In this document: positions 1 through 46,125 of the stretch, piece by piece | How positions within the stretch are numbered: the stretch's first letter is position 1 | Layout of the letters: each line of letters begins with the position of its first letter | Assembly (NCBI RefSeq): GCF_965641715.1 | Contig: NZ_OZ282456.1 | Strand: one strand, 5' to 3' | Length of the DNA: 46,125 bases | DNA from: Escherichia coli | GTDB taxonomy: Bacteria > Pseudomonadota > Gammaproteobacteria > Enterobacterales > Enterobacteriaceae | Program-made: the position numbers and the translations under genes | The notes under the pieces: model-generated | Databases searched by the model: none | The model's input: the letters and a program-made list of their open reading frames with translations, nothing else | Told to the model about the DNA's origin: nothing

Positions 1-849
1 ATGGATAGACCAATGCAGTCTCTACGTTCAGCTTACGTTTGTAATTTGTCGCCGGAGTTCCAGCCTCCAAAGCACCATACGCACAAGCTGCCGCTGGTGT
101 TATCTGATGCTTTACAGCGCATTAATGGTCGTGATCTTACGTGTGAGGTTGCGTTCTACGTTAATCAACCGTCAGAGCGGAAGCGCCGGATAAACGAGCA
201 TCGTCGTCGGGCGATTAATGCTGTGATTGCTGCAATTTTGCACCATGTAAACATCATTTCTAAGCGGGTTCTGGCCAGTGCTGAGGCGTTGGCTGATTTT
301 TGCGGCCTGTCTACCGTATCCGAAGCTGGGAACAAGTCTATAACACGCTGTACAAGGGCGTTGTCGCAACTGAAAGCGTTAGGTTTTATTGATTATGAAC
401 GTCGCTGGGATCGGGTGAATAAACAGTATTGGCCAGCGAAAATAGAGATTCGTGATCAACTGCTGGAAACCGTTGGTATTACTGAACAAGCATGGAGACG
501 TGCGGTTAGCCAGAAACTTAATTACTTCAATGCGAAGAATAGCGAACGGCTTAAAAAAGCGATAACGGAGGCTGATTATAAGCGTATTGTTATTCAGGAG
601 CAGATGGAGAATGTATGGCGTCAGAGGAAGACGGCCAGAGAGATAAAGGCAAAACAGAAAGCAGCGGAGAGAGCTGCGCGTCTTGTTCGGGAAAAGGGAG
701 AGGCCGAACTTCGTCATCAAATCACTAGAGAGGTTAGCCAGGAATTTGCTGATGGCATGTATCCTGGAGCTGACCTTGCATATTTACGATCCCTCGTTGA
801 GCAGCGTTATAACAGGTTAAGAAAGACCTGGAAATCACTCCAGCATTAA
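1..849 (+). CDS. repA: Plasmid replication initiator RepA (IncFII RepA1-like)
   Basis: 282-aa ORF beginning at window position 1; central segment SITRCTRALSQLKALGFIDYERRWD resembles the IncFII RepA1 family as recalled; followed downstream by a DnaA box and AT-rich tract as in IncFII oriR. Confidence 0.7.
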   Translation: MDRPMQSLRSAYVCNLSPEFQPPKHHTHKLPLVLSDALQRINGRDLTCEVAFYVNQPSERKRRINEHRRRAINAVIAAILHHVNIISKRVLASAEALADFCGLSTVSEAGNKSITRCTRALSQLKALGFIDYERRWDRVNKQYWPAKIEIRDQLLETVGITEQAWRRAVSQKLNYFNAKNSERLKKAITEADYKRIVIQEQMENVWRQRKTAREIKAKQKAAERAARLVREKGEAELRHQITREVSQEFADGMYPGADLAYLRSLVEQRYNRLRKTWKSLQH

Positions 850-879
850 CCCACCTGAATGATGAATCCGGTTTTGCCG

Positions 880-1110
880 GAGGATTATCTACGTCGCAAT
901 AAAATAGCTGTTCAAAAAACAATCTAAATTAATTTTCTCTAAACCTGAACACAGTAAAAATATCGCCTTTACAGGCATCGGCTAATAAAGTTATCCACAG
1001 TTTTGATATGTATATGCAAATGGTTTTTTATAATAGATGCACTAAACAAATAAATGCAAAATCACTTTCTTTTATTAAGACTTTCTTTATTTAACTTACG
1101 CAGGCTTTGC
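880..1110. promoter_or_regulatory. Candidate replication origin (oriR-like): perfect DnaA box TTATCCACA at 991-999 plus AT-rich tract 1000-1100
   Basis: Exact DnaA-box consensus about 140 bp after the repA stop, followed by about 100 bp of AT-rich sequence; no ORF. Confidence 0.45.
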
Positions 1111-1492
1111 CTGTGAATATGTTCGCCCTTGCAGCGAGCTAAAGCTCGCGCCGGTTCGAGTCGCTACGCTCAAATATACCTCCCCCGGCACTTGCCGGAG
1201 GCATGGAGCAGCCTGATCATCCTTTTCGAAACGGCGCGTTTCGAACTATACAAAATCAATTTATATAAGGCCGAAATAAGGCCTACGGCCAGGCTTTGCA
1301 GGAGGAAGGGGCGAGCCTTATCAATAAACGTCGATAAATACGCACACAGTAGCCATCAGAACGCGATAAAACGTAAGAAACATCATTTCCTATTAGACAT
1401 AGAAAACTTGTCTTATACGCAATGTAGTAAATTTCTATTGCAACATAGGAAAAGATTTCCTACCATCGTAGATATAATAAATGGAGATGGTT

Positions 1493-1780
1493 ATGGATAA
1501 AGATACTGTTTTAAAAATGTTGAATCCGGCTTGTTTAAAAAAAGCGGATGAATGGGAATCTCCTACATGTGGAGAAGTTCGGGCAGTCATTGGCCTGACC
1601 GGAATGAGCGGCTCGCAGTTGGCCAAAAAACTAGGCTTAAAAGATAGTCGCAATGTTCGCAATTGGCAGATGTTAAAGGAGTCCACATCCAGATCCAGCA
1701 TTCCGTATGCAGCCTGGGCGCTGCTGTGTTACTTCGCTGGGTTAGGGTTAATCTTCATTGATAACAAAACAGATGTTTGA
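1493..1780 (+). CDS. Hypothetical protein with possible HTH and C-terminal hydrophobic segment
   Basis: ORF-track frame 1481-1780; ATG at 1493 preceded by GGAGATGG; no recognisable family. Confidence 0.3.
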   Translation: MDKDTVLKMLNPACLKKADEWESPTCGEVRAVIGLTGMSGSQLAKKLGLKDSRNVRNWQMLKESTSRSSIPYAAWALLCYFAGLGLIFIDNKTDV

Positions 1781-1803
1781 AACATGCAAATATGAGGTTT
1801 GTT

Positions 1804-2067
1804 ATGGAACTTGTACGCAAAACACGCAAAGAGTTCTTGGACCTGTATCGCATGGGAGCTTTCACTTGTGTTGTGGCTACCCAGGACGAAGTGACAAAAA
1901 GCTGGCGGCTTTTTGCTCTCAATAAAAAAGGGATTGCCGTTTTCATTGAAAAAGCCCGTGGTGGTATCCGCGAATGGGCGGGATTGAATTATGTGGCTGA
2001 TTTTTGCGCAGCTATGGGGATTCGTCGCTGGGAAGTCCATATGCCAGGAGTAAAGTCACAAAAATAG
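1804..2067 (+). CDS. Hypothetical protein
   Basis: ORF-track frame 1777-2067; ATG at 1804 preceded by GAGG; no recognisable family. Confidence 0.3.
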   Translation: MELVRKTRKEFLDLYRMGAFTCVVATQDEVTKSWRLFALNKKGIAVFIEKARGGIREWAGLNYVADFCAAMGIRRWEVHMPGVKSQK

Positions 2068-2256
2068 GGCTTTCGCGTCGAAAATGAGGCGAAACTGAAA
2101 ACGAGATTTCATTAACAAATAAGCAACATAAAAAACGGTGGAAAACGCCCAGGAAAACATGATCTTTTGAGCGGATTTTTTAGATCCGACAATGAACGGT
2201 GATCCGGTGGTGCCGATAACGTCCATTATGTTAAATAGCCCCGTTTTTCTTGAAAT

Positions 2257-2304
2257 TATAACTCACAGGTTATATAGTTAGTGATATAAACTACAGGTTA
2301 TAGG
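2257..2304 (+). promoter_or_regulatory. Tandem direct repeats (TATAACTCACAGGTTATATA / TATAAACTACAGGTTATAGG) upstream of the toxin-antitoxin operon; candidate autoregulatory operator
   Basis: Two about 20-bp direct repeats sharing the core ACAGGTTATA immediately 5' of the toxin start. Confidence 0.4.
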
Positions 2305-2311
2305 ATTGAGC

Positions 2312-2659
2312 ATGTGGACGGTACTTTTTAGCCAGCGATTTGACGACTGGCTAAATGAGCAAGAAGACGCTCTTCAGGAAAAGGTTTTGGCTGATTTGAA
2401 AAAGCTACAGGTTTACGGACCTGAGTTACCCAGGCCATATGCCGATACCGTAAAAGGTTCTCGGTACAAAAATATGAAAGAGCTTCGCGTTCAGTTTTCT
2501 GGCCGTCCGATAAGAGCCTTTTATGCGTTCGATCCGATTCGCCGGGCCATCGTTCTTTGTGCAGGAGACAAAAGTAACGATAAGCGGTTTTATGAAAAAC
2601 TGGTGCGTATAGCTGAGGATGAGTTTGCAGCACATCTGAACACACTGGAGAGCAAGTAA
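2312..2659 (+). CDS. Type II toxin, Gp49/HigB-like (RelE/ParE superfamily)
   Basis: Motifs FDDWL...GP.L.RPYADTVKGS...NMKELR...RAFYAFDP.RRAIVL.AGDKS...RFY match the Gp49-like toxin family pattern as recalled; ATG at 2312 with AGGA upstream (track uses TTG at 2306). Confidence 0.65.
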   Translation: MWTVLFSQRFDDWLNEQEDALQEKVLADLKKLQVYGPELPRPYADTVKGSRYKNMKELRVQFSGRPIRAFYAFDPIRRAIVLCAGDKSNDKRFYEKLVRIAEDEFAAHLNTLESK

Positions 2660-2958
2660 TGAGAACATTAGATGAGGCGATTGCCAGCCGTTCACCGGAA
2701 AGCCAGGCGCGAATTAAAGAAATGGCAGATGAGATGATTCTTGAGGTCGGCTTGCAGATGATGCGTGAAGAACTCCAGTTATCACAAAAACAGGTTGCTG
2801 AGGCGATGGGTATAAGCCAGCCAGCAGTAACAAAGCTGGAGCAGCGCGGAAATGATTTAAAGCTGGCGACATTAAAGCGTTACGTTGAAGCTATGGGAGG
2901 CAAATTAAGCCTGGATGTTGAGCTTCCCACAGGAAAACGAATAGCGTTTAACATCTGA
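2659..2958 (+). CDS. HTH (XRE-type) antitoxin / transcriptional regulator (HigA-like)
   Basis: Start overlaps the toxin stop (TAATG); HTH segment LSQKQVAEAMGISQPAVTKLE; toxin-upstream HigBA-like order. Confidence 0.6.
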   Translation: MRTLDEAIASRSPESQARIKEMADEMILEVGLQMMREELQLSQKQVAEAMGISQPAVTKLEQRGNDLKLATLKRYVEAMGGKLSLDVELPTGKRIAFNI

Positions 2959-2972
2959 TCAGAACGAATGAT

Positions 2973-3000
2973 AAGCCCCTGTTGCAAAGGGGCTTTTTTG
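2973..3000 (+). terminator. Rho-independent terminator
   Basis: Perfect 8-bp stem AAGCCCCT / AGGGGCTT with 7-nt loop followed by a T-run. Confidence 0.6.
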
Positions 3001-3003
3001 TGC

Positions 3004-3113
3004 TTATATAATTATAGATTTATATAAAAAGTGCTTTACAGGTGGGAAAAAATTTCCTATGGTTATACCCGAAACCGAGCGATACCCGCCCTGGTTAAAC
3101 CGGAGATAACCCG
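3004..3113 (+). promoter_or_regulatory. Copy A of a triplicated ~110-bp promoter-leader element (AT-rich box, -35 TTTACA at 3035-3040, 17-bp spacer, -10 TATGGT at 3058-3063, leader with GGAG)
   Basis: Near-identical to 12067-12175 and 16786-16895; each copy ends at an ATG. Confidence 0.55.
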
Positions 3114-3494
3114 ATGAGCATGATTAAAATCCGCAAAAACGCTTTCCTTAAAATTCAAACTATCCTGGCTGGTTCTGTTGGCGTGATTTGCCGTTCTTCC
3201 TCAAGCCGCATCGATGACTGCTACGATGATGAGTATCGTGTGTCCTCATGCGATGAGGCTTTAACCTGGCTGAAGGAGAATCAGGAACGTGCCCAGGTAT
3301 ATCTGGAAACAGAGAACGGCAATCAGATGCTGCGTATTAGCGGTCGTTATGGATTTGAAACTACATTCATGGCCTATTTTAATCAGGCTTACTTTGACAA
3401 GGAGTTGGCCTGGTACACTGATCGCATGAGCAAAAGCGAGCCAGCCCCGATTACACCGCCGAACAATAAACCATTTTTATTCCTCGTTAAGTAA
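3114..3494 (+). CDS. Hypothetical protein (driven by promoter-leader copy A)
   Basis: 126-aa ORF directly after the conserved leader and Shine-Dalgarno. Confidence 0.45.
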   Translation: MSMIKIRKNAFLKIQTILAGSVGVICRSSSSRIDDCYDDEYRVSSCDEALTWLKENQERAQVYLETENGNQMLRISGRYGFETTFMAYFNQAYFDKELAWYTDRMSKSEPAPITPPNNKPFLFLVK

Positions 3495-3502
3495 ACACAA
3501 TG

Positions 3503-3529
3503 CGCAAAGTGTCATTTTGACACTTTGCG
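3503..3529. promoter_or_regulatory. 27-bp perfect palindrome CGCAAAGTGTCA-TTT-TGACACTTTGCG; candidate operator
   Basis: 12-bp perfect inverted arms around a 3-bp centre, 29 bp upstream of an HTH regulator ATG; half-site copy AAAGTGTCATTTTGA at 12006-12020. Confidence 0.45.
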
Positions 3530-3557
3530 AGTGTTAATATTGTGCGAGGAGGGTGCT

Positions 3558-3830
3558 ATGACGGGTTATGAATTGAAATTATGGCGTCGTGGGATGAACT
3601 GGACGCAGGAGCGAGCCGCCGAAGAATTTGGGATATCGTTGGCTACATATAAGCGATATGAGAAGGGGGAGCCGCCGAGGGTCATTGAGATGGCCATTCG
3701 CGTTCTGTCGTTTGACGATATGGTGAAGGATCTTTCACACCTTGATAAAGATGCGATTCTGTTAAGGCTGCAAACCCTTGTATGGGAAAAGGTTAAAGTG
3801 TCGGCAGAATTGGAACAAGGGATCAAATGA
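3558..3830 (+). CDS. HTH (XRE-like) transcriptional regulator
   Basis: ATG at 3558 with GAGGAGGG upstream; HTH segment WTQERAAEEFGISLATYKRYEKGE; the track TTG start at 3525 lies inside the palindrome. Confidence 0.5.
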   Translation: MTGYELKLWRRGMNWTQERAAEEFGISLATYKRYEKGEPPRVIEMAIRVLSFDDMVKDLSHLDKDAILLRLQTLVWEKVKVSAELEQGIK

Positions 3831-3882
3831 TCCTTTACGGATCGTTTTATGGTGGTGTAATGTAAGCGCCAGAAAGACAAAA

Positions 3883-3905
3883 ACCGCCTTGCCGGGCGGT
3901 TTTCA
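3883..3905 (+). terminator. Rho-independent terminator (possibly bidirectional)
   Basis: ACCGCC-TTGCCG-GGCGGT hairpin followed by TTTT, preceded by an A-run. Confidence 0.45.
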
Positions 3906-4600
3906 GTCTGAAATTTAAATCTTGCTTGGTAGGCTGGATTTAAAAAGACACCTCTTGATTGGGGCGGCTTTCTTGCGTCTAAAGATAATCAAATCTTTTT
4001 GCGCCTGCAACCCCTTTTTTACTGGTGCCCATTTCAGACTCACGCTCGCGTCGTTGTCTTTGCCACTTCGTTGGGTTCGGTGTTTTTGGGCGAAGTGGCG
4101 CGCGGGTATGCGTACAAGGGGAAAGTGTGCTGACGCAAGCCAGGAACAGCGATCTAAACTAAGTCGAGTCTGAGAAAGGCAGGAGTGCGACAACTCGCCT
4201 GTGCTCTATGAGCAGAAGAAGGTATATCAGACGACCAATGGCATGATTGTGGGCCACAGGGCGCACACGGCGGCGAAGCATTGGAAACGATGTGGAGCTA
4301 TCTGGTGGCATGAGTTCCGGTACTCTATCTCGAGCTTTTTTTGATGCTTTTGAGAAGGGGCCGGAACTCCGGTAAAGGGCACCCTGTATGGGGGGAGGGG
4401 GGGTTGTGTCTGAAGGGTGGTTATCGGTTATGGTGGAATTATGATGCGTAGAAAAGCGAGTTTGCTGCAAGCTATTGGGTCCATTATTTCTTTGTTTCCG
4501 GCAGTTGATCATTTTCGTCATATGGCGACACGTTCCAGTATGGGCTTGGCGCGTGACGCTGACGCTATTCGAAAGGATTTTCAGAAAGTCTCTGGTGTTG

Positions 4601-4635
4601 ATAAGAGAGAAAAGAGTAAGGGGCCGTAGCCCCTT
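4601..4635 (-). terminator. Rho-independent terminator of the antirepressor operon
   Basis: AAGGGGC-CGTA-GCCCCTT hairpin immediately after the antirepressor stop, followed on the minus strand by a T-rich run. Confidence 0.55.
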
Positions 4636-4639
4636 GTAG

Positions 4640-5782
4640 TTATGGTCTGCTTTTCTGTGCCAGCTTATCAGCACATGTTTTTATCAGATCCTGTAGTGTC
4701 CTGGCTGGCAGGTTTGCATCCAGTACGCTGAGTATGCTGTTGTGATCTGCTTGGTCTACTACTTTGCCTGTCGGTGGTAGTAGCTTGAGCTGAGGATTCA
4801 GGTTTTCGTCAAAGCTGATAAGTGCTCTGGCGTTTCTGAGCAGATCAAGAAGTAAGGCTGATATCACATTTTCCTGAGTCATTGCTGGCAGATTTAGCGC
4901 CGCTTTGGTTTTCCCTGTTGCCTTGTCAAACTCCTTGATTAGTTCCTTCCTATAGTTCGGTTCCGTTAATAGCCGATTATGCTCTGTTGCCGCGCGGATA
5001 ATCGTTTTTTCCTGGTACAGTCGTTTAGCCAGATCGCGCTCGTACTGTGTTTTTAACACGCTGCTGATAGCGTTAAAGGCTTCAATGTAGGCTAGCTTGA
5101 TATCCTTCACGCCTGGACCGTCGATACTTTCCATGAGCAAGGTAAATCCGTCTTTTGTCATGCGATAGATTGTTATTTCGCGGTCGCTTCCTTCCAACGG
5201 TCGTTGCTCTTTAAAGAAATGACGCGCCGCAGCTGTGCGAGGAATGCGTAACGCATCGATGGCCATAACGATGGAATTGTTTGTGGTGCTGAATGCCTGG
5301 GCTACATCGGCTGAGGTTGTGAGTGGCTCGTTGTTGCACACCTTAACGTAATACATTGGTTTGGCGTTGAGCGTATCGACAACCTCACGAGCATTGTTTG
5401 GCGAGACGGTAACGGTCGCGGCCGTTTGCGCGTTCTGGTTGAAATAGCAGTCTTCCAGTTTTTCGAACACATCCCAAGCCTGATCGGTTTCGAGCATTTT
5501 GGCGTGACGGGCTGCTCCGTGTTCGGTCCAGAGAATTAGGGAGCGGGCATTTTTACCAACTAACCCGATTGTTTCAGGTCTGTTCTTGAACTCGCGTAAT
5601 TCGTTTTTTTCAATTTTAAAGTAATGCTTTCCGGCTATGAATCGCGTCGTGTTGTTCAGAAAGTTATCAGAAATGTTTTTGATTTTTGTTCCGTATAACT
5701 GCGCCAGAAGTTCAGTTGTAATAACGGGGATCTGGTTATGCAAGATAGGCTGTAGGGTGTTAACGGTCGGAAGCGTTTTCAT
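4640..5782 (-). CDS. Phage antirepressor (Ant-like)
   Basis: 380-aa ORF; N-terminal region with ILWTEHGAARHAKMLETDQAWDVFEKLEDCYF resembles antirepressor N-terminal domains and the C-terminal part resembles KilA-C-type domains, by recall. Confidence 0.55.
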   Translation of the reverse strand: MKTLPTVNTLQPILHNQIPVITTELLAQLYGTKIKNISDNFLNNTTRFIAGKHYFKIEKNELREFKNRPETIGLVGKNARSLILWTEHGAARHAKMLETDQAWDVFEKLEDCYFNQNAQTAATVTVSPNNAREVVDTLNAKPMYYVKVCNNEPLTTSADVAQAFSTTNNSIVMAIDALRIPRTAAARHFFKEQRPLEGSDREITIYRMTKDGFTLLMESIDGPGVKDIKLAYIEAFNAISSVLKTQYERDLAKRLYQEKTIIRAATEHNRLLTEPNYRKELIKEFDKATGKTKAALNLPAMTQENVISALLLDLLRNARALISFDENLNPQLKLLPPTGKVVDQADHNSILSVLDANLPARTLQDLIKTCADKLAQKSRP

Positions 5783-5970
5783 TTTGCACCTCCCATAACT
5801 ACTTTGGTTACGAGGGAGATTTTTGCGTCAGAAACAGCGTTATCGTTGCTGGCGATGCGCATAGCTTCGCGCTCGATTATTTCAGCCAGGCGGAATTTAT
5901 CGGCGTATGAGGCTTTCTTGAGAAGGATCTTTACGAGGTTGACGTAATAGTCATGGGGTAAGTTTGTCAT
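5779..5970 (-). CDS. Small hypothetical protein co-transcribed with the antirepressor
   Basis: Internal ATG at 5970 has GGAG 8 nt upstream; stop overlaps the antirepressor start; the track start at 6006 has no SD. Confidence 0.4.
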   Translation of the reverse strand: MTNLPHDYYVNLVKILLKKASYADKFRLAEIIEREAMRIASNDNAVSDAKISLVTKVVMGGAK

Positions 5971-6130
5971 TGTGATATCTCCAATATATGGAACTATCAC
6001 CGCCATTCGAGGCTAATCAAATGGTGGTGAGCCGTACAGGGTTAGCCTTACCGGACACAATGACGAACCGGCGCGGATTTCTCCGCCCCTGTACGACCCA
6101 CCATAATTTGGGCGTAACAGTGCTCTACGC

Positions 6131-6157
6131 ATAAAAAAACCGCTAACGCGGTATGCG
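6131..6157 (-). terminator. Candidate intrinsic terminator (minus strand) in the antirepressor leader
   Basis: ACCGC-TAAC-GCGGT hairpin with a 7-A run on the plus strand (T7 on the minus strand). Confidence 0.35.
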
Positions 6158-6298
6158 CCATCGTGTTATTCAGGAGGCTAATCCCGACCGTAGATTTTGC
6201 TACGGCTCGGAAAGTGTCCACCAATGGCGCATTCATGTCAATACGGCGGGATTTTAACAGAGACAACCACATAGCGTGGGTTTATTGGTAGGCAGAAA

Positions 6299-6333
6299 CA
6301 AAAAAACCGCCCTATTGAGGACGGTTCTTTTGT
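6299..6333 (-). terminator. Intrinsic terminator (minus strand, possibly bidirectional) in the antirepressor leader
   Basis: 8-bp stem ACCGCCCT/AGGACGGT with one G-U pair, loop ATTG, flanked by an A-run on one side and TCTTTTGTG on the other. Confidence 0.5.
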
Positions 6334-6715
6334 GCTGATCGGATTCGCGGTCCTTTCAGCATAACGTCGTTGTGTAAACAACCACGCAAGCACAAGCGGC
6401 GTATCTATTCTTACTCAACTGAGGTGAATAGTCCACTATTCATATAAAGAAATTTAGTTCCTTAGTTCATGCAGAATGAAGTTTTTTAACTTCTTCGGAT
6501 GTAATTACATGTAATAAAAGCAATTGTTATTCCTTCATTATGAAGGCGAGGACGTGTAATATGGCTTGGGGCCTTTTCGCCGATTCGCACCCGGGCACCG
6601 ACTTTAAGGAAAGGATCATCCACTTGCCGTACACGCAAGCACAAGCGGAGTGCTTGCTCTCGCGTCATTTTCGTCGGTGGAGATGCCGTGAAACGGCCTG
6701 TAAGGGCCACACAAT

Positions 6716-6836
6716 GAAAAAATACTGTATGTGTATTTTTATCGTTGTTACTGGAGCTTTGTTTACGCCACATGGGGAGGGTTGGAAGATTACTGATAAC
6801 GCTCTGAATGTGACGATAAACATTAGCAGCAAGTAG
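6716..6836 (+). CDS. Candidate small hydrophobic peptide (40 aa)
   Basis: MKKYCMCIFIVVTGALFTPHGEGWKITDNALNVTINISSK; AAGGG upstream of the ATG; terminator immediately downstream. Confidence 0.2.
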
Positions 6837-6841
6837 CGATT

Positions 6842-6864
6842 AGGCCCCTTCGGGGGCCTTTTTT
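6842..6864 (+). terminator. Rho-independent terminator
   Basis: AGGCCCC-TTCG-GGGGCCT hairpin followed by TTTTTT. Confidence 0.55.
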
Positions 6865-6921
6865 ACTGCAACCTGCATTTGATAGCTGTTTACCATTGCA
6901 GTAGCTTATATACCGTAAGAG

Positions 6922-6934
6922 CCACAAGATGTGG
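6922..6934. promoter_or_regulatory. Operator-like inverted repeat CCAC-AAGAT-GTGG
   Basis: Same ACCAC-N5-GTGGT architecture as the three sites between the repressor and cro-like genes. Confidence 0.35.
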
Positions 6935-7012
6935 TTACGATTTCAATACGGGGTTGATATGAAAAAGCGGTATGACGAATTTGATGGTTTCTAAGAGACG
7001 TTGACCTCTAAT

Positions 7013-7037
7013 GAGGCGGGTTGGTTGCCCGCCTTTT
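7013..7037 (+). terminator. Rho-independent terminator
   Basis: GGCGGG-TTGGTTG-CCCGCC hairpin followed by TTTTTT. Confidence 0.5.
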
Positions 7038-7049
7038 TTATGGCTACAT

Positions 7050-7199
7050 TTAAACGCTGGAACGCATTAAACCTTTCAGAACTGCTTCACGTACCCATTC
7101 TGGCCTGGTTGATAGCAAGGCAAATAAACGCCCAGCTTTGAGTCGCTTGAGGTCTATTAGACGAGTTTTTAGTAACCGTGTATATTGTTGTTCGGACAT
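7050..7199 (-). CDS. Small hypothetical protein (49 aa) downstream of parG
   Basis: ATG at 7199 with GGGG 8-9 nt upstream; track frame 7050-7232. Confidence 0.25.
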   Translation of the reverse strand: MSEQQYTRLLKTRLIDLKRLKAGRLFALLSTRPEWVREAVLKGLMRSSV

Positions 7200-7261
7200 A
7201 ACAAATTCCCCTTGTTGTGTCGCGACGGCCAACAGTTGGCGCTGGAGGTCGTCACCTTCTC

Positions 7262-7510
7262 TTACTTCTGGTTGTATTGAGCCTTGAGTAACTCAAAAGA
7301 TTTTGTCAGCACTTCTTTCAATGACATATCCATTGAACTGGCGAACGTTTTGTACTCGCGTTTAAATTCAGGGTCGACGTTAAACGCCATTTGTGCCCCA
7401 CCTGATTTGGTTCTGGTTGGCGTTTCAGTCGGGTCGAAAACCTGCGGTTGTTCGATCGATGGCGGTACGCCTTTGCTGTTCTTCTTTGGTGGTTTTGATG
7501 GTGCGGCCAT
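7262..7510 (-). CDS. Partition protein, ParG-like ribbon-helix-helix centromere-binding protein
   Basis: 82 aa; disordered N-tail then FNVDPEFKREYKTFASSMDMSLKEVLTKSFELL, matching the RHH pattern of type Ib ParG; lies immediately downstream of parA. Confidence 0.5.
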   Translation of the reverse strand: MAAPSKPPKKNSKGVPPSIEQPQVFDPTETPTRTKSGGAQMAFNVDPEFKREYKTFASSMDMSLKEVLTKSFELLKAQYNQK

Positions 7511-7553
7511 GTGTATCCCCTCTTATATAAATCTATAAAACTATAATTATATA

Positions 7554-8207
7554 TTACGCGGCAGTAGTCAGAGCCTCAAGCTGGTTGATAATCCCCTGAA
7601 TAACGTCGTCTGCCTTTTTGCGTGGCGCAACGTATGAGCATTCAATGAGGCTTAAGCCCTTATCCTGAGCTTTGCTCAGAGCTGGCTTGTGGGGAATGTA
7701 CTTATCGACAACAAAGTATGGCGTATTAGCCAGGTACTCTTGGGCTTCAATATAGTCAGCTTCATTTTCAGCCGCGCCGGAAAACACCATGCAAATTTTC
7801 TTGATTGGCACACCCTTTTTAACGATGCCGTGAGCAGTGTTAACGGTGGTTTCCAGGTCATCGGTAGAGAATCGGGTTGGCAAAATAACCATATCCAGAA
7901 ATTCAGATAGCTTCGGTACTGATTCAGATGCGTAGGCACCGCCATCAACGATAACCAGGTCGTATACTTCTGATTCGATGATTTTCTGGACTTGTGATGG
8001 TGTGCCGCACGGCTGCGCCGCGATTGCTGGTTCGATATTGTTGGCCATTCTGCGTTGTACCCAACGCGTTACCGTTCCGTTAAGCACATCCATATCGATC
8101 AGGCATACATTCCAGCCAGCCTTTGCATAAGCAACTGCTAAAGCACGGGCAATTGTTGATTTGGTTACGCCGCCTTTTCCGTTGAAAATACCTACAGAGA
8201 TAGTCAT
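7554..8207 (-). CDS. parA: Partition ATPase ParA/ParF (Walker-type)
   Basis: Deviant Walker A GKGGVTKST near the N-terminus; ATG at 8207 has GGAG 9 nt upstream (track start 8222 lacks SD). Confidence 0.8.
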   Translation of the reverse strand: MTISVGIFNGKGGVTKSTIARALAVAYAKAGWNVCLIDMDVLNGTVTRWVQRRMANNIEPAIAAQPCGTPSQVQKIIESEVYDLVIVDGGAYASESVPKLSEFLDMVILPTRFSTDDLETTVNTAHGIVKKGVPIKKICMVFSGAAENEADYIEAQEYLANTPYFVVDKYIPHKPALSKAQDKGLSLIECSYVAPRKKADDVIQGIINQLEALTTAA

Positions 8208-8222
8208 TTGTCGAGACTCCAT

Positions 8223-8345
8223 GTGTTTGGTTATATAATTCTATAAATCTATATTTATAGAACGAGGTAAGCATAACCAACTTTTTGGCGGATGGAAAGC
8301 GTTTTATATAATTATATAAATCTATAATCATATAAGCGGGCGTTA
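8223..8345. repeat. AT-rich repeat array upstream of parA; candidate partition site/operator
   Basis: Two copies of TTATATAATT(C/A)TATAAATCTATA at 8231-8260 and 8304-8335. Confidence 0.4.
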
Positions 8346-8357
8346 GCCCGCTTGCAG

Positions 8358-8732
8358 TCAGAGGTCAGCTATCGTTGATATCAGTTGATTTGCTAGCTGT
8401 CGCTGTTTACGTGAGAGGGTTAGAGCAGCTTCTGAGCGGTCGCTAAGAGGAGTGTTTTCATCAAGAATCATGAGGCATACAGAAATAATAGCCCTGTTAT
8501 ATGCCATCAATGGCTGGCACAGCTTCGATACCGCTGGCACATCGTATTGCAAGGCCGTTTTGAGGCAGACTTTTTGTTCTGATGCCAGATGAAGGATAGA
8601 TTCTATCCAGTCGATATCTTTCTCATTATCAATGATTTGGCATAACATACACTCAATCGCTATGTTCAACGCTTGGATTTCGATTCCAGCAGTGATCAGA
8701 GTTTCGTTTTTATTGGCTGTATGTAATTCCAT
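8358..8732 (-). CDS. Hypothetical protein downstream of the repressor
   Basis: 124-aa ORF; no recognisable family. Confidence 0.4.
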   Translation of the reverse strand: MELHTANKNETLITAGIEIQALNIAIECMLCQIIDNEKDIDWIESILHLASEQKVCLKTALQYDVPAVSKLCQPLMAYNRAIISVCLMILDENTPLSDRSEAALTLSRKQRQLANQLISTIADL

Positions 8733-8764
8733 GCGTAGCCTCTTTTATACTTTCACATGTTGTC

Positions 8765-8785
8765 AAAACCACAAATCGTGGTTTT
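8765..8785. promoter_or_regulatory. Operator-like palindrome AAAACCAC-AAATC-GTGGTTTT
   Basis: ACCAC-N5-GTGGT site in the intergenic gap downstream of the repressor gene. Confidence 0.4.
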
Positions 8786-8824
8786 TTTGAGCGTAGAAAT
8801 GCACGGCTTTCGCCGTGCTGTGTA

Positions 8825-9481
8825 TCATAACCAGTTGACAACACTAACTACGCGGCCCAGAACTTTATAACGCTTAAATTCCTCGTTATTCAGATGCTTA
8901 GTGTTCATTTCAGCATCCCTTTCGGTTGACAGCATAACAGCATTGTCACCCGGTATGACTCTACAGTGCCTCAAAACAACCAGGCCATTTCTGTCTTCAA
9001 GGGCATAGATCCCCTCATGAATCTCTGTATCGTCTGTATTAATCAGGACTTGGGAGCCAGGGGATATTGTTGGTGACATTAACTCATCGTTGCTCTGGAG
9101 AACTGACAGAGACGATGGGTTGATGTTCTTGCTTCGTAGAATCTCCTGTTCTATCGCCAGCACTGGCTTTTCTCCGGCGTGCGATGCTATGTCATTTTTT
9201 ATAGCTACAAGCCCAGGAATAACAGGAGCGTTAGTATTCTGGGGTGGGAACGGGTTATCTGTTAAGCACGCGATATAAGGCGCTGATGCTTTCAGGGCGT
9301 GCGCGATTTTCTTGATGGCAGGTATCGATGGTTGTCTTAATCCGGCCTCATAGTTCTGCAAGGTGCTTAAGCCTATTCCAGTGACTTGCTGGAGATCTCC
9401 GGCAGTCATGCCGGATTGTTTCCGTAGAGTCTGAATGCGCAGACCTATTTCTTTCTTGATGTTCTCGTCGTTGCTTTTCAT
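8825..9481 (-). CDS. CI-like prophage repressor (HTH XRE domain plus S24 LexA-like peptidase domain)
   Basis: N-terminal HTH (LRKQSGMTAGDLQQVTGIGLSTLQNYEAG); C-terminal domain with the layout of self-cleaving CI/LexA repressors. Confidence 0.8.
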   Translation of the reverse strand: MKSNDENIKKEIGLRIQTLRKQSGMTAGDLQQVTGIGLSTLQNYEAGLRQPSIPAIKKIAHALKASAPYIACLTDNPFPPQNTNAPVIPGLVAIKNDIASHAGEKPVLAIEQEILRSKNINPSSLSVLQSNDELMSPTISPGSQVLINTDDTEIHEGIYALEDRNGLVVLRHCRVIPGDNAVMLSTERDAEMNTKHLNNEEFKRYKVLGRVVSVVNWL

Positions 9482-9518
9482 GTCTCATCAATCGTGAATG
9501 GTGGGTTATTTATACATT

Positions 9519-9636
9519 ACCACATTTAGTGGTTTTCACATGGTAAGACGAGAGGTGGACCACAAATAGAAGGTTATTTTTTGTTTCGCCCATTGAAAAA
9601 CCCACGATATGTGGTTTTAATACCACATATCGTGGT
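9519..9636. promoter_or_regulatory. Divergent immunity control region with three operators: ACCACATTTAGTGGT (9519-9533), CCACGATATGTGG (9602-9614), ACCACATATCGTGGT (9622-9636)
   Basis: Three copies of the 5-bp inverted repeat ACCAC/GTGGT with 5-bp spacer, plus a half-site at 9558-9566, between divergent repressor and cro-like genes. Confidence 0.55.
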
Positions 9637-9655
9637 TTTAACTGGAGTTCGTTAA

Positions 9656-10150
9656 ATGACCTTTCAGGAGTGGGTTGACGAAAATGGAGGCCAAATTGGT
9701 GTTGCCAGAAAGTTTGGCTTTACGTCATCACTGATTGGTGCCTGGTATCGCTTCGAGAGATTCCCTCGTGCGGATAACCTGACGCTGCTGGTGGCGTATT
9801 CGGAAGGCCGGATTAACGTCCAGCAATGGGCGGCAGATTTTGCCGAACGTCAGCGCCAGCGTAGCGATGGCACATCGGTTCGGCAGAACAAGATCAAAGG
9901 GAATCTCCCTGTTAACTGCTTATCAAGGCTGAAAGCGGTTTTCTCTGAGCTGGGGATGCCTGCGGAGCGTTGCAATCTACGCGGTCCGCGATTCATTGCT
10001 CGCTGGAAACACTCACACGTAACCGTTTCAGAGGTTCGTGATGCGATTACCGTGCTGGAGCTTAAGAATAAAGATTCCAGCGATATCGAGCTGATTCATA
10101 AGGAGATTAGCAACGCCCGGCGTTCAGCACTTGGGAGGCTTGAGGAATGA
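9656..10150 (+). CDS. Cro/CII-like early regulator (N-terminal Cro/YdaS-type HTH)
   Basis: Divergent from the repressor; N-terminus NGGQIGVARKFGFTSSLIGAWY resembles Cro/YdaS HTH. Confidence 0.4.
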   Translation: MTFQEWVDENGGQIGVARKFGFTSSLIGAWYRFERFPRADNLTLLVAYSEGRINVQQWAADFAERQRQRSDGTSVRQNKIKGNLPVNCLSRLKAVFSELGMPAERCNLRGPRFIARWKHSHVTVSEVRDAITVLELKNKDSSDIELIHKEISNARRSALGRLEE

Positions 10151-10662
10151 TGATTCTGGCCTTCTTTGGTGATAATCACCAGATTCAATCGCAGGTGGTG
10201 CACTACCTTGATCAAACGATTAAAGGATTTGTTATCGATCATATTGATAACGATAGCAAACATCTATCTGTAGATCAGAAAATTGGACGTGTGCAGCGAC
10301 TGGTTGCCAGCCGTAACAGACGTGACACCGTAACAGTAGTCACGGGGATAACGGAGGTCATGGAGTACCAGATGTTGCTGCATCGTGGAGCTGTTTTCTG
10401 CGTTCTTCCTGGCATTCTGCCAGCAATTCTTGCTCGTGGTTTTGTCCCTATTGATGAGTCGTTTTTATATGTAACCCCAAGCCGTTCCCTTCTGGATACG
10501 GAGGCGAAGCGTCGCATTTATATGATGCCGGACGAGGCATTTTCTGAATGTTACCGCCGTGAAATGAGGTTGGGTAAACGAGAAGTGTCTGTTGTTCGTG
10601 ATGGCAGGTTTTTAAGAAGCCGCACGGTGAAAAGCACCAGAAATGACGGGGGCCATCAATGA
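10147..10662 (+). CDS. Hypothetical early protein
   Basis: 171-aa ORF with start overlapping the upstream stop (ATGA). Confidence 0.4.
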   Translation: MMILAFFGDNHQIQSQVVHYLDQTIKGFVIDHIDNDSKHLSVDQKIGRVQRLVASRNRRDTVTVVTGITEVMEYQMLLHRGAVFCVLPGILPAILARGFVPIDESFLYVTPSRSLLDTEAKRRIYMMPDEAFSECYRREMRLGKREVSVVRDGRFLRSRTVKSTRNDGGHQ

Positions 10663-10892
10663 GTAGTTATGTTCGCGGTGCTGCGATGCATTGCCAGAAT
10701 TCCCAATTCTGGCGCTTTCTGACCAGTAAAACAGGGAAGAACGTTTCAAACAGTTCTGAGGCCTCTGTGATTCTGCGTGAGTTTTGCGGGATCTCATCCC
10801 GTAAAGAGCTGGCAAAGAACTACGCGGCCAGAAGCATGTATGTCCAGTTAATCAACGAGTTCAACCTCTTTATCAATGGTAAGGGGCGCTGA
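10659..10892 (+). CDS. Hypothetical protein
   Basis: 77-aa ORF, overlapping start and stop with neighbours. Confidence 0.3.
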   Translation: MSSYVRGAAMHCQNSQFWRFLTSKTGKNVSNSSEASVILREFCGISSRKELAKNYAARSMYVQLINEFNLFINGKGR

Positions 10893-11296
10893 TGAACGGA
10901 CGTACACCAACGAAGAAAGAGAAACTTTATATACAAGCGGTGCTCACTCACGTGGGTTGCATAGCTTGCATTATTGATGGCCGTGAAATTGAGAATCCAG
11001 AGCTGTGGACGGAGCTACATCACGATCCTGATTACGGCAGCGTTGATGAGAATTGCCACTTTCATAGCTTTGGATTGTGCGCACCACATCATCGCGGTGT
11101 TGTGCCTGGTGGTGGGCGCGTGCCTCCGCATATCGCCGTTCGTCACCCTCCCCTGAGTAATTGTGCTCGCTTTGTTGAGCGTTATGGCACCGATGAATTT
11201 TTGTGTGCGCAGACGTGGGAGCTGTTGCCGCAGTCAGTTAAAGACGAAATTGGGTTTGATCTTAGTCTTGGTGAAGTACCAGGGGATACCAAATGA
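10892..11296 (+). CDS. Cys/His-rich protein, possible HNH/Ref-like nuclease
   Basis: Motifs CIACI...HHD...CHFH...CAPHHRG suggest a metal-binding nuclease fold; family uncertain. Confidence 0.3.
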   Translation: MNGRTPTKKEKLYIQAVLTHVGCIACIIDGREIENPELWTELHHDPDYGSVDENCHFHSFGLCAPHHRGVVPGGGRVPPHIAVRHPPLSNCARFVERYGTDEFLCAQTWELLPQSVKDEIGFDLSLGEVPGDTK

Positions 11297-11625
11297 GATA
11301 TACCGGCTTTCGCAAACCAGCGACCAGGAAAAGCAAATACGGCAATAAAAAAACGGTTGTCGATGATATCGCTTTTGATAGCAAAAAAGAGGCTGATTAC
11401 TACTGCGAACTGAAGTTACTGAGAAAAGCTGGCCGCGTTGTGACGTTTCTTATGCAGGTGCCTTTTCATCTGCCTGGTGGTGTCGTTTATAAACTTGATT
11501 TCATGGTGTTTTATGACGATGGGACGATTGATTGTGTCGACACTAAAGGTGTGCGAACAGACGTCTACATCATGAAGAAAAAGCAGGTAGAGGCGCTTTA
11601 TCCCGTCACGATACGGGAGATCTGA
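11293..11625 (+). CDS. DUF1064-family phage protein
   Basis: KYGNKKTVVDDIAFDSKKEADYYCELKLL matches the DUF1064 N-terminal signature as recalled. Confidence 0.5.
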   Translation: MRYTGFRKPATRKSKYGNKKTVVDDIAFDSKKEADYYCELKLLRKAGRVVTFLMQVPFHLPGGVVYKLDFMVFYDDGTIDCVDTKGVRTDVYIMKKKQVEALYPVTIREI

Positions 11626-11628
11626 ACA

Positions 11629-12006
11629 GTGAGACGCGATCTGGATAGCTTGTTTGAGCTATGGGCGCTGTGGGTGCGCAATGGCTGCAACGCCCGTAGC
11701 GGTTTCGCGTCGATGTTAGAAATGATGATGGTTACGCGTTGCCAGTTTACCGGAGGGGGCGGCGCACCAAATGACTCACTGGAAACCAGTATCGAGGGAG
11801 CTGTGACGGCCCTCACGGTAGTTGATGAGACTGCGGCGCTGGTTGTCCGAATTGAATACGGGGCGTGGGAGATTCGGGGCCTCGACATAAATGCACCGCA
11901 TATTGATAAAGCCCACGCCCTTTCTCTTAGTCTCAGACAGTATCGCCGGAAGCTGGCAAAAGCCAGGGCGTATGTTGTCGACTATTTGAAAAAGCGAAGA
12001 GAGTGA
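11629..12006 (+). CDS. Putative antitermination protein Q-like
   Basis: 125 aa; N-terminal L.ELWALW pattern and size resemble small Q antiterminators; position just upstream of a promoter-leader copy and the late genes. Confidence 0.4.
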   Translation: MRRDLDSLFELWALWVRNGCNARSGFASMLEMMMVTRCQFTGGGGAPNDSLETSIEGAVTALTVVDETAALVVRIEYGAWEIRGLDINAPHIDKAHALSLSLRQYRRKLAKARAYVVDYLKKRRE

Positions 12007-12066
12007 AAGTGTCATTTTGAGCTGTTTTGATGGTGTGTAGACATCGGGAACATCGAAAATCTATAA

Positions 12067-12175
12067 ATATATAATTATAGATTTATATAAAAAGTGCTTT
12101 ACAGGTGGGAAAAAATTTCCTAAGGTTATACCCGAAACCGAGCGATACCCGCCCTGGTTAAACCGGAGAAATCTG
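12067..12175 (+). promoter_or_regulatory. Copy B of the triplicated promoter-leader element
   Basis: About 97 percent identical to 3004-3113 and 16786-16895 over about 100 bp; one base shorter before the ATG. Confidence 0.55.
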
Positions 12176-13243
12176 ATGAATAAACAAGTAATTATTTCTG
12201 ACTGGATCAACAACCCTAACAGCCTGTTAAGCACTGATACTGGCTACCTATTACGCCATGTTAATGGTCGTATGGTCAAAAGCGATGAGCACGAAACCTT
12301 TTTCTTTGTTGAAGACGATGGGCGTATCTATGAGGATGGTTACTCTTATGAAGCCCAAACTGGTTGTATCCCTGCGGAGCTGGTGGACGTAACAGAAGAT
12401 CTGCGCAAAGCATGGCTTGAACAGCAGCAGCGCGGAGATGATTACGTAAACACCTATCAGGAACGCCAGAACGCGCGTCTTGCCCGATATATTGCTCGTG
12501 CAGAAAAAGCCAGAAAAGAAGGTGCGGTAGCGCATAAGCGAGCGCATGACCTGTTGGATGTGATCCCGTTAGGCCAGCCGATTTTAGTTGACCATTATAG
12601 CGCGAAAGGCCATCGCCGCCGTTTGTCTAAAGCTGATGCGTTATTCAGAAAAGCGTTTGTTGAATGCGAAAGTAAAGCATCACACTACGAGAGCAAAGCC
12701 GCAGGTGTTGGTCGTAATGGAATTTCGTCTGATGATCCTGATGCGCTATTTAAGTTGCTTCGTAAGCTGCAAGGCTGCATGAAGTCACACGTCAAAATGA
12801 AGGCCGCAAATAAGGCCATTCGCAAATACAAAAAAGACCAATTACAGCAGCTTTCTGCATTAATCGATCTCAGGTTTACAGAAAGCGAAGCCAAAGAGTT
12901 ACTGGCCGGAGATTTCTGTGGGCACATCGGATTCCCTTCATACGCACTGAGCAACAATAAGGCCGAAATCAAACGACTACAGAGCCGTATTAAGGAGCTT
13001 GAATCGGTCAAGTCTGTAACAGGAGCACAGCGCGAAGAATACGACGGCTTTTCTATGGAGATAGATCCAGAGGATAACCGCATCCTGTTTTATTTCCCTG
13101 GCAAACCAGAGGCAAACATTCGTTCGCTGCTTAAATCACGCGCCTTTAAGTGGAGTCCAACCCGTAATGCATGGGTTCGCAAGATTACTCCAAACGCCCT
13201 GGCTGATGCCCGATATCTGAAAGAATCGCTATTGAAAGCCTGA
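12176..13243 (+). CDS. DUF3560-family protein
   Basis: Segments GQPILVDHYSAKGHRRRLSKADA, ISSDDPDALFKL and MKAANKAIRKYKK match DUF3560 as recalled. Confidence 0.5.
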   Translation: MNKQVIISDWINNPNSLLSTDTGYLLRHVNGRMVKSDEHETFFFVEDDGRIYEDGYSYEAQTGCIPAELVDVTEDLRKAWLEQQQRGDDYVNTYQERQNARLARYIARAEKARKEGAVAHKRAHDLLDVIPLGQPILVDHYSAKGHRRRLSKADALFRKAFVECESKASHYESKAAGVGRNGISSDDPDALFKLLRKLQGCMKSHVKMKAANKAIRKYKKDQLQQLSALIDLRFTESEAKELLAGDFCGHIGFPSYALSNNKAEIKRLQSRIKELESVKSVTGAQREEYDGFSMEIDPEDNRILFYFPGKPEANIRSLLKSRAFKWSPTRNAWVRKITPNALADARYLKESLLKA

Positions 13244-13320
13244 CAGTAAGCCTACGGCGGGATATCTCCCGCCGTATATAGAATTATATATTTATATAAA
13301 TGTATAAGGACGCCTCGACA

Positions 13321-13602
13321 ATGAAACGCAAAATTATTAACCCCCAAGATGTGATTAATTTCCTGACCGATCACCCATGTTCAAAAGTGGACGTAATCGC
13401 GGAGCACATTGGTGTGTCGCAGAACTCTATGCGTTGCAGACTGAGAAGCATGGTTGCCGAAGGACAGATAACAACCAGGAAAATAAATGGTTGCCTGTAC
13501 TACTCCGCTAAACCGGAATTGCCATTTGGCATGAATCCTAACTCCATGTTGTTTAACACCTTATTAGCCAAAGTTAAGCCGTTGAGAGGGGCTGTGGCAT
13601 GA
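13321..13602 (+). CDS. Hypothetical protein (possible winged-helix DNA-binding)
   Basis: Track frame 13300-13602; the 13300 start lies inside an AT-rich motif, ATG at 13321 preferred. Confidence 0.35.
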   Translation: MKRKIINPQDVINFLTDHPCSKVDVIAEHIGVSQNSMRCRLRSMVAEGQITTRKINGCLYYSAKPELPFGMNPNSMLFNTLLAKVKPLRGAVA

Positions 13603-13992
13603 GCATCAAAACCCATACCGGAATAATCATTACCAATGATGGTGAGAAAAGAGTGAAGTTGCGCGAAACGCCGACAACCTGGTGTGTTGGTCCGAAAGAA
13701 ACATAATGAAGCACATACAACCGAAAACATGGCAGAAACTGGACTCTATGGGCGTTAAGTTGGAGAAGATTACTCAACTTAAGCAGTGGCATATCGGCGA
13801 ATATTATGGAAGTCCTGGTCGGGATGTTCGGTTGGTCAAAAGTTAAGTATTGTTTTTTTATTGATCGATTAACCACAATATGAAGGTTTTTTTATGGGAA
13901 AACCTTGTTTTAGGTGGTAACTGGGTGTAGTGTTTCATTTAACGTAGTAAAACTGCGTTAAGCGATTACCGCGTAATTTGTTGCTTTATGAA

Positions 13993-14023
13993 GCCCTGCC
14001 TTTTCGGCGGGGCTTTTTTTTTT
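13993..14023 (+). terminator. Strong Rho-independent terminator immediately upstream of the lysis cassette
   Basis: 8-bp stem GCCCTGCC/GGCGGGGC (one G-U), loop TTTTC, followed by a 10-T run; holin ATG 14 bp downstream. Confidence 0.65.
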
Positions 14024-14036
14024 AACGAGGATTTCA

Positions 14037-14432
14037 ATGTCAGCAGAACCAATTTCCGGTACGGCCGTTGCTGCTGGTGGCCTGATGGGTGCCAGCGTTT
14101 TTGGTATTGCAACTGGTATTGATTACGGCGTTGTATTCGGGGCATTTGCTGGCGCTGTTTTCTATGTTGCTACAGCGGTGAATATTAGCCGTCTCAAGCT
14201 GATTGGCTATTTCTTTACATCGTTCATTGTTGGAGTGATTGGAGCGCCGTTAGTTGGCTCATTTCTTGCCAAATGGACCAGCTACAACGATCGTCCTCTG
14301 GATGCGCTTGGTGCGGTTATTGTGGCTGCATTGACCATTAAAATCCTCACGTTCGTAAACAGCCAGGATCTCGGTAGCATCTTTGGAATGCTTTCCCGCT
14401 TACGTGGAGGGGGTTCAAATGGTAAGCAGTGA
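14037..14432 (+). CDS. Holin-like membrane protein
   Basis: 131 aa with several hydrophobic segments; first gene of the lysis cassette. Confidence 0.45.
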   Translation: MSAEPISGTAVAAGGLMGASVFGIATGIDYGVVFGAFAGAVFYVATAVNISRLKLIGYFFTSFIVGVIGAPLVGSFLAKWTSYNDRPLDALGAVIVAALTIKILTFVNSQDLGSIFGMLSRLRGGGSNGKQ

Positions 14433-14715
14433 CCCGTCAGCACTGATTAATGCGGTGCTTTGCACAGTAATAGTAATGGCGCTGATGCTTTATCGACGGA
14501 AAGACTCCAGGCATCGTCCATTTGTTTCCTTTCTGGCTTATATCTACGTCATTGTATACGCCAATGTTCCCTTCCGTTATGTGTTCGGTCTTTATCAAGA
14601 ATCCCACTGGCTGGTGGTTATTGGAAATCTGATTATCTGCATCGTTGTTCTGTATTTCAGGGGCAATCTGGCGCGGATAGTTGACGCATTAGGGTTTAAT
14701 CATGACCAAAGATGA
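14419..14715 (+). CDS. Second membrane protein of the lysis cassette (holin/antiholin-like)
   Basis: ATG at 14419 with GGAGG 8 nt upstream; about three predicted transmembrane segments; track frame 14383-14715. Confidence 0.4.
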   Translation: MVSSDPSALINAVLCTVIVMALMLYRRKDSRHRPFVSFLAYIYVIVYANVPFRYVFGLYQESHWLVVIGNLIICIVVLYFRGNLARIVDALGFNHDQR

Positions 14716-15244
14716 GATTTTTAACAGTGTTCTTGGAAAAGAGGGCGGCTATGTGGATCACCCTGACGACAAGGGAGGCCCAACAAAGTGGGGCATTACT
14801 CAGAACACTGCCCGTGCTCATGGATACCGTGGCGATATGCGCGATTTAACTCGCGAACAGGCTCTGGAAATCCTTGAGGCTGATTACTGGTACGGCCCAC
14901 GTTTTGACCAGATAGCAACTCTGTCGCCGGATATTGCCGCAGAACTGTGCGACACGGGCGTCAACATGGGGCCAACAGTGGCGTCAAAAATGCTTCAACG
15001 CTGGCTGAATGTGTTCAACCTGCGTGGGAAGCTGTATCCCGATTTGGATGCAGACGGACGAATCGGTCCACGTACCATTAATGCGCTGCGTGCTTATCTT
15101 GGGAATCGGGGAAAAGACGGCGAACGGGTGATGCTGACGTCGCTGAACTGTACGCAGGGCGAACGCTATCTGGAGTTGGCGGAGAAGCGCGAGGCTAATG
15201 AGTCGTTTGTCTACGGCTGGATGAAAGAGCGAGTGGTGGTATGA
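14702..15244 (+). CDS. Endolysin (GH108-type N-terminal domain with peptidoglycan-binding C-terminal domain)
   Basis: N-terminal signature GKEGGYVDHPDDKGGPTKWGIT typical of GH108 lysozymes. Confidence 0.75.
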   Translation: MTKDEIFNSVLGKEGGYVDHPDDKGGPTKWGITQNTARAHGYRGDMRDLTREQALEILEADYWYGPRFDQIATLSPDIAAELCDTGVNMGPTVASKMLQRWLNVFNLRGKLYPDLDADGRIGPRTINALRAYLGNRGKDGERVMLTSLNCTQGERYLELAEKREANESFVYGWMKERVVV

Positions 15245-15519
15245 CTGGTTTGAAGGCCGTTTTGTCATTTATTGGCACAATTATATTGGTTGCATTTGGC
15301 GCGTTTGGTTTTGGTCGTATGAAGGGGCGAGAAAAGGCCGAAGATGAAGCTGAAAAGCAGCGCATTAATGAGAATGCAGCCGCCGTAAAAGCCACTGCGG
15401 AGCGGCGTATAGAAGTGACAAAAGAGGTGGGGAATGTACAGCAGAGTGTTAACCATATGGCTGATGACGATGTTGATCGCGAGCTGCGGGAGTCGTGGAA
15501 GCGTCCCGGTGGTGGTTGA
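15241..15519 (+). CDS. i-spanin (Rz-like)
   Basis: N-terminal transmembrane helix then charged coiled-coil region; follows the endolysin with overlapping start. Confidence 0.5.
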   Translation: MTGLKAVLSFIGTIILVAFGAFGFGRMKGREKAEDEAEKQRINENAAAVKATAERRIEVTKEVGNVQQSVNHMADDDVDRELRESWKRPGGG

Positions 15520-15643
15520 TACCGCCTGTGATTGGGTAAAGCCCATCTACCTGACTGATCACGACATCGATGTTATGGACCGACAGACAAAGAAAGATAT
15601 TCTGGCTCATAACAGGGCATGGGAAATCAACTGTCCAAAGTAA
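15434..15643 (+). CDS. o-spanin (Rz1-like lipoprotein) overlapping the i-spanin in another frame
   Basis: Lipobox-like LIASC within the signal sequence; overlapped Rz/Rz1-type arrangement. Confidence 0.5.
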   Translation: MYSRVLTIWLMTMLIASCGSRGSVPVVVDTACDWVKPIYLTDHDIDVMDRQTKKDILAHNRAWEINCPK

Positions 15644-15720
15644 TATATATTTCTATAATTATATAAATATATAGTTACAACATTCTATGCGCTTTTCTCA
15701 TGGGCGCACGCATCAACCAT

Positions 15721-15803
15721 GTTTGTCTGATATGCCGCCGCGCCCAAAAATCCTGAATTTATTGGCTGGGATTTTCGTGCGCGGCGCCACACCAGACAAA
15801 CAA
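15721..15803. other. Long multi-tier inverted repeat upstream of the tRNA
   Basis: Outer arms GTTTGTCTG/CAGACAAAC, middle arms GCCGCGC/GCGCGGC, inner arms AAAATCC/GGATTTT. Confidence 0.35.
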
Positions 15804-15812
15804 ATCAAATAT

Positions 15813-15888
15813 GGCCCCTTAGCTCAGTGGTTAGAGCAGGCGACTCATAATCGCACGGTCATCGGTTCAAATCCGGTAGGGGCCACCA
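15813..15888 (+). tRNA. tRNA with CAT anticodon (Met by anticodon; sequence resembles the lysidine-type tRNA-Ile2)
   Basis: Manual cloverleaf: 7-bp acceptor stem GGCCCCT/AGGGGCC, D-arm GCTC-AGTGGTTA-GAGC, anticodon loop CTCATAA, T-loop GGTTCAAATCC, 3' CCA encoded. Confidence 0.8.
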
Positions 15889-16195
15889 ATTCACTCTCAC
15901 ACATAAAGATAAGCGCGGTGGAGTTACTTCTTCGTGCTCATCTTTATGCGTGCCTGGTGCGCATTTCGGGCGAACGTGGGGCTAAGTTACAGGCAGGGCC
16001 TGTTATCCGCAAAGGGGTAAAAGCTGGAGCGGCACGGAACTGTAGCCGTGTTACCAAAACAGCGTTGTCGGGCGATATCCGGCACACAACAGGCAAGGGC
16101 ATTAATCAGTCTGGTTAGTGCCCTTTTCGTTGTGTTTGCTGTAGAGCTGGCCAGCGTTATGACTGCCGGAGATAAGCGCCGGAGGCACAATTAAC

Positions 16196-16783
16196 ATGGA
16201 GGCAATTGCATTGTTTAATCTGATTTATGCAGATCCCCCCTGGGAATACAAAGACAAGTGTAAGGATGGGAATCGTGGAGCTGGTTTTAAGTATCCAACG
16301 ATGAAAGCTGAGGAGATTGCTCGTATTCCTGTCTGGCAGCTTGCTAATCCTGAATCGTGTTTGTTGGCCATGTGGTGGGTTCCGACTCAGCCAGAAGAAG
16401 CGTTGCTGGTGGTTAAAGCATGGGGATTCAGGCTGATGACCATGAAGGGCTTCACATGGAACAAATGTGGTAGCCGACAACCAGATAAGCTGGTGATGGG
16501 GATGGGGCATATGACTCGTGCAAACAGTGAAGATTGCTTGTTTGCGGTAAAAGGCAAACTGCCGACCCGTCTTGATGCGGGGATCATTCAGTCGTTTACA
16601 TCGCCTCGTCTGGAGCATTCTCGGAAGCCTGATGTGGTCCGTGACAAGCTGGTAAAGCTGTTAGGTGATGTTCCTCGTATTGAGCTGTTTGCTCGCGGTG
16701 ATTTACCTGATGGCTGGCATGGCTGGGGCAACCAGTGCAATGGAGGTATCCAGTTGCATGATGCTCTCTGGCAAGTGGCATAG
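16196..16783 (+). CDS. MT-A70-family DNA N6-adenine methyltransferase
   Basis: Catalytic DPPW motif near the N-terminus (IYADPPWEY), size about 195 aa. Confidence 0.75.
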   Translation: MEAIALFNLIYADPPWEYKDKCKDGNRGAGFKYPTMKAEEIARIPVWQLANPESCLLAMWWVPTQPEEALLVVKAWGFRLMTMKGFTWNKCGSRQPDKLVMGMGHMTRANSEDCLFAVKGKLPTRLDAGIIQSFTSPRLEHSRKPDVVRDKLVKLLGDVPRIELFARGDLPDGWHGWGNQCNGGIQLHDALWQVA

Positions 16784-16785
16784 AA

Positions 16786-16895
16786 TTATATAATTATAGA
16801 TTTATATAAAAAGTGCTTTACAGGTGGGAAAAAATTTCCTAAGGTTATACCCGAAACCGAGCGATACCCGCCCTGGTTAAACCGGAGATAACCCG
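16786..16895 (+). promoter_or_regulatory. Copy C of the triplicated promoter-leader element
   Basis: Near-identical to copies A and B; ends at the ATG of 16896. Confidence 0.55.
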
Positions 16896-17165
16896 ATGAA
16901 AGTACAAGACCGTGAAGTAGTAAAAAACCTCCTGCAATACCTGACCTCAAAAAACCTGACGGGCAGCGTTGAGTTCCGTGAAGCGTTAAAACATTTCAAC
17001 GTCACTACGGTTTATCGTTGGGAAAACGAACATTCTGAAAGACCGTATGTGGTGGATGTTTTTGCGCCTGATATTGAGTGCGGTTTTGAGCGTCATTCGT
17101 TCAAGGAGAAACATTCCGCTGATGTTTTTTGTGAGGTTGTATGTGCGGCAGGAGATGATGAGTGA
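16896..17165 (+). CDS. Hypothetical protein (driven by promoter-leader copy C)
   Basis: 89-aa ORF directly after the conserved leader. Confidence 0.4.
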   Translation: MKVQDREVVKNLLQYLTSKNLTGSVEFREALKHFNVTTVYRWENEHSERPYVVDVFAPDIECGFERHSFKEKHSADVFCEVVCAAGDDE

Positions 17166-17362
17166 TGCGTATTTCCTTCAAACGTGCGACTGAGCAGCAA
17201 CGCAAAGAGTTCCTGGCTGATGATGTAGCGGCCGTTTATGACCTCATGAAAGAGGTTGTGGAATCAGGGAACTACACGGCGGCAAAGATGCTTAAACTGC
17301 AATTCTTGCTGGGCGACCTGAAATACAAATCCGAAGTTGTCGCCGGACGACGCGAGCATTAA
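17162..17362 (+). CDS. Hypothetical protein
   Basis: 66-aa ORF with overlapping start (ATGA) to the upstream gene. Confidence 0.35.
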   Translation: MMRISFKRATEQQRKEFLADDVAAVYDLMKEVVESGNYTAAKMLKLQFLLGDLKYKSEVVAGRREH

Positions 17363-17384
17363 ACCGTAACGATAACGAACAACG

Positions 17385-17411
17385 AGCCTCGGCAATTGCC
17401 GGGGCTTTTTT
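17385..17411 (+). terminator. Rho-independent terminator
   Basis: AGCCTCGG-CAATTG-CCGGGGCT hairpin followed by TTTTTT. Confidence 0.5.
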
Positions 17412-17436
17412 ACATCCAGACAAAGGAGAACATGGG

Positions 17437-17892
17437 ATGCCTTCGACAAGCACCAAAAAAGAAATGGCGATTAGTGATGTGCTGTACGCGCTTTCGATTA
17501 TGTGTGACGGAGCAATGATGAGGATGAAAGTCCTCCATGAAGCATACGGAAAAAGTCACGACGAGGCAGCCAAAGAGTGCCTGAATGAGATTGTGGACTT
17601 CATTGATAGCCATCGGTCGCTGATAGCTCTCGATAACCAGCCTCAAGCCGAAGAATGCCAGAAGCGCGAGTATAAAACGATATATGGGAATAAGTTCTCC
17701 TGTCTAAGCGAGTTGGCTGCAAAGGTGGCCGACATTCTGGAGAACAACGGCGGTCGAATGCGTCAGGTTAGCTATCAGTCTGAATATGAAGCTCTAATCA
17801 TGTTAGTTGATCAGTTAGTTGATACCGGAGCTTTACAGCTCAACTGCGTAAGGCTATCTGGTCATCCGATAAAAATGAATGGAAGGATATAA
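17437..17892 (+). CDS. Hypothetical protein
   Basis: 151-aa ORF; no recognisable family. Confidence 0.4.
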   Translation: MPSTSTKKEMAISDVLYALSIMCDGAMMRMKVLHEAYGKSHDEAAKECLNEIVDFIDSHRSLIALDNQPQAEECQKREYKTIYGNKFSCLSELAAKVADILENNGGRMRQVSYQSEYEALIMLVDQLVDTGALQLNCVRLSGHPIKMNGRI

Positions 17893-17894
17893 CC

Positions 17895-18101
17895 GTGGAC
17901 TTGCCGAGTGATTTGTTCTGGTTTCCGCTTCCAATAAGAGATTTGTTGGTATTTCTGGCTGGCGCTTACGTCTGGAGAAAAGCGAAAGACACCTCGTTAT
18001 CTTTGAGGTTTGTCTTAGCTATATCGGTAGGAACCGCGCTGGGGACGGCGTATCTCTTGACATTACTGGAGATATTCATTGAAGAATGGATAGTTTCATG
18101 A
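17895..18101 (+). CDS. Small membrane protein
   Basis: 68 aa with two hydrophobic segments. Confidence 0.35.
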   Translation: MDLPSDLFWFPLPIRDLLVFLAGAYVWRKAKDTSLSLRFVLAISVGTALGTAYLLTLLEIFIEEWIVS

Positions 18102-18250
18102 ATGGTGTTGGCATTTTTCTGATGGTTGTGGCCGTGTGTTTTTGTATCTCGCTGGTGGTTATTGCTGGTGTCCTGTGGCGCATCTTAGTGGCGCAGAGAG
18201 CTTTTCGGCGTAAGCGGGAGCAATTATTGATTGATAAATTTAGGCAGTAA
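18098..18250 (+). CDS. Small membrane protein (50 aa, below the track cut-off)
   Basis: ATG at 18098 overlaps the upstream stop (ATGA); MNGVGIFLMVVAVCFCISLVVIAGVLWRILVAQRAFRRKREQLLIDKFRQ. Confidence 0.25.
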   Translation: MNGVGIFLMVVAVCFCISLVVIAGVLWRILVAQRAFRRKREQLLIDKFRQ

Positions 18251-18336
18251 TTGGTCGATTAAAATGAGGCATAAATAAAACAATGTGTCTTTTTTAAAGG
18301 TTGTGTAACATTTGCGTTCCATTTAAGGAGGGTAAA

Positions 18337-18744
18337 ATGCGCACCGATCTAGATTATCTAAAAAAGATGCTGACTGTGTTTTTGGATTCAGAAAGCACGT
18401 TCATAACAGTAAATCAACTAAGAGATGCGGGGTTTGATATAGCCTCAGAAAAGGGCATGTTTCATTATATGCAATTGATTGAGCAAGGTTTTATCAGCAA
18501 TATGAAGATGGAAACGCGTGATCCTCTGCGTCTTGGCTATGTTAATTCCTTTGCAGGAATGAGGACTGTTGATGTAGATATTAGATTGACTACAGAGGGA
18601 CAGGATTTTGCCTGTGCACTAGAGAGCAAAGATGTTTTCGCTAGACTAAAAGAAATTAGCAATGAGCCATTGGCTGTTATGAAGGATGTTGGTGTAGAAC
18701 TTCTCAAGTCATTGGCAAAGAAGAAGTTTGGTTTATCTGATTAG
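18337..18744 (+). CDS. Hypothetical protein
   Basis: ATG at 18337 preceded by AAGGAGGG; track frame 18301-18744. Confidence 0.4.
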   Translation: MRTDLDYLKKMLTVFLDSESTFITVNQLRDAGFDIASEKGMFHYMQLIEQGFISNMKMETRDPLRLGYVNSFAGMRTVDVDIRLTTEGQDFACALESKDVFARLKEISNEPLAVMKDVGVELLKSLAKKKFGLSD

Positions 18745-18772
18745 TGCAGATACCTGTTTGCTATTTATTTAT

Positions 18773-18802
18773 AAAACCACCTGCGGGTGGTTTTGTTTTT
18801 TT
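18773..18802 (+). terminator. Rho-independent terminator
   Basis: AAAACCACC-TGCG-GGTGGTTTT hairpin followed by a T-run. Confidence 0.55.
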
Positions 18803-19036
18803 AGCATTACAGCAGCTCTTGTGCTTACCAGGGGCTGCGATAATGCGCAAACCAAAGCTGCCTCATTAACTCCAGCTCGCTGTAGAGTTAATGCTGGTTG
18901 CTTTTTTATTACTGGAAGGTGGGCGACCGCCGTCAGTTGCGACCTGACGACAGTCATTCATACCCACAGGGTGCCGTGGATACAAACCGAGGCCCACTTG
19001 CTTGCACAAGCGAGGGGATTTTAGCGGATAAACGGC

Positions 19037-19660
19037 ATGACAAAACATCTTAATGTGGTTTCTTTACCACTTTCTGTGTTGATTGGTTATGAAAAGAACG
19101 CTCGCACACACTCCGTGGAGCAGGTAGATCAGATTGTTGCCAGCATACAGGAGTACGGATGGACTAATCCGATCCTGATAGACGAGAACAACGTTGTAAT
19201 TGCTGGTCATGGTCGAATTGCTGCGGCCACTCAGTTGGGGATGGATGATGTTCCCTGCATTGTTCTGGAAGGGCTAACGGAGAATCAGAAGAAGGCATAT
19301 CGTCTGGCCGACAACCGTATTCCGCTGAATGCTGGTTGGGATGAAGAGCTGTTAAGCGCGGAGCTTGCAGATCTTGCGGCCGATGATTTTGCTCTGGACT
19401 CAATTGGTTTTACTCAGCGCGAACTGGATAACTTATTGAGTGCGGCAGTCTACGATGACACAGAGGGTATGGATATCCCATTTGAGAAGGATGAGGCCAA
19501 ATCAGGCGTAAAAGTTCAGTACCTGTCATTTGGAGGTCATAAAATCCCGGCAACGGATGAGGAAGCGGATCGTTTTGACTGCGCGGTGTCTCGTTATGTT
19601 GATGATAATGGCAGCTATATCGGATTTGTATCCGCATTGCTGGCTGGGGAGGTGTGCTGA
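19037..19660 (+). CDS. ParB N-terminal (ParB/Srx-like nuclease) domain protein
   Basis: Motifs YEKNARTHS and VIAGHGR typical of ParB-like domains found in phages; paralogous to 22327-22917. Confidence 0.6.
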   Translation: MTKHLNVVSLPLSVLIGYEKNARTHSVEQVDQIVASIQEYGWTNPILIDENNVVIAGHGRIAAATQLGMDDVPCIVLEGLTENQKKAYRLADNRIPLNAGWDEELLSAELADLAADDFALDSIGFTQRELDNLLSAAVYDDTEGMDIPFEKDEAKSGVKVQYLSFGGHKIPATDEEADRFDCAVSRYVDDNGSYIGFVSALLAGEVC

Positions 19661-21033
19661 TGCTTCACCTCAATTACGACATAACGCACCTACGCGGCGC
19701 GGAATATAACCCGCGTTTTATCGGTGAGGATGATCTTGCGAGGCTGGCAGAAAGCGTCAGGGAGCTGGGGCTTGTGAAGCCATTGATAGTGCGCGGCGAT
19801 TTGCTGGTGGCGGGACACCAAAGGACGAAGGCGCTACGTAAGTTGGGAATAACGCGTGCTGCGGTGTATGTGTTGCCCTGTGAAACGACGGTATACGACG
19901 AAGTACGGTTTAACCAACTGCATAACGGAACGGATTTTGATAGCGGAGATGAGCGTTGCAGGGTGTCCGGTCTGGAAGATAAGCATGGTTTTGTTCAGGT
20001 ATCGGCAAGCCAGATCTCAGGCAATATGCGCGCGAAAATGGCATATGTTCGAAAGAACATAGCGGAACTGGTTATCAAGTATGGTCCGTGGGGGGGTTGT
20101 GTTGCGACTCAGTCTGGCGAGGTTATTCACTGTGCTCAGTATGCATTAGCAGCGAAGATGACGCGCACACCGCTAACGGTGTTTGTGATCCCTGATGTTG
20201 AGAAGGAAAAATACCAAAGTTATCTGAATAAAACTTATGGTGTATTTGAGTATTCTCATCTGGAGAAAACAACATACATCCAGACGTATGCGCAGCTTAT
20301 GCGGTTGCGTAATGGTGGCAGCCTGAAATCAAACCTGTATGAGTCGTTGATCCTCCCGATCATTGCCAAGACGCCAAGAGGAATTGATTTTGGTTCGGGG
20401 CAGGGAGACTACGCGCGAATGCTCAGGGCAAAGGGGTATAACCTGCATGATCTCGAGCTTTTCCGCCGTAAGGGCGCAGGAAACACTCTGGATAGGGCTG
20501 CAACAAACCGAATGATTGATACGCTGGTGGACGACTTAAAAACGCGAGGGCGTTACGACTACGTGATTTGCGATAGCGTTTTGAACTCGGTCGATAGTGT
20601 CGAGGCTGAATGGTCCGTTCTGACGGTTCTGAAAGGCCTGTGTAAAGCTGGTGGGTCAATATTCTTTTCTGGTCGTAGCCGTGGAGAGCTGGAAACAGTC
20701 CTGAAGCAAACACAAGCGGCGAGTTCCAAAAGCCGGCTTTATTTTATTGATCATAACGGTTTTACCGCGTTGTACCGGAAGGGGCACTGGTTTTACCAGA
20801 AGTTTCACTCTGATGATGAAGTGAAGCAGTTGTGTCGTGTACATGGTTTCAGGATTAAGCGGTCAATATTCAACTGTAAGAGCTGGTATTTGCACGTCAT
20901 TAACGATGATTCCCTTAGTTGGGCGAGTCTGGAGAAAGCTGTTCGTTTTGAGTTTGAGTTGCCGTTGCCTGGTGGTTCAACAATCGGACGATCTGATGAT
21001 GTGCTGGCGGCTTTCCGGCCGTTGATTAAGTAG
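19654..21033 (+). CDS. ParB-N-terminal-domain protein fused to a Rossmann-type SAM methyltransferase-like domain (no DPPY/NPPY motif seen)
   Basis: N-terminal LVAGHQRTKA ParB-like motif; GIDFGSGQGDYA glycine-rich motif and YDYVICDSVL; no PP[YFW] catalytic motif found by eye. Confidence 0.45.
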   Translation: MLMLHLNYDITHLRGAEYNPRFIGEDDLARLAESVRELGLVKPLIVRGDLLVAGHQRTKALRKLGITRAAVYVLPCETTVYDEVRFNQLHNGTDFDSGDERCRVSGLEDKHGFVQVSASQISGNMRAKMAYVRKNIAELVIKYGPWGGCVATQSGEVIHCAQYALAAKMTRTPLTVFVIPDVEKEKYQSYLNKTYGVFEYSHLEKTTYIQTYAQLMRLRNGGSLKSNLYESLILPIIAKTPRGIDFGSGQGDYARMLRAKGYNLHDLELFRRKGAGNTLDRAATNRMIDTLVDDLKTRGRYDYVICDSVLNSVDSVEAEWSVLTVLKGLCKAGGSIFFSGRSRGELETVLKQTQAASSKSRLYFIDHNGFTALYRKGHWFYQKFHSDDEVKQLCRVHGFRIKRSIFNCKSWYLHVINDDSLSWASLEKAVRFEFELPLPGGSTIGRSDDVLAAFRPLIK

Positions 21034-21049
21034 TGTGTAGGAGGCGCTG

Positions 21050-21769
21050 GTGGCTGACAGAATTGAGATAAAGATGGATTTTTCTTCTCAGGATATTCAA
21101 CGACAACTCCAGCGCCTTGAAGAACGCGAATTGCCGTTCGCAATGGCGCTTGCGGCAACCAGAACGGCAAAGGCTTCTCAGGCTGCGATTAAGAATGAAA
21201 TTAATCGGGTATTTGACAGGCCCACGCCGTGGATTCAGAACTCTACTTACGTTTTGGCCGCAAAGAAGAGTGATCCTACAGCCATTGTGTATGCTCGTGA
21301 ATGGGGAGGAACGCCAGCCCCTGTAACGTTGACTCCGCAAATCGAAGGTGGCCAACGACAGTACAAACGCTCAGAAGGGGCGCTAAGGGCTGGTGGATAT
21401 TTGCCTAACGGCTGGCAGCTTGCTCCTGGTCCCGGCGCAAAGCTGGACAAATACGGGAATATTTCGCGGGGGCAATTACAGCAGGTCTTATCTGGCCTAA
21501 GAGTTCAGCGAGATGCGCATCAAAATCGCCGTCAGGGCAAGCCTACGGAGTTTTTTGTTGTTCGACCTGGTACAAGTAACCCGCTTCAACCAGGCGTCTG
21601 GCAGCGCGTTGGGCGGCGTCCTACGTTGATCCTTACGTTTATCCAGCAACCTAACTATTCGCAGCGTCTTGATTGGCATGGCGTGGCGCTGCGTGCTGGT
21701 GAGGATGCGTTTGCTGATGAAGTCACAAAGGCTATTGATGACATTCTTTCTAAGACCTTCTCTCGTTAA
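21050..21769 (+). CDS. Hypothetical protein
   Basis: 239-aa ORF between the ParB-like genes; no recognisable family. Confidence 0.4.
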   Translation: MADRIEIKMDFSSQDIQRQLQRLEERELPFAMALAATRTAKASQAAIKNEINRVFDRPTPWIQNSTYVLAAKKSDPTAIVYAREWGGTPAPVTLTPQIEGGQRQYKRSEGALRAGGYLPNGWQLAPGPGAKLDKYGNISRGQLQQVLSGLRVQRDAHQNRRQGKPTEFFVVRPGTSNPLQPGVWQRVGRRPTLILTFIQQPNYSQRLDWHGVALRAGEDAFADEVTKAIDDILSKTFSR

Positions 21770-21959
21770 TCATCGTGTGGTTGATGGTGTTGTTATGCAG
21801 AGTGTATTCACTGTGTTCTGTAGTGTCGCTCGCTGGCTGTCTGTGGGGGAGCACGAGCATCGTTTCATCGTCCGGCAGAATTGGGTCCTTCTGGCCAAAA
21901 GCGTTGGATGCGGGTCATTCGAACCCCGATGTTCGGCTAGCTAAACGTGAAAAAAGTTA

Positions 21960-22326
21960 GGTTAAAAGTTGCGGTAAAAGAAATTTACTCATCTCATTGA
22001 AAAATATCGGGAAAACGTGATTTTTTGCTGTATTTGTGCTGGTAAAAAGAAAGTAGAAAATTTTCTTTTAGATCATCAAGATACGCGCAGATCTTTAACC
22101 AATGTGATGTTGTTCTGATAAAAATCGTTATAAATCATGCAAATACATCCAATCTTTTAACCAAAACACTATCGCAAGATCCTTTTTACTTATAAAAACT
22201 TAATAAAATCATATAATTATGCTGGTTTGTGTGATTTTTTATGAGTAAAAAGATCGTCATTTTTCTCTTTTAGTATCAATAAGTTAAACAGTTTTCTTTA
22301 ACCTGTTGTGTTATGGCGGTTAAAAA
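21960..22326. other. AT-rich non-coding region with GATC-containing motifs and short direct repeats; candidate cos/packaging or regulatory region
   Basis: About 370 bp without a credible ORF; AGATCA, AGATCT, AGATCC and AGATCG motifs; ATCTTTTAACCAA repeated at 22087-22100 and 22151-22164. Confidence 0.3.
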
Positions 22327-22917
22327 ATGGCTCTAAAAATCGAATATTTACCAGTCGGTAAGCTGCTCAGATATGCCAAAAATTCACGGACTCATTCAGA
22401 TGAGCAAGTTGAACAGTTGGTGAACAGTATCCGTGAGTTCGGTTTCACTAATCCTGTGCTGATCGATGAAAAGAATGAACTGATTGCGGGGCATGGGCGG
22501 CTTGCAGCAGCCGAAATTCTGGAAATGGATAAAGTTCCGGCGATTCGGTTGAGTAACCTTTCTGAAAAACAGAAGAAGGCGTACAGGATTGCAGATAACA
22601 AGCTGGCCTTAAATGCTGGCTGGGATATGCAGCTTCTGGCCGAAGAAGTCAAAGAGTTAATGGATGATGATTTTGATATTGATCTGCTTGGGTTTAATGA
22701 TGCAGAGCTTGACGAAATGTTAAGCGATGAACAGCCGCAGGAAGAAGACGATAATTCTTCCCCTGTTGTTCAAATTAAGTACCTGGCTATTGATCAAGAA
22801 CGTATTCCCGCGACGGATATGGAAATTGCATTGTTGCTGGATGTTTATCGTCAGTACCACGACGCGCATGAAACGCATGAGGGATTTGTTCAGTATCTTG
22901 CTAATGGTTGCAAGTAA
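22327..22917 (+). CDS. ParB N-terminal (ParB/Srx-like nuclease) domain protein
   Basis: YAKNSRTHS and LIAGHGR motifs; similar over about 130 aa to the 19037-19660 product. Confidence 0.6.
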   Translation: MALKIEYLPVGKLLRYAKNSRTHSDEQVEQLVNSIREFGFTNPVLIDEKNELIAGHGRLAAAEILEMDKVPAIRLSNLSEKQKKAYRIADNKLALNAGWDMQLLAEEVKELMDDDFDIDLLGFNDAELDEMLSDEQPQEEDDNSSPVVQIKYLAIDQERIPATDMEIALLLDVYRQYHDAHETHEGFVQYLANGCK

Positions 22918-23468
22918 TGGCCATCGTCAGTAAGTCAGAGTTTGCCCGCCGGAAAGGTATTTCTCCGGCAATGGTTACGAAGCTCTGTCGTTCCGGTCGC
23001 ATTCCAGTGCTGAAAAGCGGCAAGCTGGATTTTGATAAAGCCAGTGCGGCTTATGAAGCGAGCCGACAGGTTGGTCGTGAGGTATCTGCTGAAAATGGAA
23101 AAAGAGGGCATGGGATATCTTCGGAACAACCAGAGTTACCCGCTGATGATGCCGGATTAGCTGGTGGTACTTCCGGTGTTGCGGTGCAATTCAACAAGGC
23201 TAAGACCGCAGAAAAAATTTATCAGGCAAAGCTGAAACGCCTTGAATTTGAAGAAAAGGAAGGCTCTCTCATCGCTAAAGATGCGGTCAGGGATGATGCA
23301 TTTCTGGCAGCTAATGAATTGCGTAGCCGCTTATTTAGTATTGCTCCAAGAGCAGCTCCCCGTTGTGAAGGCAAAACAGCCAGGGAGATCGAACGCATTA
23401 TTGAAGACGAGATTAATTTTGCGCTTCAGGCGCTCCAGGAATCCCGATTTATTAAGCAGGAAGAATAA
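22917..23468 (+). CDS. Terminase small subunit
   Basis: N-terminal HTH-like SKSEFARRKGISPAMVTKLCRSGRIP; immediately upstream of the large terminase; ATG at 22917 overlaps the upstream stop (TAATG). Confidence 0.5.
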   Translation: MAIVSKSEFARRKGISPAMVTKLCRSGRIPVLKSGKLDFDKASAAYEASRQVGREVSAENGKRGHGISSEQPELPADDAGLAGGTSGVAVQFNKAKTAEKIYQAKLKRLEFEEKEGSLIAKDAVRDDAFLAANELRSRLFSIAPRAAPRCEGKTAREIERIIEDEINFALQALQESRFIKQEE

Positions 23469-23473
23469 ACCTC

Positions 23474-25330
23474 ATGGGCGAAACAGTATGGAGCACCGCT
23501 TTTTTCCGTGCGCTTCGCCCTAAATCACGGCTAACTGTTTCCGAATGGGCTGATAAGTATCGTCATGTAGCGCCGGGAACGTCTCCAGAGCCAGGGCCGT
23601 GGCGTACAAGCCGAGTGCCATATTTGCGTGAACCAATGGATGTTATTGGTGACGCTGATACAGAAACAGTAGTGATGCAATGTAGCTCGCAAATTGGTAA
23701 ATCCGAATTACAGCTAAATGTTATGGGTTACTTTGCAGATCAGGAGCCATCTCCTCAGTTGATGATTTATCCAACGGTAGAGGCGGCTGAGGCTTTTTCA
23801 AAAGAGCGTATTGATCCGACGTTCAAATATTCCCCTGGTTTGAAACACAAGCTGCATGAAGGGAAAGAGGGGCGCGGTGCAGCCAAAAAGTCCAGCACGA
23901 CTATACGTATGAAGCATTACGCTGGTGGATATATAGCACTTGTTGGTGCTAATTCCCCAGCAGGTCTTGCATCCAGGCCAATTCGAATACTGTTAGCTGA
24001 TGAGATTGATCGTTACGGTGTGACGCAGGAGGGCGACCCACTAAAACTAGGTATTCAGCGTACTACCAACTTTCATAATCGTAAGAAAGTTTTTGTTTCT
24101 ACTCCTGTTTTGGAGGAAACGAGCAAAATCCACAAGTGGTTTAAGCTCTCCGATCAGCGTTACTACCATGTTCCTTGCCCATGTTGTGGCACCATGCAGG
24201 TGATGAAATGGTCGCAAGTCAGATGGGATAAGAGCGATTCAGGTGAGGCGTTACCGGAAACGGCCAGATATGAGTGCTGTGAGTGCGGCGGGATTATGCG
24301 CGGATCTGGTAAACCAGACGTTGATTGGTTGGCGAAGGGGGTATGGATAGCTGAACATACTGGAGTTAAAGGTATTGTTGGTTTTCATATTAACAGTCTT
24401 TACTCCCCGTGGGTTGCATTGTCAGAGCTGGTTGAAGAATTTACGGAAGCAACCAGAAACCGCGATAAAAATGGATTAATGGAGTTTATTAACCTTAAGC
24501 TGGGTGAGCCATGGAAAGAGGATGCTAAAGACGATATCGATCCTGAATACTTGTTGCAACGCAGAATAAGGTTTGAAGAGTTTTTACCAGATGATGTTTT
24601 ATTGTTAAGTGCTGGTGTTGACGTACAGGACACGTATTTAGTTTGTGAATTGGTCGGTTGGGGAAAAGGTAAGGAGTCATGGGGGATAGAATATAAAATA
24701 TTCCCAGGTGATCCCGCACAAGATGTTGTCTGGAAACAACTTGATGAATACTTACTCCGTAGCTGGTCATTCCGTGACGGTCGAAAATTACAGATTTCTT
24801 CCGTTTGTATTGACTCTGGTGGGCATTTTACGACAGAGGTATATCGCTTTACTAAGCCGAGAGAATCAAGGCGAATATACTCTATCAGGGGGCGTGGTGG
24901 GGTAGGTTTACCATTTATAGGAAAGCCAAGTAATAATAACCGTGTGGGTGCTATGTTGTTTAATTTGGGGGTTGATGATGGTAAAGGGACCATCATGGCA
25001 AGAATTAAACTACATGATCCTGGTCCTGGTTATATGCATTTCCCATTAGATTCTGACAGAGGATATGATACCGAATACTTTAAAGGATTATTATCAGAGA
25101 AGAAAATATTTGAATATAAAAATGGGCAGACAAAAGAAAAGTGGGTGAAAGTCTACGAGCGTAACGAGCCTCTTGATTGCCGTAACTATGCAACTGCCGC
25201 GATGGAAATTCTGAACCCTAATTTTAACTGGCTTGCCGAACAGGAAATGCGAGGTAATGTGTATGTGCAGAACTCGTCAGGTATACGTAGAAGACGCCGT
25301 AGAGTTATAAGTAAAGGCGTAACCATATAG
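23474..25330 (+). CDS. Terminase large subunit (lambda gpA-like)
   Basis: 618 aa; Walker A-like QCSSQIGKSE; overall layout of GpA-family terminases. Confidence 0.85.
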   Translation: MGETVWSTAFFRALRPKSRLTVSEWADKYRHVAPGTSPEPGPWRTSRVPYLREPMDVIGDADTETVVMQCSSQIGKSELQLNVMGYFADQEPSPQLMIYPTVEAAEAFSKERIDPTFKYSPGLKHKLHEGKEGRGAAKKSSTTIRMKHYAGGYIALVGANSPAGLASRPIRILLADEIDRYGVTQEGDPLKLGIQRTTNFHNRKKVFVSTPVLEETSKIHKWFKLSDQRYYHVPCPCCGTMQVMKWSQVRWDKSDSGEALPETARYECCECGGIMRGSGKPDVDWLAKGVWIAEHTGVKGIVGFHINSLYSPWVALSELVEEFTEATRNRDKNGLMEFINLKLGEPWKEDAKDDIDPEYLLQRRIRFEEFLPDDVLLLSAGVDVQDTYLVCELVGWGKGKESWGIEYKIFPGDPAQDVVWKQLDEYLLRSWSFRDGRKLQISSVCIDSGGHFTTEVYRFTKPRESRRIYSIRGRGGVGLPFIGKPSNNNRVGAMLFNLGVDDGKGTIMARIKLHDPGPGYMHFPLDSDRGYDTEYFKGLLSEKKIFEYKNGQTKEKWVKVYERNEPLDCRNYATAAMEILNPNFNWLAEQEMRGNVYVQNSSGIRRRRRRVISKGVTI

Positions 25331-25341
25331 AGGAAATATAA

Positions 25342-25581
25342 ATGAACAATGAAGCATTTTCTCTGACTGAAGCCAGAGAGATGTTATCTGTCTGGCGGGA
25401 AGCATATCGCGCTATTGCTATTGGCGGTCAGTCATATAAATTTGGTACGCGGCAGTTAACTCGTGCGGATTTATCAGAAGTCAGAAAAGAGATGGATTAC
25501 TGGCGTAATGAAGTAGAAAGATTATCAGCAGGTATACGCCGAGGCCCACGAATTAAACGAGTGGTGATAAGAGATTTATGA
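25342..25581 (+). CDS. Head-tail joining protein (gpW-like)
   Basis: 79 aa between large terminase and portal, as in lambda. Confidence 0.5.
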   Translation: MNNEAFSLTEAREMLSVWREAYRAIAIGGQSYKFGTRQLTRADLSEVRKEMDYWRNEVERLSAGIRRGPRIKRVVIRDL

Positions 25582-27152
25582 ATATTCTTGATCGAGTTAT
25601 TGCGCCGTTTTCACCTCAGAGGGCATTAAATCGAGCTTTGGCAAGAAAACGGTTAGAAGCACTTGAAGGTATTAATAACCTTGGATATTCACGTCATGGT
25701 GCAAGCACTCATAAAAAATCATTAAGGGGTTGGTTTAGTAAAGCTGGTTCTCCTGATGATGATATTGTTAAAAATATAGATAAATTGCGTGAGCGTTCTC
25801 GTGATCTCTTCATGGGAAACCCGCTATCGGTTGGCGCAATAAAAACTATCAGGACAAACGTTGTTGGTTCCGGTTTAAAACTAAATGCGAACATTGATGC
25901 CGATTTCTTGGGGATGACGCAGGAAGAAGCGCGAGCATGGGAAAAGCATGTTGAGCGTGAGTTTAGATTATGGGCTGATTCTCCAAATTGTGATGCATCA
26001 AGAATGTGTACTTTTGGACAATTGCAATCATTGGTCCAAATATCTGCGTTAACATCTGGCGATATATTTGCTGCGCTACCAGTTATTAAGCGTAAGGGTG
26101 TTATATATGATTTGTGCGTCTATTTAATTGAAGGTGATCGTGTTTGCAATCCAGAGGATCGTTTTATACCAAATCTTTACGGTGGCGTAGAGGTTGGTGA
26201 ATTTAGCGAGCCTGTGGCGTACTGGGTTGCAAAACATCACCCAGCCGGGACTTCTGGTTTTGTAACCCGCAAGTGGGAACGTATTCCCGCATATGGGAGT
26301 AAAACAGGAAGAAGAAATATTCTGCATGTCATGCAGGATTTTGAAAGGCCTGGGCAACGCCGTGGCGTTCCTGTCCTTGCTCCTGTTATTGAAGCATTGA
26401 AGCAGTTAGGACGATACACCGATGCTGAATTGGTTGCTGCGGTTGTGTCAGGGATGTTTACTGTCTTTATTAAAACAGACGCTCCTGATGGACCAGTCGG
26501 TGAATCGGGTATCCCTCAGTACGAGCAGATCGATAACCATGATGATAACACCCAAGAAATGGGGAATGGCTCCATAGTAAGTTTGGGTGAAGGTGAGTCG
26601 ATAGATACAGCAAATCCCGGGCGACCAAATACGGCATTTGATGGTTTTGTTGTCGCCATATGCCGTCAAATTGGGGCTGCTTTAGAACTCCCTTACGAAC
26701 TCTTGGTAAAGCATTTTACAGCAAGTTATAGCGCAAGCAGGGCCGCATTACTTGAAGCCTGGAAAATGTTCCGTATGCGACGTGACTGGATGGTTCAGTC
26801 ATTTTGCCAACCGATCTATGAGGAATGGTTGGCCGAAGCCGTTGCTAAAGGTCGTGTTATTGCCCCTGGTTTTTTTTATGGGCCTGAATATCGCGCTGCA
26901 TGGAGTGGCGCTCAATGGTATGGCCCATCACAAGGCCAATTAGATCCCCTTAAAGAAGTCAAAGCTGCAAAACTGCGTGTTGAGGAAACATTCTCTACCC
27001 GTGAAAAGGAAGCGGCTGAAATGTCAGGTCTTAACTGGGAAGAAACCGCACAAATTTGTGGCAGAGAAGAGAATGCTCGCCGTGAGTTGGGGCTGATTAC
27101 GCCTCCTGTTTCTGAGGTAAATGAACAAAATATGGAGACAGATGATGCCTAA
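25578..27152 (+). CDS. Portal protein (lambda gpB-like)
   Basis: 524 aa, position after gpW-like gene; size and order of lambda-family portal. Confidence 0.8.
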   Translation: MNILDRVIAPFSPQRALNRALARKRLEALEGINNLGYSRHGASTHKKSLRGWFSKAGSPDDDIVKNIDKLRERSRDLFMGNPLSVGAIKTIRTNVVGSGLKLNANIDADFLGMTQEEARAWEKHVEREFRLWADSPNCDASRMCTFGQLQSLVQISALTSGDIFAALPVIKRKGVIYDLCVYLIEGDRVCNPEDRFIPNLYGGVEVGEFSEPVAYWVAKHHPAGTSGFVTRKWERIPAYGSKTGRRNILHVMQDFERPGQRRGVPVLAPVIEALKQLGRYTDAELVAAVVSGMFTVFIKTDAPDGPVGESGIPQYEQIDNHDDNTQEMGNGSIVSLGEGESIDTANPGRPNTAFDGFVVAICRQIGAALELPYELLVKHFTASYSASRAALLEAWKMFRMRRDWMVQSFCQPIYEEWLAEAVAKGRVIAPGFFYGPEYRAAWSGAQWYGPSQGQLDPLKEVKAAKLRVEETFSTREKEAAEMSGLNWEETAQICGREENARRELGLITPPVSEVNEQNMETDDA

Positions 27153-28209
27153 TTGGTGGGAAATAAAAAATAGCACGGGTGAAGATGACTCTCCGGCTGA
27201 ACTTTTAATCTACGGATATATTGGCGAATTTGATGAGGTTTCTTCTTCTGACATAGTTAATAAATTAAAGGATATATCATCAAATGCTATCAACGTAAAA
27301 ATTAATAGTTATGGTGGTTCTGTTTTTACTGCTCAAGCTATTCTTTCTTCATTAAAACGTCATAAGGCTAATATTACTGTTTATATTGATGGTATTGCTG
27401 CATCGGCTGCAACCATTATTGCAATGGCAGGTGATAAAGTTGTTATCCCATCTAATGCTATGATGATGATCCATAATCCGTGGACATTTGCTGCTGGTGA
27501 TGCGGATGAACTACGTGATATTGCTGAGATGATGGATAAGATACGAGATAGTATTTTATCTGCATATAAGGAGAAAACAGGGCTTTCTGAGGATAAATTA
27601 ATTGAACTAATGGATCAGGAAACATGGCTAAATGCAGAAGAGGCTGTAGAGCTTGGATTTGCTGACGAAGTTGAAAAACCAATGCGCTTATCCGCTTCTA
27701 TAAAGGAAGGGATGCTTTCGCTCAATGGAATAACTTTTGAAGCATCAAGGTTTTCAAAATTACCTGATTCTCTCGCAAAGTTGCCACAAAATAAAAATGA
27801 ATTATCTACTGAATTAAATGAACAAAATGAGGACGATGTTGTGACTCTTGATGAATTAAAAAATAAACATCCAGAATTATACAATCAGGTTTTTAATGCT
27901 GGTAAAGACGAGGGCGTTAAATCAGAACGCGAGCGCATTGAAACAATCGAGAATAGCGTGATTCCAGGTCATGACGACCTGGTTAAGAATGCAAAATTCA
28001 AAACGGGAGTTTCTGCGGCTGAACTTGCTTTGGAAATTATGAATGCAGAGCGAGCGCGTAACAAAAACTTTCTTAATCAACGGCAAGAAGACGCAAATGA
28101 GGTGAATGATTCAGTTGATGTTAATCAACCAGAAAACAACGGCGATAAACAAGCTGAAGTAGTAAAAAATGTTATTGGGTCAGTATTTAAAAACCGCGAT
28201 AAAAATTAA
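27121..28209 (+). CDS. Prohead protease/scaffold (ClpP/S49-like, gpC-like)
   Basis: N-terminal ClpP-like segment (INSYGGSVFTAQAI) followed by acidic scaffold-like C-terminus. Confidence 0.7.
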   Translation: MNKIWRQMMPNWWEIKNSTGEDDSPAELLIYGYIGEFDEVSSSDIVNKLKDISSNAINVKINSYGGSVFTAQAILSSLKRHKANITVYIDGIAASAATIIAMAGDKVVIPSNAMMMIHNPWTFAAGDADELRDIAEMMDKIRDSILSAYKEKTGLSEDKLIELMDQETWLNAEEAVELGFADEVEKPMRLSASIKEGMLSLNGITFEASRFSKLPDSLAKLPQNKNELSTELNEQNEDDVVTLDELKNKHPELYNQVFNAGKDEGVKSERERIETIENSVIPGHDDLVKNAKFKTGVSAAELALEIMNAERARNKNFLNQRQEDANEVNDSVDVNQPENNGDKQAEVVKNVIGSVFKNRDKN

Positions 28210-28218
28210 GGTGAGTTT

Positions 28219-28602
28219 ATGCGAGAGTCTTTTTCATTTGAACCAGATAATCTGATTATTTCTGGTGGTATGCCAGCAATTACAACAAGTATTAAACTTG
28301 CCAGCGGTAAAGTAAATCGAGGTGAGTTGCTTGCTTTTGTCAGTATTGATCAGACAACAAATGTTGTCACTGTAGCACCAATAAATCTCTCTGGTGAGGG
28401 GGTGGCAAAAGAACCGTATTGTATCGCTCAACACAGTATTGATGCGACTGATTCAGCGCAAGTTGGAACAGCATGGCTGACCGGAATGTTCAATGCACAT
28501 GCGGTTATCCTTCCTGAATCAGCAAAGATTGCCGATGTATATCTGGCTTGCCGGAAGGTTGGGATATTCCTTAACACCGCACAACAAAATCCATCTGCAT
28601 AA
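28219..28602 (+). CDS. Head decoration protein (gpD-like)
   Basis: 127 aa, between protease and major capsid gene as in lambda. Confidence 0.6.
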   Translation: MRESFSFEPDNLIISGGMPAITTSIKLASGKVNRGELLAFVSIDQTTNVVTVAPINLSGEGVAKEPYCIAQHSIDATDSAQVGTAWLTGMFNAHAVILPESAKIADVYLACRKVGIFLNTAQQNPSA

Positions 28603-28622
28603 TATAAAGAGGTCGTATTTTT

Positions 28623-29666
28623 ATGCCGAATATTGATATTTTTGAACGACGTACAATGCTTGAGCCTGTTATTCAGAATTTCAAGGCTCGTCGTTTTCTT
28701 CTTCGTACCTTTTTTCCTGGTGTTCAGACCTTTAATACAAAGAAAGTTGATCTGGATTTTGTTCGCGGTGGCCGTACTATGGCTCCGTTTGTTGGTAAAG
28801 GTTTTGGCTCAAAAACCGTTGAGCGACGCGGCTTTGTAACGAGAACTCTGGAGCCACCACTTGTTGCACCTGATTTGGTAACAACAGCAGAGCTGCTTTT
28901 AAACAGGCTTCCGGGTGAGAATATTTACAACGCAAAATCGCCAGCAGAACGAGCCGCCGAGCAATTAGGTAAAGATTTGCTTGAGCTTGATGAAATGGTT
29001 AACCGCCGTGAAGAATGGATGTGTGCACAAGTCTTGTTTACGGGGCAGGTTGATATTGTTGGTGAAGGTGTGGATGACACAGTTTATTTTTGGCCTGAAG
29101 AGGAAGGAGATAAACCATATCTTGAACTGACAGGTGATGATTTATGGAGTGCTGCAAAATCAGATCCGTTGGTCAATGTTCGCAACTGGAAACGTCGGGT
29201 ATCACTAACTTCAGGTTTTACACCTCGTGTTGCCGTAATGGGCGCAAAAGTTGTTGATGCTTTCGTTAAAAATGAAGCAGTAACTAAATATCTTGATAAT
29301 CGCCGAAAAGAGCTTGGGTATATTGAGCCTAAGGAGTTAGAAGAAGGCGTAACTCATTATGGCAATCTTGAAGGTGTCGATTTTTATGGTTACGACGAAC
29401 TTATTCGCAATGATAAAACAGGAAAACCAGAACCATTAGTACCGGAAGATAAGATCCTCTTTGGCTCTCCTGGTCGAGGAACGATGCTGTATGGTGCTGT
29501 AGAGCTTGTAGATGACGCCGAAAAGACTCTAACGATTGTTGAGTCACCACGAGTTCCAGACACCTGGGTAACTCGTAAGCCGGCTGGCCGTTATGTTGCC
29601 ATGAAGTCATCTCCACTGCCTAATCCTGGTGTGGCTGATGCCTATCTGGTGGCTAAGGTGGTTTAA
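28623..29666 (+). CDS. Major capsid protein (lambda gpE-like)
   Basis: 347 aa; position and size of E-family capsid protein. Confidence 0.8.
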   Translation: MPNIDIFERRTMLEPVIQNFKARRFLLRTFFPGVQTFNTKKVDLDFVRGGRTMAPFVGKGFGSKTVERRGFVTRTLEPPLVAPDLVTTAELLLNRLPGENIYNAKSPAERAAEQLGKDLLELDEMVNRREEWMCAQVLFTGQVDIVGEGVDDTVYFWPEEEGDKPYLELTGDDLWSAAKSDPLVNVRNWKRRVSLTSGFTPRVAVMGAKVVDAFVKNEAVTKYLDNRRKELGYIEPKELEEGVTHYGNLEGVDFYGYDELIRNDKTGKPEPLVPEDKILFGSPGRGTMLYGAVELVDDAEKTLTIVESPRVPDTWVTRKPAGRYVAMKSSPLPNPGVADAYLVAKVV

Positions 29667-30059
29667 ATGGCCAGACTGATTAAAAACATTGATACGATAA
29701 GCCACGGCTCGCTAAAAGCGGGCCGTTTGCTTAATGGGCTAATGGATAACTCCAGAATTGCCGAACTGATTGCGTCAGGACATGCTATTGCCACCGAAGA
29801 GGATGGTGATTTGGCATCGGCCGGGGGCTATGATGCTGCTAAGTTAGCTTTTGAGCATGGATACGCATCTGCTGTTAATGATGCTGTGGACGCGGGGTTG
29901 ATTACGCGAACGGAGGCGGGTAGCTGTGTATTCGAGGTTGAGTTTGAGGATGATGGCGGCAATGAGGAAACGGTTGCTGATGATTCATCTGAATCTGTAG
30001 CTACTTCTGATACCAGTAATGCGAAAAAATCAACGCAAAAAAAAGGTAATAAGAAGTAA
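29667..30059 (+). CDS. Hypothetical head/connector-region protein
   Basis: 130-aa ORF with acidic C-terminus, in head completion region. Confidence 0.35.
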   Translation: MARLIKNIDTISHGSLKAGRLLNGLMDNSRIAELIASGHAIATEEDGDLASAGGYDAAKLAFEHGYASAVNDAVDAGLITRTEAGSCVFEVEFEDDGGNEETVADDSSESVATSDTSNAKKSTQKKGNKK

Positions 30060-30403
30060 TGAACTCCTTCAAAGAGGTTATAGCGCAAGATATTTCTGCA
30101 ATATTCCTCAATGAAAAAGAGTTTGCCGATACATATAACATAGACGGCAAGGATATCCTTGCCGTTATTGATACAGACCTTATTCATGAGCGGAATAAAC
30201 GCTCATATGCTGAGTTTGCAGAGGGAATAAATCAGGGGCAAATAATATTATTTGTTTCAAGAAAAGATTTTCCTGTTCTCCCTGTCAAAGACCAGTCAAT
30301 GAAAATCAACGGTAAAAATTATATTGTTGATGAAGTATCAGATAATGTTGGTGTATTGGAAATAACTCTCACTGTTAATACTAACAGAGGAATGCCGATT
30401 TGA
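30059..30403 (+). CDS. Hypothetical head-tail connector-region protein
   Basis: 114-aa ORF with overlapping start and stop. Confidence 0.35.
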   Translation: MNSFKEVIAQDISAIFLNEKEFADTYNIDGKDILAVIDTDLIHERNKRSYAEFAEGINQGQIILFVSRKDFPVLPVKDQSMKINGKNYIVDEVSDNVGVLEITLTVNTNRGMPI

Positions 30404-30885
30404 TTAATCTTTTGATAGATGCAATAAAAAATCGGTTGGAACATGAGGTTTTCCATGATTTATTAGTGCAGGGGCCTCCTTATGATGAAACAGACAGCGA
30501 TATTAAATTGTTTGTTCCAACAATATTTAAAGGGTACTTGCCTCCTAAATCACAACCATCTCCAGATAAACCGCCAGAATTTCCTCATGTGATTATCAGG
30601 CCCACGGAAGGAGGAATGCAGCCTGAAACGGATGAAGTTAAGGTTAAGTTTCTTCTAGGTGGTTTTTGTGAGGACCATACTGGATATGAATGGGTAATGG
30701 CTCTTCTTGAAAGGATGATGTTTCATTTTCAGGAGAAGCCTTTACTTGAAGAGAAATTTCTCTTTCAGGGCGATATCAGATGGCGAATGTTTGATGATCA
30801 ACCGTATCCATATTGGATAACGGAAGCAACTGGAACGTGGCTAGTATTAAAGCCTCAGAATATTCAGTCTCAGGAGTTTATCTAA
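30400..30885 (+). CDS. Hypothetical tail-completion-region protein
   Basis: 161-aa ORF. Confidence 0.35.
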   Translation: MINLLIDAIKNRLEHEVFHDLLVQGPPYDETDSDIKLFVPTIFKGYLPPKSQPSPDKPPEFPHVIIRPTEGGMQPETDEVKVKFLLGGFCEDHTGYEWVMALLERMMFHFQEKPLLEEKFLFQGDIRWRMFDDQPYPYWITEATGTWLVLKPQNIQSQEFI

Positions 30886-31176
30886 ATGGCTAATAAGAAA
30901 AGTAGTAAAGAAGATATAGAAAAGAAGGAAGATGTTGCTCAAACATTTGTATATATAGGACCAACAATCCCTCAACTCTCAATTTTGAAGCATAAACTAT
31001 TTAAGAATGGCTTATCTCCAGAGTGTAAAAAATTAATATCACATATTCCTGGTGCAAAGTGTTTGTTTGTGGCAACCAGTGATTTTGCAGATGCAGAGAA
31101 AAGACTTTCTGATAAAACCAGTGTCGAGTATGTAATGTACTCTAGAGTTTCTTCTTCTATCATGGAGATTAAATAA
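30886..31176 (+). CDS. Hypothetical protein
   Basis: 96-aa ORF immediately upstream of the sheath gene. Confidence 0.3.
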   Translation: MANKKSSKEDIEKKEDVAQTFVYIGPTIPQLSILKHKLFKNGLSPECKKLISHIPGAKCLFVATSDFADAEKRLSDKTSVEYVMYSRVSSSIMEIK

Positions 31177-32639
31177 TGGGATATCGCCACGGTATTTATA
31201 TATCTGAACTGGCTACATCTATAACTCCTCCAGTGCAAGTTAGTGCTGGGTTGATTGTCGCATTTGGTACGGCTCCTGTTAATCAGTTAGAAGATCCAGC
31301 CTCAGCGGTAAATAAACCTATCATTGCTTATACATACGCAGAGGCCGTATCTAAAATAGGATATAGCACAAACTTCGAGAAATATACTTTAAGCGAAGTA
31401 ATTAAAGTCGCATTTGGAATATATGGTGTTGCGCCAGTTGTATTTATCAATGTGCTTGATCCAGCAAAGCATAAGAAAGACGTTACTGATGAGTTAGTAA
31501 AACTTTCTGGCGGGAAAGGTACGCTCTCTAACGATGGTGTCTTATATAAATCTGTTGTTGTGAAAAAAGCAGATGGTGATTCACCTGGGTTAACGGTTGA
31601 TACCGATTATGTGCTGGCGCTGGATGATAATGGCTATACGGTCATTACAGCTATTAGCGGAGGAAAAATTACCGAAAAAGACGCTACTCTTAAGGTTAGT
31701 TATACGCATCTTGATCCCGGTGCCGTAACTAAAAATGACATTATCGGTGGTGTGGATTCCAACACTAAAGCCAATACAGGGCTTGAGTTACTGTCAGATG
31801 TGTATCCCCGCTTCAAGTTAGTTCCTGGACAAGTGATTGCACCTGGATTTAGTTCTGATAGTGAAGTTGGTCAGCTAATGGCGGCTAAAGCCGCGCTGAT
31901 TAGTGAATTGTTCAAAGCAGAAGCTATAACGGATGCGCCGACCGATAAATCTACTATCAGTGATTACTCGGCTGTTCCTGAATGGAAACAGAACAATAAT
32001 CACATGGCCGCTAACCAGACAGTGTGCTGGCCGATGGTGAAACTTGGTGACAATATTTACCATCACTCAACCCATTTAGCGGCCGCAACATGCTTGCTGG
32101 ATAGTCAGTATGGTGATATTCCATCACGTTCTCCGTCAAATATAAAACTACAGATGGACGGTGCTGTACGTAAAAATGGCAGTGAAGTATGGCTTAACAT
32201 TAGCCAGGCAAACTACTTAAATGGACAGGGGATTGTAACAAGCCTTAATTTTGATGGTTGGAAATCATGGGGAAACCGTAATGCTATTTATCCAACATCT
32301 ACAGACCCCAAAGACGCATTTCGTGTTTGCCGACGTATGTTTAACTGGGTGGGTAATACGTTAATTCTTTCGCATTGGTCAAAAATAGACAATCCTGCAA
32401 ACCGTCGATTAATTGAATCGATTGTTACAAGTGCGAATATTTGGCTTAACGGCCTCACAGGTAATCAGGATATTGCAGGTGGTGTTGTTACCTTTGATCA
32501 GTCTGAAAACACGATTACGTCATTAATGGACGGGATTGTTAAATTCCATGTAAAAATGACACCGTTCTCACCTGCCAGAGATATAGAGTTCGTCATGGAA
32601 TATAATCCTGATTATCTGCTGAACTTGTTTTCTGAATAA
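31176..32639 (+). CDS. Contractile tail sheath protein
   Basis: 487 aa, followed by tube gene; Mu/P2-like order. Confidence 0.8.
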   Translation: MGYRHGIYISELATSITPPVQVSAGLIVAFGTAPVNQLEDPASAVNKPIIAYTYAEAVSKIGYSTNFEKYTLSEVIKVAFGIYGVAPVVFINVLDPAKHKKDVTDELVKLSGGKGTLSNDGVLYKSVVVKKADGDSPGLTVDTDYVLALDDNGYTVITAISGGKITEKDATLKVSYTHLDPGAVTKNDIIGGVDSNTKANTGLELLSDVYPRFKLVPGQVIAPGFSSDSEVGQLMAAKAALISELFKAEAITDAPTDKSTISDYSAVPEWKQNNNHMAANQTVCWPMVKLGDNIYHHSTHLAAATCLLDSQYGDIPSRSPSNIKLQMDGAVRKNGSEVWLNISQANYLNGQGIVTSLNFDGWKSWGNRNAIYPTSTDPKDAFRVCRRMFNWVGNTLILSHWSKIDNPANRRLIESIVTSANIWLNGLTGNQDIAGGVVTFDQSENTITSLMDGIVKFHVKMTPFSPARDIEFVMEYNPDYLLNLFSE

Positions 32640-32655
32640 ATAATAGGAGGTTGCT

Positions 32656-33177
32656 TTGAGCAATCAAATTCCTGAGAGACTTATTAACTTTACAGTATAC
32701 GGTGAGGGAAACCGTATTATCGGTGTTGCTGACGCAAAGCTGCCATCAATTGAGATGATGACAGAAACTGTTAGTGGTGCAGGTATCGCTGGAGAGCTTG
32801 AGAGCGGAACGCTGGGGCATTTCAAACCAATGACTGTCTCTCTTAAATGGCGAACTCTGACCTCTGCTGGTACAAAATTATTTCTATCCTCATCTCATCA
32901 GGTAGATTTTCGCGGTAGCCAGCAGGTTTATGATGCAGGAACAGGAAAATATAAAACGGTTCCTATTCGGGCTTCAATGAAGCTAAACCCTAAAAAACTG
33001 GATTTAGGTTCGCTACAGGTGGCAAAGGCTACTGATTCAGAGAATGAATTTGAAGTTCTCTATATCAAATTATTTATTGATGGAAAAGAAGTCCTGGAAA
33101 TTGATAAGTTGAACTTTATTTGTATCTTTGATGGTGAAGATATATTAAAAAGCGTTCGTGATGATTTAGGTTTATAA
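32656..33177 (+). CDS. Tail tube protein
   Basis: 173 aa; TTG start with AGGAGG upstream; follows the sheath. Confidence 0.7.
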   Translation: MSNQIPERLINFTVYGEGNRIIGVADAKLPSIEMMTETVSGAGIAGELESGTLGHFKPMTVSLKWRTLTSAGTKLFLSSSHQVDFRGSQQVYDAGTGKYKTVPIRASMKLNPKKLDLGSLQVAKATDSENEFEVLYIKLFIDGKEVLEIDKLNFICIFDGEDILKSVRDDLGL

Positions 33178-33186
33178 GGTGACAAA

Positions 33187-33468
33187 ATGGAAACCGTTAA
33201 ATTAAGTAAAGAATATCGTTTTGAAGACTTTGAGCCGGTGACTGAACTCAACCTTGATTTAGACAACCTAAAAGGCAGTGATATTTTAGAGGTATCGGAC
33301 TTACTGCAATCTCAAGGGCATGTTTCAGTTCAGACATCACTTGATAATAAAGTCCATGCAGCCTTGGCTGCTCGCTGTATTGGTCGTCCAATAGAGTATC
33401 TGAATGGATTACCAGCGAAAGACTTTGTTAAAGTTTGTCAAAAGGTACAGAATTTTTTGCTCTCGTAG
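33187..33468 (+). CDS. Tail assembly chaperone
   Basis: Small ORF between tube and tape measure; 3' end overlaps a second frame. Confidence 0.5.
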   Translation: METVKLSKEYRFEDFEPVTELNLDLDNLKGSDILEVSDLLQSQGHVSVQTSLDNKVHAALAARCIGRPIEYLNGLPAKDFVKVCQKVQNFLLS

Positions 33469-33617
33469 GTTTTGATGAGCAAAAACCTATTGATAAGCAA
33501 ATAATGAGGGCCGCGAGTTCTCTATCTCAATCATCTCAATCAACACCTATATCCTACTGGCTTTCGCTTCGGTTGAGGCGAATCGTCGCATGGATTGACG
33601 TGTTTAATGAGGATTAA
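33435..33617 (+). CDS. Tail assembly chaperone frameshift extension (-1 frame; expected to be translated as a fusion from 33187)
   Basis: Overlapping -1 ORF; candidate slippery heptamer T_TTT_TTG at 33453-33459. Confidence 0.4.
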   Translation: MSKGTEFFALVGFDEQKPIDKQIMRAASSLSQSSQSTPISYWLSLRLRRIVAWIDVFNED

Positions 33618-33622
33618 TACTA

Positions 33623-36415
33623 ATGGCCAGCAATAAGAACTTTAAGCTGGCTTTTGAAATTGGCGGCAAAGTTGCCGCCTCTCTCCCCAAAAGTTTTACT
33701 ACAGCTAATCAGGCTGTTGCTAAATTAAATGCAGAGCTTGCTGGATTAACGAAAGAACATGGGGAAATTCAAAAGCTACAATCTGTAAAAGTAAAGGTTG
33801 GACAGACTGCCCTCGAATATCATAAAGCTGCTGCTCGCGTTGAAGAGTTACAGAAGCAAATAAAAAACACGGCCAATCCAACCAGAGCGATGCTTCGTGA
33901 CTTTGAGAAGGCAAAAACACATTCATCAAATTTACGAGCATCACTACGTTCTCAGCGTGAAGAACTGGCCGCTTTAAAGTCTGCGTATCAGGGAGCTGAT
34001 ACATCTGCCAGAGCTTTAGCCTCAAGAGAGAAAGAGCTTAAAGCAAGCATTGATCGTAATCGTGAGGCTCAGGCCCGTAGCGTTGAGCAGGTTAACCGCT
34101 ACAGAACGGCTTTGGCTTTAGCCAGAGCAAATGTTCAGCAAGTGAAAAAACAGCAGGAGGAACTTAACCGGGCATTAGAAAAACAACGTATTGATAAAAT
34201 TAACAGCTATAAAAATGCGTTGGCTGAAGCACGGAAAAATGTTCTTGCAGTAAAACGTGCTCAGGAGGAGTTAAACCGCGCGTTGGAAAGGCAGCGTGAA
34301 TTGAAGCGAGAGCATCTTGGTGAGGCAAAGAGTCAACTTGTAAGGTCAGGATTACAAACTGGTGCTGTAGCGGCTGGTGCATTTGCTGCTGCTAACAATG
34401 CAGCAAATTTCAATCGTGAAAACAAAATGATTGGTCTTACGGCAGATATGAAGCCGGAAGAAGTTCAGGCGATGGGGCAGGCGATGCTTGTTACTGGAAC
34501 GGCCACCAACCAGTTTGCATCTGATATTCAGGCCGCTCAGGGTTTTCTTGTCGCTGCTGGGCAGGATTATAAAGAGGCTCAGGCGAATCTACTAACTATT
34601 GGGCGAACAGCTACAGCTACTGGCTCTGATATCCTCGATGTCTCGAAAGCATCATTTACATTAAGTGACTCATTGAAGATTGATCCATCTCAAATGAAGT
34701 CTGCAATGGGGATTCTGGTTCAGGCAGGGAAAGAGGGAAACTTTGAATTTAAAGATATGGCCAAAAATCTTCCTGTGCTTGGTGCTCAGTTCCAGGCATT
34801 AAAAATGGGAGGTAAAGAAGCCGCCGCGACGATGGGGGCAGCTTTGCAGATAGCTCGCAAAGGTGCTGCAACTTCGGATGAGGCTGCTAATAATATGAAC
34901 AACTTTTTGGCGAAAATACTTTCCCCTGAAACACTAAAAAAAGCAAAGAAAAATTTCGGTGTAGATTTATATAAAATTGTCACAACAGCGCAGAAAAAAG
35001 GGAAGAATCCATTCGAAGCTGCAATGCATTCTGTCATGAAAATGACTAAGAACGGAGATCAGAAGTTACTTGGTGAGCTATTTGGCGATATGCAGGTTCA
35101 GAACTTTGTTCGTCCGATGATTCAAAACTGGAAGGAATACCAGAGAATCAAAGCAACATCTCTTGGGGCTGGAAGTGCTGTTATTGACCGCGATTTTGCC
35201 AACATAACGAAAGACAATGCGGAGCGATTGAAACAATTACGTATTCAGGCTAGCAATGCATCATTAAGTTTTGGTCAGGCCTTGCAACCAGCTTTGAATG
35301 CCGCGCTTAGTGTTTTGGTTCCGCTGATTACAAAAATTAGTGAATTTGTAGCTAACAACCCCAATTTTGTGTCTCAGATTGTGATGGCGGCAGGTGCGTT
35401 TCTAACCATGAAAAGTGTGGTTATAGCGTGTAGGGTAGCTATGCTGGCTTTATCTGTAGCGACAAAGCTAACACCCTTCGGGTGGATTCAGATGGCTATA
35501 TCTGCGCTGGTTGCCGCAGGAATATTGCTCTATCAGAACTGGGATAAGATCAGAGATTATGCTGTCAGAGTTTGGCCTTCTGTTAAGGAATATACAGTTA
35601 AATCATTTGAGGCTATAAAAAACTTTATCTTAAACTTTGACCTCAATGGATGGATTATATCTATGTTTGGTAAAGCATGGGATTATCTTTCCAACATAAA
35701 CTGGAGTTCGGCAGGAGTAAGAATTTACAGTACATTAATTAGTGCTTTTAAATGGATGTCTCCGCTTCCGTTCTTAATTAAAGCATTTAAACTTACAACA
35801 AATTACCTTTCTGGCATTAACTGGAGCGAAACAGGAAAGAAAATCATAGATACACTGGTATCTGTTTTTATGCGTTTTTCACCCGTTGGACTCTTTATAA
35901 GAGCATTTCAATCTGTAACAGCTTATTTGTCTGGAATAAACTGGAGTGAGTCAGGCGCAAAAATAATTGAGACGTTAATCACAGGGATAAAATCAAAAGC
36001 AAATGCTCTAATCAATGAGGTGAAAGGCGTTTTTTCTTCTGTTCGTGAGTATTTACCGTTCTCTGATGCGAAAAAAGGTCCATTCTCACAGCTAACAAAG
36101 TCAGGTGGTGCAATAATGACTACTCTGGCATCTGGTGTTAGCAGAAATAACAGCTTACAGAATGCAATCGCAACCCAGTTCGGGCAATCAAATTTATCAC
36201 CTCACGGGATCTCTGCTGCCGGGAGTTCTGGACTTCGCCAGAACGTTAACGCTGTGACTGGTGGAATAACCTATTCACCTGTAATCAATCTTCCGGCTGG
36301 TTCACCAAAGGAAACTGAGGCGGCAGCTAAAAGAGCATTAGATGCGGGATATTCTGATTTTGAGAAGAAATTGAGTGCTCATATGTTCCAACAACGGAGA
36401 TTAAGTTTTGGATGA
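33623..36415 (+). CDS. Tail tape measure protein
   Basis: 930 aa; coiled-coil N-terminal half, hydrophobic central segments, internal repeats (GINWSE x3). Confidence 0.85.
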   Translation: MASNKNFKLAFEIGGKVAASLPKSFTTANQAVAKLNAELAGLTKEHGEIQKLQSVKVKVGQTALEYHKAAARVEELQKQIKNTANPTRAMLRDFEKAKTHSSNLRASLRSQREELAALKSAYQGADTSARALASREKELKASIDRNREAQARSVEQVNRYRTALALARANVQQVKKQQEELNRALEKQRIDKINSYKNALAEARKNVLAVKRAQEELNRALERQRELKREHLGEAKSQLVRSGLQTGAVAAGAFAAANNAANFNRENKMIGLTADMKPEEVQAMGQAMLVTGTATNQFASDIQAAQGFLVAAGQDYKEAQANLLTIGRTATATGSDILDVSKASFTLSDSLKIDPSQMKSAMGILVQAGKEGNFEFKDMAKNLPVLGAQFQALKMGGKEAAATMGAALQIARKGAATSDEAANNMNNFLAKILSPETLKKAKKNFGVDLYKIVTTAQKKGKNPFEAAMHSVMKMTKNGDQKLLGELFGDMQVQNFVRPMIQNWKEYQRIKATSLGAGSAVIDRDFANITKDNAERLKQLRIQASNASLSFGQALQPALNAALSVLVPLITKISEFVANNPNFVSQIVMAAGAFLTMKSVVIACRVAMLALSVATKLTPFGWIQMAISALVAAGILLYQNWDKIRDYAVRVWPSVKEYTVKSFEAIKNFILNFDLNGWIISMFGKAWDYLSNINWSSAGVRIYSTLISAFKWMSPLPFLIKAFKLTTNYLSGINWSETGKKIIDTLVSVFMRFSPVGLFIRAFQSVTAYLSGINWSESGAKIIETLITGIKSKANALINEVKGVFSSVREYLPFSDAKKGPFSQLTKSGGAIMTTLASGVSRNNSLQNAIATQFGQSNLSPHGISAAGSSGLRQNVNAVTGGITYSPVINLPAGSPKETEAAAKRALDAGYSDFEKKLSAHMFQQRRLSFG

Positions 36416-36626
36416 TTATAGAACGGTTCAAGGGGACTCATGGGATAGTATCGCGTTAAAGTTGTATGGTAATGAGTACCTGTCTTATCTTCTTATTGAT
36501 GCTAATACTGAGCACCGCTTTACGGTGCTTTTTTCTGCGGGAATTATTCTTAAAGTTCCTGATGCTCCGGTTATGCCAATATCAGTAAACAATTTGCCTC
36601 CGTGGAGACGCAATAGTGTTACGTAA
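36408..36626 (+). CDS. Small tail protein (LysM-like)
   Basis: 72 aa after tape measure; YRTVQGDSWDSIALKLYG resembles a LysM motif. Confidence 0.4.
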   Translation: MDDYRTVQGDSWDSIALKLYGNEYLSYLLIDANTEHRFTVLFSAGIILKVPDAPVMPISVNNLPPWRRNSVT

Positions 36627-37617
36627 AACGCTTTTTGATGTTATATATCAGAATGTAAATATTACCGCTCATATGTCACCTGATGTTTTGTCAATGTCTT
36701 ATACAGATAATGAAGATGGTCAGGTCGATGATATTTCTATTATATTAAAAAATGATGATGGGAAATGGTCTGGAGACTGGACACCTAAAAAGGGTGATTT
36801 TATTGATTTGAGCTTTAAGCCTATAAATCAAATCGTCCTTGAGTGCGGGAAATTCCAGGTAGATGGCATAACTTGCTCTGGACCACCTTCTGTTGTTGAG
36901 GTAACTGCTGTTTCTGTTCCTGTTTCATCAGGCATTAGACGTGATTTAAAAAGTAATGCATGGGAAAAAACAACTCTTAAAGATATAGCAACTTCTATAG
37001 CTAAATTAGCTAACCTTGAACTGTTTTTTCTTATTGATGGTGATAGTAATCCATATTATGCGCGTGAAGATCAAATGGAGGAAAGCGATTTAAAATTTCT
37101 CCATCGACTTTGCCAGGATGAAGGGTTGTCGTTAAAGGTCACTGATAGCCAATTAATAATATTTGCTCAAGAGATGTTTGAGCAAAAAGATCCTATCGCT
37201 ACGCTTACGTTAGGTATTGATGAGATAATCAGATATAGCTTTAGCACACAATCTACAGATTTGTATAAAAGTTGCACGTGCAAATATCGCGTACCTAAAA
37301 AAAGAAAGTCGCTTTCGTATACTTGGGTAGATCCATCCGTAGAAGAAGGGTCGAATCTTAAGATAAGAAAACTGGTAGCTAATTTAGATGAAGCAAAACG
37401 TAAGGCAAAGGCTGCTTTGCGGATTAAAAATAGATATCAAAATACAGGATCTTTAGTATTGGTTGGAGACACCAGATTGGTTGCTGGTGTAACTATAAAT
37501 CTTGACGGATTCGGTTCATTTTCTGGAAAATATCTTATATCGAAAGCTGTGCATTCAATTGGGGCTAGTGGTTATACCACCTCGATTGATGTCCGAAGAG
37601 TAATTAATGGGTATTAA
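36616..37617 (+). CDS. Baseplate hub / late control gene D-like tail protein
   Basis: 333 aa; position after tape measure in Mu/P2-like tail order. Confidence 0.55.
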   Translation: MLRKTLFDVIYQNVNITAHMSPDVLSMSYTDNEDGQVDDISIILKNDDGKWSGDWTPKKGDFIDLSFKPINQIVLECGKFQVDGITCSGPPSVVEVTAVSVPVSSGIRRDLKSNAWEKTTLKDIATSIAKLANLELFFLIDGDSNPYYAREDQMEESDLKFLHRLCQDEGLSLKVTDSQLIIFAQEMFEQKDPIATLTLGIDEIIRYSFSTQSTDLYKSCTCKYRVPKKRKSLSYTWVDPSVEEGSNLKIRKLVANLDEAKRKAKAALRIKNRYQNTGSLVLVGDTRLVAGVTINLDGFGSFSGKYLISKAVHSIGASGYTTSIDVRRVINGY

Positions 37618-37619
37618 TT

Positions 37620-38240
37620 ATGAATGATTTAGAAACATTATTACGTCAGACTATAAGAGTTGGCGTTGTTTCTGATATTGATGATGGTGATGTTACAGCA
37701 AGAGTTACTTTCGATGATCAGGATAACGTCACTTCGGCAAAGTTATCAGTTATTGTGAAAAATACGGATAAGAATGCTGATTACTGGATGCCAGATATTG
37801 GTGAGCAAGTTTTGTGTATCTTTCATCCCGCAGGGCCGCAACAAGGTTTTATTCTTGGTAGTTTTTATGATGAAACACAGAAGCCGCCATCTAATACGGT
37901 TAATAAACGCGTCATTAGATTTAATAACGGAACTCGTATTGAGGTAGACAGAGAATCTAATTTACTCCTTGTTGATGCTGTCGGAGATGTAACCGTTAAG
38001 GCTACAGGAACCGTAACTATTGATGCTCCAGAAACCATCATTACCGGAAATGCTACAGTTGAAGGATTACTAACCTTCAAAGGTGGAATGAAAGGATCTT
38101 CTGCTGGAGGTGTTGCAGCTACAATTTCTGGGGATGTTAAGGTTGTTGGTGGTGATATAGATGTTGATGGGATTAAATCTAAAGGCCACCATCACACAGC
38201 TCAGGGGGAATACGCTCCGACAACGGAGGCTCAGGCATGA
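37620..38240 (+). CDS. Baseplate spike protein (gpV-like)
   Basis: 206 aa; beta-helix-like repeats GDVTVKATGTVTIDAPE...GDVKVVGGDIDVDG. Confidence 0.7.
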   Translation: MNDLETLLRQTIRVGVVSDIDDGDVTARVTFDDQDNVTSAKLSVIVKNTDKNADYWMPDIGEQVLCIFHPAGPQQGFILGSFYDETQKPPSNTVNKRVIRFNNGTRIEVDRESNLLLVDAVGDVTVKATGTVTIDAPETIITGNATVEGLLTFKGGMKGSSAGGVAATISGDVKVVGGDIDVDGIKSKGHHHTAQGEYAPTTEAQA

Positions 38241-38704
38241 TTGTGGGTATGCTTGGTACAATGCCTTTTGTTGCCTCATCAATAGTGGTGAATACGTTCA
38301 ACAATTTTAAAAGGACGTCAAAGCGTCGTGTTGCGCGCCATGATGTTATTGGGCTTAAACCTGTTCTGGAGGATATAGGTCCAGATCTGGATGAAGTTAG
38401 TTTTAATATGCGGTTGGATACAACACTTGGCATTGTTCCATTGGCTGCGCTTTCATTACTTAGGACAATGCAATCAATTCAGGAAGTAAATCCTGTTGTA
38501 ATTGGTATTCAGTATTTTGGTAATTTTATAATTACAGATATAGAGGAATCATGGACTTATTTCGGTCCAACTGGGAATCCACGAGTGATTATCGTCGGCA
38601 TTAAATTACAGGAAGTCGGACAGACCTCTCTGAAAGAAGCATTAGTTGATATTGCTGGCAATATAGAGTCAAAAACTAGAAGTGCGTTAGGTAAATTATT
38701 ATGA
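38237..38704 (+). CDS. Baseplate protein (Mu gp46-like)
   Basis: 155 aa between spike and gp25-like genes. Confidence 0.45.
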   Translation: MIVGMLGTMPFVASSIVVNTFNNFKRTSKRRVARHDVIGLKPVLEDIGPDLDEVSFNMRLDTTLGIVPLAALSLLRTMQSIQEVNPVVIGIQYFGNFIITDIEESWTYFGPTGNPRVIIVGIKLQEVGQTSLKEALVDIAGNIESKTRSALGKLL

Positions 38705-39021
38705 ATAATACGTTTACCATATCATCACCTTCTTACTCGATTGATTGGTCGCCCAAAACAGTTGTAGAAGAAGTTTTGCAAAATGTCTCTACTATTATTA
38801 ATACTCAGATTGGCACTGTACCATATGCCAGAAAATTAGGAGTTAATTCAAGTCTTGTTGATAGCCCCAGCCCAATTTTTATTGCTACAGCAACACGAGA
38901 AATAATTCAAAAAATTAGTGAGTTTGAGCCTAGAGCGATTATCCATTCTGTTACTTTTGAAAGAACGGACGTTTCTGATGGTTTTATTAGGCCAAAACTT
39001 GTGATAGGAGTTAGAGAATGA
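38701..39021 (+). CDS. Baseplate wedge protein (gpW/gp25-like)
   Basis: 106 aa; size and position typical of gp25-like proteins. Confidence 0.65.
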   Translation: MNNTFTISSPSYSIDWSPKTVVEEVLQNVSTIINTQIGTVPYARKLGVNSSLVDSPSPIFIATATREIIQKISEFEPRAIIHSVTFERTDVSDGFIRPKLVIGVRE

Positions 39022-40142
39022 CGTTGCCGCGCGGTGGTTTGCCAGATATTACTTTCGCAGATTCTAACCCGACTGATATAACAACTCGTTCAATCAGGGC
39101 TTTTGAGAGTATAACAGGTGAAACATTAGCACCTGCTGATCCACGTAGATTATTCATCTTGTCATTGTGTGAGATTATTATACAGCAAAGAAAAGCTATC
39201 GATTTTTCTGCAAAACAAAACCTTCTTACATATGGTGGGGGTGAATATCTCGATCATATAGGCTATCTGACGGATACGCCTAGGCTGGAAGCTCAATCTG
39301 CCTTGACTACATTTGAGTTTAATCTGTCAACAAAATTATCTGGGATATATACAATACCTGCTGGCACTCAAATTTCAACTGGAAATAGTGTTATTTTCCA
39401 AACAGATGTTTTGTTGGAAATACCAGCTGGGAAAACAGTTGGTACAGTCTCAGGATATGCTGTTATACCTGGTTTATCGGGGAATGGCTTTTTACCAGGG
39501 CAAATAAATGAGTTGGTGACTCCGTTGCCGTATGTTTCCAGCGTAAGGAATCTAACAACATCTAATTCTGGTGCTGATACAGAGTCAGATGATAATTATG
39601 CTGAAAGAATAAAACTTTCGCCGGAAAAACTATCTACAGCAGGGCCGGAGGATTCTTATAAATATTGGACAAGAACAGCCAATCAGAATATAAAAGATGT
39701 GAATGTATATACACCATCGCCCGGAACTGTAGAAATCCGTTCTTTGTTAGAGAACGGAGATATACCTTCTGATGAATTATTAGAGCAGATAAATAGCGTT
39801 CTCTCTGCAACTAATATTCGACCATTCACAGATAAAGTTCTTGTTAAGAAACCAGAGAGCATTGAATACGATATAATAATTAAATACTGGATTAACTCAT
39901 CGGACAAAAACAGAACAACTTTAATTCAAGGTGAGGTTGAGAAAGCTATTGATGAGTATAAACAATGGCAACGTTCTGTTATGGGAAGAGATATAAATCC
40001 AGATGAAATTATTCAACGTTTAAAAAATGCTGGGGCTAAAAGATTAGAAATATCAAGTCCTGTATTTACTGTGGTTGGAGAGACGCAGGTCGCCAGAGAG
40101 AGAAATATAAATTGCCAGTATGCGGGGTTAGAGGATGGCTGA
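39018..40142 (+). CDS. Baseplate protein J-like
   Basis: 374 aa following the gp25-like gene. Confidence 0.7.
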   Translation: MTLPRGGLPDITFADSNPTDITTRSIRAFESITGETLAPADPRRLFILSLCEIIIQQRKAIDFSAKQNLLTYGGGEYLDHIGYLTDTPRLEAQSALTTFEFNLSTKLSGIYTIPAGTQISTGNSVIFQTDVLLEIPAGKTVGTVSGYAVIPGLSGNGFLPGQINELVTPLPYVSSVRNLTTSNSGADTESDDNYAERIKLSPEKLSTAGPEDSYKYWTRTANQNIKDVNVYTPSPGTVEIRSLLENGDIPSDELLEQINSVLSATNIRPFTDKVLVKKPESIEYDIIIKYWINSSDKNRTTLIQGEVEKAIDEYKQWQRSVMGRDINPDEIIQRLKNAGAKRLEISSPVFTVVGETQVARERNINCQYAGLEDG

Positions 40143-40716
40143 TATCTTTAATGTTGGCTTGTTGGATGTTTTACCTCCTAACTTAGCTAGAGATCCCAAC
40201 GTGATAGCTATGTCGAAAGCTATCGATGATGAACTACAAGCAATTAACAATTTAATATATAAGACAGAAATATATAGCGTTGTTGATAACCTGGATTCAG
40301 TTGTTCTCGATCATTTAGCCTGGCAATGGAATGCTGATACATGGAGGGATAGTTGGCCTGTATCGTTAAAGCGTTCTGTTTTTAAATCAATAATACGAAC
40401 AAAGCGAATAAAGGGTACAAGGGCAGCGGTTGAAGATGTAGTAAATAGCTTGGGTGGAGAGGTAAACATAACAGAATGGTTTGAAACATCACCACCTGGC
40501 GAACCATATACAGCCTCAATTGTTGCTTCGATTAACTCTTTTGATGGTGCCGTTCCTTCGAAAGAGATGTTGGAAGATACGTTAAGAAGTATCAAGAGCG
40601 CAAAGTCGGCAAGAACATTATTTACATTTTCGCAAGCAGCCAATGTTTCTGGTGGTGTCGGTATTGTTGGTGCTTGTCAGCCTGTGTCTTATGTACGATT
40701 AATTGGCGAGTGCTAA
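40135..40716 (+). CDS. Tail protein I-like
   Basis: 193 aa following J, preceding the tail fibre. Confidence 0.55.
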   Translation: MADIFNVGLLDVLPPNLARDPNVIAMSKAIDDELQAINNLIYKTEIYSVVDNLDSVVLDHLAWQWNADTWRDSWPVSLKRSVFKSIIRTKRIKGTRAAVEDVVNSLGGEVNITEWFETSPPGEPYTASIVASINSFDGAVPSKEMLEDTLRSIKSAKSARTLFTFSQAANVSGGVGIVGACQPVSYVRLIGEC

Positions 40717-40746
40717 TTCGCAATTTGTTAATTCAAGGAATTAAGC

Positions 40747-43065
40747 GTGAGTAAATTATTCTTTACGATGACTGACGCCGGGCGTCAGGAGCTGGTTAAT
40801 GCCAACAAAACAGGAACAAATAAAGTTGAGATTGTTTCTGTTGGTTTAGGTAGTAGATATTATGTCACGTCAACTTCACAAACAAATATAACAAACGAAA
40901 TAAAACGACTTACCACAATAGGTGGCAAAGTTGTTTCCCCTGATACAATTCATGTAACAGCGAAGGATGATAGTAAAGATGAGTATGTTGTCCATACAAT
41001 AGGATTGTATACGAATAAGGGTACGTTGTTTGCTGTATACTCACAAGAACAAGCAATAATAAATAAAGCATCATCTACTATCGCTTTAATATCAAGTGAT
41101 ATAGCAATTAAAACTCTTGATACTAAAAATATTACATTTGGTGATATTGAGTTTATTAATCCTCCCGCGACCGAAACTGTTGTTGGGGTGGCAAGGTTTG
41201 CTAATGAACAAGAAATTGATGCAGGTACAGATGATTCCCTTGCTGTTTCAGCAAAGCGGCTTAAGCAAGCCATTGTGAAACATGAGCAATCACGTAATCA
41301 TCCCGATGCAACTTTAACCTCAAAAGGCTTTGTTCAACTTAGCAGCGCCACCAATAGCTCGTCTGAAACGCTTGCTGCGACGCCTAAGGCTGTTAAGGCA
41401 GCATATGACCTGGCTAATGGCAAATACACCGCACAGGACGCTACCACGGCGCGAAAAGGGATTGTTCAGCTCAGTAGCGCCACTAACAGTGATTCGGAAA
41501 CGCTGGCCGCAACACCAAAGGCTGTTAAGGCAGCGTATGATCTTGCGGCCGGAAAGGCTCCGTCCAATCACACGCATTCGTGGGAGCAGATAACAAATGT
41601 GCCTGTAGCTTCACTGACAGTAAGGGGAATCACTCAGCTCAGTAGTGCAACCAACAGCACGTCTGAAACACTGGCCGCGACATCGAAAGCGGTAAAGGTG
41701 GTAATGGATGAAACGAACAAGAAAGCGCCCTTAAACAGTCCTGCGCTGACCGGAACGCCAACAACACCAACTGCGCCAAAAGGTACTAACAATACTCAGA
41801 TCGCAAGCACGGCTTATGTTATGGCTGCGATCGCTGCCCTCGTGGACTCGTCGCCTGACGCACTGAATACGCTGAACGAGCTGGCTGCGGCGTTGGGCAA
41901 CGACCCGAATTTTGCGACCACCATGACTAACGCGCTTGCGGGTAAGCAACCGAAAGATGCCACCCTGACGGCGCTGGCCGGGCTTGCTACTGCGGCAGAC
42001 AAGTTTCCGTATTTTACGGGGAATGATGTCGCCAGCCTGGCAACCCTGACAAAAGTCGGGCGGGATATTCTTGCGAAATCGACCGTTGCTGCCGTTATCG
42101 AATACCTCGGTTTGCAGGAAACGGTAAATCAGGCTTCTGGCGCATTACAGAAAAACCAGAACGGTGCAGATATTCCGAATAAAGATAAATTCATACAAAA
42201 CACAGGGGCCTGTCGTGCATTTAGCGGTCAGACTGATATCGATGGTTCACAAGGTGCATGGTCGACAGTTGCATTTATCTCGTGGCTGGAGAATAACGGA
42301 GCTTTCCGACATCCATACTGGATGTGTAAAGGGTCATGGTCCTATGCCAGAAACAGGGTTATTACGGATACCGGTTGTGGAAATATCTGCCTTGCCGGAG
42401 CCGTGATTGAGGTTATGGGAACCCGCGGCGCAATGACCATACGCGTTACCACGCCGAGCACGTCCAGCGGTGGCGGAATTACTAACGCTCAATTCACTTA
42501 TATTGATCATGGTGATGCTTATGCCCCCGGCTGGCGACGAGACTACAACACGAAAAACCAGCAGCCTGCATTTGCTTTAGGGCAAACAGGAAGCAGGGTT
42601 GCAAATGATAAAGCTGTTGGCTGGAACTGGAATAGCGGTGTTTATGATGCAGATATCAGCGGTGCATCGACATTAATCCTCCACTTCAATATGAATACGG
42701 GGAGCTGCCCTGCTGTACAGTTCCGCGTGAATTACAGGAACGGCGGTATTTTTTATCGTTCAGCGCGTGATGGTTATGGATTTGAGGCTAACTGGTCAGA
42801 GTTTTACACCACGACCCGCAAACCCTCTGCGGGAGATGTTGGTGCATACACGCAGGCAGAATGTAACTCAAGGTTTATTACAGGTATTCGCCTTGGCGGT
42901 CTGTCATCTGTTCAGACATGGAATGGTCCCGGCTGGTCTGACAGGTCAGGTTATGTCGTTACGGGTTCAGTTAACGGAAACCGTGATGAATTAATTGATA
43001 CAACTCAGGCAAGGCCAATTCAGTATTGCATTAATGGGACGTGGTATAACGCGGGGAGTATTTAA
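40747..43065 (+). CDS. Tail fibre protein (constant N-terminal part plus currently expressed variable C-terminal part)
   Basis: 772 aa; three copies of the fibre repeat [19 protein letters not shown]; crossover site inside the coding sequence at 42104-42128. Confidence 0.8.
42104..42128. other. Left inversion crossover site (gix/cix-like) inside the tail-fibre gene
   Basis: ACCTCGGTTTGCAGGAAACGGTAAA; matches the reverse complement of 45158-45182 at 24 of 25 positions. Confidence 0.7.
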
Positions 43066-43067
43066 TT

Positions 43068-43601
43068 ATGATGCACTTAAAAAATATTACTGCTGGCAAC
43101 CCTAAAACAAAAGAGCAATACCAGCTAACGAAACAATTTAACATCAAATGGCTTTATACAGAGGATGGGAAAAACTGGTATGAGGAACAAAAGAACTTTC
43201 AGCCTGATACGTTGAAAATGGTCTATGACCACAACAACGTTATTATTTGTATTGAAAAGGATGTTTCAGCAATTAATCCAGAAGGCGCAAGCGTCGTTGA
43301 GGTTCCTGATATTACAGCAAATCGCCGGGCTGATATTTCTGGTAAATGGATGTTCAAAGATGGCGTAGTGGTAAAGCGAACTTATACCGAGGAAGAGCAG
43401 AGGCAGCAGGCGGAAAATGAAAAGCAAAGCCTGCTACAGCTCGTTAGGGATAAAACCCAGCTATGGGACTCACAGCTACGGCTGGGCATCATTTCCGACG
43501 AGAATAAACAAAAATTAACCGAGTGGATGCTCTATGCGCAGAAAGTCGAATCTACAGACACCTCCAGCCTGCCAGTAACATTTCCCGAACAACCTGAATG
43601 A
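43068..43601 (+). CDS. Tail fibre assembly protein (current orientation)
   Basis: 177 aa; paralogous to the minus-strand 43630-44160 product (shared [13 protein letters not shown] and [12 protein letters not shown] segments). Confidence 0.7.
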
Positions 43602-43629
43602 GACAAGGCCCGATCGCGGGCCTTAATTT

Positions 43630-44160
43630 TTATTCAGGCTTTTGTGGCCATTCAGGATTTGCCGTATCCACACGGCTGACCAGAACACTGTAGCGTTCCC
43701 ATGCTTCCAGTCGTGTGCGTTCCTCGTCTGTTGCCATATTCAGCCTGACAGCGCGTTCCAGCGGCTGGATGACTGATTCAGCTTCGGAAAGCAATGCGGC
43801 CTTTTGTGATTCGCCTTGTTGTTGCTGTTCGTCTGCCGTATAAATCCGTTTAACTACAGCTCCATCCTTAAACATCCACTTTCCTGAATCATCAGCGCGG
43901 CGGTTGGCTGTAATATCAGGAACCTCAACGACGCTAAAACCTTCAGGGTTAAGCGTGGAGGCATCTTTAGTGATGGCGACAATAATATTATTTGCATCGT
44001 AAACAATCTTTATTGTGTCTGGCTGAAAGTTTTTCACTTCCTCATACCAGTTTTTATCGTCTTCGGACCATAACCAGATAACATCAAAATTCTTTGTTAG
44101 CTGATATTGTTCTTTCGTTTTAGGATTTCCAGACTTAATATTTTTTAAATGCTGCATCAT
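43630..44160 (-). CDS. Tail fibre assembly protein (alternative orientation)
   Basis: 176 aa; paralogue of 43068-43601 on the opposite strand. Confidence 0.7.
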
Positions 44161-45156
44161 TTACACCTGTGCGACGTTATACCATGTGCCATTGATGTAT
44201 TTTTGTATTGGCCTGAAGATGGCTTCATCATCGCCATCTACTTCACCAATGATTCTTAATCCGGTAATTGCGTGTCCGGCTTTTTCATAACGACCACCAC
44301 GCGCCATCAATTGAACAACTCGCGTACCCAGGCGAACATCTCTCACATATCTGGAATCAAAATTGCCATAGTTGCCAGGAATAACTTGCGAGCCACAAAG
44401 CCAGTTACCGTTATTGTCCATGTACGCCTGACCATCGGTGCCATTGGCTGTCCTTGAGTTATTAATCATGTAAAAACCAAACTGGTAGTTACCAAGTCCA
44501 CCGACAAAAAATTTGCGTTCTGCATGGTCTTGTCTTAACAAAGCCTGCGCAGAACTTGTTGATACTGCGTTTCTACCAAAAATGACATTCTGGTTTCGCA
44601 TATCAATCCATGAGGTTGAGCCACTATTAATAGCAAACCTGTTTGCATACACCCAGGCGTTAGTTGTTATATCTCCTGTAACATCCAGACCATGCCCCAT
44701 AGTTATGCGGCCAGTTCTGAGATTAAGCGTAAAGGGACGTAGTGGCCCTATATTACCATTTTCCCCCTCATTCTCTCGTGTAGGGATGATATGCAGGCAT
44801 TCTTCAGAACGGCGAAAAATGGCACCAAAAGATGAATTAAATATCCTCAGTGCATTGACTGTCGATATTTTTACTTCACTGCTGAAAAGAGCTTTAACAA
44901 GAACATACAAAGCATCCCATTTAAGATTCATCAGGTCTTTTGTTGTGGTGCTTTGTTTGCTTCTCCATTTGAAATATTCATTGCCGTTGTCGCCTGTCTC
45001 AAACCACATGTATGAATCAGTGTCACCATCGGCATCATTTTTAAATCCAATCTTCGCCCAGTCAGTATTTCGAATCCAGGCAAGGATTGAGTCATTTTCA
45101 AAAGTAAGCCCACCGGACAAAGTATCGCCATTTTTTTGCACGGCGTTACCAGCCCT
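44161..45156 (-). CDS. Alternative tail-fibre C-terminal segment (silent; no own start, would fuse to the constant part after inversion)
   Basis: Open minus-strand frame continues to the crossover site and encodes LGLQETVN there, identical to the plus-strand fibre at the left site. Confidence 0.65.
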   Translation of the reverse strand, partial: RAGNAVQKNGDTLSGGLTFENDSILAWIRNTDWAKIGFKNDADGDTDSYMWFETGDNGNEYFKWRSKQSTTTKDLMNLKWDALYVLVKALFSSEVKISTVNALRIFNSSFGAIFRRSEECLHIIPTRENEGENGNIGPLRPFTLNLRTGRITMGHGLDVTGDITTNAWVYANRFAINSGSTSWIDMRNQNVIFGRNAVSTSSAQALLRQDHAERKFFVGGLGNYQFGFYMINNSRTANGTDGQAYMDNNGNWLCGSQVIPGNYGNFDSRYVRDVRLGTRVVQLMARGGRYEKAGHAITGLRIIGEVDGDDEAIFRPIQKYINGTWYNVAQV

Positions 45157-45157
45157 G

Positions 45158-45182
45158 TTTACCGTTTCCTGTAAACCGAGGT
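45158..45182. other. Right inversion crossover site (gix/cix-like)
   Basis: TTTACCGTTTCCTGTAAACCGAGGT; contains TTCCTGTAAACCGAGGTTTT, resembling the Gin/Cin crossover sequence as recalled. Confidence 0.7.
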
Positions 45183-45255
45183 TTTTGCGAATTGCCTCTG
45201 TGTCGTCTGAACGATATTTTTTCCCGCTTTTAGCAACAATCGCGGTTTAGAAAGT

Positions 45256-45810
45256 ATGCAATATGGTTATGCGAGGGTGTCAACTTTTGACCAGAATTTG
45301 GAATTACAACTGGAGGCGCTCAGGAGTTTAGGATGTGACCGGATTTTTGAAGATAAAATATCCGGTGCTAAATCAAAACGACCAGGACTTGATAAGCTAC
45401 TTAAGGTGTTACAGCCGGGCGATACGGTTATTGTCTGGAAGCTGGACCGAATGGGGCGTTCTCTGATTCATCTTGTTGATTTACTTAACCATTTTTTATC
45501 AAACAACATTGAGTTTATTTCGATTACGGAAGGGATAAAAATTAGCACTTCAATTGGCCGCTTTGCCTACACGATGCTGAGTGCAGTCGCAGAGATGGAG
45601 CGGGAAAATATGATTGAAAGAACGCGTGCAGGATTGGCGGTGGCAAGGGCTAACGGCAGGATAGGAGGACGCCGCTCAAAATTGGCACCAGAGCAATGGG
45701 AACAGATCGGAAGGCTTATTGCGAATGGTGTTTCACGTAAGCGGATAGCGATTATCTTCGATGTTACCTTATCCACGCTTTACCGCAGGTTTCCGGCTGG
45801 GAATCATTGA
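45256..45810 (+). CDS. Serine recombinase, DNA invertase (Gin/Cin/Hin family)
   Basis: 184 aa; N-terminal YARVSTFDQNLELQ with catalytic Ser context, C-terminal HTH; adjacent to the invertible segment. Confidence 0.85.
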   Translation: MQYGYARVSTFDQNLELQLEALRSLGCDRIFEDKISGAKSKRPGLDKLLKVLQPGDTVIVWKLDRMGRSLIHLVDLLNHFLSNNIEFISITEGIKISTSIGRFAYTMLSAVAEMERENMIERTRAGLAVARANGRIGGRRSKLAPEQWEQIGRLIANGVSRKRIAIIFDVTLSTLYRRFPAGNH

Positions 45811-45941
45811 CTGGAGTTAGGCCAGTAGTATGATGCTCGCAAAACGAGATCCAATTTAGATCCTTTTACTGGTGGATTATCGTTCGATCAGTGAGAGACT
45901 TCGTGCATGACCGAAAGTGTTGTGGTAGAGTTCTCTTAAAA

Positions 45942-45956
45942 CCACGTAACGTGGTT
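45942..45956. promoter_or_regulatory. Operator-like inverted repeat ACCAC-GTAAC-GTGGT
   Basis: Same architecture as the immunity-region operators; between the invertase and the window end. Confidence 0.35.
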
Positions 45957-45994
45957 ATGATTGTGGGTGTCTGGTTGGAAAGTGACCAGATATG

Positions 45995-46028
45995 GAAACA
46001 AAAAGCCCGCAGATAAATCTGCGGGCTT
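45995..46028 (-). terminator. Rho-independent terminator (minus strand)
   Basis: Perfect 10-bp stem AAGCCCGCAG/CTGCGGGCTT, loop ATAAAT, with T-run on the minus strand. Confidence 0.55.
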
Positions 46029-46081
46029 CTTGCGACATCCACGGAAACAAAAACCAACAACAATCCATGGGCGCCTCGACA
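46029..46081 (-). ncRNA. Candidate short antisense RNA (CopA-like) ending at the 45995-46028 terminator
   Basis: Minus-strand -10 TATAAT at 46088-46093 with a weak -35 about 17 bp upstream; predicted transcript about 85 nt; only meaningful if the molecule is circular and this lies in the repA leader. Confidence 0.25.
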
Positions 46082-46125
46082 ACTCCCATTATACGTTGGT
46101 TTTCCGTGGACGCAAGAGCGAACAT

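Follow-up and report, generated by a model that had tools for sequence, protein, structure and literature searches.

ParB-fold proteins beside phage terminases

ParB-fold proteins that work outside segregation are an active topic, and several phage systems resemble the locus described here. Iyer and Aravind predicted that the "ParB–terminase locus" modifies DNA at packaging (PMC4738411). As summarized in that Bioessays 2016 article from the work of Iyer, Zhang, Burroughs, and Aravind (NAR 2013), these Tls loci place genes for ParB and a base-modifying enzyme next to phage or prophage terminases, and the enzymes named in the summary are N6-adenine methyltransferases, Dam-like or of other clades. 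ParB-N6_N4 fusions (phrog_498, PADLOC PDLC03229) occupy the same genomic slot beside the terminase. The architecture of PF02195 plus PF13489 in one polypeptide is already known from the 2025 catalogue of Kaljević et al. (PNAS 2025, PMC12704722), who found ParB-Methyltransf_23 fusions enriched in phages and prophages, purified one phage and one bacterial representative (uvig_65837_18 and UBA3002, which may belong to the present family), and reported ATP binding by a SAM-methyltransferase fusion; that survey does not deal with function, gene context, a second ParB fold, or a partner ParB. The first phage ParB that activates a DNA-modifying enzyme was published in 2026: the dioxygenase 5mYOX176 acts on dsDNA only when activated by ParB176, a protein without a DNA-binding domain (O'Toole et al., PNAS 2026, PMC13229309). 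Our literature search found no experiments on the ParB-Methyltransf_23 family beyond nucleotide binding.

A cluster of ParB genes on an E. coli phage-plasmid

The window (the whole stretch of 46,125 nucleotides that was analyzed) represents a common ~48-kb E. coli myovirus phage-plasmid with 99% identity to pATCC25922_1. All four open reading frames that the preliminary description had placed in the cluster are present at the positions given: a stand-alone ParB (ParB-a), a ParB–methyltransferase fusion, a 239-aa protein, and a second stand-alone ParB (ParB-b). Among 5,426 complete genomes of E. coli, 71 contain the cluster genes, intact and ~99% conserved, so the cluster is not a chance feature; 77 of the 78 matching places in these genomes are on plasmids. 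As already recognized, it lies just upstream of the terminase: a small subunit gene (22917..23468, plus strand; 183 aa from ATG 22917, the RefSeq gene start; phrog_57, 7.4e-42) and a lambda gpA-type large subunit gene (23474..25330, plus strand; phrog_15, 1e-258) follow directly. The best explanation is that the element is a temperate myovirus kept as a plasmid and that the cluster is its packaging-proximal "ParB-terminase" module.

ParB and modifying-enzyme genes beside a terminase fit the Tls layout as outlined in PMC4738411, where DNA modification is itself a prediction. The window shows that layout twice, once as ParB-a with the fusion and once as ParB-b with the small and large terminases. 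Unlike the Tls enzymes named in that summary, the window enzyme belongs to Methyltransf_23 without an amino-methyltransferase motif, bears two ParB/Srx folds, and pairs with an extra stand-alone ParB.

Upstream, a terminator-like hairpin (18771..18796, plus strand; 11-bp stem and T run, found by consensus scan) lies 240 nt 5' of ParB-a and may mark a transcription-unit start or an antitermination point, though by the same scan terminator-like sites are no more frequent in this region than in shuffled sequence.

The fusion protein carries two ParB/Srx folds and an intact methyltransferase domain

The fusion had been read as a 459-aa protein with a ParB-like N terminus; the N terminus is as described, but the better start is ATG 19660, and the resulting length of 457 aa agrees with RefSeq and protein cluster P0001. 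Residues 1-90 (19660..19929, plus strand) form a first ParB/Srx domain (Pfam ParB_N, 6.8e-5; PDB profile match to Spo0J, 1.9e-8) that is modeled by AF2 with a pLDDT of >90 and retains all three boxes (YNPR, AGHQR, and E..FNQLHNGTD), each invariant in the family alignment. Residues 100-215 (19957..20304, plus strand) adopt a second, divergent ParB/Srx-like fold, recognized by three-dimensional comparison with matches that include SbnI, Srx, and SerK; the GxxR box is replaced by HCAQYA, and GPWGG and YGVF.Y motifs are conserved. We found no mention of this second fold in the literature searched.

Residues 225-457 (20332..21030, plus strand) are a class I SAM-dependent methyltransferase of the Methyltransf_23 type, with both a profile match (PF13489, 1.8e-7, residues 234-400) and a Rossmann-type methyltransferase fold; PF13489, PF08242, and PF08241 are the only Pfam families matched by this part. 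SAM motif I is IDFGSGQG, within the GIDFGSGQG noted earlier, with D243, G245, and G247 invariant; the acidic E266 after strand 2 and D305 at the end of strand 4 are invariant as well. Motif IV reads CDSVLNSVD, and R270, R339, R373, and K381 are conserved basic residues. A motif scan of the fusion upheld the absence of D/NPP(Y/F/W), finding neither (D/N/S)PP(Y/F/W/H), which is absent from all three ParB proteins of the cluster, nor PCQ. With no PF01555 match in the fusion, it does not class with the N6/N4 amino-methyltransferases, and with no PC(Q/H) motif or PF00145 match, it does not class with the C5-cytosine enzymes. The domain carries no target-recognition domain, and its closest relatives in sequence and fold are small-molecule and tRNA methyltransferases (UbiG, Trm9, and METTL6).

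The preliminary description had allowed for a degenerate catalytic domain and for a nuclease module, that is, for a methyltransferase domain decayed from a ParB–DNA-methyltransferase fusion, for ParB domains acting as nucleases, or for both. The missing DPPY motif and the label "nuclease" on some records speak for this, but an alignment of 47 sequences (45-89% identity to the window protein; mean column identity, 57%) has 71 invariant columns that include every SAM-binding motif, the AF2 model of the fusion reaches a pLDDT of 93.9, the family comprises 307 clusters at 50% identity, all of fixed length, and no nuclease family was matched. The profile search also returned PF13489, a Pfam family distinct from N6_N4, and not the standard amino-methyltransferase (PF01555) that had been named as part of the outcome that would count against the earlier interpretation. 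The invariant SAM motifs, confident model, and separate Pfam family contradict the term "degenerate," and decay or nuclease activity is very improbable. Judged from its sequence, the domain is an intact, UbiG-like class I enzyme and not a decayed amino-methyltransferase.

The stand-alone ParBs belong to a clade fused to DNA methyltransferases

ParB_N matches in ParB-a (3.6e-5), ParB-b (6.3e-8), and the fusion bear out the claim of three ParB-N-terminal proteins. ParB-a (19037..19660, plus strand; 207 aa; phrog_620, 2.9e-74) consists of an N-terminal NTP-binding-type domain (NARTHS, AGHGR, and ADN), a helical linker, and a conserved C-terminal tail of ~50 aa; no HTH was detected in it. Its stop codon overlaps the start of the fusion, ATG 19660, as TGATG, and the two genes are translationally coupled. 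ParB-b (22327..22917, plus strand; 196 aa; phrog_620, 7.2e-75) is 48% identical to ParB-a over the full length and, in a neighbor-joining tree, is sister to the enterobacterial partner-ParB clade; it is an old duplicate of ParB-a. NARTHS and AGHGR had been assigned to both paralogues; ParB-b has AGHGR, but NSRTHS in place of NARTHS. Its stop codon overlaps the start of the small terminase gene (TAATG), and these genes, too, are translationally coupled. Box II (GxxR) is AGHGR in both stand-alone ParBs and AGHQR in the fusion, and Boxes I (N.R(T)H or YNPR) and III (ADN or FNQLHN) are at the expected positions.

PHROG ParB families match down to 1e-75, and both stand-alone proteins belong to the clade that is fused to DNA methyltransferases (N-terminal part of PDLC03229, 1e-38 to 1e-40); most of their phage homologues are annotated as DNA methylases. 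ParB-a matches the N-terminal 150 aa of the ParB-type II methyltransferase model at 6e-38, and across ParB-N6_N4 fusions the N-terminal 150 residues are close to ParB-a and ParB-b at 1e-38 to 1e-52. In contrast to those fusions, ParB-a and ParB-b carry no methyltransferase, and the methyltransferase of the window fusion is not PF01555 and lacks D/N/SPP(Y/F/W).

The three proteins share the N-terminal fold and Boxes I to III with the CTP clamps of partition ParB, Spo0J, and KorB, and Spo0J is the best PDB sequence match. The element is kept as a plasmid, and database names read "chromosome (plasmid) partitioning protein ParB," so that the three could be taken for centromere-binding partition proteins of a phage-plasmid. 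However, TIGR00180 scores are 31.0 (ParB-a) and 40.0 bits against a cutoff of 58.45, the full-length fusion is absent from the matches to this model, with 18 bits for the N-terminal half by itself, and no HTH_ParB, other DNA-binding Pfam match, or ParA-binding motif was detected. There is no adjacent parA: the only ParA gene of the element has small neighbor genes of its own and is found 11 kb from the cluster, on the minus strand (7554-8222). The same module also occurs, always beside the terminase, in integrated prophages and lytic-type contigs. The low scores, missing HTH, distant ParA, and presence in integrated prophages contradict a partition role, which we consider extremely improbable.

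The gene pair recurs beside terminases of several families

The fusion is always preceded by a partner gene, of which ParB-a is the orthologue. Of 68 viral loci with an upstream flank, 67 have a same-strand gene for a stand-alone ParB upstream of the fusion (median overlap in the viral loci, 11 nt), and the same pairing occurs in six further contigs or prophages and in Bacteroides phage BS-TP3. In two proteins of 658-659 aa (P0379 and P0384), the stand-alone ParB and the fusion form a single chain, a natural "Rosetta stone" fusion. The best explanation is a two-gene core unit of ParB-a and the 457-aa double-ParB methyltransferase, and this obligatory pairing, the start/stop overlap, and the natural fusion proteins indirectly suggest that the activity of the fusion may depend on ParB-a.

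A ParB gene and a modifying-enzyme gene adjoin the terminase in the window, in 76 viral loci, and in several prophages. Only the small terminase, large terminase, and portal genes are conserved neighbors of the pair, the upstream side being variable, and the adjoining large terminases belong to at least four families (GpA, Terminase_6C, TerL_ATPase, and Terminase_3). Members of the 307 clusters occur in phages of Proteobacteria, Bacteroidota, and Firmicutes. The family is compact and extremely conserved, with three ParB/Srx folds per methyltransferase, always by the packaging motor. The 5mYOX176/ParB176 system is similar in that a stand-alone ParB (nucleotide-binding plus C-terminal domain) is encoded beside a DNA-modifying enzyme, with terminases as frequent neighbors, but its client is an Fe/2OG thymine dioxygenase without ParB domains of its own, whereas the client here is a ParB-bearing methyltransferase (PMC13229309).

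A candidate cos site lies within the cluster

The gap before ParB-b is 557 bp long, with 175 bp at 53% GC followed by 382 bp at 28% GC, in agreement with the AT-rich gap of ~370 bp reported earlier. Two GenBank records of near-identical Yersinia phages begin at 21913 and 21925 and so flank 12 nt, GGTCATTCGAAC (21913..21924), within the partly palindromic GGGGTCATTCGAACCCC. These nucleotides fall in the best-conserved intergenic block, in lineages down to 70% protein identity, and we infer that they are a candidate cosN. With a cosN at this place, the cluster would straddle the ends of the virion genome and ParB-b would be the first gene at its left end. The last gene before the putative cos encodes the 239-aa protein (21050..21769, plus strand; phrog_1924, 2.5e-97, labeled "minor tail protein"), which has no Pfam match even at an E value of ≤10; its homologues likewise come last in the genomes of Pseudomonas phages F10, MD8, and JBD68, at the right-hand end. 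The gene is present in 7 of 76 loci and, within the module, only in the phage lineage of the window; ParB-b is found only in viral loci L015, L016, L018, L019 (partial), and L021, and both genes are specific to this lineage. Beyond the candidate cosN, an AT-rich, cosB-like region (21960..22325; 28% GC) holds five of the nine YTTTAACC matches of the window within 366 bp, where ~0.04 would be expected (shuffle mean, 4.59 per 46 kb), and in L018 and L021 the corresponding region also contains the TTAACC core. These repeats may be bound by the small terminase or by ParB-b.

This arrangement bears on whether the module is a packaging accessory. In that case, ParBs bound close to cos or pac would assist the terminase in recognizing, cutting, or loading DNA, and the methyltransferase domain would control this step, either through methylation of the packaging site or of a terminase subunit or as a sensor of SAM. 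There is precedent in phage P1, in which pac cleavage depends on adenine methylation. The position of the cluster across the candidate cosN and the repeats, the coupling of ParB-b to the small terminase, the variety of terminases accompanied, and the lone ParB genes that directly precede terminase genes without the Methyltransf_23 fusion (RcOceanus and Vibrio phage Rostov 7) are all in its favor. The module nevertheless cannot be required for packaging in general, since most phages of the same terminase families lack it and only 7 of 50,697 cultured phage records carry the fusion. In addition, the gpA-type large terminase itself contains a nuclease, and the ParBs showed no DNA-binding domain. 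Such a role is unlikely.

A possible role in marking DNA before packaging

The gene pair probably acts shortly before packaging, by marking phage DNA or some other target. Our preferred explanation, held tentatively and at somewhat less than even confidence, is an NTP-gated ParB complex that delivers a noncanonical methyl mark to phage DNA before it is packaged. ParB-a and the fusion would form one such complex, their ParB N-domains engaging around a nucleotide as in the ParB or KorB clamps; late in infection it would be loaded onto phage DNA that has already been replicated, and methylation would precede or accompany packaging by the terminase, so that the DNA would be protected in the next host. 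ParB-b, a duplicate that lies on the other side of the candidate cos from ParB-a and is coupled to the small terminase, may serve the terminase directly, like the lone ParB genes of other ParB-terminase loci, or may instead serve the separate MT-A70 methyltransferase of the phage. Several points weigh against this explanation: the methyltransferase domain is unlike any known DNA methyltransferase class and lacks the DPPY and PCQ motifs and a target-recognition domain, no DNA-binding domain was detected in any of the three proteins, and with MT-A70 the phage has a conventional DNA methyltransferase already. The terminase-adjacent position would also suit a cargo slot or the place of a "first late gene."

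The same features leave room for a target other than DNA. This could be a nucleotide or small molecule (for instance, a defense signaling molecule or an NTP bound in the ParB/Srx pocket), tRNA or another RNA, or a protein, for example, the terminase or a component of the virion; the role would lie in antidefense or host takeover. The ParB/Srx domains would then be nucleotide-binding or enzymatic modules, like sulfiredoxin, SerK, and SbnI, and not DNA clamps. The small-molecule and tRNA methyltransferases among the closest relatives, the absent DNA-methyltransferase motifs and recognition domain, the enzymatic members among the fold matches of the middle domain, and the conserved Arg and Lys residues of the methyltransferase domain, which fit a phosphate-bearing ligand, agree with this, and Kaljević et al. 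suggest antidefense roles and note that the fold can be an enzyme or a scaffold (PMC12704722). On the other hand, the partner ParBs come from a clade fused to DNA methyltransferases, strict terminase adjacency across phyla and terminase families is hard to explain for an enzyme of soluble metabolites, and no defense-related or antidefense family was matched. A non-DNA target is a serious candidate but rather unlikely; it would make the fusion a new antidefense or packaging-control enzyme. The preliminary description, which had named packaging, antirestriction, and non-DNA methylation, is supported in part.

A stronger form of the preferred DNA-marking explanation is that the ParB-a–fusion complex installs a modification outside the known DNA methyltransferase classes, for example, on a ring nitrogen, on the phosphate backbone or DNA ends, or on an already modified base, gated by nucleotide in a ParB-type clamp and coupled to packaging. 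This is distinctly unlikely, but if true it would define a new family of DNA-modifying enzymes in hundreds of phage lineages of several bacterial phyla. Methylation, if shown, would reveal a new pathway for modifying DNA or another target, together with a new way for ParB to gate an enzyme. The gene pair is experimentally accessible, as E. coli ATCC 25922, a standard laboratory strain, also carries it on a phage-plasmid. The methylome of that lysogen shows host motifs only, in calls limited to 6mA, 5mC, and 4mC (PMC12679398), and is uninformative here since only these marks were called and late genes would be silent in a lysogen.

The separate MT-A70-family DNA adenine methyltransferase gene (16196..16783, plus strand; 195 aa; phrog_359, 2.7e-102; PADLOC MTase_II, 7.6e-69) encodes a protein with 72-76% identity to Stx2-phage methyltransferases. 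It matches the C-terminal half of phrog_21315, the N-terminal part of which matches the ParBs, and, speculatively, a stand-alone ParB might have this enzyme as a second client.

Domain anatomy of the ParB cluster

Every ORF of the preliminary description was found in the window as described, and the reported cluster of three ParB proteins, one of them a fusion, was confirmed by ParB_N matches in all three. The two stand-alone proteins, ParB-a (19037-19660, plus strand; 207 aa) and ParB-b (22327-22917, plus strand; 196 aa), share 48% identity over their full length, and both match Pfam ParB_N and phrog_620 (~1e-74); the NARTHS motif ascribed to both is present in ParB-a, whereas ParB-b has NSRTHS. 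The fusion protein between them has the ParB-like N terminus attributed to it and most likely starts at ATG 19660, giving 457 aa rather than 459 aa. It matches phrog_5475 over its full length (1.6e-265), a family that carries no functional label, and in Pfam it matches ParB_N at residues 9-70 and Methyltransf_23 at residues 234-400.

A motif search of the fusion recovered GIDFGSGQG and found neither [DNS]PP[YFWH] nor PCQ, bearing out the reported lack of a DPPY-type motif; the profile search returned Methyltransf_23 and no standard amino-methyltransferase family. We aligned the window protein with 46 homologues, each 45 to 89% identical to it, and found 71 invariant columns distributed along the whole length. 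Among the invariant positions in the first domain are YNPR, AGHQR, and E..FNQLHNGTD, corresponding to ParB Boxes I to III; those in the last domain include D243, G245, and G247 (motif I), E266 (the acidic residue after strand 2), D305..N309 S310..D312 (motif IV region), and several Arg/Lys residues. A degenerate amino-methyltransferase, as first suggested, is contradicted by the assignment to another Pfam family and by the invariant SAM motifs. AlphaFold2 predicted the fusion as a confident single body (pLDDT 93.9, pTM 0.90), and in this model it holds two ParB/Srx folds, the second without the GxxR box, which brings the number of such folds across the three genes to four. Searches of NCBIfam and PADLOC gave no family assignment for the methyltransferase domain, for the 239-aa protein encoded downstream of the fusion, or for a ~145-aa protein found downstream of it in related loci.

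A conserved ParB pair at the head of the packaging module

The fusion family comprises 307 representatives of 50%-identity clusters at an E value of ≤1e-30, nearly all of 450 to 490 aa. Gene context was surveyed in 76 viral-contig loci, 68 of which include the upstream flank; in 67 of these 68, a stand-alone ParB of ~200 aa lies directly upstream of the fusion on the same strand, with a median gene overlap of ~11 nt under strict gene calling. The same pair occurs in Bradyrhizobium and Serratia prophages, in metagenomic contigs, and in Bacteroides phage BS-TP3; in that phage the pair is followed immediately by the genes for both terminase subunits, small and large. Two proteins from the representative library (P0379 and P0384; 658 to 659 aa) combine, in a single polypeptide, a stand-alone ParB, its characteristic C-terminal tail included, with the two ParB folds and the methyltransferase of the fusion; together with the overlap of the ParB-a stop and fusion start codons in the window (TGATG), these single chains are good evidence that ParB-a and the fusion act as one unit.

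Clustering of neighboring ORFs showed that the only other conserved neighbors are the ~145-aa Cys/His-rich protein, small terminases, large terminases of at least four families (GpA, Terminase_6C, TerL_ATPase, and Terminase_3), and portals, while the upstream side of the module differs between loci. The ~145-aa gene lies 3' of the fusion in 39 of 73 related loci (for example, L006:2210-2644, L011:8516-8947, L004:9419-9883, and L010:9473-9973, all outside the window), and its product carries the motif FRYFW...HCARCL...CGV..PYRW.NNFH...CRNFQFGA. It may be a third component of the module; it has no matches in Pfam, PHROG, or NCBIfam, and tblastn and HMM searches found it absent from the window, whose lineage lacks it. 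The core arrangement is routine among phages; what is lineage specific is ParB-b and the 239-aa gene. Since the architecture has also been catalogued already, the system is not of a new kind, and we regard it as a distinct variant of the ParB-terminase modification locus. In the literature searched, we found no earlier description of the second ParB fold, the obligatory partner ParB, or the natural triple fusions.

Possible function of the module

In phages, Methyltransf_23 is one of the most frequent fusion partners of the ParB fold, and anti-defense roles have been suggested for such proteins, of which one phage and one bacterial example were purified; a fusion of a SAM-methyltransferase to the ParB fold binds ATP (Kaljević et al., PMC12704722). 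Among the literature searched, only that study (preprint and PMC12704722) mentions both Pfam accessions, and we found no functional study of the ParB-Methyltransf_23 family. A thymine dioxygenase acts on double-stranded DNA only with the help of a stand-alone phage ParB that lacks a DNA-binding domain (O'Toole et al., PMC13229309).

Our observations establish how the domains are arranged, that the cofactor and nucleotide motifs are intact, that a stand-alone ParB is an obligatory partner, and that the pair always stands where the packaging genes begin. For the mechanism, we tentatively infer as the most likely reading, plausible though far from assured, that an NTP-gated ParB complex would carry the methyltransferase onto replicated phage DNA, where the enzyme would place a non-canonical methyl mark ahead of packaging. 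DNA is favored as the target because the stand-alone ParBs fall in a clade whose members are otherwise fused to DNA methyltransferases; the resemblance of the methyltransferase domain to small-molecule and tRNA enzymes speaks against DNA and makes a substrate other than DNA, which we consider rather unlikely, nevertheless a serious rival. The preliminary interpretation is supported in part. A third possibility, a role for the module in controlling packaging, appears improbable, and the partition, nuclease, and decayed-enzyme readings, the last two raised in the preliminary description, are contradicted or unsupported. For partition, TIGR00180 scores were below threshold, no HTH was found in the ParBs, and the ParA locus is separate. 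The published methylome of an ATCC 25922 lysogen contains host motifs only (PMC12679398); it says little about the fusion, as late genes are silent in the lysogen and only 6mA, 5mC, and 4mC were called.

ParB-b, the 239-aa gene, and a candidate cos site

Among the viral loci, ParB-b and the 239-aa gene are confined to the lineage of the window (L015, L016, L018, L021, and partly L019). The homologues retrieved with ParB-b as query were all at least 98% identical to it and so are uninformative about more distant contexts. A neighbor-joining tree without bootstrap places ParB-b as the sister of the enterobacterial partner-ParB clade, which marks it as an old duplicate of ParB-a rather than an import. 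Its stop codon overlaps the start of the small terminase gene (TAATG); Rhodobacter phage RcOceanus and Vibrio phage Rostov 7 likewise have a lone ParB gene directly 5' of the terminase genes, in their case unaccompanied by a methyltransferase. The window also encodes a 195-aa MT-A70-family DNA adenine methyltransferase (16196-16783), 72 to 76% identical to Stx2-phage enzymes. Because phrog_21315 appears to be a ParB and MT-A70 fusion, this enzyme might be a client of one of the stand-alone ParBs; among the viral loci the enzyme occurs only in the ParB-b-bearing lineage, a co-occurrence that is not independent evidence.

The AT-rich stretch between the 239-aa gene and ParB-b, first put at 370 bp, spans 382 bp at 28% GC within a full gap of 557 bp. 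A candidate 12-nt cohesive end, GGTCATTCGAAC (21913-21924), lies inside the partial palindrome GGGGTCATTCGAACCCC and falls in the best-conserved block of the gap in a comparison of three lineages; two GenBank records of near-identical Yersinia phages start at 21913 and 21925, on either side of it. Judged from these sequences, it is likely the cohesive-end site. In that case, virion DNA would start on the left with ParB-b and finish on the right with ParB-a, the fusion, and the 239-aa gene, and the cluster would be contiguous only in circular or concatemeric form. Within 366 AT-rich bp (21960-22325), YTTTAACC occurs five times, twice on the minus strand (expected, ~0.04), and its TTAACC core is likewise repeated in the same region of loci L018 and L021; these repeats may be binding sites for the small terminase or a ParB. 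The same region contains three copies of TTGTnCTGaTAAAAA (at 22034, 22110, and 22184), ~75 bp apart.

The 239-aa protein (21050-21769, plus strand) belongs to phrog_1924, labeled "minor tail protein," and has no match in Pfam. Pseudomonas phages F10, MD8, and JBD68 encode a homologue in the final gene ahead of the right end of the genome; this position and the missing Pfam match make the label doubtful, and the location of the gene is a hint that the protein acts near cos and not in the tail.

The module resides in a phage-plasmid

The 46-kb window is a temperate myovirus living as a plasmid. Across positions 19037-22917, identity is 99% to the E. coli ATCC 25922 plasmid pATCC25922_1, Escherichia phage vB_EcoM-613R2, and three Yersinia phages; the region is present in 71 of 5,426 complete E. 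coli genomes, with 77 of 78 matching places on plasmids of ~48 kb. The host of the module is a very tractable one. For partition, the element encodes a ParA-type ATPase of its own (7554-8222, minus strand), adjoined by small ORFs, and its maintenance and immunity region includes an anti-repressor with a Rha-like domain (4640-5782, minus strand) and a CI/XRE-type repressor (8825-9481, minus strand). On the related ATCC 25922 plasmid there is also a toxin-antitoxin pair of the RelE/ParE type.

A lysis cassette (14037-15519) precedes a tRNA with anticodon CAT (15813-15888), which ARAGORN and a Yersinia phage record call tRNA-Met and RefSeq calls tRNA-Ile on pATCC25922_1; the latter label would imply the lysidine-modified Ile2 type. 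Between a phrog_585 gene and ParB-a lies a strong terminator-like hairpin with an 11-bp stem and a T run (18771-18796). The module may be transcribed by antitermination read-through past this hairpin or as its own unit starting there; promoter and terminator scans of the region gave counts not above shuffled expectation.

Downstream of the cluster are a lambda-type terminase, portal, capsid, sheath, tape measure, and an invertible tail-fiber segment (40747-45810) resembling the invertible Mu G and P1 C segments. This segment carries a tail-fiber gene and an assembly gene on the plus strand, an alternative fiber C terminus with its assembly gene on the minus strand (43630-45141), and a DNA invertase gene (45256-45810; phrog_125, 1e-79).

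Follow-up and report, generated by a model that had tools for sequence, protein, structure and literature searches.

We put a probability of roughly 0.78 on the reading that the intergenic region at 21881–22326 is the cos site of a temperate myovirus maintained as a plasmid, and that this site is built like the cos of phage lambda. The window, meaning the whole 46 kb stretch of DNA analysed, is a complete E. coli phage-plasmid (CP055628.1) and belongs to a family of ~47–50 kb phage-plasmids of E. coli and Salmonella that was found in 71 of 5,426 complete E. coli genomes, with the quality-control strain ATCC 25922 among the carriers. The case for a cos draws on the ends of deposited phage records, matches to lambda-type sites at cosQ and at the R3 position, the families of the packaging proteins, motif enrichment and conservation, and a dispensable stretch of 90 bp. 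It is the combination of record ends, a cosQ at lambda spacing and a first repeat at the R3 position that points to a lambda-type cos.

The element itself is ordinary in kind, and its lambda-type cos is so far undescribed in this phage family: the searched literature held no description of a cos for the E. coli/Salmonella phage-plasmids or their Vibrio relatives, searches on the Yersinia phages and on the 12-mer described below returned nothing relevant, and further phage-plasmid literature contained nothing on this family. The pSLy3 phage-plasmid group was considered as the identity of the family and rejected, pSLy3 being a 114 kb SSU5-like element. Whilst the general understanding of cos packaging is unchanged by these results, the packaging site and probable cohesive ends are now located for a widespread family, and the Vibrio relatives have the same cos site. 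Annotators would know where to open genomes of the family, and a known cos could be used to build cosmid-style tools for packaging or transduction and to look for satellites or plasmids carrying a mimic of it.

Record ends and the proposed cosQ–cosN core

The cut point was inferred from the break points of deposited records and lies ~40 bases upstream of the interval flagged in the original prediction (21960–22326). In eleven phage-derived records, from relatives both close and distant, the break falls at or within a single 12 nt segment, GGTCATTCGAAC (21913–21924, + strand). They comprise three Yersinia phages (vB_YpM_39, vB_YpM_41 and vB_YpM_44), seven Vibrio myophage records representing six phages (X29 was deposited twice) and one IMG/VR contig. 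Six records start at the left edge of the 12-mer, one of which also ends at its right edge, and another starts just past the right edge. The breaks of vB_YpM_39 and vB_YpM_41 fall at 21912|21913 and that of vB_YpM_44 at 21924|21925, whilst the homologous left cut is the start of the Vibrio records PVP-XSN, R20L and XM1 and of the IMG/VR contig (L058). The records of X29, phi 2 and R19R break 10–11 nt into the 12-mer, and the right-hand boundary among the records is accordingly 10, 11 or 12 nt. X29 has been reported to have 'defined ends' by read coverage (PMC5690320). This segment is the putative cosN, with predicted nicks at 21912/21913 on the top strand and 21924/21925 on the bottom strand. 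The cohesive ends would be 5′-protruding, given gpA-family precedent and the presence of the 12-mer at both ends of one record (XM1), as expected from end-repair fill-in of 5′ overhangs.

The original prediction had proposed a cos or pac region and named ends mapping elsewhere, or headful packaging, as evidence against it; the deposited ends are fixed on the 12 nt segment. Together with a cosQ at lambda spacing and a terminase of the gpA/Nu1 family, these ends bear out the cos form of the proposal and speak against the pac form. Its placement was right for the cosB-like part, which coincides with the flagged interval, but cosN and cosQ lie 36–77 bp upstream of the start of that interval.

A cosQ-like heptamer, GGGTCCT, is located at 21883–21889 (+ strand) and by analogy with lambda would be the packaging-termination signal; cosQ is a conserved 7 bp site in lambda-like phages (PMC4669245). 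The heptamer is identical to lambda 48473–48479, is separated from the left nick by 23 nt in both genomes, in keeping with the ~24–30 bp upstream at which a lambda-type cosQ is expected, and occurs once in the window with both strands counted. The Salmonella, Vibrio XM1-type and L038 lineages carry it as well. From 21881 onwards the sequence is abruptly homologous to that of the Salmonella lineage, with 86 % identity across the cosQ–cosN region (21881–21957) against 32 % upstream of it. To the right of cosN, a conserved spacer (CCCGATGTTCGGCTAGCTAAAC...; 21925–21957, + strand) takes the position of lambda I2, and the pattern CCCG-N4-TCG-N-CTAGCT is common to the E. coli, Salmonella, Vibrio, L032/L058, L062, L038, L108 and L116 lineages. 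Scanning genome contigs with the cosN pattern gave mostly chance matches, the only true relatives being two MAG contigs (L108 and L116). The narrow group of 'lambda-like phages' defined by Feiss et al. (PMC4669245) is characterized by a 12-base end close to GGGCGGCGACCT, whereas GGTCATTCGAAC is identical to the lambda cohesive end at just 3 of 12 positions. The site works like lambda cos yet stands outside that narrow group; well beyond the classical lambda phages, at a TerL identity of ~28 %, the cosQ heptamer is still retained at an unchanged distance from the nick.

Composition and motifs of the AT-rich spacer

The flagged interval is as AT-rich as originally described (367 bp, 28.3 % G+C vs 44.3 % in the window as a whole) and contains no credible ORF, none exceeding 33 aa on either strand. 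An Rfam scan of 21600–22500 yielded zero matches, a distant blastn search of the interval against phages recovered the same family only, and A/T tracts were phased at 10.7 bp across the spacer (P=0.0005). Curved, AT-rich and repeat-bearing DNA beside a ParB-named gene in a plasmid-borne element could also suggest a replication origin, which the original prediction had allowed for, or a plasmid partition centromere, and we regard either as very improbable. A better origin candidate is found at window positions 1–991, comprising the replication initiator gene repA (1–849) and the sole copy of the DnaA box TTATCCACA in the window (991); no iteron array was found downstream of repA, and there was no exact DnaA box in 21925–22326. 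A ParABS centromere was rejected, as ParA is encoded elsewhere (7554–8222), with a small partner gene of its own in the ATCC 25922 relative, the ParB-like protein next to the gap is 196 aa with a ParB_N match only, and the sites are non-palindromic. The combination of cos and ParB-like gene also occurs in integrase-carrying Vibrio phages not described as plasmids (PMC5690320).

All four AGATC motifs previously counted in the interval are present (starts 22070, 22089, 22177 and 22251). Both AGATC (4 vs 0.17 in dinucleotide-preserving shuffles, P<2e-4) and GATC (4 vs 0.71, P=0.003) were over-represented, and no 367 bp stretch of the window exceeds this GATC count. Three of the four AGATC motifs form the tail of a GGT(T)AAA(A)G-type site (R4, R6 and R7 below), and the only GATCs kept in the Salmonella lineage are those at 22178 and 22252. 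Enriched GATC adjoining packaging genes is reminiscent of P1 pac, where GATC-containing repeats are similarly placed, and genes for MT-A70 and ParB_N-methyltransferase proteins are likewise found on the element. A P1-type pac, under Dam-methylation control and serving headful packaging, is nonetheless scarcely conceivable at this locus. P1 packages headfuls from a Dam-controlled PacA/PacB cut, whereas the eleven records have fixed ends at one 12 nt segment and the TerL is of the gpA type, both of which contradict such a site; in addition, conservation extends to just two of the four GATCs, a dispensable segment contains two, and one has been lost in vB_YpM_41.

The original prediction also described a 14 bp direct repeat. 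Its second copy was recovered as ATCTTTTAACCAA at 22152–22164, found once, but the first copy reported at 22087–22100 was not; the other copy is ATCTTTAACCAA, shorter by one T, at 22091–22102. Both copies are members of a larger family of approximately nine GGT(T)AAA(A)G / CTTT(T)(A)ACC sites in both orientations, for which a strict regular expression gave six matches vs 0.27 in shuffles and which forms the densest such cluster in the window.

Repeat sites and a conserved IHF-like site

The pattern of these sites fits the most likely reading of the flagged interval, namely the half of a lambda-style packaging site that terminase binds (cosB): nine sites were identified, the first at bp 48–56 from the cohesive end, with an IHF-like site between the inverted sites R6 and R7. 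R1 (first GGTTAAAAG site, 21958–21969, + strand) is the equivalent of R3 in lambda and N15, the GGTTAAAAG repeat falling at bp 48–56 where N15 R3 occupies bp 48–59 (PMC4669245). It is identical at 12/12 positions in Salmonella, and a GGTTAAC or GTTAACAC site is found at the equivalent distance in L058, L062 and Vibrio. R2 (GGTAAAAG, 21971–21981, + strand) is conserved in Salmonella at 8/11 positions and R3 (GGTAAAAAG, 22039–22050, + strand) at 11/12, the latter within a conserved block at 22039–22052. The two repeats of the original prediction, R4 (GATCTTTAACCAA, reverse complement TTGGTTAAAGATC; 22090–22102, − strand) and R5 (22152–22164, − strand), are among the least conserved sites (8/13 each), and R4 lies in the dispensable segment. 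R6 (GATCCTTTTTACT, 22178–22190, − strand; 11/13; block 22176–22189) and R7 (GAGTAAAAAGATC, 22243–22255, + strand; 12/13; block 22241–22258) are the left and right arms of an inverted pair (I1), each with a conserved GATC. R8 (TTTTCTTTAACCT, 22292–22304, − strand) is conserved at 11/13 positions within the block 22291–22303, whilst R9 (GCGGTTAAAAAA, 22316–22327, + strand) overlaps the ParB-like gene at its ribosome-binding region and start and may owe its conservation simply to translation signals. Overall, E. coli/Salmonella identity was 81 % within sites vs 55 % outside (Fisher P=1e-6), a contrast that is somewhat circular in that site boundaries were partly set after seeing the alignment.

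Midway between R6 and R7, the IHF-like site AATCATATAATTA (22207–22219, + strand) has one mismatch to WATCAANNNNTTR, belongs to the conserved block 22202–22213 and overlaps a TATAAT hexamer at 22212–22217. Its Salmonella counterpart, AATCAGACAATTA, is equally far from the nick (+283 / +284). A perfect IHF consensus, TATCAATAAGTTA (22274–22286, + strand), was given low weight because it is not conserved in Salmonella. IHF-like matches were not enriched (3 vs 1.5 in shuffles), and we placed weight only on the positionally conserved site.

The TATAAT hexamer bears on the promoter that the original prediction had mentioned as an alternative. Under this reading, the gap would be mainly a promoter/operator for the ParB-like, terminase and head–tail operon, with the repeats acting as operator or activator sites (R6 at about −40, R7 downstream of a start near 22224) and cos function confined to 21881–21970. 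We hold this as a tentative possibility, compatible with the cosB reading. The hexamer is a perfect one between conserved inverted repeats, the curved AT-rich DNA precedes the first gene of a ~20 kb block of co-oriented genes, and by inspection the short spacers of Vibrio and L058 display sigma-70-like hexamer pairs overlapping the repeats (TTGCCT-17-TATACT; TTAACA-16-TATAAC). The promoter scan, however, lent no support to the gap, with no + strand site in 21500–22600 and one site in all vs 2.4 in shuffles, and the hexamer has no usable −35 and is GACAAT in Salmonella. The scan placed no terminator between the gap and the co-oriented genes upstream of it, so lambda-like read-through would be possible, and the position of the first repeat relative to the cut suits packaging rather than transcription.

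Length and probable duplication of the spacer

The spacer is 402 bp here vs 92–156 bp in relatives. Local self-alignment of the spacer scored 60 vs 26 ± 4.7 in shuffles (z 7.3), revealing two diverged tandem units (21984–22134 and 22185–22337, + strand, offset ~203 bp) that cover most of its AT-rich part. Among ungapped diagonals, the offset of 203 ranked first in E. coli as well as in Salmonella; the highest-scoring gapped self-alignment of the Salmonella sequence had a different register, and we therefore grade as probable only that an old ~203 bp tandem duplication of a cosB/leader unit lengthened the spacer to 402 bp. Such a duplication would render part of the spacer redundant. When Yersinia phage vB_YpM_44 was aligned with the window, a single contiguous gap of 90 bp was evident at 22051–22140, removing R4, two GATCs and one TTGTTCTGATAAAAA copy. 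If the deposited assembly is correct, this segment is dispensable for a plaque-forming phage.

These features raise the possibility that the AT-rich DNA beyond ~21985 is largely a decaying, functionless relic of the duplication and that only cosQ, cosN and R1–R2 matter. We consider this unlikely. The duplication signal, the deposited genome without the 90 bp, the short spacers that suffice in relatives and the 55 % identity outside sites are all as expected of a relic. Set against them, the E. coli and Salmonella lineages have spacers of precisely 402 bp even though they have diverged by ~37 %, islands of 12–18 bp are conserved far from cosN (the blocks around R6, the IHF-like site, R7 and R8), and the phasing of A/T tracts is significant.

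Packaging genes and candidate repeat-binding proteins

The first gene after cos (22327–22917, + strand) encodes a 196 aa protein with a ParB/Srx N-domain (Pfam ParB_N, phrog_620), and is followed by genes for a Nu1-family small terminase subunit (TerS; 22917–23468, + strand, from ATG 22917 with an alternative TTG at 22908) and a gpA-family large subunit (TerL; 23474–25330, + strand; Pfam GpA_ATPase 7.1e-76, GpA_nuclease 1.1e-84). TerS matched phrog_57 over its full length (E 1.4e-41), a family that also contains lambda Nu1 (1.3e-76); pairwise BLASTP between TerS and lambda Nu1 detected no similarity, the link being by profile only. The N-terminal 33 residues of TerS matched the winged helix of P2 Cox (4lhf, E 0.009), and TerS on its own retrieved no match among solved structures. 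By tblastn, 92 % of the length of TerL aligned with lambda-like and N15 gpA at ~28 % identity; identity to the TerL of the Vibrio X29/XM1 type was 63–65 %.

TerS is the candidate repeat-binding protein that we favour, but the ParB-like protein, on its structural model, may also bind DNA. The repeats could then be a parS-like loading array for the ParB-like protein, acting at cos as a third factor in packaging or DNA modification, with TerS not the main binder; we think this doubtful. The ParB-like gene is first after cos, preceding TerS, in the E. coli, Salmonella, Vibrio, L058 and L062 lineages, its predicted structure matches Noc/ParB/KorB over ~140 columns and so beyond the nucleotide-binding N-domain, and the Vibrio repeats contain the palindrome GTTAAC. 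Moreover, L038 has neither a ParB-like gene between cos and TerS nor GGTTAA repeats. Confidence in the model was moderate, however (pLDDT 72.5), sequence searches of the protein detected no helix-turn-helix and ParB_N as the sole match, and the E. coli sites are non-palindromic. The recognition-helix region of TerS likewise differs between lineages with different repeats, and covariation therefore cannot discriminate between the two proteins. A literature search for links between ParB-like proteins and cos packaging returned nothing specific.

A more speculative proposal, which we judge improbable, is that the distal duplicated spacer is not plain cosB, and is instead a regulatory nucleoprotein switch of the plasmid–prophage lifestyle. 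Its candidate elements are R6, the IHF-like site, R7 and the two conserved Dam sites, where the ParB/Srx-type protein might load, possibly in a nucleotide-dependent manner. If true, the switch could act as a gate on the cleavage of cos or on expression of the late operon, for instance by sparing a resident plasmid copy from cutting, and the ParB-like protein would be a third, unrecognised component of the lambda-type packaging initiation complex.

Proposed mechanism and comparison with known systems

For the lambda-type cos that we favour, we propose that during lytic growth the terminase (TerS and TerL) would assemble on the AT-rich spacer, the cosB part, via its GGT(T)AAAAG-type repeats, beginning with the one at the R3 position of lambda and N15. 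Intrinsic curvature and IHF-type bending may assist, with the inverted sites R6 and R7 flanking the conserved IHF-like site in the manner of lambda R3-I1-R2. TerL would nick cosN at positions 12 bp apart, leaving 5′-GGTCATTCGAAC cohesive ends; packaging would proceed rightwards with the cosB end entering first, and would stop at the next cos via cosQ, 23 nt upstream of the cut. The identity of the repeat-binding protein, the role of IHF, the polarity of the overhang and the direction of packaging are the inferred parts of this scheme.

In common with lambda, the locus has the order cosQ, cosN, cosB and then terminase genes, the identical heptamer at identical spacing, a 12 nt stagger, CG directly adjoining the left nick on its left side, a repeat at bp 48–56, inverted sites around an IHF-like site, a gpA-family TerL and a Nu1-family TerS. 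It differs in its cohesive end (3 of 12 bases alike), in a GGT(T)AAAAG motif unrelated to the lambda R sequence, in having approximately nine sites over 370 bp rather than three in 120 bp, in the distance of R6-IHF-R7 from the cut (~265–340 bp vs 50–120 bp), in the ParB-like gene between cosB and terS, in a TerL of only ~28 % identity and in residing on a myovirus phage-plasmid.

N15, also a plasmid prophage, has a 'simple' cosB with a single critical R3 at bp 48–59 and a remote accessory rR2 (PMC4669245). The arrangement here is similar in that a single promoter-proximal site, R1, lies equally far from the end and shows the strongest conservation, whilst those further away seem to be accessory and in part dispensable. 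Distal sites are far more numerous here, however, and N15 has lambda-like cohesive ends and is a linear plasmid with telomeres, whereas our element is circular with RepA.

The Vibrio myophages X29, phi 2, XM1, PVP-XSN, R19R, R20L and Rostov 7 belong to the proposed 'Weiviridae' (PMC11432961), and the published descriptions consulted (PMC5690320, PMC11432961) do not discuss cos. They share with the E. coli element a homologous core of cosQ, cosN and I2, records that break on the same 12-mer, and the gene order ParB-like, TerS, TerL. Their spacers, in contrast, are 139–140 bp and carry five direct GTTAACA(C/G)TT repeats without the AT-rich extension.

DNA ends and the probable cos site

Break points in the records of related phages placed the DNA ends just upstream of the AT-rich gap at 21960-22326. 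The records of the Yersinia phages vB_YpM_39 and vB_YpM_41 end in ...GTTGGATGCG and start with GGTCATTCGAAC CCCGATG..., and that of vB_YpM_44 ends in ...GCGGGTCATTCGAAC and starts with CCCGATG...; precisely 12 nt separate the two break points, which flank 21913-21924, the segment designated cosN. Linear records of Vibrio myophages break at the homologous 12-mer GGTGCTCGCGAC. The first base of this 12-mer opens the records of PVP-XSN, R20L and XM1; the break falls after 10 nt of it in R19R and after 11 nt in X29 and phi 2. An IMG/VR contig from a further lineage (L058) likewise begins exactly where its own 12-mer does. Altogether, 11 records from two host orders, several separate submissions and one metagenome are broken on one 12-nt segment, a pattern characteristic of a cos site whose cohesive end measures about 12 nt. 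XM1 also carries the 12-mer at the end of its record, plus one A, and its presence at both ends fits filled-in 5' overhangs. The original prediction of a cos or pac region in the gap was right as to cos, with the cut site itself 36-47 bp upstream of the predicted start; the gap is most likely the cosB-like part of cos.

The first gene downstream of the gap encodes a ParB_N-domain protein (22327-22917), followed by the small terminase TerS (22917-23468), a gpA-type large terminase, TerL (23474-25330), and, as fourth and fifth genes, a gpW-like adaptor and the portal. Both gpA Pfam domains were present in TerL, phrog_57 was matched full length by TerS and by lambda Nu1, and the TerS N-terminus resembled the Cox winged helix. 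The gpA-type TerL and the fixed ends contradict the alternative of a P1-like pac, which we rejected. The ParB_N-domain protein is one of three in the late region, the others being encoded at 19037-19660 and 19654-21033, the latter carrying a fused methyltransferase domain. Immediately 5' of TerS, a ParB-like gene was kept from E. coli to Vibrio phages, the Vibrio myophage group sharing the order ParB-like, TerS, TerL with a TerL 63-65 % identical to that of the window.

In lambda, comparison of the ends located GGGTCCT at 48473-48479, 23 nt before the right end, which is presumably the cosQ site itself. The window contains the same heptamer at 21883-21889, 23 nt before 21913, with no other copy on either strand; CG precedes the left nick, and the first repeat core, GGTTAAAAG, follows at bp 48-56. 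cosQ is a highly conserved 7-bp site that is required to end packaging (Feiss and colleagues, PMC4669245). Only 3 of 12 cohesive-end positions match lambda, which sets the site outside the narrow 'lambda-like cohesive end' group, though by analogy it appears to work like lambda's cos. In the X29/Rostov 7 lineage (Rostov 7, about 1085-1126; X29, right end), GGGTCCT lies 22 nt rather than 23 nt before the left cut; the stagger may differ slightly there, or the deposited sequences may be shifted by a single base. The literature searched contained no description of cos for this phage family. Relative to known cos sites, two mild variations are apparent: cosB is extended, probably by duplication, and a ParB-like gene separates it from terS.

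Repeats and conservation of the cosB-like region

The gap is 367 bp long with 28 % G+C, against 44 % in the window, holds no ORF above 33 aa and had no match in Rfam. Its AT-richness, its lack of a credible ORF and its four AGATC motifs (22070, 22089, 22177 and 22251) were thus all as originally described. The gap has four GATCs where dinucleotide shuffles gave 0.71 (P=0.003); no stretch of equal length in the window was richer. The predicted direct repeat held less well: ATCTTTTAACCAA is single copy at 22152-22164 (site R5), and the other copy differs, reading ATCTTTAACCAA at 22091-22102 (site R4). Both are members of a larger set, GGT(T)AAA(A)G in either orientation, which numbers about nine sites (R1-R9); the ...AAAGATC tails of such sites account for three of the four AGATC motifs. 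A strict pattern occurred six times in the gap, where shuffles gave 0.27, and nowhere else in the window are such sites packed as densely. A/T tracts were phased at 10.7 bp (power 8.4 versus 2.2 ± 1.1, P=0.0005), pointing to curved DNA.

A diverged Salmonella lineage, about 70 % identical in this region, displayed an uneven pattern of conservation. Identity was 86 % across cosQ-cosN-I2 (21881-21957) and 63 % over the spacer as a whole, with 81 % inside the nine sites versus 55 % between them (Fisher P=1e-6, with site boundaries partly set by eye). The conserved block begins abruptly at 21881, similarity to the left being absent (32 %); G+C is ordinary in the 110 bp (21770-21880) that lie between cosQ and the gene upstream. 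In both lineages 402 bp separate the nick from the ParB-like start codon. The best-conserved distal blocks were R6 (22176-22189, with GATC), AATAAAATCA (22202-22213), R7 (22241-22258, with GATC) and R8, whilst R4 and R5 were among the least conserved sites (8/13 each). R6 and R7 form an inverted pair whose centres are 65 bp apart; midway between them is an IHF-like site (AATCATATAATTA; AATCAGACAATTA in Salmonella) that lies equally far from the nick in the two lineages, a layout that recalls R3-I1-R2 of lambda. A promoter inside the gap is also conceivable, given its curved, AT-rich DNA and a TATAAT at 22212-22217, but a scan gave no + strand hit, Salmonella does not keep the hexamer, and no terminator stops read-through from upstream.

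Spacers were much shorter in relatives: 139-140 bp with five direct GTTAACA(C/G)TT in Vibrio phages, 109 bp with two GGTTAAC in L058 and about 92 bp with one GGTTAAC in another lineage (L062). Self-alignment of the E. coli spacer matched 21984-22134 to 22185-22337 with a score of 60 (26 ± 4.7 in shuffles) and an offset of about 203 bp, pairing R3 with R7 and R4 with R8. Together with the shorter spacers, this suggests that an old tandem duplication of a cosB/leader unit probably explains the length. In Salmonella, too, offset 203 gave the top ungapped diagonal, but a different register won with gaps allowed. A 90-bp stretch, 22051-22140, is missing from vB_YpM_44, and with it R4, two GATCs and one copy of TTGTTCTGATAAAAA, indicating that part of the first duplicated unit is dispensable.

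The repeats could be bound by the ParB-like protein, a model of which (pLDDT 72.5) matched Noc/ParB/KorB over about 140 columns. The TerS recognition region also varies with repeat type, and the two proteins are therefore not separable as binder. The lineage L038 (IMGVR_UViG_3300045988_113531) has the same cosQ-cosN core as the window, with a 156 bp spacer, a different motif (GTGTTCATGAACAT), and lacks a ParB-like gene in the interval from cos to TerS, offering a natural comparison for what the ParB-like protein contributes.

The element is a phage-plasmid

The window was identical to E. coli plasmid CP055628.1 (46,125 bp), whole and circular. Of 5,426 complete E. coli genomes, 71 carry the element, which is plasmid-borne (47-57 kb) in 70 of these, including the quality-control strain ATCC 25922, whose copy is about 99 % identical in the cos region. 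As that copy is annotated with plasmid RepA, ParA and a toxin-antitoxin pair alongside a full myovirus head, tail and lysis gene set, the element is a phage-plasmid. The three Yersinia phages, with about 97-99 % identity across the cos region, are its free-phage form.

A replication origin in the gap, as also entertained originally, or a centromere is unlikely, because repA and a DnaA box lie at 1-991, ParA is encoded at 7554-8222 (- strand), and the arrangement around cos is common to integrase-carrying Vibrio phages. The DnaA box (TTATCCACA, 991-999), the sole copy in the window, is just 3' of repA (1-849) and is a candidate plasmid origin; a search of 840-1500 revealed no clear array of iterons.

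Elsewhere in the element, a tRNA-Met (CAT) gene (15813-15888) sits between the lysis genes and an MT-A70-family DNA methyltransferase gene (16196-16783) upstream of the ParB-like genes; the ATCC 25922 record has tRNA-Ile at the matching place. Tail-fibre assembly genes are in opposed orientations (43068-43601, +; 43630-44160, -; 44161-45141, -) and adjoin a serine recombinase gene (45256-45810), so that 43068-45810 resembles the invertible host-range segments of the Gin/Cin type in Mu and P1.

Follow-up and report, generated by a model that had tools for sequence, protein, structure and literature searches.

The locus described here raises a simple question. In the 46,125-nucleotide stretch of DNA that we analysed (hereafter, the window), an open reading frame for a tail assembly chaperone overlaps a second one in the -1 frame, and it may be asked whether the downstream frame is a gene of its own, a stretch of non-coding sequence that happens to be open, or the second half of a longer protein reached by ribosomes that slip back by one base. 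We argue below that the last of these is very probably correct: judged from the sequence and its relatives, positions 33453-33459 are predicted to direct a programmed -1 ribosomal frameshift of the type described for the lambda genes G/GT and the P2 genes E/E+E'.

The window is a complete circular phage-plasmid of E. coli. It corresponds to the rotated reverse complement of E. coli plasmid pRHB38-C13_5 (CP055628.1, 46,125 bp, circular), from which it differs by four SNPs (1454, 9602, 37026 and 40761) and by one inverted segment of 3 kb. Its replicon genes encode RepA, ParA, three proteins with a ParB-N domain and a RelE/ParE toxin-antitoxin pair, and full head, tail and lysis modules are present as well. 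Identity over the region is 99.6% with Yersinia phage vB_YpM_39 and 98.7% with the E. coli phages vB_EcoM-613R2 and 473R2. Among complete E. coli genomes, 77 of 77 matching places, found in at least 70 genomes, were located on plasmids and 0 on chromosomes. With respect to the inverted segment, it measures 3.06 kb (about 42104-45182), holds the C-terminal part of the tail-fibre gene together with the tail-fibre-assembly genes, and has exactly the opposite orientation in CP055628.1. The inverted repeats AACCTCGGTTT(G/A)CAGGAAACG flank it, a gene annotated as 'recombinase family protein' adjoins it (about 45256-45810), and it looks like a Gin/Cin-type invertible host-range switch of which both orientations have been caught.

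The chaperone frames are part of a contractile-tail module with the gene order sheath, tube, chaperone, tape measure, X, D and V, which is laid out as follows:

31176-32639: sheath gene, on the basis of phrog_23
32656..33177, + strand: tail tube gene (PF04985 Phage_tube, E=3.5e-44)
33187-33617, + strand: chaperone ORF pair, between the tube and tape-measure genes
33623..36415, + strand: tape measure protein gene (930 aa; PF10145 PhageMin_Tail, E=1e-20)
36408-36626: gpX-like gene (Pfam PF05489, 21.1 bits, under the 22-bit cut-off)
36616-37617: gpD gene (Pfam)
37620-38240: gpV gene (Pfam)

The gpX-like ORF (72 aa, LysM-type 'tail protein X') shares 8 nt with the 3' end of the tape-measure gene and also overlaps the start of gpD; it is missing from the PLSDB gene table of CP055628.1 and is annotated as 'tail protein X' in vB_EcoM-613R2.

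Within the chaperone locus itself, we distinguish the following features:

33187..33468, + strand: frame-0 tail assembly chaperone gene, 93 aa from ATG to TAG, analogue of lambda gpG and P2 gpE
33435..33437, + strand: TTG that opens the listed -1 ORF, a mechanical ORF start and not a real start
33453..33459, + strand: slippery heptamer T_TTT_TTG in the X_XXY_YYZ register, with the Phe codon TTT as the P site and the Leu codon TTG as the A site
33466..33468, + strand: frame-0 stop TAG, 6 nt past the heptamer, inside the -1 codons GTA-GGT (Val-Gly)
33459..33617, + strand: extension in the -1 frame (52 codons, then TAA), predicted to be translated solely after the slip, analogue of lambda T and P2 E'
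join(33187..33459,33459..33617), + strand: predicted fusion CDS, 143 aa, with the junction ...KVQNFL/ALVGFDEQ...

The chaperone gene has its own Shine-Dalgarno sequence, AAGGTGA, 5' of the ATG, and its 3' end reads AAT-TTT-TTG-CTC-TCG-TAG in frame-0 codons. The -1 frame has a stop at 33429-31, is open from 33432 and ends with TAA at 33615-17 (the listed ORF being 33435-33617), so that it shares 37 nt with the chaperone ORF. Its stop lies 5 nt from the tape-measure ATG (33623), and the Shine-Dalgarno sequence of the tape-measure gene, GAGGA, sits within the end of the -1 extension. The earlier note on this DNA had described the ORFs 33187-33468 and 33435-33617, their overlap and an in-register TTTTTTG at 33453-33459, and every one of these coordinates was confirmed. 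The 143-aa fusion is annotated in none of the four records of this phage group that we inspected (0/4), namely two E. coli plasmid records, vB_YpM_39 and vB_EcoM-613R2, in all of which positions 33469-33622 (154 nt) appear as an intergenic gap.

How improbable is such an arrangement by itself? In the + strand ORFs of at least 80 aa in the window, in-register XXXYYYZ heptamers of any kind occupy 63 of 12,228 codon positions (0.5%), and an in-register TTTTTTG occurs a single time, at 33453-33459. For an overlap of 12 codons, the chance of meeting any heptamer is about 6%, and that of meeting TTTTTTG specifically is about 0.1%. These counts make the site by itself only mildly improbable, and the stronger test is therefore the comparative one.

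Firstly, the family to which the protein belongs is that of the tail assembly chaperones. PGAP labels the 93-aa ORF as 'phage tail assembly protein', and its match to phrog_3140, 'tail assembly chaperone', has an E of 8.7e-43. Against the Pfam family PF10109 (Phage_TAC_7, tail assembly chaperones E, 41 and 14), for which the curated gathering threshold is 25 bits, the 93-aa chaperone is a marginal pass with 25.4 bits; the 143-aa fusion scores 23.7 bits, the homologues of X29 and KLER1-1 score 29-30, and P2 E scores 47.8. With the extension included, the score against phrog_3140 is 162.4 bits instead of 147.7, and the match then reaches residue 137. The -1 extension alone matches phrog_30074, a family of unknown function, with E=1.7e-31. 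A family profile search of 1.84 billion representatives returned 1731 relatives, mostly of 91-130 aa, in which the profile match ends at positions 90-92, that is, at the slip site. In BFVD, the best matches to the fusion were a chaperone of 147 aa (38% identity) and entries named 'Tail assembly chaperone' and 'Tape measure chaperone'; no relative of the fusion was found in the PDB, either by sequence or by fold. In the AlphaFold2 model of the fusion, built with a 16-sequence alignment, the protein is compact and confidently predicted (pLDDT 88.7, pTM 0.81) and a single helix, residues 77-94, crosses the junction. As a separate observation, many relatives of about 190-230 aa (P0019-P0023) are tandem duplications of the chaperone N-domain, a two-domain variant of the family, each again ending in an ...F(L/F) slip-site context.

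Secondly, the slip site is conserved. The relatives compared were collected by tblastn against phage records and by exact-protein look-ups, to which single-protein scans of viral contigs added few lineages; P0014 and P0018 were left out as products of frame-broken assemblies. The intermediate relatives, with 73-78% protein identity, are from Salmonella, Citrobacter, Klebsiella, Hafnia, Enterobacter and Symbiopectobacterium. Over the fusion, alignment A3 gives 24-38% identity for the distant relatives, namely Vibrio X29 and R20L, Pararheinheimera KLER1-1, Faecalibacterium Epona, Paenibacillus Lily, Acinetobacter HFM1, Clostridium Saumur, Exiguobacterium vB_EalM-137, Dulem virus 34 and two IMG/VR contigs. 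Across 11 unique relatives, close or intermediate, the heptamer does not vary, and in the intermediate ones TTTTTTGCT and the TAG at +6 nt are unchanged, while flanking third positions are variable. Taken over 16 lineages of 24-78% identity, from Gamma-proteobacteria and Firmicutes, both a heptamer and a -1 extension (52-67 aa) are kept; counting the window, the heptamer is T6G in 13 lineages, T6C in 1, T6A in 1 and G_GGT_TTT in 1. To encode Asn-Phe-Leu as T_TTT_TTG takes three synonymous choices, with a joint probability of about 0.08 per lineage at the codon usage of this replicon, and because of this the repeated retention of the heptamer at saturated divergence is not a matter of chance. 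Two relatives depart from the pattern. Pd_22F (L033, a Paenibacillus phage) keeps the -1 extension, with the motif TPIPYWLELPL, and reads ...CAG GTT TTT ATC TTG GGG... at this place; no canonical in-register heptamer was found in it. Dulem virus 34 (L034) is the lineage that uses G_GGT_TTT, and in P0043, a related protein, the frames are joined at a point more downstream. The slip sequence is therefore not uniform across the family.

A rival explanation is that RNA polymerase slips at this site and the ribosome does not. In that case, one U would be added in the U6 run, and a fraction of the mRNA would carry the two frames in phase without any shift by ribosomes. The slip site is indeed a homopolymer run, and two metagenome contigs, L037 and L038 (proteins P0038 and P0062), have T7 in place of T6 and encode the chaperone plus extension as a single continuous ORF, so that a one-base insertion does give the same product. 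However, efficient slippage by bacterial RNA polymerase usually needs runs of roughly eight or more (reviewed in PMC5009743), and the run here is of six; the relative with G_GGT_TTT has only four T, which fits tandem tRNA slippage and not polymerase slippage; and for P2, whose heptamer is identical, the shift is reported to be translational. As for the T7 contigs, they are low-coverage assemblies, and L038, at 1.47x coverage, has other broken genes, among them the tube gene. Because of this, the seventh T is probably a homopolymer error, and we rejected P0038 and P0062 as evidence for natural fusions. We therefore consider transcriptional slippage very unlikely.

Thirdly, conservation of the -1 frame begins at the heptamer and not at a start codon. 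In the alignment of the 16 conceptual fusions, invariance is limited to Ala62, Phe90, which is the Phe of the heptamer, and Gly95. The latter is encoded in the -1 frame, four residues past the slip and ahead of any possible start codon, and an hGL motif comes directly after the slip site. Further downstream, the window and the distant relatives have the extension motif TP(I/V)xYWLxLP(L/I) in common. This bears on the proposal that the downstream frame is a separate small gene, translated from its own start at TTG 33435 or ATG 33504, or by re-initiation, into a free protein of 37-60 aa. A functional start of this kind is what the earlier note had named as speaking against a frameshift. The mechanical ORF list does give a TTG start at 33435, and the records of KLER1-1, R20L, Lily and Saumur annotate the downstream piece separately, as 'hypothetical protein' or 'tail assembly chaperone'. 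Against this stands the fact that neither candidate start is preceded by a Shine-Dalgarno sequence (none is present in AGACTTTGTTAAAGT, ahead of TTG 33435, or ahead of ATG 33504). Furthermore, TTG 33435 is lost in L015 and L024, in relatives of 75% identity and in every distant relative, and the -1 frame opens just 3 nt before the heptamer in X29 and 9 nt before it in P2. Outside the enterobacterial clade, ATG 33504 is not conserved, and the residues between the heptamer and this ATG, Gly95 included, are conserved, with indels that occur there in frame. An independent start for the downstream frame is thus unsupported, and we regard the separate gene as having scarcely any probability beside a fusion made by frameshifting.

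Finally, the -1 frame carries a coding signal of its own. When the variable columns of the alignment are sorted by frame-0 codon position 1/2/3, they number 37/24/73 upstream of the overlap and 11/41/21 downstream of the frame-0 stop, where the maximum is the third position of the -1 frame; the codon periodicity thus changes from frame 0 to the -1 frame at the slip site. We calculated dN/dS by the Nei-Gojobori method for 33468-33614 against five relatives. In the -1 frame, the values were 0.06-0.25 in the four comparisons for which the ratio is defined, synonymous sites being saturated in the fifth, and in the two other frames they were 1.4-6.9. On this sequence evidence, it is in the -1 frame alone that purifying selection acts on the extension. 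Two other ways of reaching downstream sequence were considered and rejected: stop-codon read-through, because frame 0 closes again after 11 codons and has a dN/dS >1, and a +1 shift, because the +1 frame closes at 33475 and likewise has a dN/dS >1. That the heptamer and the open -1 frame came together by coincidence, with 33469-33622 being a non-coding spacer, is hardly credible: PGAP and the deposited phage records leave these 154 nt unannotated and in-register heptamers of some kind are not rare, but the periodicity, the dN/dS well below 1, a -1 frame that all relatives keep open up to the start of the tape-measure gene, and the match of the extension to phrog_30074 all argue against it.

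In the intermediate relatives (about 75% identity), the stop of the -1 frame and the tape-measure start overlap as TAATG, and in all distant relatives the extension, of 52-67 aa, ends at or near that start. Synteny, family membership, the register of the heptamer, selection in the -1 frame, conservation and the lack of a conserved start together support the reading as a candidate -1 frameshift that had been put forward for this overlap.

The closest parallel in working is P2. Its RefSeq record contains E (91 aa) and an annotated E+E' -1 join with an in-register TTTTTTG, and the fusion that we reconstructed from it has the published 142 aa; the earlier note's statement that P2 E and E' use this same heptamer was thus right. 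A -1 shift at TTTTTTG, products of 91 and 142 aa and the lack of a downstream hairpin have been described for P2 (PMC3091744), and the same paper cites Christie et al. 2002, whose title speaks of a translational frameshift, and Xu et al. 2004 for the programmed -1 frameshift of E/E+E' in the FETUD tail operon. The window shares with P2 the identical T_TTT_TTG in the same register, the location of the gene pair between the tube and tape-measure genes, products of nearly the same size (93 and 143 aa), a comparable local context (KVQNFL in the window, KVVGFL in P2), and the lack of a downstream hairpin, of which none was found in the window. Moreover, the PF10109 match covers residues 7-85 of P2 E and residues 3-91 of the window protein, and in both the last position of the profile (position 78) falls on the Leu of the heptamer, so that the slip site is at a homologous position in the two. 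On the other hand, the pairwise similarity between the window protein and P2 E is not significant (BLASTP E=4.6, hhalign E=0.05). A search of the window extension against PF06528 (Phage_P2_GpE) gave nothing at E<=1, whereas P2 E+E' scores 76.3 bits, and the resemblance of the extensions is limited to a weak motif (TPISYWLSLRL against HWPPSELYPMSL, hhalign E=0.05). The frame-0 stop follows the heptamer at 6 nt in the window and at 18 nt in P2; the upstream Shine-Dalgarno-like sequence is AAGGT (-4.0 kcal/mol) in the former and AAGGTGG (-8.9 kcal/mol) in the latter; and the tail module of the window has the Mu-like order TMP-X-D-V-W-J-I, whereas that of P2 is distributed over split operons. Given the shared PF10109 N-domain and the missing PF06528 match, we conclude that the window has a P2 E/E+E'-like way of working in a separate branch.

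The closest homologue that we found with the frameshift already annotated as a join is that of Vibrio phage X29 (NC_024369), in which gp50 and gp49 are named 'lambda gpG analog' and 'lambda gpGT analog' and form a 147-aa join; this annotation is itself a prediction. The identity with the window is 45% by tblastn over the chaperone part and 38% over the whole fusion in A3. X29 has the same heptamer, the TAG at +6 nt and an extension with the TPIPYW motif, but it is another phage of another host, and its -1 frame opens closer to the heptamer, as described above. The tau/gamma gene of E. coli, dnaX, resembles the window in being a bacterial tandem -1 slip on X_XXY_YYZ. It has a Shine-Dalgarno sequence 10 nt upstream and a stable hairpin, with an efficiency of about 50%, and neither of these two stimulators is convincing in the window. 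Lambda gpG/gpGT, in turn, is alike in gene position, in having a shared N-terminus followed by a -1 extension that a few per cent of ribosomes make, and presumably in function. It differs in its heptamer, which is G_GGA_AAG, in having no detectable sequence similarity, and in belonging to a siphovirus and not to a phage with a contractile tail. In lambda, binding to the tape measure is the role of the shared domain, and the extension serves to recruit the tail tube subunit; the ratio is 30:1, and the efficiency in P2 is 2- to 3-fold higher (PMC5009743).

With these systems as a guide, the expression of the locus may be pictured as follows. Most ribosomes would translate 33187-33468, stop at the TAG and produce the 93-aa chaperone. 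In a minority, tRNA-Phe on TTT (33454-56, P site) and tRNA-Leu on TTG (33457-59, A site) would move back one base onto TTT_TTT, and these ribosomes would read GCT (from 33459) as their next codon and follow the -1 frame to the TAA at 33615-17. The product would be a protein of 143 aa with the same N-terminus and a 52-residue C-terminal extension (...NFL/ALVGF...). A tandem -1 slip of tRNA-Phe and tRNA-Leu on U_UUU_UUG is the most likely mechanism. The re-pairing of tRNA-Leu on UUU after the slip has a wobble mismatch, which counts against it. Tandem slippage after decoding of the Leu codon predicts the junction peptide VQNFLALVGFDEQKPIDK, and a slip in the P site before A-site decoding would give VQNFFALVGFDEQKPIDK instead. 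By analogy with lambda and P2, the slip efficiency is probably a few per cent to about 10%. By the same analogy, the shared domain would coat the tape-measure protein and the extension would recruit the tube protein, so that tails of the right length are made; neither chaperone protein would stay in the virion, and a fixed slip rate would set the ratio of the two proteins. This division of labour between the two domains is inferred from lambda, and the 143-aa fusion is probably an essential tail-assembly protein. The points that count against the frameshift are the lack of a convincing stimulator, the weakness of the upstream AAGGT, the missing PF06528 match, and Pd_22F, which does without the heptamer.

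Regarding stimulators, a downstream RNA structure was considered first. The single-sequence fold has a z of -1.72, which is not unusual, and the consensus fold of the alignment has -7.7 kcal/mol with one covarying pair and uses the heptamer itself in its outer stem. The consensus fold is thus weak and lacks covariation, and we rejected this structure as evidence. Upstream, the interaction of the AAGGT in the window with the anti-Shine-Dalgarno (-4.0 kcal/mol) is at the 29th percentile of a background drawn from this replicon only. A Shine-Dalgarno-like (A/G)AGGTG does recur about 4-6 nt 5' of the heptamer: it is present in the window (33441-33446), in P2 (L025) and in lineages L015, L018, L020, L003, L004 and L032, with -6.2 to -7.0 kcal/mol in several relatives, between the values of P2 and the window given above. 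It is partly forced by conserved Lys/Arg-Val codons. Similarly, a TAG exactly +6 nt from the heptamer is found in six deep lineages (L003, L005, L007, L028, L029 and L032). It always stems from an NTA codon (GTA, ATA, TTA or CTA), which specifies the Val, Ile or Leu preceding the invariant Gly in the -1 frame, a usage that suggests selection on the stop position of the chaperone or on a slow codon just past the slip. It could be speculated that the slip is tuned by these two flanking linear elements, the upstream (A/G)AGGTG and the +6 TAG, instead of by RNA structure, although we hold this to be unlikely. If linear elements of this kind do stimulate or attenuate the slip, the family would lend itself, as a natural series, to the study of how Shine-Dalgarno and stop-codon contexts at close range set a low -1 efficiency.

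What, then, does the locus add? The understanding of frameshifting or of tail assembly is left unchanged, since the feature is ordinary and expected and its kind is very well known. Its main value is one of annotation: the join(33187..33459,33459..33617) would correct a missing fusion. Beyond this replicon, it extends the P2-type T_TTT_TTG to a distinct and widespread PF10109 branch in phages of Proteobacteria and Firmicutes.

Follow-up and report, generated by a model that had tools for sequence, protein, structure and literature searches.

Toward the right-hand end of the 46,125-nt stretch of Escherichia coli DNA analysed here (the window), a tail-fibre gene contains a short sequence that recurs in inverted form ahead of a DNA invertase gene, which raises the question of whether this locus is a functioning host-range switch. 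The 25-nt sequence at 42104-42128 (ACCTCGGTTTGCAGGAAACGGTAAA) is one base apart from the reverse complement of 45158-45182 (24 of 25 identical), as the initial annotation had it. Across the whole window, the repeat had only these two matches with up to three mismatches allowed, and 100 shuffles produced no match by chance; with looser pairing, the two arms can be aligned over 55 nt at 76% complementarity. Both arms are coding and both translate to LGLQETVN, again as had been claimed. On the plus strand, this motif lies within a 772-amino-acid fibre ORF (40747-43065). On the minus strand, its frame is interrupted by a stop 26 codons before LGLQETVN (30 before the repeat), and translation revealed no plausible start codon; the minus-strand frame is therefore a silent cassette.

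The initial annotation had taken the 25-bp repeat itself as the crossover site. Mu gix and P7 cix served as the reference for defining 26-bp sites (12 + 2 + 12), and this retained one part of the proposal, in that the core is contained in the repeat, and corrected the other, in that the true sites are offset from it. The left gix-type site spans 42095-42120 (TTATCGAATACC TC GGTTTGCAGGAA), and the right site, aligned with Mu gixR, spans 45166-45191 (TTCCTGTAAACC GA GGTTTTTGCGAA). The two are inverted, with 12-bp half-sites around an identical 2-bp core; the crossover dinucleotides, TC at 42107-42108 on the left and its counterpart at 45178-45179 on the right, form a TC/GA core as in Mu gix. The 25-nt repeat accordingly takes in the whole inner half-site and core but just 3 bp of the outer half-site, and its other 8 bp are conserved coding sequence. 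The consensus site pattern matched 42095-42120 with one mismatch and 45166-45191 with none, and no third site was detected in the window at up to two mismatches to this pattern. Given only two sites and two cassettes in the window, we rejected a multi-site shufflon in favour of a simple two-state switch.

The crossover falls in codon Leu454 of the fibre. The constant 5′ part of the gene, Sc (40747-42106, plus strand, residues 1-453), contains three Phage_fiber_2 repeats (Pfam PF03406), lies outside the invertible segment and is 99.6% identical to its counterpart in Yersinia phage vB_YpM_44 and 87% to that of the ATCC 25922 plasmid. Inside the segment, two tip and chaperone cassettes converge, each in frame with the constant part in its own orientation. 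Sv (42109-43065, plus strand), the tip that the window orientation expresses, completes the 772-residue fibre and has 89% amino acid identity to both the Mu S′ (G-) tip and P7 Sv; its partner assembly chaperone (43068-43601, plus strand, 177 residues; PHROG 136 tail fiber assembly protein, E 3e-75) is 98% identical to Mu U′. The alternative tip, Sv′ (44161-45177, minus strand), is silent, having a stop upstream and no start codon of its own, and is 96.8% identical to P7 Sv′ and 66% to Mu S. The second chaperone (43630-44160, minus strand, 176 residues; PHROG 136, E 6e-81), 99.4% identical to P7 U′ and 94% to Mu U, is likewise silent in the window orientation and would be expected to be expressed once the segment is inverted. 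Inversion in silico joins Sv′ to the fibre in a 792-residue ORF, and this fusion is included in the annotation of CP055628.1. The exchanged tails measure 318 and 338 residues, of which 311 and 331 truly differ, so that the earlier figure of about 310 exchanged C-terminal residues was a fair one. Between the convergent chaperone genes lies a G+C-rich, terminator-like hairpin (43605-43624), followed by a T-run on the plus strand, whose RNA folds at -27.9 (plus strand) and -25.7 (minus strand) kcal/mol, with z about -6.6 to -6.9; it is likely the terminator of the fibre operon.

The carrier is a complete circular replicon of 46 kb that combines plasmid genes (repA, par and a toxin-antitoxin pair) with the full gene set of a myovirus. 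The annotation of CP055628.1 lists RepA, ParA and ParB-domain proteins and a toxin-antitoxin pair, together with portal, capsid, sheath, tube, tape measure, baseplate, holins and endolysin. Furthermore, Yersinia phage vB_YpM_44, which is virion-derived, matches the window in RepA (99.3% identity) and invertase (97.8%), in addition to the near-identical constant fibre part. The combination of plasmid functions, complete virion and lysis genes and a virion-derived relative identifies a phage-plasmid, which bears out its earlier description as a plasmid-borne prophage. The carrier family does not belong to the SSU5-related pSLy3 group.

All elements of a Mu/P1-type switch, as the locus had been classified, were found: a constant 5′ fibre, two convergent cassettes, gix-type sites and a serine invertase. 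Against characterised invertible segments, the segment is 95.7% identical to P7 C (inner part), 91% to Mu G and 92% to P1 C, and the cassette proteins are 66-99% identical to the Mu and P7 S and U proteins. The resemblance to Mu extends to the order of constant fibre, invertible segment and invertase on the same strand, to the junction motif LGLQETVN, to segment size (3,069 bp at 42109-45177, counted between the core dinucleotides, versus about 3.06 kb between the annotated Mu boundaries) and to the site itself, since Mu gix (TTATCCAAAACC TC GGTTTACAGGAA) shares the TC core and a nearly identical inner half-site (GGTTT[A/G]CAGGAA). While the chaperones (94-98%) and the window-expressed tip are close to those of Mu, the second tip is less so, and the outer half-sites (TTATCGAATACC and TTCGCAAAAACC here, TTATCCAAAACC in Mu) differ. 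Moreover, the constant fibre part has 453 residues, compared with about 170 in the Mu annotation, and resembles that of Mu only in fibre-repeat motifs of about 40 residues, and Mu transposes, whereas this carrier replicates as a plasmid. P1 and P7 are phage-plasmids, as is the carrier, and the silent tip and its chaperone are nearest to P7 Sv′ and U′. However, P7 carries cin on the opposite strand relative to S, its cix sites have a TT core and other half-sites, and its C segment is about 4.0 kb; P1 has unrelated replicon and virion genes, the carrier being 46 kb with a P2/Mu-like baseplate. In these comparisons, both the TC core and the placement of the invertase, downstream of the fibre gene and on its strand, are Mu-like, not P1-like. 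The system shares with Salmonella Hin/hix the recombinase fold, catalytic residues and 26-bp 12-2-12 site architecture, but Hin flips a promoter, whereas here coding cassettes are flipped. p15B Min and other multi-site tail-fibre shufflons use the same invertase class on the same target, tail-fibre 3′ cassettes, but at multiple sites. As a separate observation, segment and invertase differ in their distance from these systems: identity to Mu G and P7 C is 91-96% for the segment DNA, but for the invertase against Gin and Cin it is only 56% (about 56% at the nucleotide level versus gin).

The invertase gene (45256-45810, plus strand) is a complete ORF of 184 codons adjacent to the segment, as previously claimed. 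Its product, a serine DNA invertase (PHROG 125 DNA invertase, 1.4e-79), combines an N-terminal Resolvase domain (PF00239, 1.5e-44) with a C-terminal HTH_7 domain (PF02796, 5.6e-13), and has the size and Ser9/10 position of Din-type enzymes (about 180-195 residues). The catalytic features are present, with Ser9 in a YARVST motif and a D64-R65/R68 motif; R7, D64, R65, R68, E113, R116 and the GGR motif are invariant in a 14-sequence family alignment. The best solved relative is Gin (3uj3, 4.5e-62), to which the protein is nearer (212 bits) than to gamma-delta resolvase (109 bits), and no NCBIfam equivalog model matched it at or above cutoff. The right site lies 78 bp from the invertase ATG, a spacing conserved across its invertase subfamily, and a scan between the two revealed no sigma-70-like promoter.

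Within the 5′ end of the gene, positional homology points to a putative recombinational enhancer (45277-45340), about 105 bp from the right crossover point. It is bounded by two G-N13-C 15-mers at 45277-45291 and 45326-45340 (invertase nt 22-36 and 71-85), which occupy the same positions in gin and in four diverged genes of the subfamily; the annotated P7 cin enhancer (nt 19-86) is at an equivalent position. The Hin system has a 65-bp enhancer with a spacing of about 100 bp to the nearest site (PMC3798978). With about 64 bp, two terminal G-N13-C elements and about 105-bp spacing, the candidate has a Hin-like geometry; the invertase would probably depend on Fis and this enhancer.

The regulatory residues of helix E are those in which the invertase departs from the textbook enzymes. 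In Hin, F105, F106, H107 and M109 keep the dimer inactive until activation by Fis and the enhancer, and F106Y alone cuts activity to about 10%. Alignment places A104, Y105, T106 and L108 of the invertase at these positions, so that the Hin ‘phenylalanine switch’ reads A, Y, T, L here. The motif GRFAYTMLSA is common to the uncharacterised subfamily to which the invertase belongs (at least 68% identity), compared with GRFFFHVMGA in Gin, Cin and two other relatives, and the rotation-interface residues of the subfamily (A, L, V/A) resemble those of resolvase. Members adjoin tail-fibre cassettes in unrelated phage backbones, namely P1-like phage-plasmids, a Citrobacter Mu-like prophage and Salmonella prophages, where their partners are gix-like sites, cix-like sites or multi-cassette arrays (L023 and L025); this distribution suggests that invertase and cassettes may have been exchanged independently of one another. 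That GRFAYTMLSA marks a natural tail-fibre invertase subfamily, in which Ala-Tyr-Thr replaces Phe-Phe-His and activation could differ from that of the textbook enzymes, is a speculative reading to which we give a small chance; if true, the subfamily might show weaker Fis dependence or another switching rate.

These helix-E changes, at positions where Hin tolerates little change, also bear on which enzyme catalyses inversion. The local 184-residue protein could be weak or inactive, with flips catalysed in trans by another Din-family invertase of the host, such as e14 Pin or prophage invertases. Gin, Cin, Pin and Hin are known to cross-complement, which would allow a chromosomal Pin-type enzyme to act on the locus; the inner half-sites of the locus are gix-like, and 1,904 of 5,426 complete E. 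coli genomes carry homologous segments. Nevertheless, the local ORF is intact and clearly conserved, with 97.8-99.5% identity in a comparison of three elements of the family. Its helix-E motif recurs throughout a subfamily that adjoins tail-fibre cassettes in unrelated phages, and the 78-bp spacing and enhancer-like motifs are conserved as well, a pattern unexpected of a dead gene. Catalysis in trans is thus improbable, and we infer that the local invertase is the catalyst of the flips.

Both orientations are found in public sequences. The window corresponds to the whole plasmid CP055628.1 with the segment in opposite orientation and four substitutions; inside the segment, no differences remain after the flip. 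The four substitutions were not found in the public records examined and, because they are private to the window, this comparison alone is non-independent evidence. Other public contigs also show both orientations, which removes the dependence on it: the exact 772-residue fusion occurs on 22 and the exact 792-residue fusion on 9. Over 8.3 kb, a single nucleotide separates contig L014 from the window as it stands, whereas L019 and L020 come within 1 nt of it only after a flip. Moreover, NZ_CP032086.1 (E. coli ATCC 25922) contains two tandem copies of a sister element, with identical sites and an invertase differing by 1 residue, whose segments lie in opposite orientations with 0 mismatches after the flip. 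Among PLSDB records, the right junction was of the window type in 6 and of the flipped type in 8. The possibility raised at the outset, that only one orientation would ever be observed, is thereby countered. Five other independent ATCC 25922 assemblies all have one orientation, which may mean that switching is slow or that one state prevails in culture.

The flipped pairs also delimit where exchange took place. A G/A polymorphism in the inner half-site moves with the segment in every flipped pair examined; each exchange therefore occurred within ACCTCGGTTT, 10 bp with the core included, which confines it to 42104-42113. This bears on RecA-dependent homologous recombination between the inverted repeats as the cause of the orientation differences. 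Rare homologous exchange is compatible with sequence alone, as the arms are alike at 24 of 25 nt and over 55 nt at 76%. Yet the polymorphic base divides the repeat into uninterrupted identical stretches of just 10 nt and 14 nt, lengths below that needed for efficient RecA exchange; every flipped pair examined exchanged on the outer side of the polymorphism, in the 10 bp with the core, and where the repeat lies there is a canonical 12-2-12 invertase site adjoining an invertase gene. We consider this route still less probable than catalysis in trans. Least credible is a frozen relic, in which the database orientations would stem not from ongoing switching but from rare past events or from choices made in assembly: the shared orientation of the five ATCC 25922 assemblies and the reporting of the majority state alone by consensus assemblies are compatible with it, but different samples hold elements identical over 8.3 kb except for the flip, one assembly holds two copies differing by the flip only, and a 25-nt repeat is too short for long-read or large-k assemblers to produce a clean inversion of 3 kb by mistake.

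Collectively, our findings make it very likely that the locus is an active Gin/Cin-type invertible host-range switch on a 46-kb myovirus-type phage-plasmid. In the proposed mechanism, dimers of the 184-residue invertase would bind the two inverted 26-bp sites, most likely in an invertasome built on a Fis-bound enhancer in the first ~85 nt of the invertase gene, and cut both sites at the central TC/GA dinucleotide; one subunit pair would then turn by 180 degrees before religation, flipping the 3,069-bp segment. Because the fibre promoter, start codon and codons 1-453 would remain unmoved, each orientation would provide the same shaft with a different receptor-binding tip and bring the matching chaperone gene to lie immediately downstream. 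The window orientation would yield the 772-residue fibre with a Mu-S′/P7-Sv-like tip and a U′-like chaperone, and the flipped orientation the 792-residue fibre with a P7-Sv′-like tip and its own chaperone.

The system is of a known type, the textbook Mu/P1 host-range switch, and not a new kind. That the expressed tip resembles Mu S′ (89%) and the silent tip P7 Sv′ (96.8%) suggests that inversion may alter host range. A lysogen population would accordingly release two virion types, differing in predicted LPS-receptor specificity.

The 25-nt sequence ACCTCGGTTTGCAGGAAACGGTAAA at 42104-42128 recurs as a reverse-complemented copy with one mismatch at 45158-45182. These were its only two matches at up to 3 mismatches when the 46-kb window was searched, and zero matches were obtained in 100 dinucleotide-preserving shuffles, bearing out the 25-bp inverted repeat described in the initial annotation. 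With a repeat finder, the paired region lengthened to 55 nt (76% complementarity), and two further inverted pairs were returned within the segment, one of 361 nt (70%) spanning both chaperone genes and one of 40 nt (80%) spanning the 3′ ends of both tip cassettes. We aligned annotated Mu and P7 records with the window; against these, the 25-mer accounts for only a portion of a canonical 12-2-12 invertase site. The Mu gix site reads TTATCCAAAACC TC GGTTTACAGGAA; the left site of the window (42095-42120) reads TTATCGAATACC TC GGTTTGCAGGAA, and the right site (45166-45191), in reverse complement, TTCGCAAAAACC TC GGTTTACAGGAA, while the P7 cix site has a TT core and different half-sites. Judged by this comparison with Mu gix and P7 cix, the window sites are gix-type. 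The interpretation as a switch in the initial annotation is supported, but its site definition is corrected to these two 26-bp sequences. The invertible segment spans 42109-45177, or 3,069 bp between the core dinucleotides, and the crossover point lies inside fibre codon Leu454. A search with a degenerate site pattern detected no third site in the window at up to 2 mismatches, and we therefore regard it as a two-state switch. Extra crossover sites of the Min-like shufflon kind were rejected, the third match having 3 mismatches, which is at chance level.

On the + strand, the repeat lies inside a 772-aa ORF (40747-43065). On the − strand, the repeat frame runs to a stop at 44161; at its upstream end it is closed by another stop, 26 codons before LGLQETVN and 30 before the repeat, and no usable start is present in this tip frame. 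Both arms therefore lie in coding sequence, as had been proposed, one within the 772-aa ORF and the other within an open tip frame that, given its upstream stop and lack of a usable start, constitutes a promoterless, startless 3′ cassette. Downstream of the expressed tip (42109-43065, +) is the gene for a 177-aa assembly chaperone (43068-43601, +); the silent tip (44161-45177, −) is followed in the same way by a second chaperone gene (43630-44160, −). A strong hairpin (43605-43624) with a T-run on the + strand separates the two chaperone genes; its folding energies are −27.9 (+) and −25.7 (−) kcal/mol, with z scores of about −6.6 to −6.9. In PHROGs, both tips fall in tail-fibre families and both chaperones match 'tail fiber assembly protein' (E 3e-75 and 6e-81 for the pair); NCBIfam returned nothing for the fibre or the chaperones. 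The constant part of the fibre contains three Pfam Phage_fiber_2 repeats (residues 189-329), encoded by three direct 93-nt repeats, 63-78% identical, at 41322-41714, which are ordinary for such fibres and a possible substrate for length variation. Inversion in silico produced an uninterrupted 792-aa fibre, in agreement with the earlier claim that inversion swaps the C-terminal part. Annotation pipelines label the silent cassette as a partial 'phage tail protein' or a pseudogene.

The adjoining invertase (45256-45810, 184 aa) matched the Resolvase (1.5e-44) and HTH_7 (5.6e-13) domains and PHROG 125 'DNA invertase' (1.4e-79); no NCBIfam model scored above its cutoff. Among solved structures, its best relative is Gin (3uj3, 4.5e-62), and the protein is 56% identical to both Gin and Cin, with about 55% identity at the nucleotide level. 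A database search located near-identical copies (97-98%) on 46-49 kb contigs, relatives at 86-87% on contigs of roughly 90-100 kb and relatives at about 80% in Citrobacter chromosomes; the largest near-identical cluster, with 212 member sequences, was seen only on a short contig. In a 14-member alignment, the catalytic residues were all invariant in the family. The same alignment revealed that the helix-E motif GRFAYTMLSA marks a subfamily, whereas Gin and Cin have the classical GRFFFHVMGA, the differing positions being Hin F105, F106, H107 and M109. In Hin, mutagenesis showed that F105 and M109 keep the dimer in its inactive state and that position 106 accepts Phe, Tyr weakly and nothing else (PMC4513852); the invertase is thus a natural variant at positions studied there by mutation. 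All sampled subfamily members adjoin tail-fibre and chaperone cassettes, some of them multi-cassette arrays. The backbones are unrelated: P1-like phage-plasmids carrying LydB and DarA, a Mu-like prophage of Citrobacter and a prophage of Salmonella. At two of the public loci compared, L023 (1198-3917) and L025 (1055-4436), invertase relatives 74-80% identical lie beside several short tip fragments (Collar-domain fragments in L025) and multiple cix-like sites; these arrays resemble shufflon-like fibre switches with multiple cassettes, one being in a Citrobacter Mu-like prophage and the other in a P1-like phage-plasmid.

The Hin enhancer is 65 bp long, with a Fis site at each end, and lies about 100 bp from the nearest hix (PMC3798978), and in the P7 record nt 19-86 of cin carry the enhancer annotation. 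In the equivalent position, the window carries two candidate G-N13-C 15-mers, GTGTCAACTTTTGAC (45277-45291) and GTTTAGGATGTGACC (45326-45340), whose centres are 49 bp apart, the first about 105 bp from the right crossover point. G-N13-C occurs at both positions in gin and in four subfamily genes (68-87% protein identity), with varying intervening bases, and the distance from site core to ATG, 78 bp, is identical in two P1-like relatives. Nucleotide identity to gin was slightly higher in this region than in the rest of the gene (0.65 against 0.55), and no extra conservation was observed relative to cin (0.57 against 0.55). Because the region is barely more conserved, the case for an enhancer rests on conserved motif positions rather than overall identity, and lends moderate support to a presumed conventional, Fis- and enhancer-dependent mechanism. 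Scanning for promoters detected no site of the sigma-70 consensus type ahead of the invertase gene.

Window positions 1-25000 matched CP055628.1, the 46,125-bp plasmid pRHB38-C13_5 of E. coli RHB38-C13 from pig faeces (UK), at 100% on the minus strand. Base-by-base comparison established that the window is the reverse complement of this record, rotated to begin at the repA ATG, with the segment between the sites inverted; there were zero differences inside the segment once it was flipped, and four substitutions, at window positions 1454, 9602, 37026 and 40761. These changes may be true variants of a sibling isolate or may have been introduced. CP055628.1 is annotated with a 792-aa fibre, and the other tip is left as an orphan 'phage tail protein'. 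The substitution at 40761 makes fibre residue 5 Phe in the window and Leu in CP055628.1; owing to this window-private change, the exact 772-aa fibre of the window is absent from the public collection. The exact 772-aa fusion with Leu5 was present in 22 public contigs and the exact 792-aa fusion in 9. Across 8.3 kb, one public contig (L014, GCA_018546785.1) has a single base difference from the window, whose orientation it shares; for two others (L019 and L020), the difference comes down to one base only once the segment is flipped. A sister element in the reference strain ATCC 25922 has 26-bp sites identical to those of the window and an invertase differing by one residue (Q53R). In NZ_CP032086.1, two tandem copies of this element have oppositely oriented segments, and flipping one gave zero mismatches over 8.5 kb. 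This linear 94,204-bp ATCC 25922 'plasmid' record, whose two copies (L011 and L012) of a 48.5-kb phage-plasmid differ in segment orientation alone, represents a concatemer or dimer unless it is an assembly artefact. Orientation differences were also sought in five further, independent ATCC 25922 assemblies; these all had the same orientation, and the switch is therefore not fast enough for every assembly to differ. In a PLSDB junction survey, 6 records had a right junction of the window type and 8 had the flipped type. In the same database, the E. fergusonii plasmids NZ_CP057563.1 and NZ_CP057567.1, both 95,926 bp, of P1-like size and from the same study, share about 91-92% nucleotide identity with the window in the 5′ region of the invertase gene; coverage of the window-type junction query (54% against 91%) suggests that they differ in fibre segment orientation.

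In every flipped pair, a G/A polymorphism of the inner half-site moves with the segment, and exchange is therefore confined to 10 bp, ACCTCGGTTT, which include the core. Site-specific core cleavage predicts such confinement; RecA-mediated exchange, the alternative source of the flips, would be scattered as homologous exchange is, and we disfavour it. We also looked for the observation of only one orientation, which had been set against the switch, and found both in independent public sequences; a frozen relic is likewise disfavoured. So is catalysis of the flips in trans by another invertase. The textbook invertase account is very probably correct: invertase dimers would bind both gix-type sites and synapse on a Fis-bound enhancer, and staggered cuts at the TC/GA core, a 180-degree rotation and religation would join the constant shaft in turn to one or the other receptor-binding tip, each paired with its own chaperone.

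At the DNA level, the segment shares 95.7% identity with P7 C (inner part), about 91% with Mu G (sites included) and 92% with P1 C. The expressed tip shares 89% identity with both Mu S′ (the G(-) form) and P7 Sv, and its chaperone 98% with Mu U′; the silent tip shares 96.8% with P7 Sv′ but no more than 66% with Mu S, and its chaperone 99.4% with P7 U′. Mu has the same gene order as the window, with fibre, segment and invertase on the same strand, whereas P7 has cin on the other strand. Cassettes nearly identical to those of Mu and P7 beside a 56%-identical invertase appear to be a clean natural case of recombinase and cargo exchanged independently. The mildly unusual features are limited to this pairing and to the diverged invertase subfamily.

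The element was described initially as a plasmid-borne prophage, and its plasmid and virion genes, together with its Yersinia phage relatives, identify it as a phage-plasmid. The annotation of CP055628.1 includes RepA, ParA, ParB-domain proteins and a RelE/XRE toxin-antitoxin pair, as well as portal, protease, capsid, sheath, tube, tape measure, P2/Mu-type baseplate, holins and endolysin. Yersinia phages vB_YpM_39, 41 and 44, deposited as phage genomes of about 49 kb, have a region in common with the window; in vB_YpM_44, RepA (99.3%), the fibre constant part (99.6%) and the invertase (97.8%) are close to those of the window, but the tip cassettes are different. The little-studied family consists of 46-49 kb myovirus-type phage-plasmids. 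Its hosts are E. coli (including ATCC 25922), E. fergusonii, E. albertii and Klebsiella, and members have been isolated as phages plaquing on Yersinia pestis. The SSU5-related pSLy3 group (about 100 kb) is not this family, and the 'plasmid-like' Yersinia phage vB_YpM_HQ103 is an unrelated 32-kb P2-like phage; we found no published name for the family or description of its switch. Elsewhere in the window, Rfam detected C4 antisense RNA, isrK and ryfA (6020-6108, −; 6133-6206, −; 6567-6864, +) adjoining an ORF6N-domain, antirepressor-like gene (4640-5782, −), a region that resembles an immunity module of the P1/P7 immI type, although the phage-plasmid is in other respects not related to P1. A tRNA-Met gene (CAT anticodon; 15813-15888, +) lies in the early/regulatory region. 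Just downstream of repA, a RelE/ParE-family toxin, annotated HigB2 in a Yersinia phage relative, and an XRE antitoxin (2306-2958, +) presumably form a plasmid-addiction module.

Mu and P1 already established that phage tail-fibre tips can be exchanged by programmed inversion. Tip inversion has also been catalogued genome-wide (PMC9881135), and on both counts the conceptual gain is small. Nevertheless, since this phage-plasmid family carries a two-state switch with a predicted effect on host range, a single deposited sequence would under-report the host range predicted for the family.

Follow-up and report, generated by a model that had tools for sequence, protein, structure and literature searches.

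A probable antisense copy-control RNA in the repA leader of an enterobacterial phage-plasmid

We analyzed the replication control region of a circular plasmid of Escherichia coli and found that the last 130 bases of the window (the whole stretch of DNA that was analyzed, 46,125 bp) very probably encode an antisense RNA of ~86 nt that limits plasmid copy number, as judged from sequence and conservation. The explanation that best fits the observations as a whole, and that we regard as likely, is a replicon of the IncFII/IncL-M family that resides on a phage-plasmid and is under putative antisense control. The predicted transcription unit and its fold of two stem-loops are kept, with compensatory changes, in relatives with 60-85% RepA identity, which suggests, with good probability, that an antisense negative regulator of repA exists. 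How such an RNA would act is a more tentative matter: folding models point to an induced sequestration of the repA start region, a reading to which we give somewhat less than even credence.

Results

The window is a circular phage-plasmid with an IncFII-family repA

The window corresponds, after rotation and reverse complementation, to the whole of the E. coli plasmid pRHB38-C13_5 (CP055628.1). The initial annotation had proposed a copy-control RNA at the window end on condition that the molecule is circular, and this circularity was borne out: a query across the end-to-start junction matched CP055628.1 as one unbroken stretch with 100% identity, and the junction was also contiguous in 54 other plasmids (46-52 kb; Escherichia, Salmonella, and Klebsiella; 95-99.5% identity) and in three Yersinia phage genomes. 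Because the window is circular, its end (45811-46125) is the leader of repA. We found this 315-nt leader in 70 out of 5,426 complete E. coli genomes, where it was plasmid-borne in all instances and chromosomal in none. The gene content is that of a phage-plasmid (contractile tail, invertible tail-fibre segment, terminase, portal, and ParA/ParB-family and RepA proteins). Phage-plasmids of this family occur in ~1.3% of complete E. coli genomes, one carrier of the replicon being the reference strain ATCC 25922, and also in Salmonella, Klebsiella, E. albertii, E. fergusonii, and phages isolated on Yersinia pestis. The pSLy3 group falls within the SSU5 supergroup and hence within a different family. 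MOB-suite, as given by PLSDB, assigns no replicon type to these plasmids, and our full-text literature searches returned no account of the replicon itself or of how it is controlled. A co-residence test was uninformative, since in the sole two-copy plasmid record examined the ATCC 25922 plasmid had been assembled as a head-to-tail dimer.

To describe the replicon, we use the following features.

13..849, plus strand: repA, 278 aa from the conserved start and 282 aa from the ATG at position 1, ATG(1) (Pfam, NCBIfam, start conservation, and GenBank)
45807..45834, plus strand: probable repA promoter, TTGACT, 16-bp spacer, TATGAT (10 of 12 in the promoter scan; both groups of relatives)
991..999, plus strand: DnaA box TTATCCACA, matching the consensus, 142 nt past the repA stop and beside an A+T-rich stretch (sequence reading)

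RepA matches Pfam IncFII_repA (PF02387; E 9.9e-44) and the NCBIfam equivalog RepA_IncFII_LM, for which it scores 232 bits against a cut-off of 70 with the full profile length covered. It scores only 79 bits against TIGR03474 incFII_RepA (cut-off 447), which places it in the broad IncFII family and not in the IncFII equivalog, and it is ~30% identical to the classical IncFII RepA over part of the length. The window was initially described as beginning at the repA ATG. ATG(1) is indeed in frame here, but it is ATG(13) that is kept as the start across relatives and annotated in GenBank; in six relatives ATG(1) is out of frame and opens ORFs of 13-114 codons. We rejected the 326-aa RepA of RefSeq (start equivalent to 45992, reading through the terminator hairpin described below) because indels of 2-5 nt in a mutational hotspot shift the frame between near-identical plasmids, and because the annotated starts vary by record. 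The repA promoter occurs in both groups of relatives as TTGAC... with TATCAT, TATGAT, or TAGAAT, and it forms the left edge of the conserved replicon module, given that the genes upstream of it differ between relatives. Downstream of repA, the region of the DnaA box is the probable replication origin, judging by its sequence, in a layout that we take to resemble oriR of the IncFII plasmid R1.

We compared the window with loci, including upstream DNA, of RepA homologues with 81-85% and 60-63% identity, to which DNA-pattern scans added viral and metagenomic copies. Group 1, which includes the window, comprises 21 distinct sequences, and group 2 comprises 8 distinct sequences with a RepA ~60% identical to that of the window. 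In group 2, the module precedes an extra ORF of 158-162 aa that is similar to RepA in its N-terminal part, with an ATGA overlap between this ORF and the start of repA. A pattern scan of genome contigs gave a further 18 matches, the flanks of which have no similarity to the leader, and these were treated as chance.

A predicted antisense transcription unit is conserved in the repA leader

The following features lie on the minus strand of the leader.

46088..46115, minus strand: antisense promoter, -35 TTGCGT (46115-46110), 16-bp spacer, -10 TATAAT (46093-46088) (sequence and conservation)
45996..46083, minus strand: predicted antisense RNA gene (countertranscript), 85-88 nt (-10 box and terminator U-run)
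46076..46083, minus strand: single-stranded 5' tail GUUGUCGA, 8 nt, unpaired in every predicted fold
46034..46075, minus strand: stem-loop SL1, stem GGCG.CCAUGGA / UCCGUGG.UGUC, loop 46063-46046 (covariation and RNAalifold)
45998..46033, minus strand: stem-loop SL2, intrinsic terminator of the antisense RNA with stem, UUUA loop, and U tail (inverted repeat and fold)

The minus-strand TATAAT and weak -35 of the initial annotation are both present, the best -35 candidate (TTGCGT) matching the consensus in 3 out of 6 positions. A consensus promoter scan did not list this promoter, because the weak -35 falls below the scan threshold. A lone TATAAT has a chance expectation of ~0.13 in 266 bp; it is meaningful here because it is invariant and stands at a fixed distance from the terminator in relatives that were found via RepA rather than via the motif. 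Specifically, all members found via RepA share the minus-strand TATAAT, the sequence GCCTCGACAAC immediately downstream, and, at a distance of 80-90 nt, a hairpin with its U-run on the minus strand. In group 2, the promoter reads TTGCAT, 18-bp spacer, TATAAT.

The strong terminator claimed at 45995-46028 is also present, with slightly shifted coordinates (arms 45999-46014 / 46017-46032), and ViennaRNA folds it into a 16-bp stem. On the minus strand, this hairpin is followed by UUUUUGUUU, on the plus strand only by CUUCUUGCG, and in both groups a U-run 3' of the hairpin is found on the minus strand only. The hairpin at 45999-46032 was not flagged by a simple terminator scan, probably because the A-tract pairs with the U-tract and thereby extends the stem. 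We took the misses of the two scans as a limit of their criteria and not as absence, and relied on folding and conservation. The predicted RNA runs from ~46083 or 46080 to ~45996, and its 85-88 nt agree with the ~85 nt from promoter to terminator first estimated. RefSeq annotates no RNA in the leader.

The predicted antisense RNA has a conserved fold of two stem-loops

The 88-nt antisense RNA folds with a minimum free energy of -41 kcal/mol (z = -6.9; 0 out of 200 shuffles as good). A common architecture, consisting of a 5' tail, SL1 with a variable loop, and the terminator stem-loop, was predicted in 23 out of 23 distinct variants from the two diverged groups, and the RNAalifold consensus on the group 1 alignment gave the same structure. 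The 5' tail is near-invariant in both groups (GUUGUCGA, with GGUGUCGA in L007 and L015) and, together with GGCG of the weak lower SL1 stem (46075-46072), is complementary to an apical loop of the repA mRNA at 46072-46084. SL1 carries a U/G-rich loop of 13-20 nt; across the individual folds of group 1, its stem has 10-11 pairs and its loop ~5-20 nt, and in group 2 the stem is longer and interrupted. Its two arms have changed together in several relatives: CCAUGG/CCGUGG has become CCAUAG/CUGUGG in L003 and CCAUAGAGGUUU/GGAUUUCUGUGG in L015, and L007 carries a matched insertion in both arms (CCAUUGG/CCGGUGG).

For SL1, 97% of cells were paired and three pairs had changed on both sides; for SL2, all cells were paired, with one compensatory A-U to G-C pair in 5 out of 16 sequences. 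Across the whole antisense fold, the paired cells reached 98.8%, percentages that are inflated because the fold, like that of the mRNA hairpin below, was derived by folding these same sequences. Four pairs had changed on both sides (only 3-4 such pairs per structure), and 0 out of 500 shuffles reached the covariation score, which is not a probability given that the variants are related. Slid controls gave only 45-52% pairing. Three SL1 pairs (columns 10-52, 12-50, and 17-45) are always or nearly always G.U, which on the plus strand would be a C.A mismatch, arguing that the SL1 stem belongs to a minus-strand RNA. This wobble asymmetry is the main evidence that separates the antisense stem from the mRNA hairpin, because the left arm, its SL1 partner, and the right arm covary jointly, so that the support for the one is not fully independent of the support for the other.

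The repA mRNA forms a long hairpin with a hypervariable segment

On the plus strand, the same region is predicted to fold into a long hairpin of the repA mRNA, hairpin H, preceded by two shorter elements.

45940..45956, no strand assigned: palindrome AACCACGT-A-ACGTGGTT, an operator or a 7-bp RNA hairpin (inverted-repeat search)
45970..45990, plus strand: leader hairpin P, TCTGGT / ACCAGA (alignment read by eye)
46027..46118, plus strand: hairpin H of the repA mRNA (fold z = -6.4; covariation)
46027-34 / 46111-18, plus strand: base of H
46038-44 / 46104-10, plus strand: lower stem of H
46050-58 / 46095-46103, plus strand: upper stem of H
46067..46089, plus strand: apical stem-loop of H, AUGGG / CCCAU (46067-71 / 46085-89) with the 13-nt loop CGCCUCGACAACU (folds)
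46045..46064, no strand assigned: hypervariable segment common to the antisense SL1 loop and the internal loop of H in the mRNA (haplotype alignment)

An imperfect inverted repeat had been noted at 46031-46115. It is real and extends further than that, with 46027-46058 pairing with 46095-46118 (z = -6.4). Among 20 distinct group 1 sequences, 97.4% of the cells of H were paired, three pairs had changed on both sides, and 0 out of 500 shuffles reached the covariation score; the U.G wobbles of H are valid on the plus strand only. Group 2 keeps the stem with an entirely different sequence (TTGTCAGCC/GGCTGACAA and GCCACAC/GTGTGGC) and has an apical stem AUCG/CGAU with C-G in place of G-C as its third pair. 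A perfect 16-bp H stem is formed by the ATCC 25922 allele and also, from a differing sequence, by L007, and when the arms were swapped between variants, the cognate pairs were the most stable (diagonal -28.9, -31.7, and -35.8 kcal/mol). The antisense -10 box lies near the top of H, where it overlaps the 3' side of the apical stem, and thus the target that the antisense RNA mirrors is confined to the left arm of H together with its internal and apical loops. Within this target, the complement of the SL1 loop is formed by the internal loop and the upper part of the left arm.

Upstream of H, the operator-like site first placed at 45942-45956 was recovered as a perfect palindrome at 45940-45956. 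Its arms are invariant in group 1, with three variable central nucleotides, and at the corresponding position group 2 reads CTAC-AAAAC-GTAG, a change that is symmetric. In hairpin P, pairing is kept despite sequence change (GTTGAC/GUCAGC in L003 and GTTGGCA/TGCCGAC in L016) and the U.G wobbles are valid on the plus strand only, both as read by eye.

The loop shared by the two RNAs is a mutation hotspot. Among 18 E. coli-type haplotypes of near-identical plasmids (~570 aligned columns), 46045-46064 has at least 10 alleles and holds 13 variable columns and every internal indel, and the columns from 46065 through position 16 are invariant. The hotspot is single-stranded in both predicted RNAs. 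In IncFII and ColE1-type plasmids, such a hypervariable single-stranded segment is expected of the determinant of antisense specificity and incompatibility, and the loop would likewise set which of these plasmids are mutually incompatible. Alternatively, the variability could come from slippage alone in the A/C-rich (CAA)n simple sequence.

A proposed mode of action and its alternatives

We propose that repA is transcribed rightward from 45807-45834 with a leader of ~285 nt, within which the convergent minus-strand promoter would give an untranslated RNA of ~86 nt that ends at the terminator (46033-45996). This antisense RNA is fully complementary to the leader and would regulate RepA synthesis negatively and according to dosage, and thereby also copy number and incompatibility. 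Pairing would begin at single strands, with the SL1 loop contacting the internal loop of H and the 5' tail contacting the apical loop, and as it spread it would displace the left arm from H. Once released, the right arm (46095-46110) could pair with a repeat of the left arm, imperfect in sequence, that reaches from ATG(1) to ATG(13), which would bury the repA initiation region and lower translation. This repeat, segment D, crosses the junction of the window.

46120..46125, plus strand: segment D, first part, repeating the left arm of H imperfectly in direct orientation and able to pair with the right arm, 46095-46110 (target-blocked folds)
1..15, plus strand: segment D, second part, comprising ATG(1) and the 12 nt before ATG(13) (target-blocked folds)

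When we blocked the antisense target in silico, the right arm paired with the segment from 46120 to 15 in every variant of both groups, with duplex energies of -11 to -15 kcal/mol. Shuffling the start segment gave p = 0.016-0.11 per variant, for variants that are not independent. With the target blocked, the predicted accessibility of the 12 nt before ATG(13) dropped in 7 out of 8 variants. The motif AAGAG (46114-46118) is buried in the free H and exposed once the target is blocked; if it functions as the Shine-Dalgarno sequence, the effect of antisense binding could be a different one. Attenuation of transcription as in pT181 was rejected, since the alternative hairpin is followed by no U-run. 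An extension of this proposal, which we put forward as a speculative and rather doubtful one, is that these RNAs form an undescribed countertranscript family that controls RepA of the IncFII/IncL-M type by a three-segment RNA switch, in which the left arm and the start-codon repeat would compete for the right arm, the antisense RNA would remove the left arm, and the hypervariable loop would serve as an incompatibility barcode.

The main alternative to induced sequestration is a direct effect of the duplex, in which the antisense RNA would repress repA in the manner of CopA, by direct ribosome block, RNase III cleavage, or interference of convergent transcription with the repA promoter, and not by refolding. 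The evidence from the promoter, the terminator, and the fold applies equally to this explanation, the statistical support for the alternative hairpin is modest, and the greater rather than lesser exposure of AAGAG on blocking is in its favor. However, the antisense 5' end lies ~30 nt before AAGAG and ~55 nt before ATG(13), a distance too great for simple steric hindrance as in R1, whose antisense duplex ends 2 nt from the tap ribosome-binding site. Direct duplex effects also give no reason why a start-codon repeat of the left arm is found in both groups with differing sequences, and overall we consider them unlikely.

Two further explanations dispense with a regulatory antisense RNA. The conserved block could be a cis-acting structure of the repA mRNA that serves stability, translational control, or protein binding, with TATAAT being incidental. 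H is clearly an mRNA structure, the antisense promoter has a weak -35 and was not called, and a single TATAAT in 266 bp is not rare. Yet a purely cis-acting structure would not account for a U-run confined to the minus-strand side of the hairpin in both groups, where no upstream minus-strand gene needs a terminator, nor for a covarying SL1 stem with G.U pairs that are mismatches on the plus strand, nor for TATAAT and its distance from the terminator being kept in group 2 despite different surrounding stems; we therefore judge it improbable. Still less probable, to the point of being very nearly negligible, is a role of the 45999-46032 hairpin as no more than a terminator or insulator, which would shield the replicon from read-through of the tail-fibre and invertase genes or partially attenuate the repA transcript. 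The hairpin is a strong one and is found on the plus strand as well, where it is followed by CUUCUU and partial termination is possible, but the plus-strand tail is U-poor, and the upstream gene, which is separated from the hairpin by a conserved promoter, varies between relatives while the hairpin travels with repA.

Discussion

Taken as an antisense regulator with a probable role in copy control, the RNA would matter for this phage-plasmid family in several ways. A defined copy-control RNA would explain incompatibility and co-residence within the family, its hypervariable loop would serve as a typing marker, and its recognition would correct the recurrent mis-annotation of repA. If the barcode proposal is true, the hypervariable loop would let closely related phage-plasmids escape each other's copy control. 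The predicted RNA is also a candidate RNA family for public libraries.

Comparison with known antisense systems

Antisense control of repA is a known principle, but the predicted RNA matches no described family. By its sequence features, the element would work like a CopA/RNAI countertranscript and is not a member of those RNA families. The initial annotation had likened it to CopA, and this likeness holds for position and length, with a minus-strand promoter and terminator of the right size inside the leader of an IncFII-family repA, and for the probable role; it does not hold for family membership. Rfam CopA (RF00042; gathering score 60 bits) gave no match at E <= 10 in 45700-46125, and neither CopA nor PK-repBA matched at the gathering threshold anywhere in the window, whereas a classical IncF plasmid used as positive control (L065) matched CopA with 99.1 bits, beside annotated tap and regulatory repA genes. 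Membership in a known RNA family was rejected more generally, as Rfam gave only sub-threshold matches driven by the terminator (Thr_leader and the CsrC tail). PK-repBA (RF01089) likewise had no match in the window, L007, L011, or L018. It did match the outgroups L006 (49.3 bits; RepA identity 63%) and L066 (56.7 bits; 37%) above its gathering score of 45, with a weak match to CopA; for the window and both groups there was no match to either model. Since these nearest outside relatives of RepA carry PK-repBA, antisense control is the norm in this RepA clade.

With CopA/CopT of R1 and NR1, the window shares, at the level of sequence, a RepA of the same Pfam family, an untranslated RNA of ~90 nt that is convergent inside the repA leader, two stem-loops of which the second doubles as terminator, a DnaA box downstream of repA, and, as far as the sequence suggests, a probable role in negative copy-number control and incompatibility. 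Unlike CopA/CopT, the window RNA has no match to the CopA model, and its leader has no conserved tap-like peptide, no copB, and no UUGGCG. Specifically, no small ORF is conserved as a tap-like leader peptide when the ORFs from ATG(1) and from the ATG at 46067, which is CTG in L012-L014, are compared across relatives; nothing is annotated at the copB position between the promoter at 45807-45834 and repA, where the sole plus-strand ORF (41 aa) crosses the small-indel sites of relatives; and the window leader lacks the target-loop motif 5'-UUGGCG-3', which the outgroup L006 does carry in its target loop. The window RNA also mirrors the left arm of its target hairpin and not the whole hairpin.

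The IncL/M plasmid pMU604 and the IncB, IncI-alpha, IncK, and IncZ plasmids (PK-repBA and PK-repZ) have, like the window, a RepA of RepA_IncFII_LM. The logic of their RNAI and pseudoknot is shared in that antisense pairing prevents a long-range mRNA interaction needed for repA translation. Unlike these plasmids, the window and its relatives have no PK-repBA match, no leader peptide, and no pseudoknot from a loop to a distal site; in place of the pseudoknot, the folding models give the window leader a long hairpin to which the start codons offer an alternative partner.

More distant systems resemble the proposal in mechanism. RNAII of pMV158 is a small antisense RNA with a single-stranded 5' tail that starts pairing and a terminator hairpin as its main structure (PMC4485353); unlike the window, pMV158 is a rolling-circle plasmid, and the RNAII target is directly beside the repB initiation signals. 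In mechanism, the nearest analogue is RNAI of the staphylococcal plasmid pSK41 (Kwong et al., 2006, as reviewed in PMC5703833). That antisense RNA combines two stem-loops with a 5' tail, and its binding site in the leader lies well before the initiation region; binding is proposed to bring about a stem-loop in which the rep ribosome-binding site is sequestered. The initiator (RepA_N family) and the host of pSK41 are unrelated to those of the window, and its RNAI has no sequence similarity to the window, in whose leader the refolding is a prediction. If this refolding is true, it would be an enterobacterial instance of antisense-triggered refolding, within a clade of RepA for which the mechanisms known otherwise are CopA/tap and RNAI/pseudoknot control.

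Known RNA families on the plasmid, and elements of the repA leader

The whole plasmid, including the control module (the predicted minus-strand antisense RNA and the hairpins of the repA mRNA leader), was searched against Rfam, and the following matches scored above the gathering score:

6020-6108, minus strand: C4 antisense RNA
6133-6206, minus strand: isrK
6567-6864, plus strand: ryfA
15813-15885, plus strand: tRNA

C4 antisense RNA is of the P1/P7 immunity type. Known families are therefore detectable elsewhere on the plasmid, yet this search recognised none in the repA leader. Between the repA promoter and the predicted antisense gene, the leader carries two further elements:

45848-45851 and 45859-45862: two GATC (Dam) sites, 11 nt apart, directly 3' of the repA promoter -10
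45970-45990: leader hairpin TCTGGT/ACCAGA, with plus-strand U.G wobbles

A cluster of two to three GATC sites is kept at the same position in both groups of relatives (group 1, which includes this plasmid, and group 2, whose RepA is about 60% identical to that of this plasmid), and may couple repA transcription to the post-replication methylation state. The pairing of the leader hairpin survives complete sequence replacement in relatives, and its U.G wobbles are valid on the plus strand only.

Start of repA and the extra reading frame in group 2

The annotated start of repA differs among records (45992-46125 plus 1-15 in the window; 3493-4473 in the related locus L002), giving proteins of 326 aa (RefSeq), 282 aa and 278 aa. 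The 326-aa frame, which passes through the terminator hairpin of the predicted antisense RNA, represents a RepA protein cluster of 525 member sequences. We rejected this long form as an annotation artefact, because indels in the hypervariable segment of the leader shift its frame.

In group 2, an extra reading frame of 158-162 aa lies between the control module and repA:

L008, 2528-3004; L011, 2516-3004; also in L009 and L010: extra ORF

Its product gives a Pfam IncFII_repA match and is similar to the N-terminal region of RepA; the ORF overlaps the repA start via ATGA. In this group, the antisense module would control the extra ORF and, via translational coupling, repA.

Neighbouring regions

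About 1.5 kb downstream of repA, at 2306-2958, are genes for a RelE/ParE-family toxin and an XRE-family antitoxin. Another neighbouring region holds an invertible segment:

43012-44214 and 45256-45810: invertible tail-fibre segment

The repeats (43012-43051 and 44175-44214) enclose tail-fibre assembly genes in opposite orientations, and a Hin/Cin-type recombinase gene adjoins the segment. The 94-kb record of ATCC 25922 joins two plasmid copies head to tail as a dimer assembly, and the arrangement of the tail-fibre region differs between them.

Comparison with IncFII and IncL/M replicons

Beyond repA we observed:

991-999: perfect DnaA box TTATCCACA, 142 nt 3' of the repA stop, followed by an A+T-rich stretch

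Together these are the probable replication origin, in a layout like that of the IncFII oriR. The nearest RepA relatives outside the control-module family, L006 and L066 (63% and 37% identity), carry a different type of leader, matched by Rfam PK-repBA:

L006, 2863-2989; L066, 1350-1469: IncL/M-type control region

The UUGGCG target loop can be read in L006. Thus, at least three distinct leader architectures are used within one RepA clade.
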